A stretch of 64,000 bases of DNA from Desulfobacterales bacterium (GTDB taxonomy: Bacteria > Desulfobacterota > Desulfobacteria > Desulfobacterales > JALSRD01). Position 1 is the first letter of the stretch. Every line of letters begins with the position of its first letter. Location of the stretch: contig JALSRD010000019.1 in NCBI GenBank assembly GCA_026984935.1, forward strand, positions 2,264 to 66,263, written 5' to 3'. Under the pieces are notes generated by a model, which was not told the DNA's origin, did not search any database, and worked only from the letters and a program-made list of their open reading frames with translations. This document shows positions 1 to 64,000 of the stretch, one piece after another. The position numbers were made by a program, and so were the translations under genes.

Positions 1-2
1 CC

Positions 3-389
3 ATTTACTCTGTTTTCAAAGACAATCTCGAAATACAAGGTTCCTCATTTGAGCAGTTCGAGGAGTACGCTCGCAACATCGAAAGGGAACACAACCGGAA
101 TCTGACCGCAGAGCGAAATGGCTTTCTACATGTCGACCTTGAATCCCTGCGCACATTGATTGTTCGTGTGCAGGGTCTGACCGCATCTTCGGAAGCACCA
201 TTCACTGACCCTTGCGGCGTCATTCTCAAAGCCAATTCGGGTACATACGTTCATAAGGGAGATATTCTCGCTGCTATACGCTGCGTGGACGCTTTTGCGG
301 ATGAGATGCTAACACGTGTTGCAGCGGCACTCCCTATAATGAACGAGCCGATTCCGGACTTACACTTTAGGGAGGTGCACCATGGGTAA
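3..389 (+). CDS. Pyrimidine/thymidine-nucleoside-phosphorylase-like protein, C-terminal part (5' end lies outside the window)
   Basis: Frame 3 is open from the window edge to TAA at 387-389. The tail GFLHVDLESLRTLIVRVQGLTASSEAPFTDPCGVILKANSGTYVHKGDILAAIR fits the PYNP C-terminal domain pattern (D..GV.L....G..V..GD.L..I). Its stop overlaps the next start (ATGGGTAA). Confidence 0.5.
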   Translation: MYSVFKDNLEIQGSSFEQFEEYARNIEREHNRNLTAERNGFLHVDLESLRTLIVRVQGLTASSEAPFTDPCGVILKANSGTYVHKGDILAAIRCVDAFADEMLTRVAAALPIMNEPIPDLHFREVHHG

Positions 390-3300
390 ATACTGCTGCT
401 TCCTCTGTCCTAGTAAGGATTACACAGATAAAGCATTAACCGACCCCTGCCCGACTTGCGGACGTCTATACGGCTTTCCTCTTACACACCCTCCAACCAA
501 GATAGGAGAATATAGTGTCGAAGAGACGCGCGGGCGAGGATTCTATGCGGTGACTTATTTGTGTCATCGGGGTCGCCTGAAGCGTCCATACATTCTCAAA
601 GTATGCCCACGTTCCATCTACAGCTTTTTTGGAAAGGACTTTGACGCCGAGTGCCAGACACATCTCGATGTAGCACGAGATACTGAACACATCGTTCCGA
701 TCAACGATTACTTTGATACATCCGTAGAGTTTGGCCACACAACTATTGAATGCCATGTGGCCGTTATTGATTTTGTCGAGGGCGTTCCACTCGACCAGTA
801 CCTTGGGGGATCGGACACCATCCCCGCACGCAGCATTGCACAGATAGCTATCGATCTGTTTCGCATATGGCGGGAGTTCACCAACAAGATGAAATATCAT
901 AACGATCTTCACGCAGACAATATTATCATCCAACAGTTGCGTGAGGATGCTAGGCGGGCGGAAGCGATTGATGAGACCTTGCGTGCCGTAGCGATTGACC
1001 TCGGTTCTGTTAGTGATGCCAGCAAGAGCGATTCATGTGATCTCAGATTTGGAGATCAGCACTGGTTATGTCGTCATCTTCAGGGAATGATCGACAAGTT
1101 GCGGGGAGGCTACCGTGATCTTGACAAGGTAGATGATCTAGAAAACAGGATAGCGGAGGCTTTGGAGCGGACGGTCAATTTCCTTCTTCCAAGTGCAAAT
1201 TCCGGAAGGGTACCGACTGCCGATCAACTCATGCGGATAGTACGTGATAATTTTTTTCGGAGTTCTTCGCCTTGGAAAGAACATTTGAAGCTTAACCGAT
1301 TTGATGATTCTTATAATGCAGGTGCTCTTGAGCCATGGTACGTTCCTTTCCTGTTGGTTGATCCTGATGACCTATGGATTAAGCGCATCAGTGCCGCTGG
1401 TCCGCTCCTTATCACAGGCATGAGGGGCTGCGGGAAAACTATGCTGCTCAGAGCTTTAGACTTCCATGCAAGAGCTGCACTGAAAAACGATGAATCCATA
1501 TCGGATGTTGTTGAAAGGATTAAAAACGACAACTATGTTGGACTGTTCGTCTCTTGCATGAATTTGCTTACGATACCTGGACGTTCAGAGACTCCGGCAC
1601 CGCTGGAGAGGCTGTTTTGTGCATACTGTATAGAAATCATTCGGGCGGTAAGGCACCTGCAAGAGTTGGATCGAACCGTTGTTGTTCCCAATTATCACGA
1701 TAACATCGTTGAAGCTTTTGAAACCAATATGGAAATCCAAATAGATAAAAACGCCTTGCACACTGACTATGACTTTGAGCGTTTCCTATTGAAGATAAAT
1801 GCTTCTCTCAAAAATCCTGATTTTAATTGCTCGCTAAGAACTTCACCAGCAGATGCCTTTGTTGCACTTGGAGAAGCTGCGAGGCATTGCACGCCGTTGT
1901 GGAATACTGCCAGAGTGTTCTTTCTGCTTGATGATGTGAGTACGAGATATCTACGAGAGGATTTGATCAAAACAATTTTTTCCGTTCTCTTGTTTCAAAG
2001 TCCTGTCGGTGCGTTTAAACTTACCACCGAAGCACAGACACTGGAGATGGCTCTTTATTCGCCGGGTCTGGTTGAGAAAGCACGTGTGGGAAGAGATTAC
2101 GATGTATTCGATCTTGGTGCAGAAGTTTATGAAAAGACCAAGTCAAGGCCTAAAACCGGAAAATTATTTATTGAGGAAATTCTTGAACGAAGAGCTCAAT
2201 ACTATCCGAACCATCCTAATGTATCACCGCGGGAAATTTTAGGTGACTGCGCGTTGGAAGATGTTGCGCGAAATATAACAAAAACCAGTGAAACTTCTCG
2301 AGATCGAAAATCAGTATATCACGGTATATCGGTACTATCGGCAGTCTGTGTTGGAGATATCGGAGATGTTATCAGTATATATGAATTAATCTTAAAAAAG
2401 GCCGCTGGTGAGTCATATCCGGTTAAGCCTGAGATACAGTCTGAATGTTATCAGAGTTTCTGTAGTCGCAGATTGTATGACTTAAATAGGCGTGAAAGTG
2501 ATTTAAAAGACTTTGCGCTCACATTTGCTGAAGCTTCCTATGAGCTTCTGTTAAAATCCAGTAAAAATATTGGTCGATCAAAAAGAAAGCGTCTTCGCCA
2601 ATATAGCAGTATCTATGTGAGAGTGACTACTGGAGACACAAGGAAACAATTTCAGCGTCTCCGGGAATTAATTGATGCTGGTGTTTTTGTTCTGCATGGC
2701 GGCACACCAAGAACAAAGACCAGAGACGGTGATCCAATCCAACAATTTAAATTAACCTATCGAAAGTTGTTTGGGTTGTCCAACTTTATAGGTCTTTCAG
2801 AAAGCGACAGATTCGAACTATCTGGCGAAAAACTTGAAGAATGGTTAATGCACCCTGAAAAAGGCAAAGAAATATTGCTTAGGAATTTAGGAGGAGGGGT
2901 ACTAAAAACGGATCAAAAAGATCAGTTGGAAAGAGCGGAGGAGTTAAAACCTGACCGAAAAGAACATCAAGCTTTTCAGCAGATGCCTTTGTTTGAAACT
3001 GTTCAACCAGTTATTGAAGAAGTGTTTTTTAATGGTGATCTTGGAATATGCACTACACCAGATATTCCGAAAGAAAGGTTAGCAATAGATCAAATCGATA
3101 TTTCAAAAATGGGGCCAAACGACATTGATGTAATCGTTTTGGGGTTGGGTTTTGAGGATCGCAGCTTAGAGTCTACAAAACGATTATTTGAACATTTAAA
3201 ACCCAGCAAAGCCATTCTTGTAGAATATAAGTTGCCGGGAAAAGGTGAAGAAATTGAGCAGATCGTCAAAAAACATGTTAAAAGTGTTAACCGTTTAAAA

Positions 3301-4050
3301 TACAATGATCTTTTATCAAAAGGTTTAATGGTTCCTAATGTACCTGCCCTTATCGATGTATCAGCTCTCGCCAAGCCTGCGCTGTTCTCTGCTGTTCGCA
3401 ACACATTGCATAAACAGGGACAAGTTTGGATCTGCCACACACTTGCAAAGGATTATTATCCGCTCAATACCGATATTGAAAAAGTTATTGCTGCCGATAA
3501 AGATCGAAATCAATACCAACTGCTTGAAGCGCTTTCACAAATATTTACTGGGGAAAAGGGACCATACTCAATAGATGGGCTCATCGAATCGGATGCGGAC
3601 GAATCCCGCAGAAAAGTATTGTGTACATTTGCCTCAGCAAAACATCAAAGGTTGCTGACATTATTGGATATGAGAGATTACGACAGAATCGAAATTATTG
3701 TTCCTCTGAAAGGAACACCTCGCAGTGAAATTGCATATATTGCAGCCGAGATAGCAGGATGGAATTTTAGGGCTTCTGGGATAAATGAAATTCACACAAA
3801 CGATTTGCAAGGCACTGTTAATCTGTTGATAAACCAATATAGCCATTGGTACGTTGACAGGGGGTATAATTTGGAGTTCGGATTGACGGGATCAAAGATG
3901 CAGGCTGTTGCTTGTGCCGCGGTTAGTGTTGTTTGTAAAGTTGCCCACTGCTGGTATGTCAGCCCGCAAGAATTTGATCCTAAGAGGTTTACAAAAGGAA
4001 TAGGTGAATCGCGCTATTATAAGATAAAAAGAACAGAAACAAAAAAGTAA
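382..4050 (+). CDS. Giant multidomain protein: zinc ribbon + protein-kinase-like domain + P-loop NTPase + C-terminal tandem Rossmann-like (CARF-like?) module
   Basis: 1222-aa ORF. CxxC..CxxC at aa 5-26. Kinase-like motifs: YILKV (aa 70-74), HNDLHADN (nt 898-921), IDLGS (nt 994-1008). Walker A GMRGCGKT (nt 1417-1440) and Walker B FFLLDD (nt 1918-1935). The C-terminal region, aa ~914-1215, has two alpha/beta halves carrying IDVSALAKP and FGLTGSKMQ (nt 3880-3900). Confidence 0.85.
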   Translation: MGKYCCFLCPSKDYTDKALTDPCPTCGRLYGFPLTHPPTKIGEYSVEETRGRGFYAVTYLCHRGRLKRPYILKVCPRSIYSFFGKDFDAECQTHLDVARDTEHIVPINDYFDTSVEFGHTTIECHVAVIDFVEGVPLDQYLGGSDTIPARSIAQIAIDLFRIWREFTNKMKYHNDLHADNIIIQQLREDARRAEAIDETLRAVAIDLGSVSDASKSDSCDLRFGDQHWLCRHLQGMIDKLRGGYRDLDKVDDLENRIAEALERTVNFLLPSANSGRVPTADQLMRIVRDNFFRSSSPWKEHLKLNRFDDSYNAGALEPWYVPFLLVDPDDLWIKRISAAGPLLITGMRGCGKTMLLRALDFHARAALKNDESISDVVERIKNDNYVGLFVSCMNLLTIPGRSETPAPLERLFCAYCIEIIRAVRHLQELDRTVVVPNYHDNIVEAFETNMEIQIDKNALHTDYDFERFLLKINASLKNPDFNCSLRTSPADAFVALGEAARHCTPLWNTARVFFLLDDVSTRYLREDLIKTIFSVLLFQSPVGAFKLTTEAQTLEMALYSPGLVEKARVGRDYDVFDLGAEVYEKTKSRPKTGKLFIEEILERRAQYYPNHPNVSPREILGDCALEDVARNITKTSETSRDRKSVYHGISVLSAVCVGDIGDVISIYELILKKAAGESYPVKPEIQSECYQSFCSRRLYDLNRRESDLKDFALTFAEASYELLLKSSKNIGRSKRKRLRQYSSIYVRVTTGDTRKQFQRLRELIDAGVFVLHGGTPRTKTRDGDPIQQFKLTYRKLFGLSNFIGLSESDRFELSGEKLEEWLMHPEKGKEILLRNLGGGVLKTDQKDQLERAEELKPDRKEHQAFQQMPLFETVQPVIEEVFFNGDLGICTTPDIPKERLAIDQIDISKMGPNDIDVIVLGLGFEDRSLESTKRLFEHLKPSKAILVEYKLPGKGEEIEQIVKKHVKSVNRLKYNDLLSKGLMVPNVPALIDVSALAKPALFSAVRNTLHKQGQVWICHTLAKDYYPLNTDIEKVIAADKDRNQYQLLEALSQIFTGEKGPYSIDGLIESDADESRRKVLCTFASAKHQRLLTLLDMRDYDRIEIIVPLKGTPRSEIAYIAAEIAGWNFRASGINEIHTNDLQGTVNLLINQYSHWYVDRGYNLEFGLTGSKMQAVACAAVSVVCKVAHCWYVSPQEFDPKRFTKGIGESRYYKIKRTETKK

Positions 4051-4066
4051 AAAAGAGTTTTGCACA

Positions 4067-4477
4067 GTGGTCGACAATTTGACACCTAAACAACGCAGCT
4101 ACTGTATGTCCCGAATCAAGGGAAAGGATACGGGAATCGAGACATCCGTCCGTTCAGAGCTTCACCGACGTGGCCTTCGGTTCCGCAAGCACGTCAAAGA
4201 CCTGCCCGGTAAACCGGATGTCGTTTTCAGCAAGGCCAAGGTGGTTGTGTTTATCGACGGTGATTTCTGGCACGGATATCGGTTCTCGTCGTGGGAGCAC
4301 AAGGTGTCGGATTTCTGGAAAGAAAAAATTACCAAAAATCGCGCGCGCGACAAAAAAAATCACAGAAAACTGAAAGAGATGGGCTGGACGGTGATCCGAC
4401 TTTGGCAGCATGACTTAAAGCGTGATTTCGATGGATGTATTGAAAAAATCGTGTCGGCAGTACGAGGAGCTTCTTAG
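4067..4477 (+). CDS. vsr: Very-short-patch-repair (Vsr) family endonuclease
   Basis: 136 aa with a GTG start 17 nt after the previous stop. Strong family pattern: RSYCMSRIKGKDTGIE, PGKPDVVF...VVFIDGDFWHG, KNRARD...L...GWTVIRLWQ. Confidence 0.9.
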   Translation: MVDNLTPKQRSYCMSRIKGKDTGIETSVRSELHRRGLRFRKHVKDLPGKPDVVFSKAKVVVFIDGDFWHGYRFSSWEHKVSDFWKEKITKNRARDKKNHRKLKEMGWTVIRLWQHDLKRDFDGCIEKIVSAVRGAS

Positions 4478-4656
4478 GGCGCTCAGGTACGAACGGGCTT
4501 TGGTCGATGAGGAACTCGGCCAGCGCCAGCGGGCGCGCAGCGAGCTCGAGAAGCTCTACGCCGAGGCCCCGGACTATGAAGACGTGGCAATTAAATTAGA
4601 TTAGGGTTGTAGTCGTGGAACTGGAGACCTGGGTTATGATATCACCGCGTTTGATA

Positions 4657-4682
4657 TGGCAGCGGGAATCGAACCCACGTCC
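4657..4682 (-). other. tRNA (or tmRNA) 3'-end-like fragment (T-arm plus partial acceptor); probable integration-site remnant
   Basis: The minus-strand sequence GGACGTGGGTTCGATTCCCGCTGCCA has a GTGGG/CCCGC stem around a TTCGATT T-loop. The upstream sequence does not fold into D or anticodon arms, so this is not an intact tRNA. Confidence 0.45.
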
Positions 4683-5321
4683 ATTCTCTGTTTGGGGAAA
4701 ATGTGGAGAAAAACATTTCCCGCAGCTGGACGCGGAGAACGGCACTTGGAAGCTCTCAAGGTGTTGTAAATAGAGGCGTTTTGATGTGTCGACGCTGGGG
4801 AGACTGAATTTCTGGAAGGCGGCATTCCCTCCACCATTTGAAAAAAGACGAACCGGTCCAATTGCCGCGCACGCCACGTCTGGTGGTTTATTTTTCTCGT
4901 GATGGTAATGTGTTACGGCATTCCTTGCTGCCGCCAATTGACCTTGCTGTCACCCGGTTTTCGCGAAATCCGGGTGAAAAGACGCTTCTCTTCGATAATT
5001 TTTCTCTGAATTTTCAACTTCCACTTTCGAACCTCGTCCGGTTCGAGACATCTTTTCCTGCAGTCTCTGCACTGTAAGCCGCTCGAAAACCCTGCCAATC
5101 CGTAAAAGAGTTCGTTGATGCCCACGGTAAAACGTACGTTCCGTACCTCGGAACCGTGGGACCCGGAACAATTCAAATGCCCGCTAAATCAAGCATATGA
5201 TGTATTTTGCAATCCCTGGTGCAGGTCCTCCAAAGAATCGAAGGTGCGCCATGATCGACGACGAACGGTTTGTAAAAAATCCGACATCTCAAAGAATACG
5301 AGGACCTCAACGCCCTCCTAG

Positions 5322-5720
5322 ATCGCCGGCCAACTGGATCTGGATCCCCGCACGATACGCAGGTGGATCGATGAGCTGGGCTTCCTGCCCTTCGACAAGG
5401 CCGGTGCCGACCTGCTCTTCCAGGTCATCAGCCCGCGTTATGAACAGGCCGCTTTGGTAATCACCTTAAACCGCGCCTACAAGGACTGTCCCGAGATCTT
5501 CAACAACAACAGCCTCCTTACGTCCGCTATCCTCGACCGCCTGCTGCACCATGCCGAAACGGTGCTCATCGAAGGTAGAAGCAACTGCATGAAAGACCAG
5601 GTCGAATCCTGCTCTCCCTATCTCCCGTTGCCGGAACCATCATCTCGGTTCCGGCAACTATCTTTACTCACAAAATCCAGATGCATTTTAGACAGGTGGT
5701 TTAGAGACATTTTCACGTAG
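5322..5720 (+). pseudogene. IS21-family IstB helper ATPase remnant (C-terminal third only)
   Basis: The frame is open from 5322. IDELGFLPFDKAGADLLFQVISPRYEQAALVITLNRAYKDCPEIF...SAILDRLLHHAETVLIEGRS matches the IstB Walker B to C-terminus pattern. The N-terminal two thirds and istA are absent. Confidence 0.7.
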
Positions 5721-6282
5721 CCGCTGACACATGACCGCACATACGTTATGAGCCAAAGTGGGTTTGCCTTTTTATTTGATCTGACAGAGCATACCCGCTT
5801 CTTTTCCTCACCGTCAGATAATTGACATTTATCAGTCCATAATTTATCGATATTCGCGTAACTAATTGTATTTTCGTTCTATTTACTCGTTTCGGCAACT
5901 GGCACTCATCTTGCTTTATTACATGCTGAGACAATTTTAAAAAAAAGCCTGCACCCTGATAAACTGACAAATTCCTAAGTATTCCGAATGGCATATTTGT
6001 CAGAGATGCCGGTAAATCTGAGCAATAAAATTTGGTTCTTCCAGTTTAAGCGTACTTATCGGCAGCCTATTGAAATCTAACAATTTTTAGGCCCTTGAAT
6101 TTGAAGGACACATCCCCCCTTTTGTGAGGACCCTTCAGATCCGGGCGAAAGGGCAATCACAAAAAGGGAGAATGTGTAAAAGGGTAAGTTGGCATTCTCC
6201 ACAAAGTCACGTTTGACATGGATATTTCATTCCCAAGTACGCAAATTCCGGATGAACCATAATTTTTAAGGAGAACCGTAAT

Positions 6283-9200
6283 ATGATTGATGGGAATTCG
6301 GTCTATTTTCATGAACCAGGCCAGCTAAGCCGGGGTGCTGTTCTGGATGTTGGATTAAAATGTTCGCACTCCTGCCGGTTTTGTTATTACAGCTTTATGG
6401 ACGGATCAGATAAGCAATTCAGGGGGATGAGAAAAGCTAAATTTCGGACTACAGAGGAGTTGAAAGAAATTCTTTCATTGTTAAAGAAAAAGGGGTTCAT
6501 TAATTTTGATGTTACTGGAGGTGAACCCACTTTACACACAGGAATTATAGAATTGATGCGTTATGCGCATCAAGACCTTGGACTAAACGGACGGATTATC
6601 ACTTTGGGCCAATTCTTGGTACGCAAACCAAAATACCTGATTAAAAAATTGTTTGATGCAGGCATTGTGAATTTCCTGTTTTCATTGCACGCGGTTGATG
6701 AAAAATCTTTTCAGAGAATAACTGGCGAGAGCTTTAACCGCCTACGTAAAGCAATGGATTTTTTGGACGAGAAAAGCTTTCAGTATTGCTCTAATACAAC
6801 AGTATTTGAATGGAACTACAAATCTCTTCCGGATATTGCCAGAGAAGTGCTATCACACGGAATTTATCTTCACAATTTTATTTTAATGAATGCCTACTAC
6901 CACTGGAATAAGGGCGGAAAGTCCTTCGGAGTTCAGGCAAAATATTCTCAAGTTTTGCCTTATCTTTCTGAAGCTGTATCCATTCTGGAAAGTCATGACA
7001 TTGCTGTAAATATCCGATATGCGCCCATGTGCGCGGTTAAAGGGCTTGAGAAAAATCTTGTTGGTGTTGTGGGCGTACGTTACGATCCATATGAGTGGAT
7101 GAATCGGGCTGGACACTTTGGCGGTCCACCTAGTGTTTGTGCTGATAAATATCCGATTAAACAAGGTGAAATCGAGAAAGCTTATGCTTTTATTCCACAA
7201 AAACTGAAAATGCCGAATGGTATCCGCGTTATCGGTATGCGGGGAAAACACTTTAAATATTTTAGTAGCAAGTGCCACAATTGTGCAGCAATAAATGTTT
7301 GTGATGGGGTGGATCCAAACTATTTGGCCAATTATGGAGATAATGAACTAATCCCTTATGAAACTGATCTCGGGGTAGGGCCTGTAGCTTCACCACGACT
7401 TGCCTATACACCCCCTTTTTTTGTTAAAACGAATCAATCTTCTGACATGAAGTCTATTTGCAAGGAAGCCTTCAACAAATGGCGTCAAAACCTAAACAAA
7501 AGTCATGACCACTGTTTTGCGAAGCCATCAATTGAGTTATGCCATAATAAACATCCCCTTATTTCTGTGATCATCCCCTGCTATAACCAAGCTCGTTATC
7601 TTGGAGAAGCAGTCACCAGTATTGTCGGCCAATCCTATGAAAACTGGGAAATTCTGATAGTCAATGATGGAAGTACAGATAATACCCATCCTGTTGCTGT
7701 TCAAATCATCAACCACTACCCGAATAAGCCCATTCGCCTGATTGACAAAAAAAATGGCGGTGTTGCCGACAGCCGTAATAGAGGAATCGAAACCGCTAAC
7801 GGCACGTGGATTCTTCCATTGGATGCTGATGACAAATTTAAACCTTCATTCTTGGAAAAGGCCGTTTCAGCGATCGAGGAGGATTCCAATCTAAACCTGA
7901 TATTTTCCAATGTGCGCCAGTTTGGCGCACAAAACGGAGCTTGGGTGCCGAACGAGTATTCTGAGTTGAAGATCATCGAAGAAAACTGTTTTCCCTATGC
8001 TTCTTTGTTCAAAAAATCCATCTGGCTCAATATAGGCGGTTATAGTCAGGTTCTTGGTAAAGTCATGCAATTGGAAGACTGGGATTTCTGGATTCGTGCC
8101 TCCAGGATGGGCATTAACGCTCACCGAATACCAGAGCAGCTCTTTCTGTACAGAGTCCACGACTCCAATATATACTATCAGGTTATCTTGCCCCGCATGG
8201 CCGTTGCCAAAGCGCTGACGGTTACCGCTAACGCCAACTTATATGAATTGAGGTATATTGAGCATTGCTGGCAAATAATCTCGAACTGTGACCAGGATAC
8301 TGAACAGAGAATCAGAAATACCTTATCAGCGTATCCTAAACACGCCCTTCCCTACTTTTGGTTAGGTTTGAAGTTTGAGGGATCCAAAAGCTATGAATCT
8401 GCCGTGACTTATTATCGAAAAGCGATTGAAAAGGGCGGAGAAAACGTGTGGCAGGCTTATCACCGACTCGGAATGATGCAGAAGCATTACCTTGGCTTTC
8501 CATCTAAAGCGATGGATGGCCCAGGTAATGTTTTACTTAGCGGCGAGGCCCAGGAAAATATCGCGAAAGCAAGGCGCCTGTACTACAGTTACAACCACTC
8601 TATGAGAGTTAAAAATACCTCACGAACCCTAAGGATTCTTTTTTATTATGAAGGCTTTCATAATAAAAATCGGCCATATGCCGGAACTGCTAAGGCGATA
8701 CAACAGATAGCAACTGCTCTTATAACAAGGACGGATTTTTCCGTTATAATTGTCGGTGACCATGTGCAGCGGACGGAAAAACTCGCCGATCGGTTGATAA
8801 TTCATCCAACACCTGACTCCAACTCCGTCGACTTCATAAAGAGATATGACATTGTCTTTTTCGCCACCCATACGGGCTGTTTTGCTACTGTCCCAAAGCC
8901 AGCTGAACAACGTTGGATTCTTCTGCAGCACTGCTGGGATTTTGATATACAGGCATGGAAGCGGATCGACGACTTTGATAAAATTATTTGTGTATCTAGA
9001 CCCCAGAAAGAGCGTTTTACCCGTATTAGAAGGATTGCACAAAAAATCGCAATAATACCCAATGGTGTCGATACCAACCATTTCAAAGAAAGTGTTATTA
9101 AAGGCAGAAAGCTCCACAGCATTATGTTTGCCGGAGCTATTGTCCCCCACAAGAATGTTCATATTCTAATTGAGGCCTTTCGCCTCCTCAAGCAGGACGT

Positions 9201-12200
9201 CACCGACGCAGAGCTTCATATCTATGGCAGCGCTTCCATGTGGAGCGGAGCTCCAGAAGATTACCAAGAAAGACTCCAAAAGGTAAAAGCCAACGGTGTG
9301 TTCTTTCACGGTGCTATCCCCAATGAAGAGATGCCAGACAATTATGCACGGCATAGCATACTTGTATTACCATCCTCTCTTGAAAGCTTCGGTTTGGTTA
9401 CTATAGAAGCGCAGGCATGTGGTTGTATTCCAGTCGTTTATCGCACTGGCGGTACAGAAGACACCCTATTAGATGGAAAAACAGGCTTTTTCTATACTGA
9501 CAATACCCCAAAATCTCTTAAGGCAACCATCAAGAAAGCGTTTAGGGCCATCGAAACCGACCCAGAAATGCGCCAGGCCGCGAGAAAATTTGTACTCAGT
9601 AATTTTGGTCTTGATTTAACTTCAAATAAACTCCTTCACCTCATTAAAAATCTCGGTATTCAAAACAACAAGACTCTGACCTGTATTGCAGTCCCAGGAA
9701 CCACTGATGAAAATCAAGTTATTAGATCCCAAAGTGCCCCTATTGATTGTAGCAAAGGAATGCAACGCATAGCAAAAAACACGTCCTATGCCGCCTGTCT
9801 CAGTAAAGCCGCCGAAGAATTTGAGGTAAAGGATACAGTCCGAAACACTGTTTCAGCTTTGGTCTGTAAAAGAGAAGCTGTGCTCCCTGTCCATTTTTTC
9901 ACAATCGTGTTAAACGGTCAGCCATTTATACGTCACCACATTGATGTATTTAAAAAACTTCCTTTTCAGTGGTATTGGCACATCGTCGAAGGTGTCGCCG
10001 CGCTGAAAAACGACACTGCATGGAGTTTACAATTCGGCGGTCGCATAGAAAACAAATTTCACCGCAACGGCTTGAGCAACGACGGCACCACAGAATACCT
10101 TGATTCGCTGGCCCAAGAGAATCCCGGACAAATCCACATTTATCGCAAACCCAAAGGCGTGTTCTGGGATGGCAAGCTCGAAATGGTGAACGCACCGCTG
10201 AAGAATATCACCGAGCCATGCCTGCTGTGGCAGATCGACGCTGATGAGCTCTGGACCGTCGAGCAAGTTACAACTGCGCGGCAGATGTTCATAGACAATC
10301 CAGGAAAAACCGCAGCTTACTATTTCTGCCACTACTTTGTAGGCCCCGACCTTATTACAACAACCCGTGACACATACGGCAATCATAGCGAATACGAGTG
10401 GCTGCGTACCTGGCGCTATCTTCCGGGAGACCACTGGGAATCTCATGAACCACCCCGGTTGCGCCGGCCCTCCGTTTCCGGTCCGATGAAGGACATCGCC
10501 GCCCTGCATCCTTTCAGTCACGCCGAAACGGAAAAACAGGGGCTTGTTTTCCAGCATTTCGCTTATGCCACCGAGGCGCAGGTTCGTTTCAAGGAAAATT
10601 ACTTTGGATATAAAGGTGCTGTACAAGGATGGAAAAGGCTGCAACGCCAAGAGCGCTTTCCTGTATTCTTGCGAAATTTTTTCCCCTGGGTGACAGATGA
10701 AACAAAAGTTGATCGAGCATCTGCTTTAAATCTGATTCCAATTGCAAAAAAAGATCCGTCTGGAAAATGGGAATTTAACCTTCCTACGCAACAAATTTCT
10801 AAAACCAGAATATTGGCTTCATCTATTCCTAAAAAGATTCTCTGGATTCGTACTGATTCAATCGGAGACACTATCTTATCGGCATCAATGTTACCGGAAA
10901 TTGTAAAAAATTATAAAGCCGTTTCAATTTTCGTGGTCTGTCAGGAACATGCATCCGAAATCTATGCAGCCTGCCCGTTTGTGGACAAAGTCATCGGCTT
11001 CGACCGTAAACGCATGTATTCCGATGAGTCCTACCAGCGGGAAATTCTCCAACGCCTGAACACCCTTTCGATCGATCTTGCCGTCAACTCGGTATTCTCC
11101 AGCGAACCGTTGACGCATTTTCTCACCCTCAAATCAGGTGCCCGTAAGACCATCGGTATACAAGGAGACTTGTGCAACATCGACCTGGAGAATCAGTCGC
11201 AATTTTTAAAAAACTACACCCAGGTCTGCACCATTGATTCAGCCAGCCATAGCGCTGAACTGGGACGTCACAGAGCCTTCCTCGCCTCTTTCGGCATTGA
11301 TGCCTCTTCCCTGGCCCCCGTTATATGGACAACTTCCGAAGACGAACATTTTGCCGATGATTTTTTCCGCAAAAATGAACTAGTTCCAGAAAAGACCATC
11401 GCCTTGTTTGCGGGCGCACAGTCCGGCATCAGATATTACTTTCAATACGGCAGGGCATTGTCGATGGCATTGGAAAATGATCCCGACTACTGTGTTCTGG
11501 CGTTGGGCTCGGATCATGAAAAAACCATCAATCAAAAAAACCTGGATGCAACAGGCCTGAGAACTTTCAACTTGTGTGGTCAAACGACCATTCGGCAGGC
11601 GGCTGCAATCATCAAGCGCTGCCGCCTGGCTGTCGGCGCCGAAACCGGGCTGGCGCACGCGACATGTGCCGTGGGAACTCCCAATGTCGTCCTCCTCGGG
11701 GGCGGGCACTTCGGGCGCTTCATGCCCTATTCTCCGCTCACCACCGTGGCATGCCTGCCGCTGTCGTGCTATGGCTGCAACTGGCAGTGCCGCTATGAAC
11801 GGCCTTATTGCATCAAGGATCTTTCACCGCATGTTCTAGCCGAAGCCGTAAAGGCGGCCTTTGCTTCAGCATCGAACAAAATGCGTATTGTAACCCAGGA
11901 CCGGTCGTCCTGGAAACCTGCAGCCGATATGCCGGAATGGCGTCTTCCCGATATTGCAAATGATGCGAAACGTTTTGAGATCATGTCCACGTTCGCATCC
12001 GCTGGCAAGAGTTTATCGGACGTGCTGAACGATGAGGGAGAAGCGCTGTTTGCCCGGGGAAAGGCAGAAAACGCGCGTTCTACTTTTGAAAAGGCGTCGG
12101 CGGCGGACCCGCAAGATGCCCGCGCACACAACAACCTCGGCGTCGTTTACCATCGGCTGGGAAGAGAAGAGCAAGCCCTTGCACACTACCAGAAAGCCGT

Positions 12201-15200
12201 CGCCTTGGCACCCAATGCAAAAACCTATCAGAAAAATCTGGCTGATTTCTACTGTGTGGCGCTGGGAGAAATCGAAAAGGCCATGCAACTGTATGTAAGC
12301 GTGCTTAGAAAAGATCCCCGGGATGCAGAAGCTTTGCGGGCCATGGGCCGAATTTGCCAGGCACTGGGCCGGAGCACGGACGCGCAAAGCTTCTTTCAGA
12401 GGGCACAACATGCTGATCTCCAGGATGAAAAGGCATCTGAAAACCCGGCACAACTTTCCTTACCCCCCCAAAGCCGTCGCTCCGAGTTTTCCATAGAGGC
12501 TACCGCCAATGGCCCAGAAAGCGATTATCACCACCAATACCTGGTATCCGCCATTGTCTCAACCTACAATGCCGAACGGTTCATCAGGGGCTGTATGGAG
12601 GATCTGGAGAGGCAGACGATTGCCGACCGTCTTGAAATCATCGTCGTCGACAGTGGTTCACAGGAAAATGAGGCCCAAATCGTCAGGGAGTTCCAGCAGC
12701 GTTTCCAAAACATAAAATACATCCGCACCGAACAGCGCGAATCTGTTTACGCGGCCTGGAACCGCGGCATTAAAGCAGCATCGGGCAAATACATCACCAA
12801 TGCCAACACCGATGACCGGCATCGCGGAGATGCCTTCGAAGTGATGAGCTCCATCCTGGAAACCCTGCCGGAAATCAGCCTGGTATATGCAGATGTCATC
12901 ATCACAAAGACCGCAAACGAAAGCTTCAAGCACTGCACCCCGGTGGGGTTCTACCGTTGGATGAACTTCAATCGCGATGACCTGCTCAACAAAGGTTGTT
13001 ACGTGGGCCCGCAACCCATGTGGCGCCGACAGGTGCATGACGAATACGGCTACTTCGACGAAACCTTCGTGACTTCCGGCGACTACGAATTCTGGCTGCG
13101 CATTTCCCAGACAGGCACCTTTCTGCACATCCCCGTTCTGCTGGGTCTCTACCTGAAATCCCCGCACAGCATCGAGCATGCCAACCGCGACCGCCAGGCC
13201 GAAGAAAATCGCCGCATCTTTAAAATGTACGCCGACGCCAAGTCCTCCGGTGAAGTCCTCGGCCGCATAAATCCTCCGGACAAGCTTCCGGTTGACGGCT
13301 CCGCGGGGCCAAAACCGGCTGAAAATCTCTACAAGGATGTACAGGGACTGATCCGCAAGGGGGAATACGACCCGGCTGTTGAAAAACTTAAGCTTATGAC
13401 AGCAGAATTTCCGCATTTTGCTCCGCCATACAACGATCTGGGGATACTTTATCACAGCCGGGGGGATCTGGAAACGGCCCTGTCATCCTACCAGAAAGCT
13501 GTTGAACTCGCGCCGGAAAATGCCACTTTTCAGAAAAACCTGGCCGATTTCTACTGCGTGGCGCTGGGTAAAATCGAAGCCGCCATGGAAATCTATGTGC
13601 GTGTGCTGCAACGGGATCCCCTTGACATCGAAGCCCTGCTGGCCATGGGTTATATCTGCCGCAGGTTTGAGCGCTTCGAGGATGCCAAAAGCTTTTACGC
13701 GCGCGTGCTTGAAATCGATGCGGATAATGAGACCGCCCGCAGGTTCATGGGGCTTGCTGAACCGTCCAGGGCCGAAACCGATGATACTCCGCTTTCCGCT
13801 GAAACGGCATATGAACAACTGCTGGAAGACATGCAGCACGATCCGCTGGATGCCGGCATTGCCAAGATCAGTGCTTTTTTAGCGGCCTTTCCGGACCTGG
13901 CACACGCCCACAGCGACATCGGCGCTTTGTACCAGCGTGCCGGGGCTTCCGACAAGGCTGAAAAACACCTGCAAAAAGCCGCCCTGCTCGCCAAAGACAA
14001 TCCGCAGTTTCAGAAAAACCTGGCGGATTTCTACCTTGTCGAACGCGATCGGAAAGAGCCGGCCCTGGAAATTTATCGCCGGCTTTTGGATAAAGACCCT
14101 GGCAACAAACAACTTCTCCTGCTGGCCGGGCATGTCTGCGTCGCACTGAAGCGCCTGTCGGATGCCGCCGTTTTTTACCGCCGCTTGCTTGCCGAAGACC
14201 CTGGTAATACGGACGCCCGCACGAACCTGGAAGCCATTGAAGGAATTGAAGAAGCGCATGACAAAAAAAGTCCGCCTCCGGGAAAAACGCCGCGGGGCAA
14301 GGTGTTGCAGGAGCCGGGCGATGGGAGCACAGCCCAGCTTGATGCGGCACCGGCGGAAGGACCTGACGACCCGCAGGTTTCGATCTTGATTTCGGCTTCA
14401 GGCCCTGTGAACCGGCTGCGCAGCCGCGTGCAGGCCATCGAACGGCATACCGACACGCCGTATGAACTGATCTTTCTGGATAGTGGCGTCACCAAAGGAA
14501 CGGATCAATGGCTGCAACAGTTCTTGGACCAGAACGATCACGGGCACCGCATCCGATGCGGGCACGCAACCAACGCCGCAACTGCAGTTAATGCCGGTAT
14601 CGCGGCGAGTCACAGTAAAATGATTCTGCGGTTATCCAATGACGTTGAAGTCACCCCGGGATGGCTGGCTTCGATGATAACGCACCTGGAACGTAATGCC
14701 GATACCGGCATCGTCGGCGCCATGTCCAATGTCGCCGCCGAACGCCAGAAAGCACCCTTGCCATGGAGCAAAGGTGAAGACACATTGGCAAAGTTTGCAG
14801 CGGCTTACCGGCAGCGGAACCGCCATCGCCGCATACCCGCCAATACTATAGACGGGTTCTGTATGCTTTTTACCCGCCAACTTTTCGAAAACATCGGCCC
14901 CTTCGACGAAGAACTGGGCCAAGGCGGCTATGATGGCGAGGACTTCTGCCTGCGGGCCACGCTGGCCGGCTGTCAGAATCTGATCGCCGGCGATGTCTAT
15001 CTGCACCGCCACCTCAAAAAGAAGCCTCCACGGGACAAAAAGGCCTTTACCTTAAAATGGAGCGGTGCTGACGTCAAAACACCGGCAGGCAAAAAGTATC
15101 TTGCCCTGTTGACAGAACGCAAAGCCCGCCGGGCCTGGCAGGCCGAACGTGTCGACGAAGCCGGAGAACTTTTTCTGCAGGCCATCGGTCTGCAACCGGA

Positions 15201-17127
15201 AAGTTGCAAAAGCTACCACAGGCTGGCTGAAATGCTGATTCAGACCAAACAGTACGAAAACGCCCTTGAAGTGCTCAACGAACTTCCAGAGGGCGAGCCC
15301 GACGTACGGGAAATAGTACTCAAAGCTTGCTGCCAGGAGGGGCTTGGACGGCTGGAAGAAGCCCAACAGCTGGTGGACCGGGCATTGGAGATCAATCCTT
15401 TGTTTGCGCCGGCACTGAACCGCAAGGGCCTGTTGGCTTACCAGCATTCAGACCGCCACAACGCCGGCGGATGGTTTCAGCGCGCCCTAGCGGCTGACCC
15501 GGGATTCGGAGAAGCTTACACCAACCTTGGTGCGCTCAAATGGGAAGCCGGCGAAAAAGATGCCGCCCTGGAATTATACGAACGTGCCTTTATCCTGGAA
15601 CCCGCTATTGCGGATATTGCAGCCAACTATCACGCGGCCATGTCCGACCTGAACCAGTACGCCCGCGGCGTTCCCATTTTGCGGGAAGCTGTCAGCGCCT
15701 ACCCGTTCAGCAAAAAAATCCGTTACATGCTGATCGACTGCCTCATCCGTTTACAGCAATATGCAGCGGCCATGGAAACCATCGAAAGCGCGATCGCCGA
15801 TTTTGGTATTGAAGACGGCATCCTGGCATCGGCGCTCAAAGTCCGGGAAATACTCGGCCCGCTCGAAATCGAAAGCCATGATCCAAATCATCCCACAGTT
15901 TCGCTGTGCATGATCACAAAAAACGAACAGGAACACCTTGCCCGTTGTCTGCGCAGCGCAAAACCCGTGGTCGACGAAATCATCGTGACCGACACCGGCT
16001 CCAATGATCGCAGTATCGATATCGCACGCGCTTTCGGCGCAAAGGTCAACGCATTCGCATGGACGGAAGATTTTTCAGCAGCACGGAATGATGCGCTTTC
16101 ACAGGCTACCGGCGGCGTCATTTTCGTCATGGATGCGGATGAAGTGATATCTCCCACCGACTATCCTGAATTCAGACGGATAGCGCGGCAATCCGGCACA
16201 AAGCGCTGCGCATACATCGTCAACACGCGCAACTATACTATGGACAACAACCTGGTGTCGTGGGTGGCCAATGATGGCTGTTATGGGGCGGCCGAGGCTG
16301 GTACCGGCTGGACTCCCAGCGCCAAGATACGCATCTTCCCCAATGACCGCGGGGTACGTTTTGACTTTCCGGTACACGAAATGGTGGAACCCTCTTTGGA
16401 AAAGGCCGGTATTCCGATGCTTGCCTGTGATATCCAGATCCACCACTACGGAAAACTGAACTCCCAGAAAAGCCGGACCAAGGGGGAAGCTTATTATGAA
16501 ATCGGGCGTAAAAAACTTGCGGAGACAAAAGACGCTCCGGTGGCTTTAAGGGAGCTCGCCACTCAGGCTGAAATCCTCGGGAAACATGACGAATCGATCG
16601 AATTGTGGAAACGCTTTATTGCGCTTTTACCCAATGAACCCAAAGCCTACATCAACATGGGAATCACATACTGCAGCCTGGGCCAATTTGACAACGTGCT
16701 GGCAACTGCTGAAAAAGTGCTGCAGCTGCGGCCGGAATCAAAAGAGGGGCATTACAATTATGCCCTGGCCAAGCTGCACCTGGGCTGTCCGGAGCAGGCA
16801 CGCGAGACCCTGAAGGAACTTTGTCATCGGATGCCGGAATATCTGCCGGCACGGTTTCTGATGGCGGCAACCCACTGCGTCATGGGGAAAAAAGACACGG
16901 GCATGGCCATGCTGGCCGAACTCTCCCGGACGTCCATCGGGCCTGGTCTTGCCATCCGCTGCCACGAACTGGCAAAGGCGTTCGCCGCCAATAACCGGTT
17001 CGATTATGCCCGGTCCCTTCTCGATGCCGCCATCGACAGCAAAAACAGCAACAAAAATATTCTAAACCTGTATGCCGATTGCCTCGAACACATCGATTCC
17101 GACAAAAAAACGGGAACCTACGAATAG
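6283..17127 (+). CDS. Giant 3614-aa fusion protein: radical SAM (SPASM-like) domain + seven glycosyltransferase domains (GT2 x4, GT4, GT-A-like, GT9) interleaved with TPR blocks
   Basis: A single uninterrupted ORF with AGGAGA 8 nt upstream of the ATG.
- Radical SAM: CSHSCRFC (nt 6361-6384), GGEPTLH, CHNCAAINVC (7273-7302)
- GT2 #1: ISVIIPCYN (7561) with DADD (7822-7833)
- GT4: starts ~8629, with EAQACGCIPVV..GG..D...DG.TGFF (9406)
- GT-A-like: starts ~9889, with QIDADE (10231-10248)
- GT9: KKILWIRTDSIGD (10831) and GAETGLAHA..VGTPNVVLLGG
- GT2 #2: IVSTYNAERF (12538) with NTDD
- GT2 #3: VSILISA (14374)
- GT2 #4: SLCMITKNEQEHL (15895) with MDADE (16129-16143)
- TPR blocks lie between and after the domains. 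Confidence 0.85.
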   Translation: MIDGNSVYFHEPGQLSRGAVLDVGLKCSHSCRFCYYSFMDGSDKQFRGMRKAKFRTTEELKEILSLLKKKGFINFDVTGGEPTLHTGIIELMRYAHQDLGLNGRIITLGQFLVRKPKYLIKKLFDAGIVNFLFSLHAVDEKSFQRITGESFNRLRKAMDFLDEKSFQYCSNTTVFEWNYKSLPDIAREVLSHGIYLHNFILMNAYYHWNKGGKSFGVQAKYSQVLPYLSEAVSILESHDIAVNIRYAPMCAVKGLEKNLVGVVGVRYDPYEWMNRAGHFGGPPSVCADKYPIKQGEIEKAYAFIPQKLKMPNGIRVIGMRGKHFKYFSSKCHNCAAINVCDGVDPNYLANYGDNELIPYETDLGVGPVASPRLAYTPPFFVKTNQSSDMKSICKEAFNKWRQNLNKSHDHCFAKPSIELCHNKHPLISVIIPCYNQARYLGEAVTSIVGQSYENWEILIVNDGSTDNTHPVAVQIINHYPNKPIRLIDKKNGGVADSRNRGIETANGTWILPLDADDKFKPSFLEKAVSAIEEDSNLNLIFSNVRQFGAQNGAWVPNEYSELKIIEENCFPYASLFKKSIWLNIGGYSQVLGKVMQLEDWDFWIRASRMGINAHRIPEQLFLYRVHDSNIYYQVILPRMAVAKALTVTANANLYELRYIEHCWQIISNCDQDTEQRIRNTLSAYPKHALPYFWLGLKFEGSKSYESAVTYYRKAIEKGGENVWQAYHRLGMMQKHYLGFPSKAMDGPGNVLLSGEAQENIAKARRLYYSYNHSMRVKNTSRTLRILFYYEGFHNKNRPYAGTAKAIQQIATALITRTDFSVIIVGDHVQRTEKLADRLIIHPTPDSNSVDFIKRYDIVFFATHTGCFATVPKPAEQRWILLQHCWDFDIQAWKRIDDFDKIICVSRPQKERFTRIRRIAQKIAIIPNGVDTNHFKESVIKGRKLHSIMFAGAIVPHKNVHILIEAFRLLKQDVTDAELHIYGSASMWSGAPEDYQERLQKVKANGVFFHGAIPNEEMPDNYARHSILVLPSSLESFGLVTIEAQACGCIPVVYRTGGTEDTLLDGKTGFFYTDNTPKSLKATIKKAFRAIETDPEMRQAARKFVLSNFGLDLTSNKLLHLIKNLGIQNNKTLTCIAVPGTTDENQVIRSQSAPIDCSKGMQRIAKNTSYAACLSKAAEEFEVKDTVRNTVSALVCKREAVLPVHFFTIVLNGQPFIRHHIDVFKKLPFQWYWHIVEGVAALKNDTAWSLQFGGRIENKFHRNGLSNDGTTEYLDSLAQENPGQIHIYRKPKGVFWDGKLEMVNAPLKNITEPCLLWQIDADELWTVEQVTTARQMFIDNPGKTAAYYFCHYFVGPDLITTTRDTYGNHSEYEWLRTWRYLPGDHWESHEPPRLRRPSVSGPMKDIAALHPFSHAETEKQGLVFQHFAYATEAQVRFKENYFGYKGAVQGWKRLQRQERFPVFLRNFFPWVTDETKVDRASALNLIPIAKKDPSGKWEFNLPTQQISKTRILASSIPKKILWIRTDSIGDTILSASMLPEIVKNYKAVSIFVVCQEHASEIYAACPFVDKVIGFDRKRMYSDESYQREILQRLNTLSIDLAVNSVFSSEPLTHFLTLKSGARKTIGIQGDLCNIDLENQSQFLKNYTQVCTIDSASHSAELGRHRAFLASFGIDASSLAPVIWTTSEDEHFADDFFRKNELVPEKTIALFAGAQSGIRYYFQYGRALSMALENDPDYCVLALGSDHEKTINQKNLDATGLRTFNLCGQTTIRQAAAIIKRCRLAVGAETGLAHATCAVGTPNVVLLGGGHFGRFMPYSPLTTVACLPLSCYGCNWQCRYERPYCIKDLSPHVLAEAVKAAFASASNKMRIVTQDRSSWKPAADMPEWRLPDIANDAKRFEIMSTFASAGKSLSDVLNDEGEALFARGKAENARSTFEKASAADPQDARAHNNLGVVYHRLGREEQALAHYQKAVALAPNAKTYQKNLADFYCVALGEIEKAMQLYVSVLRKDPRDAEALRAMGRICQALGRSTDAQSFFQRAQHADLQDEKASENPAQLSLPPQSRRSEFSIEATANGPESDYHHQYLVSAIVSTYNAERFIRGCMEDLERQTIADRLEIIVVDSGSQENEAQIVREFQQRFQNIKYIRTEQRESVYAAWNRGIKAASGKYITNANTDDRHRGDAFEVMSSILETLPEISLVYADVIITKTANESFKHCTPVGFYRWMNFNRDDLLNKGCYVGPQPMWRRQVHDEYGYFDETFVTSGDYEFWLRISQTGTFLHIPVLLGLYLKSPHSIEHANRDRQAEENRRIFKMYADAKSSGEVLGRINPPDKLPVDGSAGPKPAENLYKDVQGLIRKGEYDPAVEKLKLMTAEFPHFAPPYNDLGILYHSRGDLETALSSYQKAVELAPENATFQKNLADFYCVALGKIEAAMEIYVRVLQRDPLDIEALLAMGYICRRFERFEDAKSFYARVLEIDADNETARRFMGLAEPSRAETDDTPLSAETAYEQLLEDMQHDPLDAGIAKISAFLAAFPDLAHAHSDIGALYQRAGASDKAEKHLQKAALLAKDNPQFQKNLADFYLVERDRKEPALEIYRRLLDKDPGNKQLLLLAGHVCVALKRLSDAAVFYRRLLAEDPGNTDARTNLEAIEGIEEAHDKKSPPPGKTPRGKVLQEPGDGSTAQLDAAPAEGPDDPQVSILISASGPVNRLRSRVQAIERHTDTPYELIFLDSGVTKGTDQWLQQFLDQNDHGHRIRCGHATNAATAVNAGIAASHSKMILRLSNDVEVTPGWLASMITHLERNADTGIVGAMSNVAAERQKAPLPWSKGEDTLAKFAAAYRQRNRHRRIPANTIDGFCMLFTRQLFENIGPFDEELGQGGYDGEDFCLRATLAGCQNLIAGDVYLHRHLKKKPPRDKKAFTLKWSGADVKTPAGKKYLALLTERKARRAWQAERVDEAGELFLQAIGLQPESCKSYHRLAEMLIQTKQYENALEVLNELPEGEPDVREIVLKACCQEGLGRLEEAQQLVDRALEINPLFAPALNRKGLLAYQHSDRHNAGGWFQRALAADPGFGEAYTNLGALKWEAGEKDAALELYERAFILEPAIADIAANYHAAMSDLNQYARGVPILREAVSAYPFSKKIRYMLIDCLIRLQQYAAAMETIESAIADFGIEDGILASALKVREILGPLEIESHDPNHPTVSLCMITKNEQEHLARCLRSAKPVVDEIIVTDTGSNDRSIDIARAFGAKVNAFAWTEDFSAARNDALSQATGGVIFVMDADEVISPTDYPEFRRIARQSGTKRCAYIVNTRNYTMDNNLVSWVANDGCYGAAEAGTGWTPSAKIRIFPNDRGVRFDFPVHEMVEPSLEKAGIPMLACDIQIHHYGKLNSQKSRTKGEAYYEIGRKKLAETKDAPVALRELATQAEILGKHDESIELWKRFIALLPNEPKAYINMGITYCSLGQFDNVLATAEKVLQLRPESKEGHYNYALAKLHLGCPEQARETLKELCHRMPEYLPARFLMAATHCVMGKKDTGMAMLAELSRTSIGPGLAIRCHELAKAFAANNRFDYARSLLDAAIDSKNSNKNILNLYADCLEHIDSDKKTGTYE

Positions 17128-17135
17128 TTTTATCC

Positions 17136-18860
17136 ATGAATGCCCAGGATCTTTACGGGGAGAGCCTCCAGACAGCGTACGGCAATAGAGATGCGGCCCA
17201 GACTGCTTTCCGTATGGGCCTCCAGCATATTGTCCGCGGGGAAAATCGCGAAGCGGCCACCGCTTTCAAACAGGCGGTTTCGCTCCAGCCGGATTTTGCC
17301 GCCGCCTATTACAACCTCGGTCGCGTATTGAGGGAGCTGGGTGACGACAGCGAGGCCATCGCAGCTTATCGAAAGGCATCTGAATGGGATCCGGAAGATC
17401 CGGATATTTTCTACAATTTGGGAAACGCGCTATTTGCCGCTGGAAAATTGGACACCGCCATAAAATGCTACCAAAGAGCCCTTGGGCTGAATCCACGTTT
17501 TGTCAAGGCCCGCAACAACCTTGCCGAAGCTTTAAAGAAATGCGGCCGAATTGACGCCGCCATCGAACAGTATAATGCCGTGCTGCATGGCAGTTCCCCC
17601 TCAGCGGAAACACTGTGCAGAATGGGGGACCTCTTCCGGAAACGGCGAAAATACGACCAAGCCTCACACTGGTACCAAAAAGCCCTGCAACGGTTCCCGG
17701 ATTGTGCCGAAGCCTTCAACGGTCTTGGGAATGTGCTGCGCGACCAGAACCGTGTGCAGGAGGCTAAAGTATGCTACGAACAGGCCATCCGGGCCGCGCC
17801 GACATGTGCCCGCGCATACAGCAACCTGGCCAAAACCTGCCAGGAAACCGGAGATCTGGGAAAAGCCCTGCATTACTACGATCAGGCGGTCCAGATCGAG
17901 ACGGATGAAGCCGATATCCGCTTTAACCGTGCCACAGCATACCTGATGAGCGGTAATTTTGCCGAAGGCTGGAAGGAATACACTTACCGTTTTAAACGCC
18001 GCCAATGGCAAAGCGTCTATCCCCGCCGTTTCGATCAGCCGCTTTGGGACGGATCACCCTATGCTGGTAAGAAGCTCTACGTTCACGACGAACAGGGTCT
18101 GGGTGATACCCTGCAGTTCGTGCGTTACCTACCTCTTGCCGCTGCGTTGGGCGGTGAACTCATCTTCGAAACCCGCCCGTCATTGTTCGAACTTTTCAAG
18201 GGCATTGCCGGCGCGACACGCGTGGTGTACCGCACCGCCAGCACTCAACCCAGCGACCTTGATTTCGACTACTACGTGCCGTTGCTGAATTTGCCGTGGG
18301 TATTTAACACTACCCTTGAAACGGTGCCGAACCATGTTCCATACCTTTTCGCCAACAGTCGCAAAAAAGCGCTCTGGCGACAACGGCTGAATGACTCCCG
18401 CACTTTTCGTGTCGGAATCGTATGGGGCGGGAGCGCCACAGACGAAAAACGCTCCTGCCGTCTTGAGGATTTCCTCATCCTGCAAAAGACCAACGCCGTG
18501 CGGCTCTATGGGCTGCAAAAAGGACCCGCCGCGCTGCAGACGCTGGAAATTCCCGGCTGTGAAATTCCAAATTTTGGCCCTGAATTTACCGACTTTTCGG
18601 ATACCGCCGCAGCCATCGACTGCCTGGACCTGGTCATATCGGTCGACACGGCCGTCGCCCATCTGGCCGGCGCCATGGGAAAACCGGTATGGACACTCTT
18701 GCCATATGCGCCGGATTGGCGCTGGATGCAAAAGCGCAGCGACAGCCCCTGGTATCCCACCATGCGCCTCTTCCGCCAGGAAACGCCCGGCAACTGGCAA
18801 ACCGTCATGCAGCAGGTGGCAACGGCCCTTAAACGAGCTATGGCGCAACCCGCCGCCTGA
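17136..18860 (+). CDS. TPR-repeat protein with C-terminal GT9-like (heptosyltransferase-fold) glycosyltransferase domain
   Basis: The ORF track starts at 17079, overlapping the giant ORF. The internal ATG at 17136 (MNAQDLYG) lies 9 nt after the upstream stop. N-terminal TPRs are present (AAYYNLGRVLRELGD.., DIFYNLGNALFAAGK..). The C-terminus carries GLGDTLQFVRYLPL and DTAVAHLAGAMGKPVWTLL. Confidence 0.8.
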   Translation: MNAQDLYGESLQTAYGNRDAAQTAFRMGLQHIVRGENREAATAFKQAVSLQPDFAAAYYNLGRVLRELGDDSEAIAAYRKASEWDPEDPDIFYNLGNALFAAGKLDTAIKCYQRALGLNPRFVKARNNLAEALKKCGRIDAAIEQYNAVLHGSSPSAETLCRMGDLFRKRRKYDQASHWYQKALQRFPDCAEAFNGLGNVLRDQNRVQEAKVCYEQAIRAAPTCARAYSNLAKTCQETGDLGKALHYYDQAVQIETDEADIRFNRATAYLMSGNFAEGWKEYTYRFKRRQWQSVYPRRFDQPLWDGSPYAGKKLYVHDEQGLGDTLQFVRYLPLAAALGGELIFETRPSLFELFKGIAGATRVVYRTASTQPSDLDFDYYVPLLNLPWVFNTTLETVPNHVPYLFANSRKKALWRQRLNDSRTFRVGIVWGGSATDEKRSCRLEDFLILQKTNAVRLYGLQKGPAALQTLEIPGCEIPNFGPEFTDFSDTAAAIDCLDLVISVDTAVAHLAGAMGKPVWTLLPYAPDWRWMQKRSDSPWYPTMRLFRQETPGNWQTVMQQVATALKRAMAQPAA

Positions 18861-18877
18861 AGAAGACAATGCCAGAG

Positions 18878-18915
18878 AAAAAAAACAGCGGCCGGCCCGA
18901 AAGGGTCGGCCGCTG
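18878..18915 (-). terminator. Rho-independent terminator between convergent genes (strong in the minus sense, downstream of flaF)
   Basis: 13-bp stem CAGCGGCCGGCCC / GGGTCGGCCGCTG (one G-T pair) with a GAAA loop. An A8 run on the plus strand gives a U8 tract after the hairpin in the minus sense. Confidence 0.75.
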
Positions 18916-18955
18916 AGCCTGGTTTCGCCGCATATCTGGTCGCGTCGCTATCGCA

Positions 18956-19333
18956 TCATCCCGTCGATCCCCTCAGGCCCGCCGCGATGTTGCGGTTGAT
19001 GTCGATGATGATGGAAAGCTTTTCCGGAGAAGGAAAGGCCATGGTTTCAAAGATGCGTTTGTCGATAAAAGCGCTCAGCCGCAGCAAGTCCCGTTTCAGG
19101 GAAACGGGAAGGGGGTTTTCCTTTTTTGAAAGTTCCGCCTGGAAAATACTCCATATGCGCTGGGTATATTTCAGGGCTTCGTCCAGTCTTTCATCCCGAT
19201 CTTTGGCCTGCCAATTGTCCTGGCAGTTTTTCAATTTCAGGGCCGCCTTGCTCAACACCCGGGCCTCGGTCTCCCGTCCGGACATGGTTTTGCGGCCGAC
19301 ATTTTCATAGACCTGCAATGCATTACTGTACAC
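18956..19333 (-). CDS. flaF: Flagellar biosynthesis regulator FlaF
   Basis: 125 aa. The pattern Y......RE.E...L..AA..L......W......L.EAL...Q.IW......L....N.LP..L...L..LS.FI.........IIIDINRNIAAGL matches the FlaF family. Confidence 0.8.
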   Translation of the reverse strand: MYSNALQVYENVGRKTMSGRETEARVLSKAALKLKNCQDNWQAKDRDERLDEALKYTQRIWSIFQAELSKKENPLPVSLKRDLLRLSAFIDKRIFETMAFPSPEKLSIIIDINRNIAAGLRGSTG

Positions 19334-19712
19334 AGCTGAGCGCCTCCTCTTCGTATGCCATCAGTTTCTTTGCGACTTTAAGTGCCGGATAGAATCTGTC
19401 ACTGAGAACAAACTCGCTGATCTGATCGATAAAGGCAACGGTTGTGGGTGCGGCCTTAACCAGTTCCTGGGCGACACGCCAGTAGCTGTCATAATAAGTT
19501 GCCTGGTTTTGTTTGTCGACGTACATCAACTGAATGACAAAATAGATCAAACGCGCGGGAGAATCGGCATCCTTTTCTCCCAGGATGTCTTGCTCTCTCA
19601 GAATGGGTACCCGGTTTTCAATGCAAAACTGGCTGCGGGAATCGCCGTTGGTAATCACTGCACCGCCGATGATCATACGTTCGTGGGGCTTTAAGGTAAT
19701 TTTCAGCGCCAT
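19323..19712 (-). CDS. flbT: Flagellin synthesis repressor FlbT
   Basis: Start taken at MALKITLKPHERMIIGGAVITNGD, with GAGGAG upstream. ..PILREQDIL....A.SPARLIYF.IQLMY is typical of FlbT. It overlaps flaF by 11 nt. Confidence 0.8.
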   Translation of the reverse strand: MALKITLKPHERMIIGGAVITNGDSRSQFCIENRVPILREQDILGEKDADSPARLIYFVIQLMYVDKQNQATYYDSYWRVAQELVKAAPTTVAFIDQISEFVLSDRFYPALKVAKKLMAYEEEALSCVQ

Positions 19713-19737
19713 CGCAAGCTCCTCTTGCTGACTACAG

Positions 19738-20421
19738 CTACAGATTGGGTGGATTGAAGACCCCGGTCGCATCGGCCAGCAGCCCCATGCGCCGGGAGTC
19801 TAGAATTTTTCCCGCTTCATCGAGCCTTTCCACCGCCGCTTCGAGAGCCCGGTCGTCAGCCTGCTCTCCGAGCGCCGGAATGTTCAGCCCTTCGGGCCCC
19901 GGATGAACCGGCTGACGCTGAATGGCCTTGGCGAACCCGTTGTGCTCGGCCACCAGTGCTGAACCGTCTGCTGAGCCCTCTGAAGGACCGCCCATGATCC
20001 TGGCGGCATCGCTGTCGTCAGGCGGCATGGTCAATTCATCGATCAACCGGCGAAACGCCGCAAAACTTTTCAACAACTTTACCCGGGCATCGCTGCCGGG
20101 CGGATAAGGGGGAAAATTCTTCAGGTGCACCTGTATCTGCTTTTTCATGTGCGCAAGCTGCTCGCCGATCTTCTGCATGGACCGGTCCGCCACGCGGATA
20201 CTGCGGGCAACGTCATTCAGGCCGGAGGCCGCTGTCTGTTGCCGGCTGAAGGAAAATTTGCTGCGATCGATTTTCACCCATCCACTGGCGGATCCATCAG
20301 CAACCCGCGTGGCAGCGGTTTTATGTGAAGTTGTTGTATGCGAGCCGGCAGACACGGTTGAAACCCGCGGATGCACAGATGGCATGGCGGCATTCGCAAT
20401 TGTTAGATCCGGTGGTACCAT
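19738..20421 (-). CDS. Hypothetical protein in the flagellin operon (no recognisable family)
   Basis: 227-aa ORF with an AGGAGG RBS 7 nt upstream of the ATG. It sits between flagellin and flbT on the same strand. Composition is not antisense-like. Confidence 0.6.
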   Translation of the reverse strand: MVPPDLTIANAAMPSVHPRVSTVSAGSHTTTSHKTAATRVADGSASGWVKIDRSKFSFSRQQTAASGLNDVARSIRVADRSMQKIGEQLAHMKKQIQVHLKNFPPYPPGSDARVKLLKSFAAFRRLIDELTMPPDDSDAARIMGGPSEGSADGSALVAEHNGFAKAIQRQPVHPGPEGLNIPALGEQADDRALEAAVERLDEAGKILDSRRMGLLADATGVFNPPNL

Positions 20422-20445
20422 GGCGTCACCTCCTGAGGAATTTTT

Positions 20446-20483
20446 CCAGCCGGGGGAAAATGGCTTTCCTCGCCCCCGGCTGG
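20446..20483 (-). other. Perfect 11-bp stem-loop immediately downstream of the flagellin stop
   Basis: CCAGCCGGGGG-N16-CCCCCGGCTGG. No U tract follows in the minus sense, so this may be an mRNA-stabilising, attenuating or processing hairpin rather than a canonical terminator. Confidence 0.4.
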
Positions 20484-20514
20484 ATACCCAAAGCGCAAAC
20501 CTCAGGGTTAGGGA

Positions 20515-21321
20515 TTAGAACAACCTCAGGACGGACTGCGCCGCCTGGGAGGCCAGGCTCAACGAGGTGGTGCCCAAGGCCTGGCGCGTCTGCAGCATCA
20601 GCATGTTGGCGCCTTCCTCGTTCATGTCGGCATTGGTCAGGTTGGCCACGCCGTCTTCCAGGGTGTTGATCATCTTCTGCGTAAAATCCTCACGCGTGGT
20701 GATGACACTCAGGTTGTTGGACAGCTCCTTGGACTTGGTTCGCAGGGTATCTTTTGCGTCATCCAGATCGCTGATGGCGGCATTGATGTTCGCATCACCG
20801 GACCAGTTGCTAACGGCGCCATCGATCCCCAGGCCACCGGCACTGCCCGCGAAACCGTTCAGGCCGATGGAATTGGTCCCGTCGGCGTTGAAGGTGACGG
20901 TCAGGTTGTCACTGTCGAGGAAGTTGATCCCCTTGTAACCCGAATCCTCGGCCAGGTCTGAAATCTGGCTCCTCAGCGTGTCAAACTGAGTGGCCAGGGT
21001 CGAACGTTCACTGGTATCAGTGGTCGACAGCGCCGACTGGGCCGTTGCCTTGGCCGCCGAAATCAGGTCGGTGATAGCCTCGATGCCGTTGTTGGCCGAT
21101 TTGATGGTCTGGATGGCCTCACCCATGGCATCCTTGCGAAAAGCCAGGTCGTCAGCACGTTGCTGATGATTCTGGGCCGCAAAGAAGTTGATGGGATCGT
21201 CCAGGGCCGTCTGGACCTTTTTCCCCGTTGCCAGGCGGCTCTGGGTTTGTTCCATCAAATGGGTGGTCTGCTGCAACGCAAAAAGGTTCTGCCGCATTCC
21301 GGAAGTCAGTGTAATTGCCAT
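20515..21321 (-). CDS. fliC: Flagellin (short, ~268 aa)
   Basis: Start taken at MAITLTSGMRQNLFALQQT (AAGGAGA RBS). The conserved N-terminus reads SRLATGKKVQTALDDPINFFAAQ and the C-terminus reads MLMLQTRQALGTTSLSLASQAAQSVLRLF. Confidence 0.9.
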   Translation of the reverse strand: MAITLTSGMRQNLFALQQTTHLMEQTQSRLATGKKVQTALDDPINFFAAQNHQQRADDLAFRKDAMGEAIQTIKSANNGIEAITDLISAAKATAQSALSTTDTSERSTLATQFDTLRSQISDLAEDSGYKGINFLDSDNLTVTFNADGTNSIGLNGFAGSAGGLGIDGAVSNWSGDANINAAISDLDDAKDTLRTKSKELSNNLSVITTREDFTQKMINTLEDGVANLTNADMNEEGANMLMLQTRQALGTTSLSLASQAAQSVLRLF

Positions 21322-21383
21322 TTTTTTCTCCTTTTCTAGGTTTTTCGTCCGGCGTTCTGCCGGCCGGTTGGTGGTTTGCCGAT

Positions 21384-21409
21384 TGATCGGCACTTCCATT
21401 TTTGATTTA
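21384..21409 (-). promoter_or_regulatory. Sigma-28 (FliA)-type promoter upstream of flagellin
   Basis: Minus-sense TAAA-N14-GCCGATCA, ~60 nt upstream of the flagellin ATG. Confidence 0.6.
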
Positions 21410-21820
21410 AGTTCGCCGAATGTTGCCTTCCCGCCTCCTTTCCCGGCGAAAGTTTCGCATTTGAATTACATTTTCGACATCCGGCAAGAAAACTTTAATT
21501 TTTTTTCAAACCCGGCCAAAATACGCCCATCTGAATAGAACGCCAGGAGTTGCCGACCGGAGAATTTTCCCGTTCTTCCATTATGCCTCCAACTGTATAT
21601 AATTTTATTTCGCACGTGTCGCGCATATGCGCTGGGCAAACGGGAGTTGCCCGGAAAAACGACTTAGCGCCACAATCTACAACTGGTTGCCGAATGGAAT
21701 TTTGGGTTTGGTAATTTGCCATAGTTTCTGTTATAAGTGGTAAATCAGGCAACCGGGGAAACGCTCGATTTCAGGCGACATTCCGCAGCAATACTCCTTT
21801 TTTTAAAGGCCACAGATCCC

Positions 21821-23422
21821 ATGATGAACACTGAAACGCCGAGGGACGGAACACCGATTCGGCTGCACGGAGAGGCGTCGGATTTCGGCAAACTCTTTAA
21901 CCTGGTGCCCCAGGCCATTGCCCTGGCCGACGCCCAGGTTCACCGGCTGGTGGTGGTCAACGACAGTTTCTGCGAACTGAGCGGCTATACGCGCGAAGAG
22001 CTTCTGGGGCAAACCCATACGGCGCTGGCCCTGTACTCGGAAGATTCCCGCAAAAGGCTGACCGAGGCCCTGGAGCGTTCCGACACAGTCAACGGCTGGG
22101 AGCTTTCACTGAAAACCAAAGATGACGAGACCCGCAACGCCTCGGTCTTTGCGAGGCGGATACGCATGGCCGGACAGGATCTGAGTTACCTGGTCTTTGT
22201 GGATGAAACGGACCGCCGGCGCCTGGAATCCCACTTGCAGCAGACCCAGAAAATGGAAGCTTTGGGGACCATGGTGGCCGGCATCGCCCATGAAATCAAC
22301 AATCCCGTCAACCTGATCACCTTCAATATCGACCTTTTGAAAAAAGTATGGCGGGATGTCCTGCCGGTCCTGGAAGCCGCCGACCCAAAACACGGTCAAC
22401 GTAAGTACGGCGGCCTCACCTGCCGCTTTCTGGCCGACAACGTCGATCAGCTGCACCACGACATGTACATGGCGGCCAGCCACATCAGCAAGATCGTCAC
22501 GGACCTCAAAAACTTCTCAAAAAAAGAGGAAATCACCGACACCGCACCGCTTTCGTTAAACGAAGCGGTAAAAAATGCCTTGCGGCTGGCGCAACCGGCC
22601 GTCAAAGCGTCGGGCATCGAGGTTGCGCTTCAGCTCGCGGACCGGCTGCCGTTGATGGTGGGCAACCTGCATAACATCGAGCAGATCATCCTGAACCTGG
22701 TGCTAAATGCCATCCAGGCCACCGAATCCGCAACCGGCCGCATCCGCATCCAAACCGGTCAGGATCCCGAGGAAAACCACATCTGGCTTGCAGTGGCCGA
22801 CAACGGCCGGGGTATCGCCCCGTCGATCCGCGACAAGATCTTCGACCCTTTTGTCACCGACCGTCTCAACGCGGGCGGCACCGGGCTGGGGCTGGCCGTC
22901 ACCTACAGCCTGACCCGCGCCCACGGCGGTGAGATCCATTTCGAGACCAATGCCGGCGCGGGAACGGTTTTTACGGTTTCTTTTCCGGTGAAACGCAGGC
23001 CGCGGGGGGGCAGAATTCTGGTCGTCGACGACGAGAAGTGGATCCGCGAATTTTTAACGGCCACATTGACCCAGGACCGGCCGTACCGGGTGGATGAGGC
23101 CGCCAACGGCGTCGAGGCCTGCATCAAGCTGGGCGCCTACCGCCCGGATCTGTTGATCCTGGACATGTTCATGCCGCACATGGACGGCCTGGAGGTCTGC
23201 CGCACCATCCGCAAGACACCTGAACTGTCTGCCATGCAGGTGCTGCTGTCCACGGGGTTTCCGGGTCATCCCAAACTGGAAGAGGCCGCACAGCTGGGCT
23301 TTACGGAAGTTTTCTTCAAACCCATCAAAATCGAGGAGTTTCTCGACAAAGTCGACCGGGTTTTGGGGCGGGCGCCTGAGGAGTTGCCTGCCCACACCGG
23401 TTCAGCTGCGGCCCCCGGATAA
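21821..23422 (+). CDS. Cytoplasmic PAS sensor histidine kinase with C-terminal receiver (hybrid; FlrB/FleS-like by context)
   Basis: PAS region, H-box GIAHEINNP, HATPase motifs (DNGRGI, GTGLGLAV), then REC (RILVVDDE...DLLILDMFMPHMDG). Start chosen at the ATGATG at 21821; the ORF track starts at a GTG at 21737. Confidence 0.85.
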   Translation: MMNTETPRDGTPIRLHGEASDFGKLFNLVPQAIALADAQVHRLVVVNDSFCELSGYTREELLGQTHTALALYSEDSRKRLTEALERSDTVNGWELSLKTKDDETRNASVFARRIRMAGQDLSYLVFVDETDRRRLESHLQQTQKMEALGTMVAGIAHEINNPVNLITFNIDLLKKVWRDVLPVLEAADPKHGQRKYGGLTCRFLADNVDQLHHDMYMAASHISKIVTDLKNFSKKEEITDTAPLSLNEAVKNALRLAQPAVKASGIEVALQLADRLPLMVGNLHNIEQIILNLVLNAIQATESATGRIRIQTGQDPEENHIWLAVADNGRGIAPSIRDKIFDPFVTDRLNAGGTGLGLAVTYSLTRAHGGEIHFETNAGAGTVFTVSFPVKRRPRGGRILVVDDEKWIREFLTATLTQDRPYRVDEAANGVEACIKLGAYRPDLLILDMFMPHMDGLEVCRTIRKTPELSAMQVLLSTGFPGHPKLEEAAQLGFTEVFFKPIKIEEFLDKVDRVLGRAPEELPAHTGSAAAPG

Positions 23423-23428
23423 ATCACC

Positions 23429-24844
23429 ATGCAATCAATTCCCGAAAATGCCATTGTCCTCGTAGTGGATGACGACACCGGACTGCTGCTGAGCATCAGC
23501 GCCACCCTGGCCAGTTCGGGGCTGCCCGAACCGGCCATTCTTTCCGACAGCCGGCAGGCCATGGATATCATCCGCAGCCACAATTTCCACCTCATCCTGC
23601 TCGATTTGAAGATGCCCTTTGTCAGCGGCATGGTGCTGCTGGAGGAAATCAAGACGGAACTGCCGCACATCGAATGCGTGATCGTCACGGCCTCTGACGA
23701 GGCGTCCACCGCCATCCAGGCCATGCGCTTCGGGGCCTACGACTATCTCGTCAAGCCCCTGAACACCGAAAAGCTCATCCTGACAGTCAATCGCGCCCTG
23801 GAACGCTTCAACCTGCGCAACGAACTGACGCTTTACGAAAAGAAACAGCGTTTTTCAGACCTGGAACACCCGCAGGCGTTCGCCAGGGTCATCGCCAGGG
23901 ACGAAAGCATGGCCCTGGTGTTCCGGCAGGCGGAAGTCGTGGCGCCCACCGACTACAACGTTTTCATCACCGGGGAATCCGGCACAGGCAAGGAGCTTCT
24001 GGCCAGTGTCATCCACGACCTGAGCAACCGCGCACGGGCACCCTTCGTGGCGGTCAACATGGCGTCTTTCAACAAGTCGCTGTTCGAGGACGAATTCTTC
24101 GGACACATCAAAGGCGCCTACACCGACGCCTTCAGTGACAAGAAGGGGTTTTTCGAACAGGCCAAAGGCGGCACGCTGTTTCTGGACGAAATCACCGAAC
24201 TCGAACCGTCGCTGCAGGCCAAAGTGCTGCGGGTAATCGAGGAAAGGGAGCTCTACCGGCTGGGCAGCACCACCGTGCGCAACGTGGATGTGCGGATCAT
24301 CAGCGCCAGCAACCGCAACATCGAAGAGGAAATCCGCAATAAAAACTTTCGCGCCGACTTGTTTTACCGCCTCAACATGTTCAACATCAAGCTGCCCCCG
24401 CTGCGCCAGCGCAAAGAAGACATTCTGCCGCTGGCACGTCATTTCCTGGCGGTTTATGCGGCCCGAAACAACAAGTCGATCCAGTCCATCGACCCGGAGC
24501 TGGCCAACCGCCTGCTGCAGTACGACTTTCCGGGAAACGTGCGCGAACTGGAAAACATCATTGCCGCCGCGGTGCTGCTGGAACCGGGGGGAGTGCTGCA
24601 GCTGGCATCGGCCCCCATCCTGCAGAATCTTCCCGAGAGGCGCGAAAACCGGCGCCGGGATGACCTGATCAGCCTTGCCGAACTGGAAAAGGGCCACATC
24701 ACGCGGGTGTTGCGGGCTGTGGGCGGAAACCGCACCCAGGCGGCCCGGATTCTGGGTGTCAATGCCACAACGGTCTATCGCAAAATCGAAAAATACCGCA
24801 TCAGCGACGAACTGATTCAATCCCATCCAGCGGACCGTCCGTAG
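23429..24844 (+). CDS. Sigma-54-dependent response regulator (NtrC family; FlrC/FleR-like by context)
   Basis: REC (VVDDD...LLDLKMP), AAA+ (GESGTGKE, variant GAFTGA loop GAYTDA at nt 24113-24130, FRADLFYRL) and a C-terminal Fis-type HTH (QAARILGVNATTVYRKI). Confidence 0.9.
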   Translation: MQSIPENAIVLVVDDDTGLLLSISATLASSGLPEPAILSDSRQAMDIIRSHNFHLILLDLKMPFVSGMVLLEEIKTELPHIECVIVTASDEASTAIQAMRFGAYDYLVKPLNTEKLILTVNRALERFNLRNELTLYEKKQRFSDLEHPQAFARVIARDESMALVFRQAEVVAPTDYNVFITGESGTGKELLASVIHDLSNRARAPFVAVNMASFNKSLFEDEFFGHIKGAYTDAFSDKKGFFEQAKGGTLFLDEITELEPSLQAKVLRVIEERELYRLGSTTVRNVDVRIISASNRNIEEEIRNKNFRADLFYRLNMFNIKLPPLRQRKEDILPLARHFLAVYAARNNKSIQSIDPELANRLLQYDFPGNVRELENIIAAAVLLEPGGVLQLASAPILQNLPERRENRRRDDLISLAELEKGHITRVLRAVGGNRTQAARILGVNATTVYRKIEKYRISDELIQSHPADRP

Positions 24845-25286
24845 GATCGCCCGCTGCGCCGTTTGCCGCCGGGCATCCTTTCATGCCAAGCGTTCGCCTC
24901 GGGGGAGGCGCGGCGGCTATTTCGAAGAACTCATGGTCCGACGCGTCGGCCGCAGGCCCGATGCGCAAGGCGTCGATGACGGCCGGCCCATTCTTTTCCG
25001 CTTGCATGACACCGCTTACGGCCACGGAATTCCCGTTTTCAAACCGCACGCGACCGACGATCTGCCGTGGTCCTGCCGCCGGCCCCCGGCGCTCGAACTG
25101 CAGGCGGCCTTTTGCAAGGGTGCCGATTTTAAACTCGAGTGCACCCAGTACCAGGGTGCCGCCACCGGGTAAAATACTGTGCAACGCCCTCCCCTTTTCG
25201 GCATCTTTTTCCCAGATCCGATGCTTCCGCTTTTCAGATCGTGTCCCGGCCCGCCAGAGAAATTGTGTCCTTTTTATATCCGGCAT
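24801..25286 (-). CDS. Hypothetical protein (weak PilZ-like hints); doubtful gene
   Basis: 161-aa ORF whose composition is less antisense-like than its neighbours. It has an RSEKRKHR (RxxxR-like) motif and then beta-rich sequence. Its 3' end overlaps the convergent regulator gene by 44 nt. No canonical DxSxxG motif. Confidence 0.3.
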   Translation of the reverse strand: MPDIKRTQFLWRAGTRSEKRKHRIWEKDAEKGRALHSILPGGGTLVLGALEFKIGTLAKGRLQFERRGPAAGPRQIVGRVRFENGNSVAVSGVMQAEKNGPAVIDALRIGPAADASDHEFFEIAAAPPPRRTLGMKGCPAANGAAGDPTDGPLDGIESVRR

Positions 25287-25543
25287 AGGATTCGCAAACC
25301 GGCCAAAGAAGTTTGCCCCGCAGCCCGGAGATCCGATCTGAAAAGGTCATGTTCACTTAGCACCTATTATCGGTCGCCTGCCACAGGACTTGAACCCGAT
25401 TCGACCAGCAGGCCCGACATCGGCCTGTGCAAACGGACATTCCTGCCGCCGCTTCGAAAAAATTAACCGGCAAATGTTGCCAGGGATCGGATGTCGCCAC
25501 CAGTATTATAATTTATTCCAAGTTGTTACAAATATCAACAGGA

Positions 25544-25559
25544 TGGTACGAAAGCTGCA
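25544..25559 (+). promoter_or_regulatory. Sigma-54-type promoter upstream of motA (stator set 1)
   Basis: TGGTACGAAAGCTGCA against the consensus TGGCACG-N4-TTGCW. The GG and GC dinucleotides are correctly spaced. It lies ~75 nt upstream of the ATG, with an AT-rich tract upstream and a sigma-54 activator gene adjacent. Confidence 0.55.
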
Positions 25560-25633
25560 TAGGCGTACAGACATGGTTTGAAATTATGCACACGGGACCT
25601 TTCGATTCCGGCCGGCACAAAGGAGATACCCTT

Positions 25634-26455
25634 ATGGTTCAAAAACTGATGCTCGTCACAGGTCTTTTTGTTTTTATGTTTCTGTCCAGAAGCGTGCTGG
25701 GAGACATTTCCATTCTGATGAACATCCAGAGCGCGGCCATCGTGCTGGGTGGCGCGCTGATCAGCGTATTCTTGTCCTTCCCGCTCAAGACTTTCAAAGA
25801 CCTTATGCGCAGTCTGGCCAAGGTGTTCCGGCAGCCTCCCGCCGACTTAGAGGAGCTCATCCGCCAGGCCAAGATCCTGGCCCGCATTCGCAGGCTGTAT
25901 GGTCCCCGCGAGCTGACCGCGGCCGCCGCCAAGATTGAAAATCCATTCCTGCGCAAAGGCATCGATCTGGTCCTGGACGAATACGACCGCTTCGAAATCC
26001 ATGCCATCATGGAAAGGGAATACGAAATATACCTGTCGCGCAAGGAAGCCCAGGTCAGCATTCTGAACACACTGGCCAGGCTTTCCCCCGCCTTCGGCTT
26101 TGTCGGTACGATCATCGGGCTGATCAGTGTGCTCAACCACATGGGAAATCCCGGCCAGATCGGTTCGGGCATGGCGCTGGCCCTGCTGACCACTTTTTAC
26201 GGCCTGCTGCTGGCCAATTTTCTCTTTCAGCCGCTGGCCCGAAAACTGTCCGCCCGTTTCCATGAACAGGCGATCCAGCACAGCATCGTGCTTGAGGCCG
26301 TACTGGATATCGCCGATGCCAAAAATCCGTTGGCCATCTCTCACCGCCTGAATTCGTATGTCAACTTCGACGAACAGCCCGAAAAAATGCGCGTTGCGAC
26401 GGATCGGCGCCCCAATCTGAAACCGCTTTTGAAAAAAATCGCCGCCGGGAAATAA
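25634..26455 (+). CDS. motA: Flagellar stator protein MotA/PomA family (set 1)
   Basis: Start at MVQKLMLV (AGGAGA 8 nt upstream). The C-terminal channel motif is SPAFGFVGTIIGLISVL...ALALLTTFYGLLLANFLFQPLA. Confidence 0.85.
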   Translation: MVQKLMLVTGLFVFMFLSRSVLGDISILMNIQSAAIVLGGALISVFLSFPLKTFKDLMRSLAKVFRQPPADLEELIRQAKILARIRRLYGPRELTAAAAKIENPFLRKGIDLVLDEYDRFEIHAIMEREYEIYLSRKEAQVSILNTLARLSPAFGFVGTIIGLISVLNHMGNPGQIGSGMALALLTTFYGLLLANFLFQPLARKLSARFHEQAIQHSIVLEAVLDIADAKNPLAISHRLNSYVNFDEQPEKMRVATDRRPNLKPLLKKIAAGK

Positions 26456-26456
26456 A

Positions 26457-27260
26457 ATGATTCAAATCAGCTATGACGACATGCGTAAACGCCTGGAGTT
26501 CTCCGAAAGACGCCGCAAGCGATTGAAAACATCTGTCCGCCGCGCGGACACCGAAGAGGATGGCATCCTGTGGTCCATCGCCGACCTGATGACCCTGCTG
26601 CTGATTTTCTTTATTCTCTTGTACAGCCGCAGCGGCTATCAGGCGTTCACCGCCGGCAACCACGAGGCCGCCGGGACCCCGGTCAGCGCATCGCCTGCCG
26701 TCAGACATTTCAAAATTTTGCCCCAGCAAACCGCCGCGTCCCGGCCCCACCGTACGGCGGCCGCACCGGACGCAAAACCACTTCCGGCCGCCTCCGCCAA
26801 ACCGGCACCCAGCGCACCGCCACCGACTGCCCTGCAGCAAAGAGTGAAGGCTTTCATGCGCCAAAATGCCGCCAAAGGGCTCAGTGTGCGATGGGAAAAA
26901 CAGCGCCCTGTTTTTGTGTTAAATGAGAAAATCACCTTCCGCGTGGGCCGTGCCGACCTGCTGACAACCTTCAAAAACACCCTGACGGGCATGGCCCATT
27001 TCATCGCCCGACAGAAGAGCCGGCGCATTTTGGTCACCGGTCACACCGATGACACGCCGATCCGCACCAGCCAGTTCCCATCCAACTGGGAGCTTTCAGC
27101 CGCACGCGCCGCCAGTGTGGCCAGGTTCCTGATCGAAAACGGTGTCGACGCCCGCAAGATCACCATCCAGGGGCACTCAAAGTACATGCCCATAGCGGCC
27201 AACGATTCTCTGCAGAACCGGCAGGCCAACCGCCGGGTTGAAATCACCCTGATGAAGTAA
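26457..27260 (+). CDS. motB: Flagellar stator protein MotB (OmpA-like C-terminal domain; set 1)
   Basis: N-terminal plug/TM segment WSIADLMTLLLIFFILLY, a Pro/Ala-rich linker, and an OmpA-like domain (ILVTGHTDDTPI...NWELSAARAASVARFL...NRRVEI). It starts 1 nt after the motA stop. Confidence 0.85.
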   Translation: MIQISYDDMRKRLEFSERRRKRLKTSVRRADTEEDGILWSIADLMTLLLIFFILLYSRSGYQAFTAGNHEAAGTPVSASPAVRHFKILPQQTAASRPHRTAAAPDAKPLPAASAKPAPSAPPPTALQQRVKAFMRQNAAKGLSVRWEKQRPVFVLNEKITFRVGRADLLTTFKNTLTGMAHFIARQKSRRILVTGHTDDTPIRTSQFPSNWELSAARAASVARFLIENGVDARKITIQGHSKYMPIAANDSLQNRQANRRVEITLMK

Positions 27261-27446
27261 GCCGAGATGAGGCCGAAACCGTGCTCGTTCCGGCACCTCC
27301 AGAATCCTGCCGGAGCCTGCAAACCCGGCAGTCAGACCCGTTGCCTACGGAAGCACCGCTGCGGGCGTGACGCTTTGGACAGGCACCGGAAGCGCTCCGG
27401 CCCGTATCGTGCCGACGCCGGATTAACGCCTTTTCCCACACTTCCC

Positions 27447-27474
27447 TAAAGCTTGCGGGGCCATGCGCCGATAA
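27447..27474 (+). promoter_or_regulatory. Sigma-28-type promoter upstream of the small arginine-repeat ORF
   Basis: CTAAAG...: TAAA-N16-GCCGATAA. The -10 element ends ~20 nt before the ATG at 27496. Confidence 0.55.
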
Positions 27475-27495
27475 TGCCTATAGGGAGGTCTAAAA

Positions 27496-27735
27496 ATGGA
27501 TATCCGCATCGGCGATATGCCCATCGTCAAAAACGATCTGAGAAGGCATCCCGGCAAATCCGGCCAGCAGGAAAGCGGCCGGCGCAAAGACCGGCGCAGG
27601 AACCGCGAAGACCGCAGAAAAAGCGTCCGCGACGGTGTTTTTGTGCGCCTCTCCTTCAAGGAAGACCGCCGCGTGACGCCGGACCGGCGTAAACAGCGCC
27701 AGTTTTACGATCGACTGGGCCGCTCGTCAGGATAG
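27496..27735 (+). CDS. Small (79 aa) arginine-repeat protein, unknown function
   Basis: GGGAGG RBS 7-8 nt upstream of the ATG, preceded by a sigma-28-like promoter. It carries repeated xRRxxDRR units (GRRKDRRRNREDRR, KEDRRVTPDRR). Confidence 0.6.
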   Translation: MDIRIGDMPIVKNDLRRHPGKSGQQESGRRKDRRRNREDRRKSVRDGVFVRLSFKEDRRVTPDRRKQRQFYDRLGRSSG

Positions 27736-28067
27736 CATCCAAAATTTCGCATGCCAGCCGACGGCCGACAGGCTGCCAGCCCGCCCTTTTATTGCCAACG
27801 CGCTGCCCCCCTTTTGGCAGAATTTGCCCTTTAAAAACCCAAAATCCTGTGCTACAGATAAAACATACCCTCTAAAAACCGGTACGGGTTGCCACCGAGC
27901 GTCGTGCGCGGTGTGGCGAAACGCCATGGCCCATAAAAGGCCGGCATGTATCTCAGGCCCGGCCCACCGGCAGTTGAAAGATTGTGCGCCCATTTGCTGT
28001 CAGAATTTTTGCTTGAGACCCGGCCCAAGTCCCACCACCTGCCCGGTTTCACGAATACGGTCTTGAC

Positions 28068-29045
28068 ATGCAGCAGGACTTTTTCGATTTTGATGAATTC
28101 GAAGTACCTCAGCACCCGGTGAAAAAAAAACGGCGCCGGGGAAGGCTCTTTATCTTTCTGGGCATACTGGTCGCCGTACTGGCCGGACTGGGTACGATAC
28201 TGGGCATATTCCGCTCAAACGACACCTACCTGGCAAAAGACCTGCGCCAGACTTTCAGCATTCAACCGCCACCGGCCCCGGAGCTGCCAAGCCCCAAACC
28301 GTCCGAACCTGCCCGACCCGCCAGCGGCGGCACACCGGCTCCGGCATCAGCCCTGCCGACGGCACCCGCCGGCCATGCCCAGAACACTCAGGACCGTGCA
28401 CCGGCAGGCGGGCGGTCTCCAGAACCTGTGGGCCACTCCCCGGCCCGCAAGGTACAGGAGCAGCGCAAGCCGGTCGCCGCACAGCCGCCCCACCTGAAGA
28501 GTCGGGAAGCCGCCGGTCAGCACCGGCCGTCGCCTGTGGCAAAGACGCCCCCGGCCACGGCGGTGCGCAAAGCGCAACCGGTAGCCGCCACCACGGTCGG
28601 CGTTTCCGAGGGTGCCGAAACCAGGGGCCTGAAGACACCTGCCGCAACGCCTCCATCTGTTGAAGCGGCCCGCAACAACCCCCGTAAAAAGCCCTCGGGA
28701 AAGGCCGACTGGCTGCAGCCTGCGGATCTCGTTGAAAGGGGGGCACTGACCGCCGCCGCCGGGCGCTACCGCAGGTTTTTGCTCAAGCACCCGGCCAGGT
28801 ACAGCATCAGCCTCGAAGTGGCCTGCAAGCGGGAGACGGTGATGCGGGCATTCGAACACGCGGGGCCCGGGCACGAGATGTTTGTGCTGCCCAAGAAGAT
28901 CGGGGGAAAATCCTGTTTTGCCGTTCTCTGGGGACGCTACGCGTCCATCGCGGCAGCCAAGAAAGAAAAAGCGGCCGTGCCGTCTTTTTTCAGATCCCAA
29001 TCCTCGCAGCCGCGCATCGTTGCCCTGCATCCGATGCTGCAGTAA
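28068..29045 (+). CDS. Membrane-anchored Pro-rich protein with SPOR-like C-terminal domain
   Basis: A KKKRRRGR segment followed by a TM helix (LFIFLGILVAVLAGLGTILGI), a long P/A-rich linker, and a C-terminal ~80 aa (YSISLEVACKRETVMRAF......FAVLWGRYASIAAAKKEKAAVP) resembling a SPOR fold pattern. Confidence 0.55.
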   Translation: MQQDFFDFDEFEVPQHPVKKKRRRGRLFIFLGILVAVLAGLGTILGIFRSNDTYLAKDLRQTFSIQPPPAPELPSPKPSEPARPASGGTPAPASALPTAPAGHAQNTQDRAPAGGRSPEPVGHSPARKVQEQRKPVAAQPPHLKSREAAGQHRPSPVAKTPPATAVRKAQPVAATTVGVSEGAETRGLKTPAATPPSVEAARNNPRKKPSGKADWLQPADLVERGALTAAAGRYRRFLLKHPARYSISLEVACKRETVMRAFEHAGPGHEMFVLPKKIGGKSCFAVLWGRYASIAAAKKEKAAVPSFFRSQSSQPRIVALHPMLQ

Positions 29046-29123
29046 AGCCGCCGCGCGGGTGCACCTTCCTGCGCAAAACCGGACAAATTAAGACGGGCGG
29101 CCTTTATCGGGCCTCCGGGTTGC

Positions 29124-30731
29124 CTACTTCAGGCTTTTGATGCGGTCCATGCGGCTGACGATCTCGGTGATGCGGATGCCGTATTTTTCGTTTTCCACCA
29201 CCACTTCGCCCTTGGCGATCACCTTGTCGTTGGCCAGGATGTCCACGGGCTCCCCTTCGAGTTTGGCCAGTTCCACTACGGACCCCTGGTGCAGGCCAAG
29301 CACATCGTTCAGCTTCATGCGCGTACGGCCCAGTTCGACGCTGATCTCCAGCGGAATGTCCAGCACGAAATCCAGGTTTTCCCTGGGCGGTCCGCCGGCC
29401 GGAGCTGCCACCGCGCGGTGCTGAGGGGCTGCGGCAGGTGGCTTTTGCGGTGCGGCCGCCGGTGGCTGTGCATCCGTCACTGGTGTTGCCGGGGGCGGGA
29501 TGTCTGCTTTTTCGGTGGACCCGGCCGGCCGGTCATCCGGGGCGGAAGAGGCCGGCCCATCGGCAGGCGTTTTAGTCACGGCTGCAGGAGAGGGCTCCGC
29601 CGCCGGCGCTTCCGGCGCGGTCTGCATTTCGCTTTTGGCATCCTCGGATTCCGGCACGGCGGCGGAATCGGGTACTTCGGCCCGGTCCCCGGCATCCTGC
29701 TTCAAGGCTTCCAGACCCTTGACCCCGACTTCGACCACCCCGGTATGCTCCTGAAAACGGAAGGCAAAGCGATCGTAGCTTTCCATGTTCAGGGATTCGA
29801 TCCGAAAGTCGCTGCCGGTGGTGATGGATGGCGGTGACAGGCTGCAAGCCACACCGGCATCGGTAAATACCGATTTTAGACCACCGCCGACGATATTGCT
29901 GATCTCGCCGAGCAGGTCTTTGATCTCGTCATCGCTCTCGATTTCGTCGATTTCGATATCCAGCATGTTGGCCGTCATCATCCGCGAAAAAGACTCCGTG
30001 ACGCCGATGGTCACGATGCCCATGATCTCACCGGCGAAATTCACGGAGCCCACCATACGGCCGTCGCCTGAGCTTTCCGGCAGGTCTCCCGTCACGATCT
30101 CCACCGGCATGGACAGCATGGTATCGAAAACATCCACCAACGATTCGCTGACCGTGGCTTTCAGGTCCAGCTTGCCGATGACTTCAAAGTTTTTGGGAAC
30201 CTTCCCCGCCCCTTGTTCCGCAGATGCGCCGTCAGCCGCTTCCGCAGTGCCTTTCTGCGCCTTCAGGCCGACCTCCACCCATACCTGGTCGGTCCCGGAC
30301 TGAAAGACAAAACGCTCAAAAGTCTTCATGTTCAGCGATTCGATGGTAAAATCGCTGCCGGCGGTGATGGAAGGTGTCGAAATGCTGCAGTCATAGCCGG
30401 CATCCAGGAAAGCCGACTTCAGGTTGCCGCCGACGATGTTGCTGACTTCACCCAAAAGGTCTTTGACCGGATCCGGACCTTCGATTTCGTCGACCTCCAC
30501 GTCCAGCATGCTGGCGGTCATCACCTGCGAGAACTGCCTGGAAACATCGATGGTGATCAGCCCCATGACCTCGCCGGCAAAGTTCACGGCGCCGACGATA
30601 CGTTCGGATGTCGGCCGCTCTTCCGGAACTTCGTCGACCGGCTCAATGGACATGGACAGCATGGTGTCAAAAACTTCGATCACCGAGTCCGAAACCTTGG
30701 CTTTTATGTCTACCGCTTCCTGCAGATCCAT
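29124..30731 (-). CDS. Flagellar switch protein: tandem CheX/CheC-like phosphatase domains fused to a FliN (SpoA) C-terminal domain (FliY-like)
   Basis: Two ~160-aa repeats, each with the D-x3-E-x2-N...P site (DLLGEVSNIVGGNLKS..STP and DLLGEISNIVGGGLKS..SPP), a P/A-rich linker, and then LDIPLEISVELGRTRMKLNDVLGL..GSVVELAKL.GEPVDILANDKVIAKGEVVV....YGIRITEI. Confidence 0.85.
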   Translation of the reverse strand: MDLQEAVDIKAKVSDSVIEVFDTMLSMSIEPVDEVPEERPTSERIVGAVNFAGEVMGLITIDVSRQFSQVMTASMLDVEVDEIEGPDPVKDLLGEVSNIVGGNLKSAFLDAGYDCSISTPSITAGSDFTIESLNMKTFERFVFQSGTDQVWVEVGLKAQKGTAEAADGASAEQGAGKVPKNFEVIGKLDLKATVSESLVDVFDTMLSMPVEIVTGDLPESSGDGRMVGSVNFAGEIMGIVTIGVTESFSRMMTANMLDIEIDEIESDDEIKDLLGEISNIVGGGLKSVFTDAGVACSLSPPSITTGSDFRIESLNMESYDRFAFRFQEHTGVVEVGVKGLEALKQDAGDRAEVPDSAAVPESEDAKSEMQTAPEAPAAEPSPAAVTKTPADGPASSAPDDRPAGSTEKADIPPPATPVTDAQPPAAAPQKPPAAAPQHRAVAAPAGGPPRENLDFVLDIPLEISVELGRTRMKLNDVLGLHQGSVVELAKLEGEPVDILANDKVIAKGEVVVENEKYGIRITEIVSRMDRIKSLK

Positions 30732-31228
30732 GCTTTACCGCCTGGTGAAAGGGTCCGTTTCCCGCGGCTTTCCGGCTACGGCCGCCTGTGCCGCAGAATT
30801 ACTTATTTCATGTTAACGGACTGAATGCAATGCAAAAATTAGGGATGTTACCGGATCCTGTCAGCCGGCATGCAGGAAATGGGGGGGGCAGATGGGGAGG
30901 CGGCACGTCCGGGTTCGGCAGATCCATACGTCCTGAATGCAAGGCGCGCGGCGGAGCCATGCCACCTTCCGGCAGAAGGCGGCCGACTCCCACGCCGGAA
31001 TCGCAGCACGTATGCTGCAGCGCTTGTCGGGTGCCGGCCGAAGCCATGGGCGCACGCAAAAACAACTTCACATTTCAAATGCCGATGCATCCGGCCTGGC
31101 TGTATTGCGAACGCTCGGAATACTCACGATGTTCCGGCACTTTCACGCCTTGCCAGCCGCGCCCGCAGCGTGGCAGGCCGCTGACGCCGCAACGCTAAAA
31201 ATCAAGCAAACTTATTCGCGCGCTAACC

Positions 31229-31720
31229 CTATGTGATCGCGTCGAGCTGCGCCATCTCGCGGGCGCTCAGCACACGATCGATATCCAGCAGGATCTTTAC
31301 GTTGCCGTCAACCTTGGCCATACCCAGGATGTAGTCCGTATTCAGGCGTGATCCGAAAGCCGGCGGCCCTTCAATATCGTCCGCTTTCACGTGGAGCACC
31401 TCGGACACCGCATCCACCACAACGCCCAGCAGAACCTGTCCGGACTGGCCGACGACCTCAACGACAATGATGCAGGTACGCTCGGTGTAGTCCATGGGTT
31501 CGATGGCAAACCGGAGCCTCAGGTCAATCACCGGAATCACCTTGCCCCGCAGGTTAATGACGCCCTTGACATACTCCGGGGTCTTGGGAACGGAAGTTAC
31601 CGGAATCATACCAATAATTTCCTTGACTTTTAAAATGCCGATTCCATATTCTTCCTCAGCCAGGCTGAAAGTCAAGTATTTGCCCTCTTTTTCGTCAACG
31701 GCCTGGGCCATCTGTTCCAT
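31229..31720 (-). CDS. cheW: Chemotaxis coupling protein CheW
   Basis: 163 aa. YLTFSLAEEEYGIGILKVKEIIG...VPKTPEYVKGVINLRGKVIPVIDLRLRF... is a full-length CheW pattern. Confidence 0.9.
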   Translation of the reverse strand: MEQMAQAVDEKEGKYLTFSLAEEEYGIGILKVKEIIGMIPVTSVPKTPEYVKGVINLRGKVIPVIDLRLRFAIEPMDYTERTCIIVVEVVGQSGQVLLGVVVDAVSEVLHVKADDIEGPPAFGSRLNTDYILGMAKVDGNVKILLDIDRVLSAREMAQLDAIT

Positions 31721-31774
31721 GGCAACCTTCCTGCAGATTTGGGGTTCACACGAATTTGGCTGTTCGCTACTGGA

Positions 31775-31801
31775 ATATCGGCAGGCAGCTTAGAGAACTT
31801 A
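31775..31801 (-). promoter_or_regulatory. Sigma-28-type promoter upstream of cheW
   Basis: Minus-sense TAAG-N15-GCCGATAT, ~55 nt upstream of the ATG. It shares the extended CTGCCTGCCGATAT with the MCP promoter at 42753-42779. Confidence 0.55.
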
Positions 31802-31818
31802 AATCCGCAATTGCGCAA

Positions 31819-32024
31819 ATTTGACTAACACGCAAAAAATCGGCTTCGAGCAGATTTCAAGACTTTTGGCCAAAAAGCGCTGTGCGCAGGTGAACGCTGA
31901 AATATCAGGCTGCTTGAGGAGCAAAGCGATGCCTTTTGGGGATCTGGCCTAACGGCGCACAACTTTCGCAAAGGCTTGCGCAGGCGGGAAGCCCGGACTT
32001 TTTGCGAAATCATCAGATTTCAAA
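31819..32024 (+). repeat. MITE-like dispersed intergenic repeat, long form (copy A)
   Basis: ~205 bp. It aligns along its whole length with 32919-33124, and in reverse orientation with 58697-58832 and 36154-36228. Imperfect terminal inverted repeats: CGCAAAAAATCGG / CCGGACTTTTTGCG. Confidence 0.75.
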
Positions 32025-32033
32025 GGAGCCTCG

Positions 32034-32489
32034 CTAGAGGTAATCCCCGCGGTTGAACTTGATCACTTCCAGCGAAGATGCGACCAGGGCCTGGCTTAAG
32101 ATATCACGAAGCCCGTCGCCGGTCGGCAGCTTATCCAGATGCGCCGCCAGGCTCCGGCCGTCCTGGGTAAGCTGCTGCACGATCGGTTCCATCTTTTTAA
32201 GGCTTACCCCGGCATCCGACAGTTGCTGCTGGTAGATCTGCAGTTTGTCCAGGAAATTCCCCACCAGGCCGACAAGCAACTTGGTGTCCAGCGCTGCTTC
32301 CGGCCGGAATTCAACTCCCGCGGCCGGCCCTTTTGCCGACACCCGGGCCACTGGGCTTTCCGGGCCGGCGGCATCTTCGATTTTGCGGTTCAAAATCGCC
32401 CCAAACTCTCCGTTTGGAGGTTTGGCGCCTGTCTGCCGTTCCTGTTCCGATGCTGTTTTCATGATTTCACGATTCGGAAGCACTTTCAT
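32034..32489 (-). CDS. Hypothetical flagellar-locus protein, possibly FliX-like assembly regulator
   Basis: Start at MKVLPN (AAGGAGA 6 nt upstream). The C-terminal pattern FLDKLQIYQQQLSDAGVS...LRDILSQALVASSLEVIKF recalls FliX (LD.L..L...LLDG..S......L..VL.EIE.RAAVELAKL). This assignment rests on memory of the family, not an alignment. Confidence 0.4.
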   Translation of the reverse strand: MKVLPNREIMKTASEQERQTGAKPPNGEFGAILNRKIEDAAGPESPVARVSAKGPAAGVEFRPEAALDTKLLVGLVGNFLDKLQIYQQQLSDAGVSLKKMEPIVQQLTQDGRSLAAHLDKLPTGDGLRDILSQALVASSLEVIKFNRGDYL

Positions 32490-32918
32490 ACAAGGTCTCC
32501 TTTTCACTTTGCCTGCGGATTCGCCAAAAGCGTCTGTTCAACGGCTGCCTTCGCCGCGGCGGGAGACGGCCTTCAAACCGGCGGCGACGGGCAGGCGGCA
32601 GCCGGACGACACACACAAACTGAACCGGATGCCACAAACCAGCGGGCAAGAATATCTGTGCCGCCGCCTGCCGCTCATGGCACATGCAATAACGCTGCCA
32701 TCCAACCGCACCCCTCAAAGATGCGGCAACACACTGCAATCGCGGCGGTTTTCCAGAGATGACGGCATCTTCCGCAGATTGGTGGCATCGGCAAAAAATT
32801 CCCCTGCCGGCAGAGTTGTCCGCATCCTTTTCTGGTGACATCCCATTTGCCCGGCCCTTATCGGTCACCGGGTTTTTGCGGCAGTCTTTTTTCAGGTTCT
32901 TTGACCTGCCGAAACAAC

Positions 32919-33124
32919 ATTTGACAGACGTGCAAAAATCGGTTTCAAGCGGATACCAAGATTTTTCGGCAAAAGCGCGGTGTTGGCTTGAGCGTTAAAA
33001 ATCCCATGCTTTTTGGAGAGCTTGTATCAACGTTCCTGGAATTTGGCGCAACGGCGCACAGTTTTCGAAAAGGCTTTTCGGAAGGGGGGATCCGGACTTT
33101 TTACGAAATCATCAACATTTAAAA
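32919..33124 (+). repeat. MITE-like dispersed intergenic repeat, long form (copy B)
   Basis: See copy A. It lies in the divergent intergenic region between 32489 and 33265. Confidence 0.75.
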
Positions 33125-33264
33125 CAGAAAAGCAACGTGGCAGGGCATCTTCTGAAGATAAAAAAGCGACGTGGCATGATTTTTGAATTGAAAAGGGCTG
33201 TAAAATCGGCGGCACCCGGCCCAGGCCGTCTTTTTCGGACGTATACCTTCTGAAAGGATAACCC

Positions 33265-33870
33265 ATGTTGCTAAAAACCCGACACCTGGCACTTTGCGCT
33301 GTTTTCCTGGCACTGGCGAGCGGATGCAGCATACCATCCAAAATCAAGCTCCCGGCCCTGGGGTACCCGGAAGCCATCTATACCATCCCCGCCGACAATC
33401 CGGCCGCCGGCGAAACTGCCATGGTTTTCGGGTTCACCGAACCGCCCTATGCTCCGGGAGTGGGCCGGAGTGCGTCGCTCGACATGGCGCAGGCACTCGT
33501 TCAAAGCGGTGTGTTCGCGGGCGTCAAAATGAATCCAGCGGCTTGTAGCCAGTCGCTGCAGACTTTAAACGCCATCGCCCGGCATGCGGGCTGTGCTTTG
33601 TTTATCTGCGGAAATATCAGCTACTATTTTGAGGGCAGCGATTTTGCCGCTGCCGGCATTTCCCAGGATATCCGTGTTTTTAAAGCCGGCCTGCCACAGC
33701 CGCTGATGCTGTGGCAGGCCGAGGCCAGGGAGGCGGCAGCACCCATTGCGCGCACCGATTACATCCTGTTTCACAGCGCCGGCGCGGCAGCTCCGCCCAC
33801 GGACCTGCTGCTGGAGCGCAACAGCGCCAAGTTCAGCCACATGATCCGCGACCTGCCGCCGTCCGGCTGA
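33265..33870 (+). CDS. Lipoprotein, unknown function
   Basis: Signal peptide with a lipobox (LALCAVFLALASGC). 201 aa with no recognisable family. Confidence 0.6.
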   Translation: MLLKTRHLALCAVFLALASGCSIPSKIKLPALGYPEAIYTIPADNPAAGETAMVFGFTEPPYAPGVGRSASLDMAQALVQSGVFAGVKMNPAACSQSLQTLNAIARHAGCALFICGNISYYFEGSDFAAAGISQDIRVFKAGLPQPLMLWQAEAREAAAPIARTDYILFHSAGAAAPPTDLLLERNSAKFSHMIRDLPPSG

Positions 33871-33911
33871 CCTTTCCTTTGTTCCAGAGCATGCGGCGGT
33901 GCCTAACAGCT

Positions 33912-34178
33912 TCAGGCGTCCCGCTCCAGACGGTAGATGAATGCCAGCACCTCCGCCACGGCCTGGTAGAGTTCAGCTGGGATTTCGCTGTTGAAGTCGA
34001 GGGTTTCGAGCAGGTGGGCCAACCGGTGATCCTGATAAACGGGAATGTGATGCTTTTTGGCAACTTCGATCAGCCTGGCAGCCACCGCACCCCGACCCTT
34101 GCCGATGAGCCGGGGGGCATGGTCCCTCGCGGGATCGTATTTCAGGGCCACTGCAGTGCTTGGTTTTTTGTTTTTCAT
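33912..34178 (-). CDS. FlhB C-terminal-domain-like protein (EscU/YscU/HrcU family, YlqH-like)
   Basis: 88 aa. AVALKYDPARDHAPRLIGKGRGAVAARLIEVAKKHHIPVYQD..LA..L......IP.ELYQAVAEVLAFIY is the standalone FlhB-C pattern. Confidence 0.8.
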   Translation of the reverse strand: MKNKKPSTAVALKYDPARDHAPRLIGKGRGAVAARLIEVAKKHHIPVYQDHRLAHLLETLDFNSEIPAELYQAVAEVLAFIYRLERDA

Positions 34179-35500
34179 GCCCGGTAATCGACGATTCTGT
34201 CTGTTGCCAAAACGAAATCTTCGGTTTCAAAAGCATCGATCTTCTTTGCCGACACCACCACGTTGATCTTCAAATTGGCGAACAGGGGCTCCAGCGCAGG
34301 CGTCATGCGGGACAGCTGTCGGCTGATACGCGCTTTGGTTTCTGCTTTCTTAACGAAAAAGGTAATATCCAGGTTGCGCCGGTACAGGAAAAAGTCCGTG
34401 CGGACATCGCCCATGCGCTGCATGCTGAGCAGCAGCGACACCCGCTGCCCGCCGGCCTTGTCACGGCTGCGCCGGGGCGGGTAATAGACCTTAAGGCGTG
34501 CATTCTGGCGGGCCTCCTTTAGCGGGAACTCGTAGGTAAACACCTGTACCGGACCGGTTTTGGCATGCGCTGCGGATGAATCTGCCGTTGGCAGGTACAC
34601 GGCTTCCGGCCGTGTGTCGAAAGCCTGTTTCAGTATTGTTGCGCGGGATTGCTGGTGGTGGATGTTCTGCAGAAGACTGTCCAGCGAACGCTGAACAAAA
34701 CGCAGGTGCGCGTTTTCGCCCCTGGCCGCAAGAAACTCCGGCCGGTCAAGAAAAGCTTTGAGCAGCATGAGGTTGGGTTTCAGGTCGCTATGCATCAAAT
34801 CCCGGATTTCAGGGTGTTCGGCAAAATTGGTGGATGAGCGCAGCAGGACATGGTCCCACAGGCGACGAATCAGCAGTTCCAGTTTTTTCTCAAAAAGAAA
34901 ACCGGCGTTTTCGACGGATGCCTTGAGGCTTGTGGCCAGCTGCGTTCCGGAACCGCTGATTTCCAGGGGGGCAATTTCCCGCTGCACATTGGCAAGGGAG
35001 TGCAGCATGTCACCGGGAACTTTCAGGTTTTCCGACTGTGATGTATCCGACAGGAGAATTCTTGCAATTTCGGCGCGCAGCTGCATGGTGTCGCTAAATG
35101 GCAGTGACGGCGGCGGCAGTAAAACCGCGGGCCGGCTTCCTGTCAAGCTGCGCGGAACGTCCGGGTTGGCTGCGGCCGAAGACCCGGACATCAGTGCCGA
35201 CGACAGGCCGGCCAGACCGGGCTGCGGCGCCTCCTGGGCGCCCGGGTCTTCGATCTGGAACCGGATCCGGCCGCCGTCTTTTTGCGTCACCACAACCTGC
35301 AGCATGTCGCCGGCGCGAACCGGGAAATCAACATCGGCCAATGCCCTGAAGGGGCCAAAGGATACCACCGCACGTCGGGATCCGGCCAGGGCCAGCACCC
35401 TGACCGCCAGCCGATCCCCCACACTGGGCCCATCGGAATCGGCAAACGAACGGGCCGCGTCGGTGCCGATAAGCGCTTGTATGACTAGTGGTGCGGGCAT
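34175..35500 (-). CDS. Flagellar hook-length-control (FliK)-like protein
   Basis: 441 aa, overlapping the FlhB-C-like gene by 4 nt (ATGA). The C-terminal segment VSLLLSMQRMGDVRTDFFLYRRNLDITFFVKKAETKARISRQL resembles the FliK C-terminal domain pattern. The pairing with a FlhB-like gene is typical. Confidence 0.45.
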   Translation of the reverse strand: MPAPLVIQALIGTDAARSFADSDGPSVGDRLAVRVLALAGSRRAVVSFGPFRALADVDFPVRAGDMLQVVVTQKDGGRIRFQIEDPGAQEAPQPGLAGLSSALMSGSSAAANPDVPRSLTGSRPAVLLPPPSLPFSDTMQLRAEIARILLSDTSQSENLKVPGDMLHSLANVQREIAPLEISGSGTQLATSLKASVENAGFLFEKKLELLIRRLWDHVLLRSSTNFAEHPEIRDLMHSDLKPNLMLLKAFLDRPEFLAARGENAHLRFVQRSLDSLLQNIHHQQSRATILKQAFDTRPEAVYLPTADSSAAHAKTGPVQVFTYEFPLKEARQNARLKVYYPPRRSRDKAGGQRVSLLLSMQRMGDVRTDFFLYRRNLDITFFVKKAETKARISRQLSRMTPALEPLFANLKINVVVSAKKIDAFETEDFVLATDRIVDYRA

Positions 35501-35582
35501 GGATTTCAGCCATTGCGGGTGATTAACCTAAAAAAAACCAGTATGCCGCGCAGCAGACCGGCGATGCGGCATCTCCAGCTGT

Positions 35583-35610
35583 ATATCGGCATTTCAGGCC
35601 GCGGCCTTTA
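35583..35610 (-). promoter_or_regulatory. Sigma-28-type promoter upstream of the FliK-like/FlhB-C-like pair
   Basis: Minus-sense CTAAAG: TAAA-N16-GCCGATAT, ~83 nt upstream of the ATG at 35500. Confidence 0.5.
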
Positions 35611-35746
35611 GCCTGGCCCCGACTGCCGCGCATGCACGCTGCCGTCACCGGACCGGGTGGCCGGGAAATACGGCTAAAGGTCGGGGGCAATTTGACGGAT
35701 ATAGATGGTAAAACCGATGCCCGTCCACCACTACAGGAGAAGGTCA

Positions 35747-36028
35747 ATGAAACCACCGGCACGTAACGTGAAAGAATCCGGAAACCGGCGCTCCGGCCTG
35801 AACCGACGCTGGATCAACGCGCCATACAGCGGCCCCGAGAGAAGAAGCGGTGCCGATCGCCGGGAAGAGCGTCGGCACCGGCGTCGCACCGGACGCAGCC
35901 GCCTTTTCGTGCCCCTCGGGGAAAAGCTGGAACAAATAGATTGTGGGGAAAAACCCGCCCATGCGGCACCAGACCCGCAGAAAGACCGCACGGCCGTTGA
36001 AGCGGAAACCAAAAGCGATGCCCGCTGA
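35747..36028 (+). CDS. Small (93 aa) arginine-repeat protein, paralogue-like of 27496-27735
   Basis: Start taken at MKPPARN (AGGAGAAGG 5-8 nt upstream). Repeats: SGNRRSGLNRR and SGPERRSGADRREERRHRRR. Confidence 0.5.
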   Translation: MKPPARNVKESGNRRSGLNRRWINAPYSGPERRSGADRREERRHRRRTGRSRLFVPLGEKLEQIDCGEKPAHAAPDPQKDRTAVEAETKSDAR

Positions 36029-36153
36029 AGAAAAACAGTCCGCCTTCCGTGGGACCCGAAACACCCGGTGGCAGCCGCAAAACGCTGTTTAGGTCCCTGC
36101 AGGAAGCGGCCCTCCGTAATTATGCCATTTTATCCCGCCGCGCAGACGGCGCT

Positions 36154-36228
36154 CCGCAAAAGTCCGGACTTTTCGAAATAGGAGCGCGTCGCGTTTCTCC
36201 TCAGACAGCCTGGGGTTCAACGCTCAAG
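36154..36228 (-). repeat. Partial/degenerate copy (D) of the MITE-like repeat
   Basis: CGCAAAAGTCCGGACTTTTCGAAATAGGAGCGCG...TCAGACAGCCTGGGGTTCAACGCTCAAGG aligns with the left half of copy C and with internal parts of the reverse complement of copy B. Confidence 0.5.
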
Positions 36229-36257
36229 GCGGTACGGTGCCTTTCCCGCTGCCCCGC

Positions 36258-37061
36258 CTAATTCGATGCCGGCACGGGTGCCGTGGCCGTTTTCGCCTGC
36301 CCTTTTGGCGCATGTGAACTCATCAGCAGCGGTGCATCGCTGAGAATGATCTCGACCCGCCGGTTGGCCTGGCGGCCCTCCCAGGTGGCGTTGCTCTTAA
36401 AGGGGCGATATTCGCCGAAGCCCATGGTGGCAATCCGCTTGGGGTCGAATCCCGCCGCGTTGATGAACAGATCGGCCACGGAAGCCGCCCGCGCGATGGA
36501 CAGATCCAGGTTGGACTTAAAGCGCCCCCCGGTAACCGGTACGTTGTCGGTGTGTCCGGCAATGATGATTTCCCCTTTGGCCTTTTTCAGCACCTGCGCG
36601 ATCTTGATAAGCAACGGACGGGTCGCCGCCCGAATTTCGGCCTTGCCGGAATCGAAGGTCGTTTCCCCCATCATGCGAATGACAATTTTACCGTTTTCAT
36701 TATCGACGCTGACCAGATCCTTGATATCATCCGGGAAAAGCGACTTGATCTTCTTAATCAGCTCTTTCTTGAATTTGTCTCCATCCACATCCTTGACCAG
36801 GTTCAATTCGCGGTCAAAGGCGCGGGCAATGATGTTCTCGCCTTTGGGCGAGTCCCAGGCCGGCGTGTCGCGTTGAATGCCGAAGGCTTTCTGCAGCGAA
36901 CCGGCCACCTCCTTGTATTTTTGCGCATCCGTCTGGGAAAACGAGAGCAGCAAAACAAAGAAGCACAGCAACAGGCTCATCAAATCGCCAAAAGTGACCA
37001 CCCATCCCGGCGCACCGCCGCCCTCATCGCCACCGGGGACCTGATCGGCTTCCTGGCTCAT
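36258..37061 (-). CDS. motB: Flagellar stator protein MotB/PomB (set 2)
   Basis: GAPGWVVTFGDLMSLLLCFFVLLLSFS plug/TM segment and an OmpA-like C-terminus (IIIAGHTDNVPV...NLDLSIARAASVADLF...NRRVEI). It overlaps motA by 4 nt. Confidence 0.85.
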   Translation of the reverse strand: MSQEADQVPGGDEGGGAPGWVVTFGDLMSLLLCFFVLLLSFSQTDAQKYKEVAGSLQKAFGIQRDTPAWDSPKGENIIARAFDRELNLVKDVDGDKFKKELIKKIKSLFPDDIKDLVSVDNENGKIVIRMMGETTFDSGKAEIRAATRPLLIKIAQVLKKAKGEIIIAGHTDNVPVTGGRFKSNLDLSIARAASVADLFINAAGFDPKRIATMGFGEYRPFKSNATWEGRQANRRVEIILSDAPLLMSSHAPKGQAKTATAPVPASN

Positions 37062-37843
37062 GATTTCTTCTCACCCTTTCCACCGGCCTGCGCCATCTGC
37101 TCCCGGCTTTTGGGGGAAAGATAAATCTTTAAAGACTCTTCCAGCACCATGGCCGAAACGCCCTTGGCAATGCCGGTCGCCGCCTCGCGCACGATATGGC
37201 GGTTGATCAGCTCCTCCTGGCTCCTCAAAGACAGTTTGTCGGCAAGCGGCAGGCAGATAAAATTGGCAATCAGTGCGCCGTAAAGCGTGGTGAGCAGCGC
37301 CACGGCCATGGCCGGCCCGATGCTGCTGGGCTCAGACATGTTGGACAGCATCTGTACCAGGCCGATCAGCGTGCCGATCATGCCAAAGGCGGGCGCCGAA
37401 TCCCCCATGCCTTTAAAAATGCTCTGGCCGACGGCGTGGCGCTGCAGCATGATCTGGATATCCTTGTTGAGCATCTCTTCGATCATCCCCTGGTCCAGGC
37501 CGTCGGACAGATAGCGCAGCGCCTTGGCGGCAAAAGGGTCAGCGGGCTTTTTGCTCTCGAGGGCGATCAAGCCTTCACTCTTGGCGATCTTGGCGTAGGA
37601 TATCATCTCCGCGATCATCTTTTCAGGCGCTTCCAGTTTGGCGATAAACGCCTTGATGGCCACCTTGATGGTATTGATGACGTCCTTGACCGAAAATTTG
37701 ATGAAACATACGGACAGCGTTCCGCCCAGTACGATCAGGATCCCCGGGATATTGACAAAAATGATCGCGCTGCCGCCCAGGATGATCGCCGAAAGGATCA
37801 GCGCAGACCCGCCCACGATACCGATAACTGTTGCCAGATCCAT
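37058..37843 (-). CDS. motA: Flagellar stator protein MotA/PomA (set 2)
   Basis: MDLATVIGIVGGSALIL... and APAFGMIGTLIGLVQML...AVALLTTLYGALIANFICLPLADKL. Confidence 0.9.
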   Translation of the reverse strand: MDLATVIGIVGGSALILSAIILGGSAIIFVNIPGILIVLGGTLSVCFIKFSVKDVINTIKVAIKAFIAKLEAPEKMIAEMISYAKIAKSEGLIALESKKPADPFAAKALRYLSDGLDQGMIEEMLNKDIQIMLQRHAVGQSIFKGMGDSAPAFGMIGTLIGLVQMLSNMSEPSSIGPAMAVALLTTLYGALIANFICLPLADKLSLRSQEELINRHIVREAATGIAKGVSAMVLEESLKIYLSPKSREQMAQAGGKGEKKS

Positions 37844-37845
37844 GG

Positions 37846-39018
37846 TTAACTCCCCGATGACCGCTTTTCGATGAACACTTCGTCGGGAACCGCGTTCATG
37901 CGAAAGTATTTCTGCAACTTTTCGATTTTATGGCTGTCAAGCTTTAAAGGCGCCGGCATCAACAGTACACCGTTGGGGCGCCGCACGTTTTTAACCAGCA
38001 CCATGCCTTCGGCAAGATCGCCGATTTTGACACTGACGTGCCGTTTTTGCGCTTCCTGCCGAATTTGCTCGTCGTTGATCTCAAAGAGAATATCCACGAT
38101 TTCGGGATCCAGCTGATAGCCGCGCTGAACGGCCAGCTGTTCCGCCACGTCTTCCAGCGCCACGCCATCGCGCTGCATCAGATTGTCGTAGGTATCCGCA
38201 CCTGCAACAATGCGCGCCAGCAGCGGAATCTCCTCGCCCGCACGTTCATCGGGAAACCCGCGTCCGTTGAAATGCTCATGATGGGCACGCACAAAACCGG
38301 CAATATCATCGAGCATATCGATTTCCTGCAGTATAATTTCTCCCTGCTCCGGATGCGCCAGGTAGAGCTGTTTTTCCTCGGTATTCATCGCCACCGGTTT
38401 CTTGGACAGAATCCCGCCCGGCAGCCCCACCATGCCGATATCGTGCAGCAGTCCGGCGGTTTCAGCGATCCGGACCTGATCCGGCCTAACGGCGGGATGC
38501 CTGCGCGCCACGGCTGCACAAAGCGCCCCTACCCGCCGGCAGTGACCGCCCAGATCCTCGTCCACGGTCTCGATGAGGTGGCTGAACATCCGAATGGTCT
38601 GGAAAAAATTGTCCCGGATCAAGCGGTATTTTTCCGAAAGCTCCGCCTGCAGATCGATAATGCGCCGGCCGATTTCCAGGCGCGCCCTGAGCTCGTCGAG
38701 AGAAACCGGCTTGACCAGGTAATCATCGGCGCCGCTTTCGAGGCCCGCAATCAGGTCACGCTCGGAATCTCTGGCGCTGACCACCAGGATGTAGGTATAT
38801 AAATCCGCCGCTGCACTGCGAATTTCACGGCATACCTGCAGCCCGTCCACCTCGGGCATGTTCCAGTCGGTTATAACGATCCTGGGATGCGTTTTCTGCC
38901 AGAGCCTGAGTCCTTCGCGTCCTCCCACGCCGCTGATGGGTTCATGACCCAGCTTGGTTACGTACTTTTCCATCAGCCGCAGACTGACGGCTTCATCATC
39001 TACCAGCAGTATCTTCAT
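37846..39018 (-). CDS. Response regulator with HD-GYP-type (c-di-GMP phosphodiesterase family) output domain
   Basis: REC (KILLVDDE...VITDWNMPEVDG), HD domain (LLHDIGMVGLP) and HHEHFNGRGFPD (a GYP variant, GFP). A ~60-aa C-terminal extension is of unknown fold. It is the first gene of an operon with the motAB set 2. Confidence 0.8.
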   Translation of the reverse strand: MKILLVDDEAVSLRLMEKYVTKLGHEPISGVGGREGLRLWQKTHPRIVITDWNMPEVDGLQVCREIRSAAADLYTYILVVSARDSERDLIAGLESGADDYLVKPVSLDELRARLEIGRRIIDLQAELSEKYRLIRDNFFQTIRMFSHLIETVDEDLGGHCRRVGALCAAVARRHPAVRPDQVRIAETAGLLHDIGMVGLPGGILSKKPVAMNTEEKQLYLAHPEQGEIILQEIDMLDDIAGFVRAHHEHFNGRGFPDERAGEEIPLLARIVAGADTYDNLMQRDGVALEDVAEQLAVQRGYQLDPEIVDILFEINDEQIRQEAQKRHVSVKIGDLAEGMVLVKNVRRPNGVLLMPAPLKLDSHKIEKLQKYFRMNAVPDEVFIEKRSSGS

Positions 39019-39178
39019 CTGATTGCCACAACCTCAATAAAACGCTTCGTCGACCGGCCCTGAAACATGTGGGAAACGTGTGCAGCCGGCAACCTTCCAT
39101 GTTCCCGCAGGTGCCGTCAGCCGCGCTGCAGCAACCGCGGCCCGCGGTACGGCCTGGTCCGACGTGGATTTACATGAA

Positions 39179-39205
39179 TTATCGGCAGACGAGCGAAATA
39201 GTTTA
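39179..39205 (-). promoter_or_regulatory. Sigma-28-type promoter (perfect consensus) upstream of the RR-HD-GYP/motAB operon
   Basis: Minus-sense TAAA-N15-GCCGATAA, ~160 nt upstream of the ATG at 39018. Confidence 0.65.
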
Positions 39206-39355
39206 GCTGAATTCCCGTTCGCGCCGGCAATTCACGTCAGCGTCCACGCACGTGGTGCATGGGTATAGGCGGGGAGTTCTGAACTATCGAACAGGAGGCA
39301 GGGACTAAGATCGGCAAAAAGACGAGCGCGCGACGGATTCCAGGCACTCAGCGCT

Positions 39356-39724
39356 TCAGGCGGACAGATTCAGCGGAATATATCCGGGCGGCACCTGGCG
39401 CAGAAGTTTGCCTTTGTTGTCGTAGACCTTGACGACCAGCTGGCCGTTTTTGAAATCGTATTTGCGCTCCTCCAGCGCCACATCTTCATTTTTGCCCGCA
39501 AAACGGCCCCCTTTTCCGGCAGGATATCCCCGGTCCCGGGTTTTTTGGGCTTCCTCCGGGTGGTCCACCCTGCCGGGCTGCGGGGCGGCCTGTTGAATCA
39601 CCTGGGGATCGACGTTTTCAGGAACGGCCGATAATTGCGGCGTCTGTGACAATTTTTGGGCTTCCGTGCCGGTAAAAGCCGGCGCCTCGATACCTCTGAC
39701 CATGGACCCCAGAAAGCTGCTCAT
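39356..39724 (-). CDS. FlaG-like flagellar protein
   Basis: Start at MSSFLGS (GGGAGA RBS). The C-terminal YDFKNGQLVVKVYDNKGKLLRQVPPGY resembles the FlaG signature (F.vd...g..vvkv.D..tgE.iRQiPp). Confidence 0.55.
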   Translation of the reverse strand: MSSFLGSMVRGIEAPAFTGTEAQKLSQTPQLSAVPENVDPQVIQQAAPQPGRVDHPEEAQKTRDRGYPAGKGGRFAGKNEDVALEERKYDFKNGQLVVKVYDNKGKLLRQVPPGYIPLNLSA

Positions 39725-40505
39725 TTTTCTTTCTCCCTGAATACAAAGGGATTTCATTCAACGTGAACAAATTCTACCGATCCGTTGCCCACGCTTGCTG
39801 CAGGCGGCATGCTAGGCCTGGCGCATGATACAACACACCTGACCTGAACTTATGCAAAAACCGTGCAAACAAAAACTTCGTTAATCTGCAGATACTTGTA
39901 AAACCCGTCTGCAATGCGGCTTGCAAATTGGTAATCCCAGTGACAAAATCGAATTTAATCGCTTTTCATAATTGCGCCGCAAAACCGGGGCGATGCGGTT
40001 TGCATTGAAATTCCGCTTTACCTTTTGCCGCTATCCGGGTATGATCAATACAGGAAAAGGCCAACTCCGTATTCCTGCGGGAGCGGAAAACCACGGGCCT
40101 GTTGGGGACAGCCGGGCGGCTTTGCCTGAACCACATGCACGTGGATAACGCGCAGCCGGCGGTTTTGCATGCAAATCGGTAGCCCACACCCTCTGATTCC
40201 CTTTACTGGAACCCGCCATAATTCCTCGACGCGTGCCTTTTGTCACCCGCTTGCCGCGCCGGACTTGCCCGAAAAACCCCACGCGTCCCTGCCGGCCCTG
40301 TACAGCGCCGCTTTGGCCCCCGGTGGTTCGGGGTGCGCCGGCGCCTATGCGCTCAACCACCCCTTCTTATTTTCGGAAAAAACAGGACCTTCCCGTGGTC
40401 TGCTGATTGACCTCTACGTGTAACCGCAGGGCTCGCTTAAGGAGTCGCGGGCTCGATTCTTGCCGGGGGCCCCGGCGAAAGCAACTTCCCATTTCATCAA
40501 ATGCA

Positions 40506-42710
40506 TCAAAACCCCTCGAATTTCTCCTCTCCATTGGCTTTTGGCACGGAAACCGCGGGCTCGGCGGCAGCCACGGCGGAACGCTTGTGCACATCCGCCA
40601 TCGTTTTGTCCGCTTTTTTCCGATCGCCCTCCCTGACGCCGGCGGCCGCACTCTGCCCGGATTCTCCGACCAGCTTGATCAAATCCCTGACCAATGCGTT
40701 CATCTGTTCAGCCTGGGCGCTCATCTCCTCCGAGGCGGCTGCCGCTTCCTCGGCGGTCGCCGCATTGCTCTGGGTGACTTTGTCCATCTCAGCCACTGCA
40801 GCTGCAATCTGGGATGCGCCCTGGGCCTGTTCGCTGGAAGCGGCGGCAATCTCGTTGACCAGCGCAGCCGCCTTGGCGGCGCTTTCGGTGACCTGCTGAA
40901 ATGCCCGGTTGGTGTCGGCCGCCTGTTCGGAGCCCTGCTGAATTTTACGGGTGGTGTCTTCGATCAGACCGGTGGTATTTTTGGCCGCTTCGGCGGCCCG
41001 GATGGCGAGGTTCCGGACTTCGTCGGCCACCACGGCAAACCCGGCACCGGCCTCCCCGGCCCGGGCCGCTTCCACGGCCGCGTTCAAAGCCAGCAGATTG
41101 GTCTGAAAAGCGATCTCGTCGATGGTTTTAATGATCTTGGAAGTTTCGGTGCTGGCCTTGGCAATCTCCTCCATGGAGACGTTCAGCCCTTTCATGGACG
41201 CATTGGCGCGTTCGACGATCTGTCCGGTTTCAGTCATGAACGTATTGGCCTGGCCGGCATGGCCGGCGTTCTGCTTGGCAATGGAGGACATCTCTTCCAG
41301 GGATGAGGAGGTTTCCTCGATGGAGGCCGCCTGTTCCGAGGACCCTTCGGCCAGCGACTGGCCGGCCCCGGACACCTGTCCTGAAGCCGCCGCCACCGCC
41401 TCGGCGCTCTGACTGAGCCCTTCGATGATGCGCTGAACGGGTCTGGCGATGCTGATGCGTGTGAAAAGATAAGTGACCAGCAAAGCGACTGCCAGCACCA
41501 GAACGCTCGCCAGCATGATTATTTTCAGCACCTGTTTGACTTTTTGCCGGGTGGCGTGCCTCACGGCATCGACCTGCTGTTGCACTGCGGCGCTCTGGGC
41601 CTGGACTTTCTTGTCCAGTTCAGCCGCATGCTGCACGGCGGCCTTTTCAATATCATCGGTGTAGACCCCCGTACCGACAACCCAGTTCCAGGGTTTGAAA
41701 ACCTGCACATAAGACAGTTTGGGCATGGGCTTGTCGCCGCCGTAGCGCGGCCAGTAGTAATCCACGAACCCCCCGCCCTTTTCACGGCAGACTTTCACAA
41801 AGTCCATGAACAGCCTTTTCCCGTTGGGGTCCTTGATGTTGGACAGGTCCTTGCCGTTCAGCTGCGGCTTGTACGGGTGCATGACCATGGTGGGGTGCAT
41901 GTCGTTGATCCAGAAATAATCCTTGTGCGTCGGCCCGTACCGCAGCGACTGGATGATCGCCGCGGCGTTGGCTTTCAATCCGCTCTCGGCAACTTCCAGA
42001 TACACGCCGGACCCGATGATCCAGTTCCACGGTTTGAACAGCTTCACGAAAGACAGCTTGGGAACGGGTTTGTCGCCGCCATAATGGGGCCAGTAGTAAT
42101 CCACGAACCCCCCGCCCTTTTCACGGCAGACTTTCACAAAGTCCATGAACAGCCTTTTCCCGTTGGGGTCCTTGACGTTGGACAGGTCCTTGCCGTTCAG
42201 CTGCGGCTTGTACGGGTGCATGACCATGGTGGGGTGCATGTCGTTGATCCAGAAATAGTCCTTGTGCGTCGGCCCGTACCGCAGCGACTGGATGATCGCC
42301 GCGGCCTTCTGCTGCTGCTGCTCCAACGTCAGGCCGTTTTCGGCAGCCACGGCCTTCAGCACGCCAAAGGCCGTATCCACGGCATTCTGAAGCGGCTTTT
42401 TGTACAGCCGCCTCAGTTTCTCCATGCTGTGGCTGTCGGCATAGGCCTGGTCCAGCACACTCATGGCGGTTTGAACCTGGGATTTGAGGTATTCCTTTTT
42501 GCGTTTCAGCAGCTCTTGGCGGAAACGGGCCTCATCTTTCTTCCCCTGGGATTTGAGCTGGGCGAGGTCCGTGCTCCCGAGTTTCTCGATCTGGGAGACG
42601 GCCATTTCTCCGCTGCGGTTTTGCTGCCATACCGCCACCGACGCGACGAGGGCCGATGTCAACAACAGGAGGAGTCCGGTCACCACCATGATCTTAACGT
42701 TGAGTTTCAT
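40506..42710 (-). CDS. Methyl-accepting chemotaxis protein with duplicated Cache-like periplasmic module
   Basis: N-terminal TM helix, two 113-aa tandem sensor repeats ([34 protein letters not shown]...), a second TM helix, HAMP, and the MCP signalling domain ([38 protein letters not shown]). Confidence 0.9.
41628..42305 (-). repeat. Intragenic tandem duplication, 2 x 339 bp, inside the MCP sensor domain
   Basis: The cores 41762-41966 and 42101-42305 are nearly identical at the DNA level (a few mismatches by eye). The 3' parts of each unit are more diverged. Confidence 0.85.
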
Positions 42711-42752
42711 GCAACGCTCCTTTTTCTGCTGGATTAGAATACTTCGTAACGT

Positions 42753-42779
42753 ATATCGGCAGGCAGCGTCATGACCTTA
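42753..42779 (-). promoter_or_regulatory. Sigma-28-type promoter upstream of the MCP gene
   Basis: Minus-sense TAAG-N15-GCCGATAT, ~43 nt upstream of the ATG at 42710. Confidence 0.55.
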
Positions 42780-42888
42780 ACGTATTTTTCAACGTGCCGG
42801 GAGAAACCGTCGGGCTGCTGCCGGCGGACAGGAAGCCGAAACGTCATCGGGTATTGCCATACCGCCGTCGACAGGGTATAAATACGGC

Positions 42889-43545
42889 ATGGCAGTAACC
42901 CGGATATCAGAGCATAGTCTGCGTTTTTATTTTATCACCGACGACCAAGAGGCGCAGATGTCCCCTTTGGAGCAGACCGCCATCGCCCTGCAGGCCGGTG
43001 CCACCATGGTGCAGTATCGCAACAAGGCTTTTCGCTTGGAATCGTATTTCGAAGCCGCTGCCATACGCGATCTTTGCCGGCGCAATGCCGTACCCTTCCT
43101 CGTTAATGACAACACCTTGCTGGCCAAGGCGCTGGGCGCCGACGGGGTGCACCTGGGCCAGGCGGATGACCCGCCGCAGACGGCCCGCCGCATATTGGGG
43201 CCCAGGGCCATCATCGGACTTTCGGTGTCCAACCTGGGGGAGCTTAAAGCCAGCGACCTTGCCGGTTGCGATTACATTGGCAGCGGCCCGGTCTTTGCGA
43301 CCGCCACCAAGGCCGATGCCGGGGCCGTACTGGGCCCGAAGGGCCTTTCCCAGATAGTGGCGGCCGCACCTCTGCCGGTGGTCGCCATCGGCGGCATCGA
43401 CAGCCATACGGCCGGTTCCTGTTTTGAACAGGGCGCCGCCGGCGCTGCGGTGATCAGCTGCATCACACGGTCCCGCAATCCCCGGAAAAGCGCCCTGGCA
43501 TTCGGCGCGGCCTGCGGCTGCCGGCCCCGCAATGTTCTGACCTGA
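42889..43545 (+). CDS. thiE: Thiamine-phosphate synthase
   Basis: RFYFITDD, LQAGATMVQYRNK, GADGVHLGQ.D, IIGLSV, DYIGSGPVFATATK, PVVAIGGI. Confidence 0.9.
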   Translation: MAVTRISEHSLRFYFITDDQEAQMSPLEQTAIALQAGATMVQYRNKAFRLESYFEAAAIRDLCRRNAVPFLVNDNTLLAKALGADGVHLGQADDPPQTARRILGPRAIIGLSVSNLGELKASDLAGCDYIGSGPVFATATKADAGAVLGPKGLSQIVAAAPLPVVAIGGIDSHTAGSCFEQGAAGAAVISCITRSRNPRKSALAFGAACGCRPRNVLT

Positions 43546-43654
43546 CCGGAGGCGCACGCACCAGCTGTGCACATACCTCCGCCCCCTTCCGGCCCATCCC
43601 TGCGGCCGAGAAATACCTTGCCAAGTGAACCCCGTAATGATAGGAAATCCGCGT

Positions 43655-43745
43655 ATTCCGAGCAGGGGTGTTCTGGCGGGCTCAGAACTGAGAGCATACC
43701 CTTTGAACCTGATACAGTTCGTACTGTCGGAGGAAAATCGGAGGA
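43655..43745 (+). promoter_or_regulatory. TPP (THI-box) riboswitch
   Basis: GAGCAGGGGTG...GGCTCAGAACTGAGAGCATACCCTTTGAACCTGATACAGTTCGTACTGTCGGAGGAA contains the conserved GGGGTG, CTGAGA, ACCC..GAACCTGAT and GGA-rich closing elements. It lies upstream of thiW. Confidence 0.8.
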
Positions 43746-43892
43746 CGCAGACCGTGGCGTGAAAGGCAACCGGTTACAACCCCAGGCCTTCCGCCGGATC
43801 CTTCCCCTGAGTTTTTTCAAAGCAACATTCGGGTAATCCACCGGGCCGCGGAGCCGACACCGGCAGCGGATTCCGATCATGCGGAGATCTCC

Positions 43893-44429
43893 ATGCCGAA
43901 TAAACGATCCGATTCACCGGGAAACGTTTCCCGCAAAAGCCGCCGCACCGCCTACGCTGTCGTGCTGGTGGCAGCGGGGGTCGCACTGGCGCCGTATACT
44001 TCCTTTCCGGTGGGCATCGCCAAGATCAACCCCACCCAGCACTTTATCAATGTGCTGGCCGCCGTGCTGCTGGGACCCTGGTGGGCGGTACTCATCGCAG
44101 CGGCCATCGGTGCCATGCGCAACGCCATGGGCGTCGGCACGTTGCTGGCCTTTCCGGGCGGCATGATCGGCGCTCTGCTGGCCGGTGTCTTTTACCGCGT
44201 GACCCGCAGCATCTACCCGGCCGCGGCCGGCGAGATCATCGGAACCGGATTTATCGCGCCGCTGGTCAGTGCCTGGGTAGTATCCCCGATACTCATGCAC
44301 AGGGCCATCCCCCTGCTGGCACTGGTGCCTTCTTTTCTGGGAAGCACGACCGCCGGCGCCCTGCTGGCCGTACTGGCGCTCAACTATCTGCGACGCCTTG
44401 GAATCGTGGATTCCAGACCCCTGCGATAA
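43893..44429 (+). CDS. thiW: ECF-transporter substrate-specific (S) component, ThiW-like
   Basis: 178-aa polytopic membrane protein directly downstream of a TPP riboswitch and upstream of the ECF A/T genes. INPTQHFINVLAAVLLGPWW and LAFPGGMIGALLAG segments are present. Confidence 0.65.
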   Translation: MPNKRSDSPGNVSRKSRRTAYAVVLVAAGVALAPYTSFPVGIAKINPTQHFINVLAAVLLGPWWAVLIAAAIGAMRNAMGVGTLLAFPGGMIGALLAGVFYRVTRSIYPAAAGEIIGTGFIAPLVSAWVVSPILMHRAIPLLALVPSFLGSTTAGALLAVLALNYLRRLGIVDSRPLR

Positions 44430-44446
44430 CCGGGAAGCACTGCCAT

Positions 44447-46075
44447 ATGCCCGTGCATATCGTCGAAACCCGCCAGCTGCGCTACCGCTATGCCAAAACG
44501 CAGGCCGGCTGGATCCTGGACGGGTTGAACGTGTACGTTCAGCCCGGGGAAACCGTGCTGCTGTGCGGTGCCAGCGGCAGCGGCAAATCCACCCTGCTGA
44601 GGACTTTCAACGGCCTGATTCCCCATTTTTACGGCGGCCGGCTGGAAGGTACCGTCCGTGTTGCCGGTTGCCTGACGGCCAGCCGGTCGGTGCCACAGCT
44701 CTTCGACAAGGTGGCCATGGTTTTCCAGAATCCGGACAGCCAGCTGTTTAACGCCACCGTCGAACACGAGATCGCCTTCGGCCTGGAGAGCCTGGGCCTG
44801 CCGCGCAACGAAATCCGGCGGCGGATCAGGCAGACCTGCCAAACGGTTAAGATCGCCCACCTGCTCGGGCAAAGCCCCCAGCAACTATCTGGTGGGGAAA
44901 AGCAACTGGTCGCCATCGCCGCCGTGCTGGCGCTCAAGCCGCGCCTGATCGTGCTGGACGAACCCTATGCCAACCTGGACCCTGCCGGTGTGCGCCGTAT
45001 TCGGCGCACACTGGCCGCCGTCCACCGGCAGTCCATCAGCGTACTGATCAGCGAACACCGCCTGGCTTGCTCTGTGCCGGATGCAGCGCGCATGCTGGTG
45101 CTGCATGCCGGCCGGGTCGTCCTGGAAGGGTCGCCACAACAGGTGCTGACCCGGCACCTGGAGGCTTTCGGACTGGAAAGCCCGCCGGCCGTCAAATTTT
45201 CCCGCCGGCTCGGCATCCGGCCGCCGGCACTGGATATAGCCGCGCTGGCCGAAGCCGCCGGTGCCGGCCTGCATCGCCTGGCGCCGGCGCTGCCGGCCGG
45301 TGTGCCGGCCGCAGCGATCGGCAAACCACTGCTCAGCGCCGCCGGCCTTTGCTTCGAATATCAGCGCCGGCCGGCGGTCAAACATGTCAGTTTCGTGCTC
45401 AACCGGGGAGAATGCCTGGCCGTTGTCGGCGCCAACGGCGCCGGCAAAACAACCCTGCTGAAACTGCTGAACGGGCTGCTGGCCCCCTCCAGGGGCCGCA
45501 TCCGGTTTCAGGGGCAGGATCTGGGCCGCATGAAGGCTTCCCAACGCGCCAGGCACATCGGCACGGCCTTCCAGAATCCGGACAGCCAGTTTTTCAAAAG
45601 CACGGTGCGCGAAGAAATTGAGGTCGCCCCGCGGGTGCTGGGATGCTACGATCCAACTTGGCTGCAGCACCTGGTCGACCGTTTTCAACTGGAAGCATTT
45701 GTCGACCACCCGCCCTACAGGCTCAGCGGCGGCGAAAAAAAACGGGTGGCCTTCGCCGCTGCGCTGGCCGCCCGACCGGAGATTCTGCTGGTCGACGAAC
45801 CCACCGCGGGCCAGGATGCCCGTTTCCGCCGGGCGCTGGGGAAGATGCTGGGAGAACTATGCGCCACCGGACGTGCGATCATCATGGTCACCCACGACCT
45901 GTCTTTCGCCGAGCAGTACGCGCATCGCTGGCTGGTGATGGCCCGCGGCGAGGCAATCGCCGCCGGGCCGGCACACCGGGTTATGGAAAACGCAGAGGTC
46001 ATGGCCCGGGCCGGGCTGGAAGCAACGGACGTCTTTCAACTCCGCCGCCTGGTGCAGGAACACGCCGGTGCTTGA
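44447..46075 (+). CDS. ECF transporter ATPase, fused duplicated ABC domains (EcfA1-EcfA2-like)
   Basis: Start at MPVHIVETRQL; the ORF-track start at 44081 would overlap thiW. Two Walker A motifs (GASGSGKST, GANGAGKTT) and two signature motifs (LSGGEKQ, LSGGEKKR). Confidence 0.85.
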   Translation: MPVHIVETRQLRYRYAKTQAGWILDGLNVYVQPGETVLLCGASGSGKSTLLRTFNGLIPHFYGGRLEGTVRVAGCLTASRSVPQLFDKVAMVFQNPDSQLFNATVEHEIAFGLESLGLPRNEIRRRIRQTCQTVKIAHLLGQSPQQLSGGEKQLVAIAAVLALKPRLIVLDEPYANLDPAGVRRIRRTLAAVHRQSISVLISEHRLACSVPDAARMLVLHAGRVVLEGSPQQVLTRHLEAFGLESPPAVKFSRRLGIRPPALDIAALAEAAGAGLHRLAPALPAGVPAAAIGKPLLSAAGLCFEYQRRPAVKHVSFVLNRGECLAVVGANGAGKTTLLKLLNGLLAPSRGRIRFQGQDLGRMKASQRARHIGTAFQNPDSQFFKSTVREEIEVAPRVLGCYDPTWLQHLVDRFQLEAFVDHPPYRLSGGEKKRVAFAAALAARPEILLVDEPTAGQDARFRRALGKMLGELCATGRAIIMVTHDLSFAEQYAHRWLVMARGEAIAAGPAHRVMENAEVMARAGLEATDVFQLRRLVQEHAGA

Positions 46076-46748
46076 TCCCCGCACACACCTGGTGCTGGCA
46101 ATCGTTGCGGGCATTTTTACTGCCGTTGTGCCGCGAATCACCGCCACAGCCGCTATCTGGCTGCTACTGCTTGTGGGGGTCGCCGCGTGCGGCCGGATAC
46201 GGGCCTACCTGCGCTGGCTCCGGCTGGCGGGCTCGATGGCGCTTTTTTTCGGCGCCGTCACCTGGTGGGCCGCCGACTTTGGCGCCGCCGCCTTGGCCGC
46301 CGTCAAGCTGGCGACACTGGCCACGGTGTTCTTTCTTTTCTTCGCCGTAACAGCGCCGGAGGATCTGGCCAATGCGCTGGTTAAAAGCGGCCTGCCATAC
46401 AGCGCCGCTTTTGTCTTTCGCACGGCGCTTCAGTTTGTGCCGATACTCGCCCGCAAAGCCGGCGATGTCCTCGATGCCCAGCGGGCGCGGGGTCTTCCCA
46501 TGGAACCGGGATGGTCGGCGCTGAGGCATTATCCGGCTTTTTTTCTGCCCCTTCTGGTGCAGATGTTTCAGCTGGCCGAGGAGCTGGCAGAAGCCATGGA
46601 AGCGCGCGGGTTCGGGCGGCCGGGGCGCACGTTTTTGAAAAACTACCGCCTCACCTGGCGGGACTGGCTGGCCATCGGCATCGGGCTGCTGGCATTGATC
46701 CTGTGGATCGGAATCACAGTCAACAACCGGCGGCTGCCCGGCCTCTGA
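46068..46748 (+). CDS. ecfT: ECF transporter transmembrane (T) component (EcfT/CbiQ family)
   Basis: GTG start overlapping the upstream stop. Membrane protein with RARG and EELAEAMEARGFG motifs. Confidence 0.8.
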   Translation: MLDPRTHLVLAIVAGIFTAVVPRITATAAIWLLLLVGVAACGRIRAYLRWLRLAGSMALFFGAVTWWAADFGAAALAAVKLATLATVFFLFFAVTAPEDLANALVKSGLPYSAAFVFRTALQFVPILARKAGDVLDAQRARGLPMEPGWSALRHYPAFFLPLLVQMFQLAEELAEAMEARGFGRPGRTFLKNYRLTWRDWLAIGIGLLALILWIGITVNNRRLPGL

Positions 46749-46773
46749 CCCGGCGGGTGCGCTCCCGCCGGCG

Positions 46774-46821
46774 GAAAACAACAAAAAGGGAGAAGCATCC
46801 TGCCATAGAGGATGTTCCTCC
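46774..46821 (-). terminator. Rho-independent terminator downstream of rpsI
   Basis: Minus-sense GGGAGGAACATCCT-CTATGGC-AGGATGCTTCTCCC (14-bp stem with one mismatch and one wobble pair) followed by TTTTTGTTGTTTT. Confidence 0.75.
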
Positions 46822-46856
46822 CTTTTACGCCCCTATCGTGCGACCGGCGGCGGAAA

Positions 46857-47252
46857 TTAACGCTTGGAGAACTGGAAGCGTGCGCGGGCGCCCTTCTGCC
46901 CGTACTTCTTGCGCTCCTTGACGCGCGGATCGCGCCGGATGAAGCCGGCTTTTTTGAGCACCGCCCGCAGGTCCGGCTGCGCCATGAGCAGTGCCCGCGT
47001 AATGCCGTGCCGGATGGCGCCGGCCTGTCCGGAATAACCGCCGCCTTTTACCTGCACCTTTACATCGTAAGCGTCCAGGTTGTTGGTCAACACCAGCGGC
47101 TGTTTCAACAGGGTTTTGGCGCTCTCTACATGGAAATAGCTGTCCAGCGCCCGGTTGTTCACCGTGATATTACCGGATCCCGGCATGAGCCAGGTTTTGG
47201 CGGTAACGCACTTGCGTCTGCCTGTCGCGTAAAAGATGTTTTCCTGATCCAT
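46857..47252 (-). CDS. rpsI: 30S ribosomal protein S9
   Basis: YATGRRK..A......G.G.I.VN.., [42 protein letters not shown]. Confidence 0.95.
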
Positions 47253-47294
47253 TTTCCTTTAATCTGCCTTTTTGTCCATGTGCGTGCACATCAT

Positions 47295-47729
47295 TTACAG
47301 AACCAGTGTCTCCGGGTTCTGCGCCTCATGGGGGTGGGTGTCGCCGGCATAGACTTTCAATTTTTTAAAGAGCTTGCGGCCCAGCCGGTTTTTGGGGAGC
47401 ATCCCTTTGACGGCCAAGCGGATAATGTCCTCCGGCCTTTTCTCCAGCAGTTTCCCGGCCGTGATCTCCTTCAGGCCCCCGATATAGCCGCTGTGCCGGT
47501 AATAGACCTTCTGCTGCCATTTGCGGCCGGTGAGTTTGATTTTTTCGGCATTGATAACGACCACACTGTCACCTGTGTCCACGTGCGGTGTGTACATGGG
47601 ATTGTGTTTGCCCCGCAGCTGGGATGCGATGCGTGTGGCCAGCCGGCCCAACACCGCTCCTTTAGCATCGATGAGATACCATTTCCCCGGGTTGTCCGCA
47701 GCCTTTGCGCTGTATGTATATTTTTTCAC
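47295..47729 (-). CDS. rplM: 50S ribosomal protein L13
   Basis: [53 protein letters not shown]...K.YYRHSGY.GG. Confidence 0.95.
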
Positions 47730-47930
47730 GAACCCAAGCTCCTGTATGCTATTATCTCTTACTTAAAAAAGTGCCCTGCCGTAAACTCCCGCAGTGCGGT
47801 ATTCGAAAAACCTTGTACACGTAAATGAAATAACTGCTTGTGTCAAGAGAAAAATCATTTTAAAATGCAACATTGGCCGCTGCTATGTCGGCCGCAAAAA
47901 CACATGCTTACAGAGCCAGGGACGCCATCC

Positions 47931-48533
47931 ATGCAATATACTGAGATCGAAGTCAAGTTCGCCATCGACGATCCTGCTGCCATGCGCCGCAGAATTCTCG
48001 GCATCGGAGCGCAGTCAAAGGGAAAGGTCTTTGAGGCCAACGTCCGCTACGACGATCCGCAGGGGTCTTTGAGGCACAGCAAGTCGCTGCTGCGGCTGAG
48101 GCGCGATCGCAAGGTTACCCTGACCTACAAGGCACTGCCGGAGACCACCGACCCCCAGTTCAAGATTCTGAAGGAACTGGAAGTCACGGTGGACGATTTC
48201 AAAACCATGCATCTGATCCTCGAGGCTCTCGGCTTTCACAAAGTGCAGGTATATGAAAAATGGCGCGAAAGTTTCCGCTGCGAAAATGCGACGCTGTGCC
48301 TGGACACCATGCCATTTGGCACTTTCCTGGAGATCGAGGGCCCGCGCAAGGCCATCCGCTCTTTCGCCCGGCGCCTGGAACTGCCCTGGCCGTCGCGCAT
48401 TTTGTCAAATTATCTGGAGCTCTTCGCGGATCTGCAAAAAGAATACAACCTGCCCTTTAAGGACGTGACCTTTGCCAATTTCGAGCAGGCGGGGTTTCGC
48501 CCCGTCGACGGGCACGGCAAAAGCAGCGGTTGA
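47931..48533 (+). CDS. CYTH-domain protein (class IV adenylate cyclase / triphosphatase family)
   Basis: Start at MQYTEIEVKF (the ExExK motif), then ...LRLRRD.KVTLTYK......ELEV.V.D......L.ALGF......K.R.... Confidence 0.75.
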   Translation: MQYTEIEVKFAIDDPAAMRRRILGIGAQSKGKVFEANVRYDDPQGSLRHSKSLLRLRRDRKVTLTYKALPETTDPQFKILKELEVTVDDFKTMHLILEALGFHKVQVYEKWRESFRCENATLCLDTMPFGTFLEIEGPRKAIRSFARRLELPWPSRILSNYLELFADLQKEYNLPFKDVTFANFEQAGFRPVDGHGKSSG

Positions 48534-48547
48534 TGCCGGTACGCGGT

Positions 48548-48922
48548 CTATTTTGCGCTTTTTGCCATCCTGCGGCGGGATCGGGTCTCAGCAGCCGCCG
48601 GTTTGCAGCTGATCTGGGCATTCATCCGCGCCCCGGCTTCCACCGTCAGATTGGGACAGGTCACTTTGCCGTGGCAGGCGCCCGTGGCCAGAACCGTCAC
48701 CTCCCGGCGGGCCTGAACGGCTCCCTCGTACCGGCCGCCGATGGTCACGGTATCGGCCTGCACATCGGCGAAAACCTCCCCGCCCCGGGCGATCGTCAGA
48801 ATTTCGCCCGACAACGTGCCCTTGACCGTCCCTTTGACGATCATCTCCCCTTTGCCCGAAAGCTGGCCCTCAACCGTCAGGCCTTCATCGATAATGGTGA
48901 TGTTTCCCGCTGTTTTGCTCAA
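48548..48922 (-). CDS. Bactofilin (polymer-forming cytoskeletal protein, DUF583)
   Basis: Beta-helical repeat pattern: ITIIDEGLTVEGQLSGKGEMIVKGTVKGTLSGEILTIARGGEVFADVQADTVTIGGRYEGAVQARREVTVLATGACHGKVTCPNLTVEAGARMNAQI. The TTG start at 48922 (GGGGAG 9 nt upstream) is inferred. The ATG offered by the ORF track, at 49150, lies deep inside the upstream gene. Confidence 0.7.
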   Translation of the reverse strand: MSKTAGNITIIDEGLTVEGQLSGKGEMIVKGTVKGTLSGEILTIARGGEVFADVQADTVTIGGRYEGAVQARREVTVLATGACHGKVTCPNLTVEAGARMNAQISCKPAAAETRSRRRMAKSAK

Positions 48923-50012
48923 AATACGCCACTCCCCTGCAGGCAGCTTCCGGGTACGCAGCCGCCGGCGGCCTTGACCAAGCACAGGTGCCGGCGGCCG
49001 GGCGGACCCGGTGCAGGCCCTCACGGGCCAGTTTGACCAGCGGATCGTCCGCTTTGACGGAATCTTTTCCGGCCCGCCGCAAGAAACGATCCTCCAGAAC
49101 CCGAAAGTCCGCACCGTTTTGGGCAACATACATCCGTCGCCGGCCGACACGTCGGTTTTTGCCGTTCATCGTTAAATACTGCACAAACTCAATCACATAG
49201 TCCATGCCATAGTGATAAATGGCCGGCGCTTCGAAAGACGTATAAAAGGAAACGCCGGCGGCCACCAGACGTTTGTCGAGCGCCTCCCAGGCCGGCAGCC
49301 AGTTCAGGCCGGATGCACAGGCCCTGTCGTAGAGTTCCCGGAACCTGCCGGCAGGGCTGCAGGTCAACGCGGTGTTCCAGTATTCCAGGAAGGTGAGCAA
49401 CATCCGGGCCTGACGATTCCGCATTAGTGCCGGGCCGTAGTGGATGCGTTTGACGATCACCAGCGGCGTACGTCCCAGAACGATGTATTCGGCCAGACGG
49501 TCAATATCCGCGTTGGCCAGCACGATGCATCCATTTGAATTGCGTTTCTTCAGTGGCCGGTTTGTCCCGTGCAGCCAGATGGAATAGCCTCCGCGGCCTG
49601 CGCGGCGGTCGAAACAGTTGGGGTAATCCAGGGGGAAAGCGCGGGTCCCGTACCTGGCGGCAAGGACCGCCGCCTTGAAATGGTGCGTAAAGAAATAAAC
49701 ACCCTCGGGTGTTTTGCGATCGCCTGAGACGCGTTTCCGTCCACGATTCTCGCCGGTGGAGCATGGCAGGCGCAACAGCCGCGTCACCTTCGCAGCGCTG
49801 CGCCACAGCGACAGCTGCTGAAGGTCCTTTTCCACCACGATCACGTAAGTGGGCTTGTCCGCCAAACCCGCTGTCAACAGAAAATCCGGCTGCAGCTCGG
49901 CGGCGCATGGCGCTGCCGCCGGCGCAAGACCCAGGAGCAGGCCCACCAGGACGTACCATATCCGTCGCATCCGGAGTAGCCGGCGGGATGTTGTGAGTCG
50001 TACAGGCATCAT
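48885..50012 (-). CDS. L,D-transpeptidase (YkuD domain) with signal peptide
   Basis: Signal-like N-terminus (RRIWYVLVGLLLGLAPAAAPCAAE) and the YkuD catalytic region IWLHGTNRPLKKRNSNGCIVLANADIDRL. Confidence 0.8.
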   Translation of the reverse strand: MMPVRLTTSRRLLRMRRIWYVLVGLLLGLAPAAAPCAAELQPDFLLTAGLADKPTYVIVVEKDLQQLSLWRSAAKVTRLLRLPCSTGENRGRKRVSGDRKTPEGVYFFTHHFKAAVLAARYGTRAFPLDYPNCFDRRAGRGGYSIWLHGTNRPLKKRNSNGCIVLANADIDRLAEYIVLGRTPLVIVKRIHYGPALMRNRQARMLLTFLEYWNTALTCSPAGRFRELYDRACASGLNWLPAWEALDKRLVAAGVSFYTSFEAPAIYHYGMDYVIEFVQYLTMNGKNRRVGRRRMYVAQNGADFRVLEDRFLRRAGKDSVKADDPLVKLAREGLHRVRPAAGTCAWSRPPAAAYPEAACRGVAYFEQNSGKHHHYR

Positions 50013-50015
50013 TTT

Positions 50016-50843
50016 TCAAACATCTTCGTCTGGCGGACCGCGCCGGGCAGTTTTGACGACCACGGGATCCCCGCTGCGCCCGCCCAGCAGTTCACGCGCG
50101 CTGCCGCCGTTAACAGCGATCTCAAGAAAGCCCCGGCTGCCGATAACGGCCACCGGCCGCCCCGCCGGCACGCTGGCGTAGTTCGGCGCCAAACCGCTGA
50201 TATGCCGTGCCCCGATATGGATATCAAGTTTATGCCGGGCGCCGGCATCGGTCATACGCTGCAGGTCGGCGCTTTCGATATTGGTCAGGATGTTGCCGAA
50301 GCGGTCAAAGCCCATGATGATCCCGCGGAGTTCACCGCGAACGACGGCCGCCCGCGGAATCTCCAGCTGCTGCATGTCCCCGGCTTTCAGCGGCGGACCC
50401 AGTTCTGTAATATCCAGCCCGGCGGACAAGCGGCCGGCCAGAGGTGCGAAAATATCCCGGCCGTGAAAGGTGGCGCTGACGCGCGGTAGAAAAAACGACT
50501 CCCGCTCCACGCGCACCATGCGGCGTATGCCCGCCTTTTGCGCCACCAGCGAAAGCAAGCCGTTATCCGGCGCCAGAAACGTCCAGTCGCCGGCCTCGGC
50601 CGCCAGAATCGCCCGTCCGCCGCCCACTCCGGGATCCACCACGGCCACGTGGACCGTACCCTTCGGAAAGTACATGTAGCTGGCACCGAGGGTCAAAGCG
50701 GCCTGCAAAATGTCCCGGGGCGCAATGCGGTGGCTGATGTCGACAATTCTGGCGAACGGGTCGGTCGAAAGGATCACACCTTTCATGACACCCGCATATT
50801 CGCTCTCCGTGCCGAAGTCGGTCAGCAGCGTTACAACAGCCAT
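50016..50843 (-). CDS. S-adenosyl-L-methionine hydroxide adenosyltransferase family protein (DUF62)
   Basis: Start at MAVVTLLTDFGTESEYAGVMKGVILS, then VDISH.I...DI..AA..L, VHVAVVDPGVG. Confidence 0.8.
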   Translation of the reverse strand: MAVVTLLTDFGTESEYAGVMKGVILSTDPFARIVDISHRIAPRDILQAALTLGASYMYFPKGTVHVAVVDPGVGGGRAILAAEAGDWTFLAPDNGLLSLVAQKAGIRRMVRVERESFFLPRVSATFHGRDIFAPLAGRLSAGLDITELGPPLKAGDMQQLEIPRAAVVRGELRGIIMGFDRFGNILTNIESADLQRMTDAGARHKLDIHIGARHISGLAPNYASVPAGRPVAVIGSRGFLEIAVNGGSARELLGGRSGDPVVVKTARRGPPDEDV

Positions 50844-50890
50844 GGCGGATTCGTAATAGTCGATGCGCTTGGGATGGCGGGCCAAAACCT

Positions 50891-52024
50891 TCAGAAAAGG
50901 CCCGCCTGGCGCGGCATCTTCAGGTGCCGGTAAGCGGCCGCACTGGCCTTGCGGCCCGCAGACGTCCTGAGAACAAAGCCGGTTTTGAGCAGGTAGGGTT
51001 CAACCACGTCGACCAGCGTGTCGCTCTCTTCCTGCAAAGTTGCCGAAATGGCCTCGATGCCCACCGGGCCTCCGTTGTAAAACTCGATAATGGTTTTCAG
51101 GTAGCGCCGGTCGAGATCGGTCAGGCCCTTCCCGTCGACGCCCTCGAGCGTCAGCGCGGCATCGACCACTTTCCTGTCGATGCACCCGTCACCTTTCACT
51201 TCGGCGTAATCCCGCACCCTTTTCAACAACCGGTTGATGATCCGCGGCGTGCCCCTTGAACGGCGCGAAAGCTCCCGTGCGCCGCCGTCATCCATGCGCA
51301 CCCCCAGCAAGGATGCCGAGCGTTTGGCGATTTTGACCAGATCGTTCTCGCTGTAAAAATCCAGACTCCTGAAAATCCCGAAACGGTCCCGCAGCGGTGC
51401 CGACAGCAGGCCCACACGGGTGGTGGCCCCCACCAGTGAAAAGCGCTGCAGGTTGAACCGATGGCTGCGGGCGTGAATTCCCTTGTCGAAGACAAAGTCC
51501 ACGGCGAAGTCCTCCATGGCCGGATACAAAAACTCTTCGACGGTCTTGGGGGTGCGATGGATTTCATCCACAAAAAGGACGTCGCCTTCGCCCAGGTGCG
51601 TCAAAATGCCGATCAGGTCCCCGCCTTTTTCCAGCGCCGGACCCGACGTAACCGTCAGGCTGCTTTGCATTTCATTGGCAATAATATGGGCCAGGGTCGT
51701 TTTGCCGAGCCCCGGCGGTCCGTGGAACAGAATGTGATCCAACGGCTCCCGGCGCTGTTTGGCGGCCTGAATGGCGATCTTCAGGGTTTCAACGACCTCC
51801 GCCTGCCCGATATACTCTTTGAGCAGCTCGGGCCGCAGCGAAAGCAGTTCCGGCTCCTGATCCTCGGGAAGCCCGACTTTGGCGAGAACCCCCTGTTTTT
51901 CGGGTCCAGGCGTCAGCATGTTCAAGGTCCGTCCATCCCTTCGCGCATGCGCTTCCGATGTGCCGGGTTTGCCAACTGCGGTAGCTGGCATGGGGTTTCC
52001 ACTTACCGCCTTTGTATTCCGCAT
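50891..52024 (-). CDS. ruvB: Holliday junction helicase RuvB
   Basis: [41 protein letters not shown], and [15 protein letters not shown]. The start is uncertain: the ATG at 52024 lies 6 nt after ruvA, while the ATG at 51919 gives the usual length. Confidence 0.9.
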
Positions 52025-52030
52025 CCGGGC

Positions 52031-52639
52031 TTACTCTCCCCGGAAAACCTCGTCCAACAGCATCTCGGGTGTCGATATATCCGGCCTGCGCGTCAGTGCC
52101 GCGGCAATCATTTTGCGGGCCTCCCCCCGGTGGTAGCCCAGCTGATCGACCAGTACCGCGAAGACCGCATCGTTGAGTTTTTCCGTTTCAGGGTTTCTTT
52201 CCGGAGCTGCCTGCGGGCCGTCGGAAAACATGTCCATCTTCCCGCGCAGGGCGGCAATAATCTTTTGCGCCGTCCGCTCGCCAATCCCCTTCAACCGCTT
52301 GAGTTTGGCGATATTTCGGGATTCGATGGCTTCGGCAATCTCGCCCAAAGGCAGGGTGAGCGCTTTGACGGCCTTCAGTGCGCCGATGGCCTCCACACTG
52401 ATGAACCGCACAAAAAAGGCCTTTTCGATTTCACTGTTAAACCCTATCAGTACCGGCTTGGGCTGTCGTTCAGTCTGCTGGTAATAAATGTACAGCGCAA
52501 CCTTCTCGCCAACGGCCCGGTCACGCAGGGTGTCGGCCACAAAGGCCGGCAGCAGCACCTCGTAACCGATCTGGTTGGCCAGCACGAGGATGCGCTCCGG
52601 CTCTTTTTTCAAAAGCCTGCCTTCGATGTAGCCAATCAT
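52031..52639 (-). CDS. ruvA: Holliday junction DNA-binding protein RuvA
   Basis: MIGYIEGRLL.K.P..I.V.AN.IGYEV..P, and the helix-hairpin-helix segment LKRLKGIGERTAQKII. Confidence 0.9.
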   Translation of the reverse strand: MIGYIEGRLLKKEPERILVLANQIGYEVLLPAFVADTLRDRAVGEKVALYIYYQQTERQPKPVLIGFNSEIEKAFFVRFISVEAIGALKAVKALTLPLGEIAEAIESRNIAKLKRLKGIGERTAQKIIAALRGKMDMFSDGPQAAPERNPETEKLNDAVFAVLVDQLGYHRGEARKMIAAALTRRPDISTPEMLLDEVFRGE

Positions 52640-52669
52640 AGAGTCCGATCACCGCCTGCAGCGGGTCTG

Positions 52670-53197
52670 TCAGCGGAGTTTCAGGGATCCACGCGCGCCG
52701 GCGGCCGGTATGGCACCGGTCGGGCCGCTGCGAAACAGGGCGACCAGAGCCAGTCCCAGCGCATCGGAGGCATGATCAGGGCGGATGGGCCGGTCGTGGC
52801 TGAGCAGGCTGCGGACCGCCTTTTCCAGCTGCTGCTTGCCGGCATTGCCGTTGCCGGTCAGTATCTGTTTGGCTTCGCGGGCTGGAATTTCGAAAACCGG
52901 CAGCTGCGCCTGCTGGCCCGCCAGAAGAATCACACCGCTGACCTTTCCCAAGGTTATGCCCGATTTCGGATACTTGTCCAGTGAAAATACGTCTTCGACC
53001 ACCATCACGTCCGGCGTTTCACTTCGCAGCACCTCGGTAAGCCGGTCATAAATCCGCATGAGGCGCCGGGGCAGGGGGTCATTCTTCGACGTCCGGATGC
53101 TGCCGTATGAAAAAGACGCAACTTTCATGCCACGTCCCGTGACCACACCGATCCCCGTGGCGGCAAGCCCCGGATCTATCCCCACAATCGTAACCAT
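52670..53197 (-). CDS. ruvC: Holliday junction resolvase RuvC
   Basis: Start at MVTIVGIDPGLAATGIGVV, then VVEDVF and DASDALGLAL. Confidence 0.9.
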   Translation of the reverse strand: MVTIVGIDPGLAATGIGVVTGRGMKVASFSYGSIRTSKNDPLPRRLMRIYDRLTEVLRSETPDVMVVEDVFSLDKYPKSGITLGKVSGVILLAGQQAQLPVFEIPAREAKQILTGNGNAGKQQLEKAVRSLLSHDRPIRPDHASDALGLALVALFRSGPTGAIPAAGARGSLKLR

Positions 53198-53289
53198 CGA
53201 ATCCTCAAAAGCCTGGCGCCGGGAAATCAGTATCCACGGCAACGGCCGCCGGCATGCACACCGGCAAAGCCCTGTCAAAGCAAGCCGCG

Positions 53290-54135
53290 CTAAAATTCCT
53301 TTAACTTTTTTTTGGCGATCTGGGCTTCCCTGGTATGCGGGTACTTGGAGGTGAGTTCTTTTAAAATCAGACGGGCATTGGCTTTGTCGCCGATGTTGAA
53401 GAAAGCGAGCCCCTGCTTCAACAGAGAGGCCGGCACCTTGTTTCCGTGAGGATACTTCTCAATAACCTTTTGGTATTCCAGGATCGCCTTTTCGTACCAC
53501 TTCTGGCGATAGTAGGTTTCGCCGATCCAGAACTGGGCATTGTCGGCATTTCTGGATTTTGGGTAACGTTTAACCAGCTGGGCGAATTCACTGCGCGCGC
53601 GCGCATATTGGCCGGCATCAAAAGCCTGTTTGGCCGCGAGGTAAAGTGCATTTTCGGATTTCGGCTTGGCAGGTGGGGGAGCGGGCTTCCGGGCGACGCC
53701 GCTCTTTACCGCCACCTCCAGATTCAGGTATTGCTCGATCTGGCGGACGCGGCCATCCAGCTTGCCCAGCATCTCCTCGATATGCTTGATCTGCGCAGCA
53801 TCCTTTTCACTGGCGGCCACGGCAACGGCCGATTTCTTGTGCAGCTGATACTCGACTTCATCTATCCGCCCCCCCAGGAGCCGGATGTCCTGCTGCACCT
53901 TGTCCAGTGTGGCAAACAACACCGCCGCGTTGTCCCGCAGTTTCTGGGCGGCAGCCCCTTCGTTTTTGCCGAAATTCCGGATTTCGCTGGCCAGCCGCCG
54001 GCTGTTTTTCTGCTGCTCCAGCACCTGTTGCTCCACAGCGGTGAGCCGTTGATCCACATCGTAAAAATCCGACTGCATGGCACAGCCCGAAAACACCAAC
54101 AGCGTCAGCAACAGGACAAACAGATTGAATTTCAT
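53290..54135 (-). CDS. cpoB: Tol-Pal system protein CpoB/YbgF (coiled coil + TPR)
   Basis: Lipoprotein-like signal (LLLTLLVFSGC), a coiled-coil region, and the C-terminal YbgF TPR pattern (Y..A......G.Y..A...F..L...YP.S..A.NAQFWIGE.YY....Y..A...Y..V...YP...K.P.SLLK.G). Confidence 0.85.
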   Translation of the reverse strand: MKFNLFVLLLTLLVFSGCAMQSDFYDVDQRLTAVEQQVLEQQKNSRRLASEIRNFGKNEGAAAQKLRDNAAVLFATLDKVQQDIRLLGGRIDEVEYQLHKKSAVAVAASEKDAAQIKHIEEMLGKLDGRVRQIEQYLNLEVAVKSGVARKPAPPPAKPKSENALYLAAKQAFDAGQYARARSEFAQLVKRYPKSRNADNAQFWIGETYYRQKWYEKAILEYQKVIEKYPHGNKVPASLLKQGLAFFNIGDKANARLILKELTSKYPHTREAQIAKKKLKEF

Positions 54136-54421
54136 TTCAAGCATCCAGGAGGTTGTCGGAACGCCCAGGGACAAATTCCGCCGTTTCGACGCGCTTTCAA
54201 CACCAAATGATAAAACGGGCGCGGCTTCTGCAGCGCCGGTTGGAATGCCTTCAAAGTGCAGCGGGACCGGACCGTTTCACGGTCTCCCATGTAGGCCTTC
54301 CGGCCGATGGCTGCCGCTGGCCGTTCTCCCCGCAACGGGCAAATCGTCCGCACTGCTGAGGGCGGCGCGCGGCAAGCCCGACCAGAAACCGTTTACGATC
54401 CGTATGCGGCGATTCGGCGCG

Positions 54422-55000
54422 TTACTTGATCACGAACTGGGCGCGCCGGTTTTTGGCCCAGGCCTGTTCATTGTGGCCGGGATCCAGGGGCCGCTCTTCA
54501 CCGTAGCTTATCGTGGTCATGCGGGAAGCTGCAATCCCCAGGTTTTCCAGAAAGTTCTTGGCGCTTTTGGCCCGCCTGTCTCCCAGTGCGAGGTTGTACT
54601 CCACCGTCCCGCGCTCGTCGCAGTGTCCCTGGATGATAATATTGGCATCCGGGTTGGCGCGCAGCCAGGCGGCCTTCCGGCGCAGGATATCCTGTGCAGT
54701 GGCATCCAGTTCGGCGCTGTCAAAGGCAAAATGGACCATCTCATTTTCAAACTGCTGACGGGCCTCCATTTTGGCCCTCTGGGCAGCCTCTTCCTTGAGC
54801 CGCTGCTCTTCCAGTGCGCGTTTACGCGCCAATTCCTCCTGCCTGGCCTTCTCGGCGGCTTTGCGCGCGGCTTCGTCTTGGGCCATCTTGCTTGCCGATG
54901 TTCCGGTAACTGCCTTTTTCGCACACGATGTCGTAAACAGCATCGCGGGAACGATGAGTACCAGCGCAATGCTGAGCCACAGTCTTTTTCGCATTTTCAT
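54422..55000 (-). CDS. pal: Peptidoglycan-associated lipoprotein Pal
   Basis: Lipobox LFTTSC and an OmpA-like domain: [12 protein letters not shown]...L...A.WL..NP...[22 protein letters not shown]. Confidence 0.9.
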
Positions 55001-55178
55001 CCTCCTTTTAGATGGCTACGGATTGATACCTGCTATCGCAGTTTCGACGGGCTGGATCCCGAGCCCGAAAACGGTATTTCCCCTCTAAAAAAAATGCCCC
55101 CTGTGCACCGCCCGCCGTTGAAACCCGATCCAGGAAGCGCTTCGGCTGCCGCAAGGACGCGAAATCCATTCAGCGGTG

Positions 55179-56492
55179 CTATGGGAGGATATTGGCAGAC
55201 CACCGGGGTTCACTTTGCTGTCCCGGCAGGTCGAGCAACCGCCGCTGATCGGTCCCGAATGCCGTCATGACATAGATCTTCGACGGTCCGCCGCGGGTGG
55301 AGCTGAAGGCAATCAGGCTCCCGTCCGGCGACCAGGAAGGTGATTCGTTATCCCCGGGGCCATCCGTCAATTGCAGCAGTCCGTTTCCGTCGACATCGAT
55401 CACACGAATGTTGATCTGTCCTTTGACCAACGCCGTATAGGCGATTTTGTCCCCCCTGGGCGACCAGGCCGGCTGCGTGTTGTGCCGGCCGTCGTAAGTC
55501 AGCCGATGAACTTCCCCGCTGATGATATTTTTGATGTAAATCTGGGGGGTCCCCGAACGTTTCGAAACAAAGGCCATCTGCTTTCCGTCCGGCGACCAGG
55601 CCGGCGAAACATCAATGCCCGGCATATTGGTCAGTTTCTTAATAATTTTTCCCCTTCCGGTCAACAGATAAATTTCCTGGTCCCCGTTGAAGGAAAGGGT
55701 CGCCGCCAGTTCGAATTTGCCGGGCAGCCAGGCCGGCGAGATGTTGATTCCCGGTCTGGAAACCACGGATCCGCGTTTTTCGATGACGTTTTTAATATAT
55801 AGGTCCGGATTTCCCTTTACGTACGAAGTGAAGGCGATCCAGCGGCCGTCCGATGACCAGGCCGGAGAGAGATTGATGCTCTTGTTGTGGGTAAACGGCT
55901 TGGGGTCAAATCCGTCAAAATCACAGGTGTAGATTTCCTTGTTTCCGGAACTGCTGGAAACAAAAGCGATTTTACTGCCGAATATACCGTGGCGGCCGGT
56001 GAGCTGGTAGACCACTTCGGAACAGAATCGATGAATCATGCGGCGCTGGTCTGCCACCTGTCCCCTGTAACGCTTGCCAACGATCAACTTGCCTTTGAAA
56101 GTGTCGTAGAGCCGCAGTTCCATTTCAACCAGGTCGGCTGTCCGCAGCACGCCGCCGGTGATTAAAAGCTCGGCACCGACGGTGGTCCAGTTTTTAAAGT
56201 TGATGTTGGGTGCCACGATGCCGTCTTTCTGTGGGTCGAAAAGAAAGGCGGCCGGATCGAGGACCTTGAAATATCCGGTAAACGCCAGGGTTTCGGTGAG
56301 CAGTTTGGACGCACTGTGGGAGACTTCGAATTCACCCGCCGTGCCGGATATGGCTTTGAACTGCGGAATCGCAATGGGAATTTTTCGCAAAAAGGGGTTG
56401 TTGATATCCACATAGTCATAACCTGCAAAGGCATGGCCGCAAAAAAGGATGAGCACAACGGACAGGATCGTGGCAATGGGTTTTAATCGCAT
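55179..56492 (-). CDS. tolB: Tol-Pal system beta-propeller protein TolB
   Basis: Start at MRLKPIATILSVVL (AAGGAAG RBS). Repeated SPAWSPDG/SPSWSPDG propeller motifs. Confidence 0.9.
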   Translation of the reverse strand: MRLKPIATILSVVLILFCGHAFAGYDYVDINNPFLRKIPIAIPQFKAISGTAGEFEVSHSASKLLTETLAFTGYFKVLDPAAFLFDPQKDGIVAPNINFKNWTTVGAELLITGGVLRTADLVEMELRLYDTFKGKLIVGKRYRGQVADQRRMIHRFCSEVVYQLTGRHGIFGSKIAFVSSSSGNKEIYTCDFDGFDPKPFTHNKSINLSPAWSSDGRWIAFTSYVKGNPDLYIKNVIEKRGSVVSRPGINISPAWLPGKFELAATLSFNGDQEIYLLTGRGKIIKKLTNMPGIDVSPAWSPDGKQMAFVSKRSGTPQIYIKNIISGEVHRLTYDGRHNTQPAWSPRGDKIAYTALVKGQINIRVIDVDGNGLLQLTDGPGDNESPSWSPDGSLIAFSSTRGGPSKIYVMTAFGTDQRRLLDLPGQQSEPRWSANILP

Positions 56493-56536
56493 ATCGGCTT
56501 CCTTTAACCGGTTGTTTTGCAGACAGACTGCCTGGT

Positions 56537-57457
56537 TCACTTCAGCCCCGAAGGCGTAAACACCAGTCCGAGATTGTAAAAAGGCCGCAAATAGCCCTCC
56601 GGCAGGCGCGGCAGGGGATTGGATTTCTGTACGGCTTTGTAAGCCGATTCGTCAAGGTAACGGTTTCCCGAGCGTTTCTCGAACCAGATGTCGCTGATGG
56701 TGCCGTTGGGCAGGATCTTGATAACCAGCACGGCCTCGAGGCCGGGCGTGTCTCCGGCCAGCTGTTCTGAAAAGGCCCAGTGTTTCTGGATTTCATAGGC
56801 CACTTCGGCCTTGTATATATCGATCTGTTGAAGCGCCCGCGGGCTCAAGCCGCTTTGCCCGCCGGTCGCGCCGGGAAACGTCTTGCCGGCCGCGGCTTCC
56901 CGCTTAAGCCCAACCGCAGGCCCCTGACGGCGCACTTCTTTTTTTAAACGCGCAAGGGCGCTGGCCAGTGTCTTCTCGCGGGTGCGGGCCGTCTTTTTCT
57001 CCAGCTCCCGGATAGCGCGTTTAACGGCCGTGGCAGGCTTGAAGGTCTTTTTTTTCAGCGATGTTTTGGGTTTCCACTTTTTTGGCGCCAGCGAAACCGG
57101 CTTTTGGGGTGCAGGCTTTGGCGTGGCCGCCTTGGGAAGCTTTTTTTCGGGGGGCAGATGGACCTTTTTGCCTTCATTGGCCGCCGGCTTATGGGTTGCG
57201 ACCGCTTTTTCCGGTTTGGCCGCCACCCGTACTGCCGAACCGCCCGGCGCCTTCCGGGACTTCAGGGTCACCATATGCACGTTGATCGCCGTGGGCGTCA
57301 TGCGCCGGTTCCCCGACCTGAAATCCGGAAAAAGCACCAGGCCGGCAAAAAAAAGGATGTGGCACAGCAGCGAGATCAAAAAAAATTTGTACCACACCCG
57401 TCGCTCGGAATCCAAACCATACAGAAGGTTGCTGGCGCGCTGCAAGCGGTTATCCAT
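56537..57457 (-). CDS. tolA: TolA/TonB-family energy transducer
   Basis: N-terminal TM helix (FFLISLLCHILFFAGLVLF), a Lys/Pro/Ala-rich linker, and a TonB-C-like end (LVIKILPNGTISDIWFEKRSGNRYLDESAYKAV). It sits between tolR and tolB. Confidence 0.8.
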   Translation of the reverse strand: MDNRLQRASNLLYGLDSERRVWYKFFLISLLCHILFFAGLVLFPDFRSGNRRMTPTAINVHMVTLKSRKAPGGSAVRVAAKPEKAVATHKPAANEGKKVHLPPEKKLPKAATPKPAPQKPVSLAPKKWKPKTSLKKKTFKPATAVKRAIRELEKKTARTREKTLASALARLKKEVRRQGPAVGLKREAAAGKTFPGATGGQSGLSPRALQQIDIYKAEVAYEIQKHWAFSEQLAGDTPGLEAVLVIKILPNGTISDIWFEKRSGNRYLDESAYKAVQKSNPLPRLPEGYLRPFYNLGLVFTPSGLK

Positions 57458-57463
57458 ATCGGT

Positions 57464-57898
57464 TCATCTTGGGCCCTTGGCTGGTTTTTTCCCCGCCGGG
57501 GGTGGCTCTGTAACCATCCCCAGGTTGGTGATACCGGCCGCCTGGATTTGGGCCATGACCCGCGCCACAAGCCCGTAGGGAATATTCTTGTCGGCCCGCA
57601 GGTATACCTGCCGATCGCTGCGGCCGGCAAGGATTCTGGCCAGTTTTTCCTTGAGAAAATCCGGTGTCACCTGAAAATCGTTGATGAAAACTTTGCCGTT
57701 CGCATCGATGCTGATGATCAAATGTTCCTGCTTGGTGCGCAAGGGCTGCGAGGTGGTTTGCGGCAGTGAGATGTCGACGCCCTGCATCATCATGGGAGCT
57801 GTTACCATGAAAATAATCAGCAAAACCAGCATCACGTCCACCAGCGGCGTGACATTGATATCGGCCATTAATCGATCGGCATTGGTTTCCACAGCCAT
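57464..57898 (-). CDS. tolR: TolR/ExbD family protein
   Basis: ADINVTPLVDVMLVLLIIFMVTAP, 144 aa. Confidence 0.9.
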   Translation of the reverse strand: MAVETNADRLMADINVTPLVDVMLVLLIIFMVTAPMMMQGVDISLPQTTSQPLRTKQEHLIISIDANGKVFINDFQVTPDFLKEKLARILAGRSDRQVYLRADKNIPYGLVARVMAQIQAAGITNLGMVTEPPPAGKKPAKGPR

Positions 57899-57912
57899 GT
57901 CGGTCTCCCTTT

Positions 57913-58635
57913 CTATGCCTGCATACGCATGATATCACGTTCCACGATATTCAGAAAATCCGCCGAAAAACTGTGAAGCTCCGATTCGAGGATCCTGATT
58001 TTCTGCATAAAAAAATTAAAGGCGATCACAGCCGGAATGGCGGCCGCCAGGCCTGCCGCCGTGGCAATCAGGGCCTCGGATATGCCGGGCGCAACAACCG
58101 CCAGGCTGGCCGAACCGCGCAGTCCGATGCCATGAAAAGAACTCATGATTCCCCATACCGTTCCGAACAGGCCGATAAAAGGCGCCGTATTGCCGGTAGT
58201 CGCCAGAAAGGGAACCAGTTGTGTCATGCGGACGACTTCAGTGTTCGTGGCCCGCCGCAGGGCACGCTGGATATTGCCAAGCCCCGCCGGGCTGTTGTTC
58301 CAGGAAAAATCTTCCCCATCAGCCGCCCGGGGAGGCGCTGACCGCTGGGCCTGGCTGATTTTTCGAAGTTCAAGATAACCGACCCGGAAAATTCTTGCGA
58401 TGGGGCTGTTGCGCAACTGTTTGGCCTTGGCAAAGGCATCGGAAAGATCCCGGCTCTTCCAGAAAAAATCCGTGAAAAACGCCGACTCTTTAAAGGCCCA
58501 TTTTATATATCGGTATTTAATCAGGATAATCGCCCATGAGGCGACAGAAAAAAACAAAAGGATCAAAAGCACGAAAAGGACCATGGGGCCCGCACTGCGG
58601 ACTATACTGAAAATATTAACATCATGAGCAAGCAT
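57913..58635 (-). CDS. tolQ: TolQ/ExbB family proton channel protein
   Basis: FLATTGNTAPFIGLFGTVWGIM.SF...G.......V.APGISEALIATAAGLAAAIPAVIAFN. Confidence 0.9.
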   Translation of the reverse strand: MLAHDVNIFSIVRSAGPMVLFVLLILLFFSVASWAIILIKYRYIKWAFKESAFFTDFFWKSRDLSDAFAKAKQLRNSPIARIFRVGYLELRKISQAQRSAPPRAADGEDFSWNNSPAGLGNIQRALRRATNTEVVRMTQLVPFLATTGNTAPFIGLFGTVWGIMSSFHGIGLRGSASLAVVAPGISEALIATAAGLAAAIPAVIAFNFFMQKIRILESELHSFSADFLNIVERDIMRMQA

Positions 58636-58696
58636 AGAAACTCCGGTTGTTTTGAGGTCATGGACGCTGGTTTTTTTATCTTTAAACTATGGATTA

Positions 58697-58832
58697 ATTG
58701 TTTCGATGATTTCGTAAAAACTCCGGTCAGACGGCTTGGGGTCTTTTAACGCTCAAACCCCGCACAGCGCTTTTCGAGGAAAAGCCTTGAAATCCGCTCC
58801 AAGGCGGCTTTTCCCCGGGTCTGTCAACTGTT
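58697..58832 (-). repeat. MITE-like dispersed intergenic repeat, short form (copy C)
   Basis: ~135 bp. Its reverse complement aligns with both ends of copies A and B but lacks their central ~70 bp. Confidence 0.7.
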
Positions 58833-59372
58833 TTGAATATCCTTGATTCGCAAATTCCAATTGCTCTGTCCCCATGACAGGGAACTGCACATACAGGTCA
58901 GGAACTCCGGATGCAAGTATCCGGATGGATAAGAAACTGCGGAAGGCCTTTTTTAAATGTCTTAGGCTTTCTTTCCGGTGGTCTCAAGTTCGCGGATTGG
59001 ACCCAATGCATGGTCCGTGCATAAGGTGGACATAAATGGCCCAAAACAGACCGCAGGTGACACATACAAGACTGTATTTCTTATTACGATGATGAAAAGC
59101 ATGTCAAGGGGTTTGCTATCCCTTCATTGACTTGCGCTGACTTTTTTGTTAAACATCCGCAACGTCAGCCTCAACCAGCCGCATACCACCGCAGCGTGTA
59201 AACGTCATATGCGTTTTAGATTAAAAGGTATTCACTCCATTAGGCATCGGGCGCCAAAACATTTGGCCGTTTGTTTCAGACTGCTCGACGACACCTTCGC
59301 CGCAGCGCGCAGGAAATGCTGGGACGCGTGCCGCCGCAGCCAGGTCCCTGCCGTAGCGGGCGCTGCTGACCG

Positions 59373-60812
59373 ATGAAACTTTCTTTCGGCATCCGCGGCA
59401 AACTCTTCTTCTGGTATTTCCTCTTCCTGCTGATTTTCTACGGTACGATTCTGGCGCTGTATTTCGATATCCACCAGATCATGCGCATCTCCGAGAGCAT
59501 TGTAAACCAACACTACCGGATCGCTTCCATTGCCAAGAAAATGGGCGAAAATCTTCTCAGCATGGAAGAGCATGAAAAAAAATACCAGTTGTTGCGCAAA
59601 AAAGAATATCTGCAGCTTTTTCTTGCCGCCAAAAACGACTTTGAAAACAGTCTGCGGGAAATCACCAGCCTGGTGCCCGCCAAAGAGAAATCGTCGGGGC
59701 CGTGGTGGAGGATTGCACAGAGTTACCGGAAGGTTGTCTCGCAGCTGCCGGAACTTGAAAACTCCCCGCCGCCTGAAAAAGCCTGGATTCCCGAATCCGC
59801 CATCAACCGCTGGATCGACATTTTGCGGCGTGCCCGGGCAGACACCGAAGAAAAAATCGTAACGGCCAACATTCAGCTGAACCGGCGTGGCCGGACTGCT
59901 GTGCGCAACGGCCTGGCCGGACTCGCACTCTCCACCCTGGTGGGGCTGGTCTGGAGCCTTTTTTTCGCTTATTCCACCATCAGGCCATTGAAATCACTGA
60001 TCTACGGCATCCGTTCCATCTCCAGCGGACGCTCGAGCCGCCCCATTGCCATCCGTGCCAAAGATGAATTCGGTGAAGTGGCCCGGGCTTTTAATGAAAT
60101 GGCCCAACGGCTGCACGAGGAAGAGCACATGCGTGCGGATTTCATCTCCATGCTGAGCCATGAAATCAGAACCCCCTTGACATCGATCCGGGAATCGGTG
60201 AATATGATCGCCGAAGAGGTCATGGGTGACATTAATGACCGCCAGAGAAAATTTTTACAAATTGCCAGTTCCGAAATCGGGCGTATATCAGAATTGCTCA
60301 ATCATCTGATGCAGGTAACACGCCTGGAATCCCAGGTCATTCAGATCGACCCCCGACCTTTTTCTCCTTTTCCAATGCTGGCGAAGTCCATCGAACGGAT
60401 CCGGCCGGCGGCGGTGGCCAAACGGATTCAGATCCGGATGCTGGCACCCCGAAAACTGCCCACCGTTGCCGGTGATTCGAAATACCTTCAGCAGGTGCTG
60501 CTCAACCTGCTGGGAAACGCCGTCAAATTTTCGAACCGGAACGGCCGCATCGAGCTGCGTGCCGAGCCGGACAGCGATAAAAAGAACCTAAAAATATGCG
60601 TATACGACAACGGGCCCGGAATTCCTGAAAACGAACAGAAACTCATCTTTACCAAATATTACCGGGCAAAGGATATCCGGGACCAGATGGACGGAGTCGG
60701 GTTGGGGCTCAACATCGCCAAGCACATTGTCGAAGCACACCACGGATCCATCTGGGTAAAAAGCATCCCGGGAAAGGGGAGCATCTTCTGTTTTACGGTA
60801 CCCATCGCATAA
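59373..60812 (+). CDS. Membrane sensor histidine kinase (HAMP-HisKA-HATPase)
   Basis: Two TM segments, HAMP, H-box SMLSHEIRTPLTSI, and the N/G boxes (LLGNAVKFS, DNGPGI, GVGLGLNIAK). Confidence 0.9.
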   Translation: MKLSFGIRGKLFFWYFLFLLIFYGTILALYFDIHQIMRISESIVNQHYRIASIAKKMGENLLSMEEHEKKYQLLRKKEYLQLFLAAKNDFENSLREITSLVPAKEKSSGPWWRIAQSYRKVVSQLPELENSPPPEKAWIPESAINRWIDILRRARADTEEKIVTANIQLNRRGRTAVRNGLAGLALSTLVGLVWSLFFAYSTIRPLKSLIYGIRSISSGRSSRPIAIRAKDEFGEVARAFNEMAQRLHEEEHMRADFISMLSHEIRTPLTSIRESVNMIAEEVMGDINDRQRKFLQIASSEIGRISELLNHLMQVTRLESQVIQIDPRPFSPFPMLAKSIERIRPAAVAKRIQIRMLAPRKLPTVAGDSKYLQQVLLNLLGNAVKFSNRNGRIELRAEPDSDKKNLKICVYDNGPGIPENEQKLIFTKYYRAKDIRDQMDGVGLGLNIAKHIVEAHHGSIWVKSIPGKGSIFCFTVPIA

Positions 60813-60847
60813 ACCGGGCTTACCGCCGATTCGGCCGCTGGCTGGCG

Positions 60848-61474
60848 TTGCTGACTCTGCTGTCGACGGCTGCAGGATGCGTGAATCAGCAGCAGTGGCT
60901 GGCCACACCGCATCTGTCCCATGCAAGGCAGGCGCTGCAGAAAGGGCTGGAAGCCTTCCAGCGCGCAGACTACCCGCATGCGCTGGCGATATTCGAAAAG
61001 CTTCAGCGCTCCGGCGACCCCAAAACTGCACGCCAGGCGACCTACGCCGCCGCGTGCGTCCGCCTGCTGTCGGCGGCCAATCCGCGGGAATATCGGGATG
61101 CTCTGCGCCAGTGGCAGGCCTGGAGCCGGATGGCACCTTTGAAATTCACGGGTGAAGACCCGCGCCTGCTGACGCCGCTCCTGCAACGCCAATTGCTGAC
61201 CGCCGCCGGCAAACGCGCCTCCAAAAGAGAAAAACCCGCCCTGTGGCAAAAACGGGCTGTTCCACCGGCCAAGTACCGCGAACAGGAAAAAGAAATCCGC
61301 AAACTGAAGGCCCGCATCAAGGCCATGCAGGAGCAAAAACCTCTGTGGGAATATTACGTTAAACACACGGCCGAACTCGAAAATGAGATCTGGAACCTGA
61401 AACACAAAATCAACCGGCTGGAAGCCATCGACCAGAAAATTCAACAGAAAAAGAAAGAAATCTCCTCACCGTAG
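60848..61474 (+). CDS. Lipoprotein with C-terminal coiled coil (start probably upstream of the called TTG)
   Basis: The in-frame upstream sequence reads NRAYRRFGRWLALLTLLSTAAGC, a complete lipoprotein signal peptide of which the ORF call keeps only MLTLLSTAAGC. The C-terminal half is heptad-like (KEIRKLKARIKAMQEQ...ENEIWNLKHKINRLEAIDQKIQQ). Confidence 0.6.
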   Translation: MLTLLSTAAGCVNQQQWLATPHLSHARQALQKGLEAFQRADYPHALAIFEKLQRSGDPKTARQATYAAACVRLLSAANPREYRDALRQWQAWSRMAPLKFTGEDPRLLTPLLQRQLLTAAGKRASKREKPALWQKRAVPPAKYREQEKEIRKLKARIKAMQEQKPLWEYYVKHTAELENEIWNLKHKINRLEAIDQKIQQKKKEISSP

Positions 61475-61526
61475 ACTCCAGCTGGTCGATCCACATTGCA
61501 AATCCGTACCGCAGCCAAAAAATGCC

Positions 61527-62882
61527 ATGAAATACCCCCAACACATTCTGATTGTCGATGACGACAAGAGCGTGCTGGAAGTTCTGGAAGCCCGACTGAG
61601 CACTTCCGGGTTCAACGTAATTATGGCGGATAACGGCTACCAGGCCCTTCGAATCCTGTCCGAAGAACCGGTGGATGCCGTGATTTCCGATGTCAAGATG
61701 CCGAAAATGGGGGGCATGCAGCTGCTGAACAAGATGCACAGTATCCGACCCGAACTGCCCGTCATCTTTCTTACGGCCTACGGCACCATCGCGGATGCGG
61801 TCAAGGCCGTACAGGCCGGCGCCACCGATTACCTGACCAAACCTTTTGACGGCCGTGAGCTGGTGCGCAAGCTAAAGGACATCCCCAGGCCAGCCGCGGA
61901 CCGCCTGAAGGCATCGCTTTCCGCAGGTGATGAACTGGAATCCGATACGGCCAAAAGCCCCGGCATGCAGCGGCTGCACGACATGATCGAACGGGTTGCC
62001 GCCAGTGATGTCAACGTCCTGGTATTGGGCGAAAGCGGTGTCGGGAAAGAGCGTGCCGCACGCCAGATTCACCGCCTGAGCCGCCGCTGCGAAAACCCTT
62101 TTGTGGTTGTCGACTGCGGCGCCACGCCCTCCGGCCTTCTGGAAAGCGAACTGTTCGGACACATCAAGGGATCTTTTACGCACGCCATCCGGGATAAAAA
62201 AGGCCTGATCGAAGCCGCGGACGGCGGTACGCTTTTCCTGGATGAAATCGGCAACATTTCCGCCGAAATGCAAATGCGTCTGCTGCGCTTCATCGAAACA
62301 CGCACAATCCGCAAAATCGGCAGCCTGCAGGAAGCCGCCGTCGACTGCCGTATTGTATCGGCCACCAACGTAGACCTCACCGAAGCCATCCGCCAGGGGC
62401 AGTTCCGTGAAGACCTCTATTACCGCCTGCGCGTGGTCACGCTGCGCATTCCGCCGCTGCGTGAGCGCCGGGAGGACATCCCCGCCCTGGCAGAGTGCTT
62501 CGTGAAAGATTTCTGCAAAATACGGGGCATTAAAAAGGTATCCCTGCCCGCAGATACCGTCAAATGGCTCTGCGAATATCCCTGGCCGGGCAACGTGCGT
62601 GAACTGAAAAACGCCATCGAGGGCGGGGTCATTTTCGCCACCAACGGCGTGCTGCGCGTCGAAGACCTGCAGTTGTGCGGGCTTCCCGAACATCCCGACA
62701 TGGCACAGGACACCTGCAAAGATTCGCTGCTGCTGGCGGACAACGAGCGCAATACCATTGTCAAAGCATTGCAGCAGACTGGCGGTGTACAGAAAGATGC
62801 CGCCGTTTTGCTGGGCATCAGCCGCCGGGCCATCCACTACAAAATCAAAAAATTCGGCATCAACGTGCGGCAGCTGCAATGA
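61527..62882 (+). CDS. Sigma-54-dependent response regulator (NtrC family)
   Basis: REC (ILIVDDD...VISDVKMPKMGG), AAA+ (GESGVGKE, variant loop GSFTHA at nt 62169-62186, FREDLYYRL) and an HTH (KDAAVLLGISRRAIHYKIKKF). Confidence 0.9.
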   Translation: MKYPQHILIVDDDKSVLEVLEARLSTSGFNVIMADNGYQALRILSEEPVDAVISDVKMPKMGGMQLLNKMHSIRPELPVIFLTAYGTIADAVKAVQAGATDYLTKPFDGRELVRKLKDIPRPAADRLKASLSAGDELESDTAKSPGMQRLHDMIERVAASDVNVLVLGESGVGKERAARQIHRLSRRCENPFVVVDCGATPSGLLESELFGHIKGSFTHAIRDKKGLIEAADGGTLFLDEIGNISAEMQMRLLRFIETRTIRKIGSLQEAAVDCRIVSATNVDLTEAIRQGQFREDLYYRLRVVTLRIPPLRERREDIPALAECFVKDFCKIRGIKKVSLPADTVKWLCEYPWPGNVRELKNAIEGGVIFATNGVLRVEDLQLCGLPEHPDMAQDTCKDSLLLADNERNTIVKALQQTGGVQKDAAVLLGISRRAIHYKIKKFGINVRQLQ

Positions 62883-63290
62883 AACTGAGGACCAGCGGCC
62901 CCGCCCCAAGGCCGGAGCAAAGCCTTCTTTTTCAAAAGACCCGCCAAATCCTTCAAGGCCCATGGCTTTTGCATACCTGAAGCCGGTGTGAAAATAGGTC
63001 CAGCCATCCCGCCGCGGCTGCGGTGGCCGGGACTTCGGGGTCTGGCGGATGAAAACCCCCCGACGCATACAAAATTCATGGTATGACGCATTCCATCAAG
63101 TCCGGCCTTCGGAACCGAGGGCCCGGGGAAAACCGCTCCCCCGGCATGCCTTTTCGGGCTTATCAAAATGCAACAAAAGTTTGGATTGACACAGCCGGAT
63201 CGATTGTAATAGACTTTTTTGTTTTAAGAACGACTGGCTGAGCGCCCGTGGCAACCCCGGGCAACACCTCACAACAATGCGGAGGATGCA

Positions 63291-63932
63291 ATGAACTGGC
63301 TGACCAACACACTGGGGACTTCCATTGGGAAAAAGCTGATGATGGCCGTTACCGGCTTGGCATTTATCGGTTTTCTGACCGTACATCTGGCTGGGAATCT
63401 GACCCTCTACGGCGGTCCGGACAGTTTTAACAGCTATGCGGAGCATCTGCACGCCCTGGGGCCGCTGGTAATCATTTTCGAATGGGGCCTGATGCTGCTG
63501 GCACTGGTGCATATCCTCACCGGCACATTCCTCTATTTCCAGAACCTGGCTGCCAGGCCACTGCGCTACAGTGTCAACAAGCGCGGCGGCGGACGTACCC
63601 TGGGCTCGGCGACCATGCCCTATACCGGCGTACTGATCCTGCTGTTTGTCATCTTTCACCTGGCCAATTTCCGTTTTATCGACGCTTCGCATGCCTCCCT
63701 TTTCCAGGTCGTTTCAGGGGCGTTTGCCCACCCGCTTTACGTCGGCATCTACGTTTTTGCCATGGCCGTCGTCGCCATCCACGTCAGTCACGGCTTCTGG
63801 AGCCTATTCCAAAGCCTGGGTTTGAACCACCCCAAATACATGCCCTTTCTCCGGGGGCTGGGCATTGTCGTCAGCCTGATTTTCGGCCTTGGTTTCGGTT
63901 TCCTGCCGATTTATATTTCATTCATTGCATAG
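63291..63932 (+). CDS. sdhC: Succinate dehydrogenase/fumarate reductase cytochrome b subunit (b558 type)
   Basis: 213 aa with five predicted TM helices. GKKLMMAVTGLAFIGFLTVHLAGNL... and conserved His residues in the helices. The flavoprotein subunit gene follows. Confidence 0.8.
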   Translation: MNWLTNTLGTSIGKKLMMAVTGLAFIGFLTVHLAGNLTLYGGPDSFNSYAEHLHALGPLVIIFEWGLMLLALVHILTGTFLYFQNLAARPLRYSVNKRGGGRTLGSATMPYTGVLILLFVIFHLANFRFIDASHASLFQVVSGAFAHPLYVGIYVFAMAVVAIHVSHGFWSLFQSLGLNHPKYMPFLRGLGIVVSLIFGLGFGFLPIYISFIA

Positions 63933-63951
63933 ATAGAGGAGGGAACGCGTT

Positions 63952-64000
63952 ATGCAGCTCGACGCCAAAATTCCCGCGGGCCCGCTTGCGGAAAAATGGG
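63952..64000 (+). CDS. sdhA: Succinate dehydrogenase/fumarate reductase flavoprotein subunit, first 16 codons (3' end outside the window)
   Basis: GAGGAGGG RBS followed by MQLDAKIPAGPLAEKW. This matches the characteristic N-terminus (..IP.GPL..KW...) of type-B SdhA/FrdA proteins as I remember it. Confidence 0.6.
   Translation, partial: MQLDAKIPAGPLAEKW

Follow-up and report, generated by a model that had tools for sequence, protein, structure and literature searches.

A CARF_STK_AAA protein, linked to a Dcm methylase, as the candidate centre of a CRISPR-independent defence module

The plus-strand ORF at 382-4050 of the 64-kb window (the whole stretch of DNA analysed) was confirmed to encode a real, intact protein of 1,222 residues which almost certainly belongs to the CARF6 CARF_STK_AAA family. 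Residues 1-1217 matched positions 1-1186 of 1187 of the PADLOC model PDLC01925 'CARF6--CARF_STK_AAA' with 1473.5 bits; weak MAD6 and mad8 matches were also present. The domains follow one another in the order zinc ribbon, kinase-like domain, ORC/Cdc6-like AAA+ ATPase, probable winged-helix region, linker and tandem CARF-like module, and the gene lies in an operon with the order Dcm, pyrimidine-nucleoside phosphorylase (PyNP)-like protein, CARF_STK_AAA, Vsr. A role in defence or conflict is likely. We tentatively propose, at somewhat less than even confidence, that the gene is central to a defence module, linked to Dcm and independent of CRISPR, in which the CARF and AAA+ parts would act as the sensor, the kinase would be an output and the effector would be interchangeable. 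The features of the locus are:

1-389, plus strand: 3´ end of the upstream partner gene (last 128 codons and stop), a divergent pyrimidine-nucleoside/thymidine-phosphorylase homologue
369-389, plus strand: junction of the partner and CARF_STK_AAA genes, read from the sequence
382-4050, plus strand: whole CARF_STK_AAA gene, a single ORF of 1222 aa
394-459, plus strand: N-terminal zinc ribbon, C6-x-x-C9 ... C23-x-x-C26 (aa 5-26), from Cys conservation
499-1281, plus strand: kinase-like domain (aa about 40-300), from Pfam Pkinase, the family profile against the PDB and residue invariance
1306-2607, plus strand: ORC/Cdc6-clade AAA+ ATPase (aa 309-742), from Pfam PF24389, an AF2 model and Foldseek
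2608-2889, plus strand: conserved alpha/beta region (aa 743-836), from invariant columns and predicted secondary structure
2890-3117, plus strand: variable acidic linker (aa 837-912), with little sequence conservation
3118-3606, plus strand: CARF-like Rossmann half 1 (aa 913-1075), from AF2, Foldseek and a motif
3607-4047, plus strand: CARF-like Rossmann half 2 (aa 1076-1222), from AF2, Foldseek and conserved residues
4067-4477, plus strand: Vsr very-short-patch-repair endonuclease (136 aa; TIGR00632 E 7e-38, Pfam Vsr E 3e-27)

More than 846 homologues were found, almost all of them close to 1220 aa in length; the family is sparse and patchy, occurring in 126 of 185,579 species genomes. A preliminary description of this DNA had called the architecture unusual. 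The domain composition stands, but the combination of zinc ribbon, kinase, AAA+ and CARF is not new: a single sentence published in 2014 gives exactly such an architecture, including the Arg inside the P-loop (Makarova et al., 2014; PMC4012209). The protein shares with the 2014 family the same profile end to end, the domain order and Arg348 in Walker A, and the neighbourhood listed for Chitinophaga pinensis (Vsr, Dcm, COG0213 and kinase; PMC4012209, supplementary file 8) is the same as here. In the 2014 text a wHTH follows the CARF domain, whereas the AF2 model has a second Rossmann/CARF-like half at the C-terminus and the winged-helix-like region (aa 743-836, assigned with low confidence) precedes the CARF module. 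A literature search found no experimental paper on the CARF_STK_AAA family.

All of the motifs quoted in the preliminary description were found in the translation where it had placed them. They are kept across an alignment of 38 full-length homologues (46-85% identity), which indicates that they are not chance strings:

aa 5-10 (nt 394-411, plus strand): CCFLCP
aa 23-26: CPTC
aa 50-55: RGRGFY
aa 70-74: YILKV
aa 173-180: HNDLHADN
aa 205-208: (I)DLG
aa 346-353: GMRGCGKT (Walker A)
aa 513-518: FFLLDD (Walker B)
aa 916-928: DVIVLGLGFEDRS (C-terminal half 1)
aa 991-999: IDVSALAKP (half 1)
aa 1078-1089: KVLCTFASAKHQ (C-terminal half 2)
aa 1166-1174: FGLTGSKMQ (half 2)

The zinc ribbon suggested earlier was borne out by conservation of its CxxC...CxxC ligands, as 36-37 of the 38 homologues retain C5, C6, C23 and C26, and position 9 always holds a potential zinc ligand (C, D or H). 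The kinase core also holds up. The family profile searched against the PDB matched Hanks-type kinases over aa 42-185 (S. aureus PknB-type 4eqm, E 3e-7), and homologues carry Pfam Pkinase matches; the protein itself matched positions 1-163 of the 263 in the Pkinase model over aa 44-228, with 19.2 bits, below the family threshold of 31.7. One homologue matched the defence kinases PD-T4-6 (E 3e-10) and, weakly, PglW (E 1e-5). The landmarks are a Gly-rich stretch (R52-G-F-Y55), Lys73 (kept in 36 homologues, R in the other two), Glu90, H173-N-D175...N180 and D206-L-G208, with E90, H173, N174, D206 and the catalytic Asp and Asn (D175 and N180) invariant in all 38. Because the catalytic residues are all invariant, a pseudokinase is excluded by sequence. 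No recognisable APE motif or canonical C-lobe was found in the kinase-like domain, and HND-type catalytic loops recall small-molecule kinases, suggesting that the substrate need not be a protein.

The P-loop NTPase of the preliminary description could be assigned more sharply to the ORC/Cdc6 clade of AAA+ ATPases, with a match to Pfam PF24389 (ORC-CDC6-like, E 1.2e-20, above threshold). For the AF2 model of this region (m7d25be6c4489; pLDDT 74.7, core >85), Foldseek returned ORC4 (4xgc_D), Orc1 (2v1u), Cdc6/Orc1 (2qby), RdrA (8hr8 and 8fnt) and BrxC (9zdx). Walker A (G346-M-R348-G-C-G-K352-T353) has an invariant Arg within the P-loop; R348, K352 and T353, as well as D517 and D518 of Walker B, are kept in 38/38 homologues, and E550, R571 and R604 are also invariant. 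The following region (aa 743-836; model pLDDT 39-86) carries an invariant basic stretch, GG-x-x-R777-x-K779, together with D809-R-x-E-L-x-G815. Since its position matches that of the winged helix after the AAA+ lid in ORC/Cdc6 proteins, it is probably, with low confidence from the model, a winged-helix-like nucleic-acid-binding domain. The linker beyond it is all 'x' in the alignment consensus and falls below pLDDT 50 at the end of the ATPase-region model.

The two alpha/beta halves proposed for the C-terminus were recovered as Rossmann-like halves in an AF2 model of the last 327 residues (mcf193850c988; pLDDT 88). Foldseek ranked Can1, a tandem-CARF protein, first among PDB structures (E 3.5e-6, probability 1.0, TMq 0.48); Crn1, Cam1, Cad1, Csm6 and other CARF and SAVED proteins came next. 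Conserved residues in half 1 lie after strand 1 (G921-L-G-F-E925-x-R927) and after strand 4 (D992-x-[TS]-G/A-L-A-K998-P), with D992 in 38/38 homologues, T or S at position 994 in 36/38 and K998 in 37/38. In half 2 they are S1085-x-K1087-H1088-x-R1090 after strand 1 and E1165-x-G-L-T1169-G-S-K1172 after strand 4, with K1087, H1088, R1090, E1165, G1170, S1171 and K1172 invariant in 38/38 homologues. The D992-V-S-A-L-A-K998 stretch is an exact fit to the CARF signature [DN]x[ST]xxx[RK], the ligand motif after strand 4 (PMC4012209). Both motifs had been described as similarly placed; the placement is right, directly after strand 4 of each half, but T1169-G-S-K1172 is spaced one residue shorter, so that their form is not identical. 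The CARF hypothesis is thus supported by the PADLOC match, the best fold match, the motifs after strand 4 and weak profile matches, namely of half 1 to three other CARF6 profiles (E 0.006-0.02) and of the half 2 equivalent in homologue P0029 to a CARF3 profile (E 0.003). A specifically Card1/DUF1887-type assignment was not upheld, as the Pfam search gave no DUF1887 match and the catalogue clade is CARF6.

We think it very unlikely that the module is a generic Rossmann-like or SLOG-like pair whose likeness to a CARF sensor comes from the fold and a glycine-rich phosphate loop. Such a pair would be consistent with the low TM-scores to CARF proteins (0.23-0.48), with the short-chain dehydrogenases and methyltransferases (generic Rossmann proteins) in the same match list at E 1e-3 to 1e-2, with a viral structure library that returned methyltransferases and glycosyltransferases only, and with the lack of any CARF family match in the Pfam search of the protein or of mutual sequence similarity between the halves. 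However, every probability-1.0 match was a CARF or SAVED protein, the best being the one solved tandem-CARF protein; the strand 1 and strand 4 motifs, with the exact half 1 signature, fit the published definition; CARF3 and CARF6 profiles match weakly; and CARF specialists filed the family as CARF both in 2014 and in a later catalogue. On balance, we lean slightly towards the module binding a small nucleotide-like ligand.

Can1 (Thermus thermophilus TTHB155, PDB 6sce), a DNA nickase activated by cA4, also carries two CARF domains, non-identical in its case, on one chain, an arrangement that would create a ligand site within the polypeptide. It shows 11% sequence identity, has PD-(D/E)xK nuclease domains in place of the kinase and AAA+, and is encoded with type III CRISPR-Cas, whereas the CARF_STK_AAA gene has no cas linkage. 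The likeness raises the prospect of an ancillary type III effector acting in trans, in which cyclic oligoadenylate (cOA) from a distant Cas10 would bind the CARF module and thereby activate the kinase and ATPase; the protein would then resemble Can1, Csm6 or Cad1, except that its output would be phosphorylation. Consistent with this, the best fold matches (Can1, Crn1, Cam1, Cad1 and Csm6) bind cOA, the Lys/Thr/Ser motifs at the CARF ligand site are conserved, the PADLOC model derives from a CARF catalogue, and most genomes with CARF proteins in 2014 also had cas1 or cas10 (PMC4012209). We nonetheless consider it decidedly improbable: the 64-kb window has no CRISPR array, no cas-like cluster recurs within 7 kb across the 66 loci, from at least 11 phyla, of our neighbourhood survey, and the constant partners are Dcm and the nucleoside-phosphorylase homologue. 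Ten contexts with precomputed Pfam annotation also contained no cas genes.

At the operon level, the ATG of the CARF_STK_AAA gene (382-384), preceded by a Shine-Dalgarno sequence (AGGGAGG) at 369-375, lies just ahead of the TAA stop of the partner (387-389). The shared 8 nt, ATGGGTAA, imply that the PyNP-like gene would be translationally coupled to the CARF_STK_AAA gene; an overlap of this type (d=7) was also called in ~20 other loci. The window edge cuts the partner gene, and the fragment is identical to the C-terminus of a 407-aa ORF on locus L001, which differs from the window by 2 mismatches in 4869 nt; the complete partner is thus ~407 aa. On the other side, the vsr gene starts 16 nt downstream. 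Vsr normally accompanies a C5-cytosine methylase, and the cognate Dcm is encoded just upstream of the window (L001 250-1350). Within the window, GC content is low (0.40-0.49 vs 0.55-0.65) and an IS21 remnant lies nearby, features that, like the patchy distribution of the family, fit a defence island.

The full-length partner matched pyrimidine-nucleoside phosphorylases in the PDB (5ep8, E 5e-17; 1brw, E 7e-17), and its homologues gave weak Glycos_transf_3 and PYNP_C matches, most members falling below the Pfam thresholds. Compared with these NP-II phosphorylases, to which it is homologous over its full length, the partner keeps S83, T84, G85, G86, K108, R168, S183 and K187, and with them part of the phosphate loop, but has Ala for H82 and Gly for S110 and T120, is variable at K81 and sits in a defence rather than a salvage operon. 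We take R168, S183 and K187 to be the base-binding residues of PyNP and His82, Ser110 and Thr120 to be its canonical phosphorolysis site, roles that reportedly come from the structure paper on the G. stearothermophilus enzyme. Having lost the latter three, the partner may not be a phosphorylase.

The PyNP-like partner was present in 49-50 of the 66 loci, usually overlapping the start of the CARF_STK_AAA gene. Dcm was encoded within 10 kb in 60, of which 26 had it as the immediate neighbour on the same strand, and 39 loci had Vsr at up to 10 kb. The diversity of the Dcm sequences, and of their arrangement, favours a functional link over inherited hitch-hiking. The same associations could point to the restriction arm of an unconventional restriction-modification system, with Dcm protecting self, the AAA+/winged-helix region scanning DNA for unmethylated sites, the partner acting on DNA or nucleotides and the CARF-like module serving only an allosteric or structural purpose. 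ORC/Cdc6 relatives, among the fold matches, bind DNA; Mrr or UvrD-PD-(D/E)xK nucleases adjoin the gene in several loci; and BREX/Pgl systems, to which the weak PglW and BrxC matches lead, provide precedents for joining a methylase, a large ATPase (BrxC/PglY) and a kinase (PglW). Even so, we judge this rather unlikely, given that Pfam detected no nuclease domain in the protein or its usual partner, that six loci lack Dcm within 10 kb, that the winged-helix assignment is of low confidence and that the strongly conserved CARF pocket residues argue for ligand binding.

Other proteins adjoin the CARF_STK_AAA gene in five loci, all without the PyNP-like partner: an AbiC-like protein with an overlapping gene in two loci of one genus (L051 and L052), a TIR protein in one (L027) and Mrr in two (L065 and L067). 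The TIR gene and the upstream mrr gene of L067 are 260-530 nt away, and their proximity could be coincidence within a defence island. In at least five loci Dcm is directly upstream and the partner is missing altogether; two of these (L019 and L066) show only Dcm, the CARF_STK_AAA gene and Vsr. The small number of loci with an alternative neighbour weakens the case for a swappable effector. The loci without any partner speak against the mechanism as a whole, as do the moderate score of the best CARF match (TMq 0.48) and the neighbourhoods of the 66 loci, in which no enzyme able to make a cyclic oligonucleotide (cyclase) recurs.

These loci also bear on what the partner does. It might make or destroy the CARF ligand, for instance by splitting a nucleoside or nucleotide to free a base or a ribose phosphate, leaving the kinase as the sole output. 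The retained base-binding residues beside a remodelled phosphate site would suit such an activity, partner-less systems show that the kinase can be the sole output, and the generation of second messengers has been suggested as a role for domains of the nucleoside-phosphorylase superfamily in other conflict systems (PMC7159879). Against this, AbiC-like, TIR and Mrr proteins are typical effectors, not signal makers, and loci with only Dcm, the kinase gene and Vsr would have no signal source. We regard a ligand-making or ligand-breaking partner as unlikely, and an effector as a reasonable possibility, if slightly short of an even chance.

RADAR is comparable in that RdrA, an ORC/Cdc6-related AAA+ ATPase of defence, is likewise encoded together with an enzyme acting in nucleoside or nucleotide metabolism, the adenosine deaminase RdrB. 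RADAR has no kinase, CARF domain or methylase link, and its effector is a deaminase rather than a phosphorylase homologue, so that the likeness is one of functional analogy only. RdrA and BrxC, both among the best fold matches, offer structural precedents for the pairing of an AAA+ ATPase with a nucleotide-altering effector. BREX type 2/Pgl (PglW kinase, PglX methylase, PglY/BrxC ATPase and PglZ) and the methylation-associated MADS share DNA methylation, a large P-loop/AAA+ ATPase and a Hanks-type kinase. Membership of either was rejected: their methylase is an N6-adenine enzyme, whereas the operon here encodes a C5-cytosine methylase together with Vsr and has no PglZ, and the CARF_STK_AAA protein fuses kinase to ATPase and includes a CARF module.

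The kinase, the ATPase and both CARF-like pockets keep all key residues. In the proposed Dcm-linked module, we infer that the two CARF-like halves would form a pseudo-dimer within one chain, much as those of Can1 do, and that their ligand would be derived from a nucleotide. The CARF module would act jointly with the AAA+ ATPase and the basic winged-helix-like region, which possibly reads DNA, to control an ATP-dependent switch or oligomerisation. Dcm methylation would mark self DNA or otherwise restrain the module, and the role of Vsr would be limited to the repair of T:G mismatches arising from 5-methylcytosine deamination. Once thrown, the switch would activate the fused kinase, which would phosphorylate host or phage targets, and the co-encoded effector. 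The latter would usually be the divergent PyNP homologue, breaking down pyrimidine nucleosides or nucleotides; some genomes may use an AbiC-like membrane protein, a TIR protein or an Mrr nuclease instead.

The 1222-aa protein encoded near the start of the window is the product of one long ORF, which is followed closely by a gene for a very-short-patch-repair endonuclease (Vsr):

369-375: Shine-Dalgarno sequence AGGGAGG, ahead of the ATG of the 1222-aa ORF
382..4050, + strand: CARF_STK_AAA gene, single long ORF, 1222 aa
4067..4477: Vsr gene, 16 nt after the CARF_STK_AAA gene

Residues 1-1217 of the protein aligned to positions 1-1186 of the 1187-position PADLOC model PDLC01925, 'CARF6--CARF_STK_AAA' (1473.5 bits, E=0), and the protein has the N-terminal zinc ribbon, the kinase domain and the AAA+ domain with an arginine inside the P-loop by which this family is recognized. 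The arginine is part of the 2014 family description (Makarova et al., 2014; PMC4012209) and is the invariant Arg348 of the motif GMRGCGKT. The preliminary description, in which zinc ribbon, kinase, NTPase and CARF-like modules were read as an unusual single-polypeptide architecture, was accurate as to the domains. The architecture itself is not new: a description dates from 2014, the catalogue name is CARF6 CARF_STK_AAA, and profile sets for defence annotation have included it since about 2020. Public databases also contain the identical protein sequence (P0001). No experimental or functional study of the family was found in the full-text papers searched, a set that does not include the 2020 CARF census (NAR 48:8828).

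The gene was detected in only 126 of 185,579 species genomes. Neighbourhoods were sampled at 80 loci from named genomes, and the counts below use the 66 at which the gene is complete and the flanks are sufficient. The family occurs in at least 11 phyla, and the 80 loci have members in the Desulfobacterota, Acidobacteriota, Alpha-, Beta- and Gammaproteobacteria, Planctomycetota, Verrucomicrobiota and Nitrospinota as well as in the Actinomycetota, Bacteroidota, Bacillota, Patescibacteria and Zixibacteria. The family is widespread but sparse. It is essentially chromosomal, the one plasmid match being on a 512-kb Loktanella replicon.

Homologues of the protein number more than 846, nearly all of them 1200-1260 aa long, and conservation was counted in an alignment of 38 of these (46-85% identity). 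Every motif quoted in the preliminary description was found in its place, and these motifs are the most conserved columns of the alignment, confirming a set far beyond chance. For the zinc ribbon, the ligands C6, C23 and C26 are kept in 36-37 of the 38 homologues and position 9 is C, D or H in every one, so that C6/C9/C23/C26 are invariant or nearly so. The Walker A residues G-M-R348-G-C-G-K352-T353 and the Walker B residues D517-D518 are invariant. Near the C terminus, G921-L-G-F-E925-x-R927, D992 and K998, together with K1087-H1088-x-R1090, E1165 and G1170-S1171-K1172, are likewise invariant or nearly so.

The kinase-like core held up on closer analysis. Over aa 42-185, a family profile compared with the PDB matched Hanks-type kinases from bacteria and eukaryotes (4eqm, E 3e-7), matches to Pfam Pkinase (PF00069) are precomputed for many homologues, and one homologue matched the defence kinases PD-T4-6 (E 3e-10) and PglW (E 1e-5). 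The beta-3 Lys (Lys73) is kept in 36 of 38 homologues, and Glu90, His173-Asn174-Asp175, Asn180 and Asp206 in all 38; the alpha-C Glu, the catalytic-loop Asp and Asn (D175 and N180) and the DFG Asp are thus present, in a region that aligns to both Pkinase and PknB. In the window protein itself, PF00069 scored below the gathering threshold (16.7-19.2 bits vs a cut-off of 31.7), and the alignment covered only model positions 1-163 of 263, from the N-lobe through the DFG equivalent; a complete C-lobe (activation segment, APE, subdomains VIII-XI) was not recognized. The most fitting name is a minimal or atypical kinase-like domain: the catalytic core is intact, and a substrate-binding C-lobe is not recognizable. 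Judged by sequence, the domain is not a pseudokinase. The catalytic loop at 898..921 (aa 173-180) reads H-N-D-L-H-A-D-N and is without the Lys of the HRDLKxxN loop typical of Ser/Thr kinases. The His-Asn-Asp start and the missing Lys recall the Brenner motif of choline/aminoglycoside-type small-molecule kinases, and the substrate might not be a protein.

The P-loop NTPase is an ORC/Cdc6-clade AAA+ domain. Residues 309-742 matched Pfam ORC-CDC6-like (PF24389) at E 1e-20, with 74.3 bits vs a cut-off of 27, and K352, T353, D517 and D518 are invariant in the 38 homologues, in agreement with the NTPase originally proposed. Modelled with AlphaFold, aa 296-850 (overall pLDDT 74.7, mostly >85 in the core) gave Foldseek matches to ORC4, archaeal Orc1/Cdc6, the RADAR ATPase RdrA, the BREX ATPase BrxC and TnsC, at a probability of 0.99-1.0 for ORC4, Orc1 and Cdc6. 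The segment that follows, aa 743-836, is basic, highly conserved and poorly modelled by AlphaFold; from its position after the AAA+ lid alone, it may be a winged-helix-like DNA-binding region.

The C-terminal module consists of two predicted Rossmann-like parts, half 1 (aa 913-1075) and half 2 (aa 1076-1222), which the preliminary description likened to CARF domains of the Card1/DUF1887 type. The core that defines the CARF superfamily is Rossmann-like and six-stranded, and its strands 5 and 6 make a hairpin. The AlphaFold model of aa 896-1222 is confident (pLDDT 88.2, pTM 0.89) and shows an alternating strand/helix pattern in both halves, with two consecutive strands ending half 2. The best solved-structure match was Can1, a type III CRISPR nuclease with two CARF domains in one chain (6sce; E 3.5e-6, probability 1.0, TMq 0.48), followed by the CARF proteins Crn1/Sso2081, Cam1, Cad1 and Csm6 and the SAVED protein Cap5. 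In CARF domains, the motif for ligand binding is [DN]x[ST]xxx[RK] and sits immediately after strand 4 (Makarova et al., 2014; PMC4012209). In half 1, D992-x-[TS]994-x-x-x-K998 directly follows strand E94-97 of the model and fits this signature exactly; in half 2, T1169-G-S-K1172 directly follows strand E268-272 and keeps the basic residue, with a spacing one residue shorter. The two (S/T)xxxK motifs noted originally therefore stand in full for half 1 and in part for half 2, with both lysines kept. S1085 of half 2 lies just after strand 1 and is kept in 37 of 38 homologues; in place of this strand-1 polar Ser/Thr, half 1 has G-L-G-F-E-x-R-[ST]. Weak matches of the separate halves to other CARF profiles (CARF6, E 0.006-0.02; CARF3, E 0.003, for a homologue) add to the support for a CARF-like module. 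The Card1/DUF1887 assignment was not borne out: neither the whole protein nor the separate halves matched Pfam CARF or DUF1887 at E up to 10, and, whereas the Card1/Can2 CARF nucleases have a fused PD-(D/E)xK nuclease, this protein has no nuclease domain. The resemblance to Can1 is at the level of the fold only.

It is very unlikely that the module is instead a non-CARF Rossmann module, since its best PDB matches are CARF proteins. What speaks for such a module is that the TM values of the predicted model to CARF proteins are only 0.23-0.48, that the same list of structure matches also includes generic Rossmann enzymes at lower ranks, that Pfam gave no CARF match and that the halves are dissimilar. 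Profile-profile comparison (hhalign) found no similarity of half 1 to half 2, which rules out a recognizable internal duplication and leaves any relationship at the fold level only. In a viral structure library, only generic methyltransferase and glycosyltransferase Rossmann matches were found (TM ~0.2). An exhaustive HMMER search with aa 900-1222 returned 256 clusters, essentially all of them the same ~1220-aa protein or contig fragments, and none with a further architecture carrying the module.

Because the window starts inside the gene upstream of the CARF_STK_AAA gene, the full operon was read from L001, a locus that differs from the window by 2 mismatches in 4869 nt. The order there is a C5-cytosine methyltransferase (Dcm; Pfam DNA_methylase, E 6e-59), a 407-aa protein, the CARF_STK_AAA gene and Vsr. 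In the window sequence, the CARF_STK_AAA ATG overlaps the upstream stop codon by 8 nt (ATGGGTAA), which implies translational coupling to this upstream partner. The same set of genes (HTH, Vsr, DNA methylase, COG0213 and kinase) appears for Chitinophaga pinensis as a raw listing in supplementary file 8 of the 2014 paper (PMC4012209).

The 407-aa partner is a full-length, divergent homologue of pyrimidine-nucleoside/thymidine phosphorylases (PDB 5ep8, E 5e-17). The base-binding residues Arg168, Ser183 and Lys187 are kept across the partner family, residue roles here being those of the Geobacillus stearothermophilus enzyme. The phosphate loop is kept in part (Ser83, Thr84, Gly85, Gly86 and Lys108) and K81 is variable. 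Ala replaces H82 in 79% of the family, Gly replaces S110 in 79% and T120 in 83%, and the complete canonical phosphate and catalytic site (K81, H82, S83, K108, S110, T120) was not found in the partner family. Phosphorylase activity is therefore putative. Housekeeping nucleoside salvage by partner and kinase was also considered and rejected; the patchy distribution, the defence-island context and the lost catalytic His argue against it. That the phosphorylase homologue makes or breaks the signal, instead of serving as an effector, is unlikely.

The partner lies immediately upstream of the CARF_STK_AAA gene in 49-50 of the 66 loci. A Dcm-type methylase is found within 10 kb in 60/66, directly adjacent on the same strand in 26; these methylases are of diverse sequence and variable arrangement. 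Vsr is found within 10 kb in 39. Where the partner is missing, other genes can be found beside the CARF_STK_AAA gene: an AbiC-like membrane protein gene overlaps its start in two Pedobacter genomes, a TIR-domain protein is encoded upstream in Rhizobium rhizogenes, and an Mrr-type nuclease is encoded upstream in Ensifer and just downstream in Nitratireductor. In at least five loci without a partner Dcm is directly upstream, and two of these loci (L019 and L066) have Dcm, the CARF_STK_AAA gene and Vsr only. At L003, Dcm and Vsr are fused in one 477-aa protein (4282..5715) beside the system homologue. We also noted a ~970-aa fusion of a UvrD helicase with a PD-(D/E)xK/Cas4-like nuclease, which recurs between Dcm and the partner-kinase pair (L003, L014, L018, L028, L034, L042 and L047) and may provide some of the systems with a nuclease arm.

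The methyltransferase link, strong at 60 of 66 loci, would suit an unconventional restriction-modification system in which DNA sensing outweighs ligand sensing. This reading overlaps the model we favour and is somewhat unlikely. An adjacent nuclease occurs in a minority of the 66 loci only (Mrr in 2, UvrD-PD-(D/E)xK in 7). No CRISPR array was present in the 64-kb window and no recurrent cas-like cluster within 7 kb in the 66 loci or in annotated contexts; over these stretches, no linkage to cas10, other type III genes or an array was found. This lack of local cas linkage weakens the idea of an effector serving type III CRISPR systems in trans, which we regard as decidedly unlikely.

The surroundings of the operon in the window contain the following features:

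5454..5720, + strand: fragment of an IS21-family IstB helper ATPase (last ~50 Pfam model residues, E 6e-8)
6283..17127, + strand: giant glycosyltransferase ORF, single ORF, 3614 aa
17079..18860: TPR/GT9 protein, 593 aa, after the giant ORF
43654..43752, + strand: TPP riboswitch (Rfam RF00059, 59.6 bits, above gathering score)

The first ~10 kb have a GC content of 0.40-0.49, compared with 0.55-0.65 over the remainder, with the lowest value (0.404) at 2001-4000, inside the CARF_STK_AAA gene. The IstB fragment, which has Vsr on one side and the giant glycosyltransferase gene on the other and is accompanied by short ORFs at 4596..5460, is probably the remnant of an insertion or acquisition event. 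Together, the low GC and this fragment fit a horizontally acquired island; the low GC agrees with a horizontal origin of the defence operon and perhaps also of the start of the giant ORF. The 3614-aa product of that ORF is an unusually large multi-glycosyltransferase, with an N-terminal radical-SAM domain, four family-2 and one family-1 glycosyltransferase domains, a GT9 heptosyltransferase-like domain and long TPR arrays. The TPP riboswitch is the only Rfam match in the window and is unrelated to the CARF_STK_AAA gene.

The data establish what the domains are, that the catalytic and pocket residues are intact, that translation is coupled to that of the partner, that the link to Dcm is strong, and that the gene sits in a defence island without nearby cas genes. 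The module probably has a role in defence. The mechanism that we favour is, in full, plausible rather than probable. The two CARF-like halves would form a Can1-like intramolecular site for a nucleotide-derived ligand, and this site and the ORC/Cdc6-like AAA+ domain would set an ATP-dependent conformational or oligomeric switch, the AAA+ possibly reading DNA via the basic region at aa 743-836. Both the fused kinase and an effector from the same operon would be turned on by this switch. Usually the effector would be the remodelled phosphorylase, acting to degrade pyrimidine nucleosides or nucleotides. Dcm might mark self or restrain the module, and Vsr may simply be the repair companion of Dcm. 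There are precedents for such control of a nucleotide-altering enzyme, by an ATPase in RADAR RdrA/RdrB and by a CARF sensor in Cad1 (CARF-deaminase).

The best-understood role of CARF domains is to receive cyclic oligoadenylates made by Cas10 and, in response, to activate nucleases, proteases or deaminases. Here, in contrast, a CARF-like module shares its polypeptide with a kinase and an ATPase of the ORC/Cdc6 type. The constant companions of its gene, instead of cas genes, are those for a cytosine methylase and a remodelled nucleoside phosphorylase. A CRISPR-free CARF pathway with a pyrimidine-type ligand other than a cyclic oligoadenylate, relayed by the AAA+ domain to protein phosphorylation, is a speculative and rather unlikely joint reading. 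The ligand would then be a pyrimidine nucleoside or base, or a ribose-phosphate species, which the remodelled phosphorylase homologue would produce or use up and which might be tied to the 5-methylcytosine status of DNA. If this were true, a CARF sensor would for the first time be seen to act through a kinase, and CARF sensing would for the first time be tied to DNA cytosine methylation. Study of the family could show which signals CARF proteins outside CRISPR systems respond to and in what way defence linked to methylation makes use of phosphorylation.

Follow-up and report, generated by a model that had tools for sequence, protein, structure and literature searches.

What would a bacterium make with a single gene of 10.8 kb in which a radical SAM enzyme is combined with seven glycosyltransferase (GT) modules and four blocks of TPRs, and is such a gene real? 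The question is raised by a locus in a 64,000-nucleotide stretch of DNA from a Desulfobacterales bacterium (contig JALSRD010000019.1), the whole of which was analysed and is called here the window.

6283–17127, + strand: giant ORF, 3614 aa, 407 kDa, soluble, with a single terminal stop

Continuity of the giant ORF

An earlier note, made from the sequence letters, had described the ORF as uninterrupted over 10.8 kb. This was borne out: it runs for 3614 codons without an internal stop, exactly as in the ORF listing, and the whole window contains zero ambiguous N bases. The start is well defined, because the reading frame is open only from position 6256 and an AAGGAG ribosome-binding site precedes the ATG by 9 nt. 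With approximately 3/64 stop codons per random codon, the probability of 3614 open codons is (61/64)^3614, or about e^-173, which makes a chance origin impossible.

Continuity is borne out by an independent second assembly, ENA contig ERZ27262647 k141_494738, which comes from a strain variant (L001) and is 99.92% identical to window positions 4827–27126. It keeps the giant ORF intact, with seven substitutions (five non-synonymous), no indels and no stops. The longest DNA repeat inside the ORF is 63 nt at 68–71% identity; repeat-driven misassembly is ruled out, as there are no long internal DNA repeats able to collapse.

GC3 of the gene is 0.43 up to about codon 1562 and 0.62 from there on (log-likelihood ratio 61 for the shift), and the base composition of the first ~1560 codons is foreign. 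The sharpness of this shift, in a sequence taken from a metagenome assembly, could be read as a chimera of a low-GC and a high-GC organism, or as sequencing errors masking the stops between ordinary genes. Such an artefact is hardly credible: the L001 substitutions, at 7550 and within 12202–15297, flank the shift while the junction is the same and the frame open, a giant labelled Thermodesulfovibrionales (P0002) is collinear with aa 412–2316 across the shift, each module retains its catalytic motif, long repeats are absent, and the same build is found in dozens of independent giants. L001 and the collinearity of P0002 rule out a chimeric assembly behind the GC shift, and ORF 6283–17127 is confirmed as a genuine single gene.

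Domain organization of the giant protein

6283–7482, + strand: radical SAM domain, aa 1–400 (PF04055, E = 6.6e-18)
7555–8178, + strand: GT2 module 1, aa ~425–632 (PF00535, E = 5.9e-33; DAD at 514–516)
8710–9657, + strand: GT4 module, aa ~810–1125 (PF13439 + PF00534, E = 4.7e-33)
9874–10782, + strand: divergent GT-A module ('QIDADE'), aa 1198–1500 (DAD-E at 1319–1322)
10834–11862, + strand: GT9 module, heptosyltransferase-like, GT-B, aa ~1518–1860 (PF01075)
12010–12462, + strand: TPR block 1, aa ~1910–2060 (TPR domain matches)
12547–13152, + strand: GT2 module 2, aa ~2089–2290 (PF00535, E = 9.6e-26)
13330–14232, + strand: TPR block 2, aa ~2350–2650 (TPR domain matches)
14371–15006, + strand: GT2 module 3, aa ~2697–2908 (PF00535, E = 2e-17)
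15130–15792, + strand: TPR block 3, aa ~2950–3170 (TPR domain matches)
15877–16467, + strand: GT2 module 4, GmaR/SunS-type, aa 3199–3395 (DADE at 3284–3287)
16540–17082, + strand: TPR block 4, aa ~3420–3600 (TPR domain matches)

The inventory given previously (radical SAM, seven GT modules, four TPR blocks) holds, and domain-wise searches with Pfam back the radical SAM domain and six of the GT modules (GT2 four times, GT4 and GT9). The four GT2 modules score 114.6, 91.1, 64.1 and 68.3 bits against PF00535 (gathering cutoff 23.3), and the DxD-type motifs ascribed to them can be found as DAD at 514 and 3284 and, by eye, as TDD and ND-type motifs in modules 2 and 3; a PDB sequence search with GT2 module 3 gave no match. 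Both GT-B halves of the GT4 module are present at aa ~852–1102 (PF13439, 31.3 bits; PF00534, 114.6 bits), with the expected E-type motif ESFGLVTIE (E-x7-E) at 1034–1042. The GT9 module reaches 59.9 bits with PF01075 (cutoff 22) at aa ~1663–1833 and carries ETGLAH at 1790; its scores with the heptosyltransferase equivalogs (TIGR02195, 54.7 versus 134.6; TIGR02193, 31.8 versus 185.3) are below the WaaC/WaaF cutoffs, and it is therefore a member of the GT9 family and not an orthologue of the LPS heptosyltransferases. A search along the whole protein found no TM helix and no signal peptide (top 19-residue Kyte–Doolittle mean 1.42), indicating a soluble, cytoplasmic enzyme; lacking a TM segment, the giant is not a membrane-bound synthase.

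The radical SAM domain matches PF04055 at aa 26–187 with 65.9 bits (gathering threshold 29.5). Both cysteine clusters noted earlier are conserved in four homologues (P0011–P0014): CxxxCxxC is the invariant C27-x3-C31-x2-C34, and CxxCx5C corresponds to C331-x2-C334-x5-C340. C250 and C286 are likewise conserved, giving five further cysteines beyond the CxxxCxxC motif in all. Pfam gave no SPASM (PF13186) match in the giant, the twitch subfamily NF033640 scored 24.9 (cutoff 170) and none of the NCBIfam radical SAM subfamily models came near its cutoff. The best PDB sequence relatives, MoaA and BlsE, are generic ones, and a structure model from a five-sequence alignment (pLDDT 40.5) is too poor to judge. 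Together with GT2 module 1 the domain forms a cassette conserved in P0011–P0014 at 48–51% identity; other such loci carry separate radical SAM genes within their sugar-pathway part.

The additional 'QIDADE' module has no Pfam match, and neither single-sequence nor profile searches of the PDB gave one. Its AlphaFold2 model (pLDDT 96.6) supports the assignment as a divergent GT-A fold in which the DxD is invariant: SunS, CgT, K4CP and TarS head the Foldseek results, and the top matches are mostly GT-A enzymes with a few structurally related nucleotidyltransferases (best E = 1.7e-6, probability 1.00, with a TM-score of only ~0.44). Residues D122, D124 and E125 of the module are invariant across 38 sequences. 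More than 700 homologues were found, and 801 representative clusters (~800 at 50% identity); the best-scoring members of the family are mostly embedded in proteins of 900–4171 aa; elsewhere the module occurs alone (~300 aa) or fused to just GT9 or GT4. With GT9 it makes up a contiguous cassette in P0002 and P0003 (52–55% identity).

The flagellin neighbourhood

17136–18860, + strand: TPR + GT9-like gene, 574 aa, 8 nt past the stop of the giant
18956–19333, − strand: FlaF, flagellin secretion chaperone/regulator (PF07309 on the L001 gene call)
19323–19712, − strand: FlbT, flagellin translation regulator (PF07378 on the L001 gene call)
19738–20421, − strand: conserved gene between FlbT and flagellin, no family match
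20515–21321, − strand: flagellin, 268 aa, proposed acceptor (PF00669/PF00700)

The giant gene and the 574-aa gene form an apparent operon. The 574-aa protein has N-terminal TPRs (aa ~20–280) and a C-terminal GT-B domain with a partial PF01075 match (aa 504–542), and the family of this GT domain is annotated as GT9 or TPR-glycosyltransferase; a PDB sequence search with the GT domain gave no match. Named relatives are from Desulfobacterales (Desulfosarcina), Planctomycetota and Nitrospirota, with no Caulobacter protein among the 120 relatives listed, and at another locus (L013) homologous TPR-GT genes adjoin flagellin.

FlaF, FlbT, the conserved gene and flagellin are convergent to the giant, within 3.4 kb of it, and beyond these follow a sigma-54 two-component pair and MotAB. 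Residues 100–200 of the flagellin hold 22 Ser/Thr. The annotated ORFs within 10 kb of the giant are just defence/IS and flagellar genes; among them there is no ABC, Wzx or Wzy exporter, no polyprenyl-phosphate priming transferase and no chain-length regulator, the nearest ABC ATPase being at 44081–46075. No NeuB or CMP-transferase of a pseudaminic or legionaminic acid pathway was found among the scanned ORFs of the window.

Related giants and their loci

Metagenomes contain at least 56 homologous giants of 2000–5707 aa, with the same modules as shuffled cassettes. In view of these, and of a GT-A family residing mostly inside large proteins, the statement in the earlier note that the architecture is highly unusual was too strong: the giant belongs to a class of giant glycosyltransferases that is widespread and has hardly been studied. 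Taxon labels on its members include Thermodesulfovibrionales and Verrucomicrobia. A scan of the GTDB representative genomes gave no close relative; its matches, for instance in a Methanosarcinales MAG, were weak and confined to GT2 module 4.

That the modules are normally encoded by separate genes holds true at the orthologous locus P0003, where the equivalent of aa 2669–3584 is a 1458-aa gene of its own and one TPR block is a 363-aa gene; at other loci stand-alone GT2-TPR genes of ~500 aa adjoin flagellin. In-frame fusion of such cassettes, which related flagellin loci encode separately, gave rise to the giant gene.

There are flagellin or other flagellar genes no more than 10 kb from the giant in seven of the 10 homologous giants examined (P0003, P0004, P0005, P0014, P0015, P0010 and P0020). 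In two of the other three the contig stops at or just past the giant, and nonulosonic-acid or amino-sugar pathway genes are found there; NeuB/CMP-transferase type pathway genes are present at L010 and L015. FlaF, FlbT and flagellin are the most conserved neighbours of the closest relatives. FlaF of the window is 55–58% identical to that of L007 and L009, the flagellin 55% identical to the flagellins of L007, and the conserved gene 27–32% identical to its positional counterparts in L007 and L009. The window and L007 resemble each other in flagellin and FlaF (55–58%), but their giants reach that level in one cassette only. The sugar genes are far more variable than the flanks, which is typical of flagellar glycosylation islands. 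A giant from Microcoleus (P0026) is without flagellar context; the mega-GT architecture occurs beyond flagella too.

A proposed role in flagellin glycosylation

The flagellin glycosyltransferases known so far (FlmG, Maf, GmaR) carry one GT each and add one type of sugar, and the building of longer flagellin O-glycans is understood for few bacteria. We propose, with a probability of roughly 0.65, that the giant is a cytoplasmic enzyme which builds a tailored O-glycan on flagellin before its export, the TPR blocks binding the flagellin. This reading is based on the local flagellin context, the synteny in seven of the 10 relatives and the GmaR homology of module 4. The 'protein or lipid target' foreseen in the earlier note would narrow, by this synteny and homology, to flagellin.

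According to this model, the TPR blocks would bind newly made flagellin in the cytoplasm, ahead of FlaF-assisted export. The first sugar could be placed onto Ser/Thr by the GmaR-like module 4, by the apparently co-transcribed 574-aa TPR + GT9-like protein, or by both. Three GT2 modules, the GT4, the novel GT-A and the GT9 modules would lengthen or branch the O-glycan using nucleotide sugars, and the N-terminal radical SAM domain, with its putative auxiliary Fe–S cluster site, may tailor a sugar or a nucleotide-sugar precursor. We infer from sequence that flagellin is the acceptor and is bound by the TPRs, and likewise infer the sugars, the chemistry of the radical SAM domain and the order in which the modules act.

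Some observations count against the flagellin reading. Most GT modules are as close to polysaccharide GTs as to protein GTs, the non-flagellar P0026 shows that the architecture is not confined to flagella, and the window contains no nucleotide-sugar biosynthesis genes beside the giant, their usual upstream place being occupied by a low-GC defence gene, Vsr and an IS21 remnant.

GmaR of Listeria monocytogenes is the characterized homologue. GT2 module 4 aligns with the GmaR GT domain (22ao_A) with E = 3.3e-26 over residues 4–181 of the 204-residue chain; DADE and HHYG are common to both, TPRs come directly after the GT domain in either protein, and module 4 is encoded at a flagellin locus. GmaR combines a GT2 domain with TPRs and acts both as the flagellin beta-O-GlcNAc transferase and as the MogR anti-repressor; it has 637 aa, a single GT and a C-terminal anti-repressor domain (PMC9638930). 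The unit of module 4, in contrast, ends ~200 residues short of the 637 aa and closes a 3614-aa chain in which six other GT modules precede it, and in a search with aa 3190–3614 it was the GmaR GT-domain chain, with no linker or MogR anti-repressor part, that was matched.

SunS/ThuS glycocin S-glycosyltransferases are nearest to module 4 by sequence (SunS, E = 8e-12; 56 versus a cutoff of 350 for the NCBIfam SunS family) and to the Pfam-less GT-A module by structure. SunS, a member of GT2, has a peptide as its direct acceptor. Here, by contrast, no glycocin precursor was identified, nor a counterpart of the C-terminal peptide-binding domain of SunS.

The TPRs, previously seen as a scaffold, would more likely bind the acceptor, by analogy with FlmG and Maf-1. 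Binding of flagellin by the TPR was shown by experiment in both (PMC7591256; bioRxiv 10.1101/2022.03.25.485807, 10.1101/2023.12.03.569772), and TPRs have been proposed as the acceptor binder of GmaR (PMC9638930). FlmG of Caulobacter and Brevundimonas, a cytoplasmic flagellin pseudaminyl/legionaminyl transferase of 596 aa, consists of an N-terminal TPR and a C-terminal GT-B domain (PMC7591256). The 574-aa protein has the same domain order and a similar size, a likeness of architecture alone, and its gene adjoins flaF and flbT, an arrangement also seen in the Caulobacter flaFG region; by analogy, the same logic may apply, the TPR binding flagellin and the GT domain setting the donor. However, the GT domain of the 574-aa protein is GT9-like by score and no pseudaminic/legionaminic pathway is visible in the window, while the giant itself differs from FlmG by its seven GT modules from other families. 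In Maf-1 (MAF_flag10/DUF115 + C-terminal TPR) a catalytic domain likewise precedes a flagellin-binding TPR (bioRxiv 10.1101/2023.12.03.569772), and enzymes of this type modify flagellin in the cytoplasm, ahead of export (bioRxiv 10.1101/2023.12.03.569772; PMC4065374). None of the Pfam scans of the giant gave a MAF_flag10 (PF01973) match.

If the flagellin reading is true, the locus would provide a first functional context for the large Pfam-less GT-A family and the radical SAM–GT2 cassette, a compact, clonable system in which to study how cytoplasmic protein O-glycosylation recognizes its acceptor and in what order its steps proceed, and a natural case of domain shuffling as a path to glycan diversity. 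With at least seven related loci, it suggests the fusion of a whole glycan toolkit into one TPR-guided polypeptide in many uncultivated anaerobes and aquatic bacteria. Among open-access papers and bioRxiv preprints we found no description of giant multi-GT proteins at flagellar loci, nor of radical SAM–GT fusions in flagellin glycosylation.

Alternative explanations

Multi-module polysaccharide GTs are composed of two or three modules, use lipid-linked acceptors and have exporters encoded alongside. The giant shares several GT modules in one soluble chain with K4CP, the WbdA-type O-antigen polymerases and the TPR-containing capsule polymerases, and it could polymerize or assemble a polysaccharide or glycolipid in the cytoplasm, be it capsule, EPS, an O-antigen-like polymer or a glycan of a flagellar sheath or matrix, akin to these ABC-transporter-dependent enzymes and using its TPRs for oligomerization or partner binding. 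The best PDB relative of GT2 module 2 is indeed the chondroitin polymerase K4CP (E = 6e-24), GT2 module 1, GT4 and GT9 match glycosyltransferases of EPS, teichuronic-acid and LPS synthesis below threshold, and P0026, a cyanobacterial giant, is non-flagellar. Capsule polymerases with TPRs and multi-module O-antigen enzymes are documented (PMC5974469; PMC11231755). We nevertheless consider this explanation rather unlikely. No exporter, priming or chain-length gene is present among the annotated ORFs within 10 kb and no export genes were seen at the related loci examined, seven of 10 relatives are syntenic with flagellin, and the terminal module is of the GmaR/SunS type, i.e. directed to a protein or peptide. 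The giant also departs from K4CP and the WbdA-type enzymes by combining seven GTs with a radical SAM domain, in synteny with flagellin and without exporter genes.

It is unlikely, too, that the giant is a true glycan 'assembly line' comparable to the NRPS/PKS megasynthases, in which seven GTs would act on flagellin held by the TPRs, following an order that is fixed and perhaps collinear, while the radical SAM domain tailors on-line, so that one defined hepta-saccharide is built. Were this the case, the cassette shuffling in relatives of 2000–5700 aa would amount to a modular and rapid diversification of flagellar glycans, which could serve against, for example, flagellotropic phages or predators.

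A third possibility, a decidedly doubtful one, is that the giant is a protein GT for acceptors other than flagellin (hook, cap, pilins, S-layer or several cytoplasmic targets), each TPR block selecting another protein. The four TPR blocks are distinct, OGT/SPINDLY-type TPRs are among the PDB matches of aa 3190–3614, some relatives adjoin FlgK, FlgL or FliD instead of the filament flagellin, and modification of pilin by TPR-GT enzymes is reported for cyanobacteria (PMC9306852). However, in the closest relatives it is FlaF, FlbT and flagellin itself that are best conserved beside the giant, and GmaR, the characterized homologue, acts on flagellin.

Upstream region

5900–5914, + strand: candidate sigma-54 promoter TGGCACTCATCTTGC, 369 nt ahead of the start codon of the giant

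The pattern TGGCAC-N5-TTGC has this one exact match in the window, where 0.33 would be expected by chance and at least one occurs in 26% of shuffles; the match is not statistically significant and can be taken as a lead only. The window encodes two sigma-54 activators.

Modular build of the giant protein

The ORF list of the window gives 6283..17127 (+), with an ATG start, as the frame of a giant protein of 3614 aa (407 kDa, pI 7.2). Neither a membrane-spanning hydrophobic stretch nor a signal peptide was detected when the whole protein was checked.

Modules of the giant protein (aa positions; support and motifs; GT, glycosyltransferase)
Radical SAM core: 26-187; Pfam
GT2 module 1: ~428-632; Pfam; DAD 514-516
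GT4: ~852-1102; Pfam, both halves; E1034-x7-E1042
GT-A without Pfam match: 1198-1500; structure model; DAD-E 1319-1322
GT9: ~1663-1833; Pfam; ETGLAH at 1790
GT2 module 2: ~2089-2290; Pfam
GT2 module 3: ~2697-2908; Pfam
GT2 module 4: ~3199-3395; Pfam; DADE 3284-3287
TPR blocks 1-4: ~1910-2060, 2350-2650, 2950-3170, 3420-3600

All seven GT modules read in the earlier note are supported, six by Pfam and the 'QIDADE' module by a predicted GT-A fold and D-x-D-E. The radical SAM assignment, with CxxxCxxC and a C-terminal CxxCx5C, is likewise borne out by a Pfam match and by conservation of both motifs in four homologous cassettes (in related giants P0011-P0014), which keep all eight cysteines (C27-x3-C31-x2-C34, C250, C286, C331-x2-C334-x5-C340). 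These conserved cysteines would fit an auxiliary Fe-S cluster in the domain. No NCBIfam subfamily came near threshold for it, and the nearest solved structures were only MoaA and the sugar-nucleoside decarboxylase BlsE.

The 'QIDADE' module (aa 1141-1570) had no match in Pfam and no sequence match in the PDB, profile search included. A homologue search placed its core in a large unnamed family:

9874-10782 (+): core of the GT-A module, aa 1198-1500

The family has more than 700 members (50-62% identity) across phyla. Members occur as stand-alone proteins of ~300 aa labelled 'hypothetical protein', fused to GT9 (642-710 aa, e.g. Azospirillum) or GT4 (~680 aa), and inside mega-GT chains. Its profile, run against 1.84 billion representative proteins, found 801 clusters at E ≤ 1e-10, and most of the best-scoring members lie within proteins of 900-4171 aa. 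In an alignment of 38 sequences, 66 positions are invariant and D-x-D-E is invariant. The AlphaFold2 model from 38 sequences (pLDDT 96.6, pTM 0.92) retrieved predominantly GT-A glycosyltransferases from the PDB with Foldseek (top: SunS, CgT, K4CP, TarS, ArnC, GtrB; best E = 1.7e-6, TM-scores ~0.44); on these matches the module is predicted to be a divergent GT-A domain. The family deserves a definition of its own.

Related giants

The earlier note called the giant highly unusual, but it is not one of a kind: a full-length search found at least 56 proteins, 2000-5707 aa long, that share its domain vocabulary; among the labels of their sources are Thermodesulfovibrionales, Verrucomicrobia, Phycisphaerae and Microcoleus. 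Giants of this sort are frequent in databases. Local alignments of the giant to its relatives form a mosaic.

Best relatives along the giant protein (aa positions; modules; relatives; identity)
8-685 (window 6283-8340): radical SAM and GT2 module 1, a conserved cassette inside several other giants; P0011-P0014; 48-51%
412-1138: GT2 module 1 and GT4; P0002; 41%
1186-1902: GT-A and GT9; P0002, P0003; 52-55%
2699-3579: GT2 module 3, TPR, GT2 module 4, TPR; P0004, P0005; 37-41%

Over aa 412-2316 the giant is collinear with P0002. The stretch at aa 2669-3584 has its counterpart at the P0003 locus in a gene of its own, where it makes up the C-terminal two-thirds of 1458 aa (38% identity), and one TPR block is encoded there by a separate 363-aa gene. 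Next to flagellin at the P0014 and P0010 loci are free-standing GT2-TPR genes of 497-547 aa, and the part of the giant to which they correspond is specifically module 4 with TPR block 4 (27-32%). In line with the earlier note, the giant is thus a fusion of units that relatives encode as separate genes.

Flagellar neighbourhood

Three genes downstream of the giant in the window concern us here:

17136-18860 (+): 574-aa gene starting 8 nt past the giant stop; N-terminal TPRs, C-terminal GT9-like domain
19738-20421 (-): conserved gene beside FlbT
20515-21321 (-): 268-aa flagellin

FlaF, FlbT, the conserved gene and flagellin are convergent with the 574-aa gene, which TPR-GT genes at the P0014 and P0010 loci match at 34-35%. 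Beyond flagellin lie a PAS histidine kinase, a sigma-54 response regulator and MotAB. Further motility genes elsewhere in the window are a FliY-like protein, a second MotAB pair and an MCP.

25427-27260 (+), 29124-30731 (-), 36258-37843 (-), 53290-58635 (-): two MotA/MotB pairs, the FliY-like protein (534 aa, CheX/CheC domains fused to FliN_C) and a Tol-Pal cluster (TolQ-like, TonB_2/TolA-like, TolB, YbgF-like TPR)

Ten homologous giants were examined for context.

Gene context of ten related giants
P0003: directly upstream of FlaF, then FlbT, conserved unknown gene, flagellin
P0004: directly upstream of FlaF; contig stops just past FlaF
P0005: directly upstream of FlaF, then FlbT, unknown gene; contig stops at a 67-aa ORF
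P0014: followed by separate TPR, GT, GT2-TPR and GT4 genes, then two flagellins
P0015: between FlgK/FlgL and FliD, FlhB, FliPQR
P0010 (5707 aa): followed by GT and TPR genes, flagellin, FliS
P0020 (4430 aa, Verrucomicrobia): followed by FlgL, FlgK, FlgN, FlgI, FlgH, FlgA, FlgG
P0002, P0011: contig stops at or just past the giant; amino-sugar or nonulosonic-acid pathway genes present
P0026 (Microcoleus): flagellar context absent

The 67-aa ORF ending the P0005 contig occupies the position of flagellin in the window and at L007, the P0003 locus. Between the window and L007, flagellin and FlaF are 55-58% identical, whereas the giants reach this level in one cassette only; the sugar genes vary much more than the flanking flagellin and FlaF genes.

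The conserved gene recurs at L007 (26351-26944) and at the P0005 locus, L009 (21125-21850), encoding 197-241 aa with 27-32% identity to the window copy. It lies between FlbT and flagellin in the window and L007 and after FlbT in L009, matches nothing in Pfam or NCBIfam, and may be an uncharacterised flagellin-associated factor.

Upstream of other giants (the P0020 locus L015, 1-9881; L007, 1-9976; a further locus, L010, 1-10004) are separate radical SAM/SPASM and B12-radical SAM genes, together with NeuB, CMP-sugar transferases, DegT aminotransferases, formyltransferases and transketolase-like genes. Together they make up elaborate pathways for tailoring nonulosonic acids or amino sugars; pathways of this type are absent from the window.

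A candidate flagellin glycosylation enzyme

GT2 module 4 matched residues 4-181 of the GmaR GT domain (E = 3.3e-26); over the first 100 residues about half are identical, and DADE and HHYG are common to both. SunS glycocin glycosyltransferases came next among its matches. Module 4 with TPR block 4 is thus a homologue of Listeria GmaR, where GlcNAc is put on flagellin by the N-terminal ~180 residues; the TPR domain that comes after them is proposed by the authors to recognise flagellin (PMC9638930). The 574-aa gene resembles FlmG in layout and size. FlmG (596 aa) has an N-terminal TPR, which alone binds all flagellins, and a C-terminal GT-B domain, which sets donor specificity (PMC7591256; bioRxiv 10.1101/2022.03.25.485807). 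In Maf-1, a C-terminal TPR does the flagellin-binding job (bioRxiv 10.1101/2023.12.03.569772). The GT domain of the 574-aa gene belongs to a very large family with named members from Desulfobacterales, Desulfosarcina, Planctomycetota and Nitrospirota.

We consider it probable (about 0.65) that the giant is a cytoplasmic, TPR-guided enzyme of flagellin O-glycosylation. Its TPR blocks would hold flagellin, the GmaR-like module and/or the FlmG-like 574-aa partner would attach the first sugar, the other GT modules would extend or branch the glycan, and the radical SAM domain would tailor a sugar or its precursor. Beyond a cytoplasmic multi-GT protein at a flagellin locus with a GmaR-like module, this mechanism is what we infer. 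Seven of the ten relatives examined are found at flagellar loci, as is the giant of the window. Two observations count against the favoured reading: no nucleotide-sugar genes adjoin the giant in the window, and the Microcoleus P0026 is a non-flagellar cyanobacterial giant. A role in polysaccharide or glycolipid synthesis is unlikely, and action on protein acceptors other than flagellin a little more doubtful still.

The principle of TPR and GT acting together on flagellin in the cytoplasm is already known, and our search of open-access full texts turned up the FlmG, Maf and GmaR work; it found neither giant multi-GT proteins at flagellar loci nor radical SAM-GT fusions in flagellin glycosylation. 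What these texts do not cover is the scale of seven GTs with a radical SAM domain in a single chain, the way in which relatives shuffle their cassettes, and the unnamed GT-A family. The giant would be notable for glycobiologists and tractable in experiments.

Continuity of the ORF and its upstream flank

The uninterrupted run of 3614 codons reported in the earlier note holds, with a single stop at its end and no N in the window, and cannot be explained by chance. Its start is well defined, since AAGGAG precedes the ATG by 9 nt and the frame is open from 6256 only. An exact-protein look-up returned the near-identical P0001 on ENA MEGAHIT contig ERZ27262647 k141_494738 (33,292 bp), to which window 4827-27126 is 99.92% identical in DNA. 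Seven substitutions separate the two copies of the giant, and five change an amino acid (K423R, A1974T, L2349V, H2378Y, S2706L). Neither indels nor stops occur, so that the same intact frame exists in two assemblies of slightly different strains. An artefactual ORF is highly improbable: GC3 shifts sharply inside it, but the variant strain's substitutions fall both before and after the shift and the collinearity with P0002 continues through it, which also makes chimeric assembly unlikely. Within the ORF the only DNA repeat measures 63 nt (68-71% identity), so a collapse driven by repeats is no concern.

Over the first ~1560 codons GC3 is 0.43, rising to 0.62 in the rest (maximum-likelihood change point at codon 1562, near 10966; log-likelihood ratio 61); neighbouring host genes have 0.59-0.78. 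In base composition the low-GC part (radical SAM, GT2, GT4, GT-A) is like the foreign flank upstream, and this likeness suggests that the N-terminal 43% of the gene was recently acquired and fused in frame. In that flank lie a defence-type gene of low GC, a Vsr gene and the remnant of an IS21 IstB, followed by a sigma-54 consensus:

382-4050 (+): 1222-aa protein, full-length match to PADLOC 'CARF6--CARF_STK_AAA' (1473 bits), Pfam ORC-CDC6-like match
4067-4477 (+): Vsr-type nicking endonuclease gene
5197-5720 (+): frame-broken IS21 IstB helper ATPase remnant (PF01695 C-terminus at 5454-5717), with a strong hairpin at 5627-5658
5900-5914 (+): sigma-54 -24/-12 consensus, TGGCACTCATCTTGC

With GC3 of 0.38 against ~0.7 in host genes, and no cas genes in view around it, the 1222-aa gene has the look of a defence or CRISPR-ancillary gene gained by horizontal transfer. 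The ENA contig ends at 4826/4827, just upstream of the IstB remnant, which suggests a repeat or strain-variable junction. The sigma-54 consensus lies 369 nt before the giant start codon and is the sole exact match in the window; with 0.33 chance matches expected it is not significant alone. Sigma-54 activators are encoded in the window at 23429-24844 and 61527-62882.
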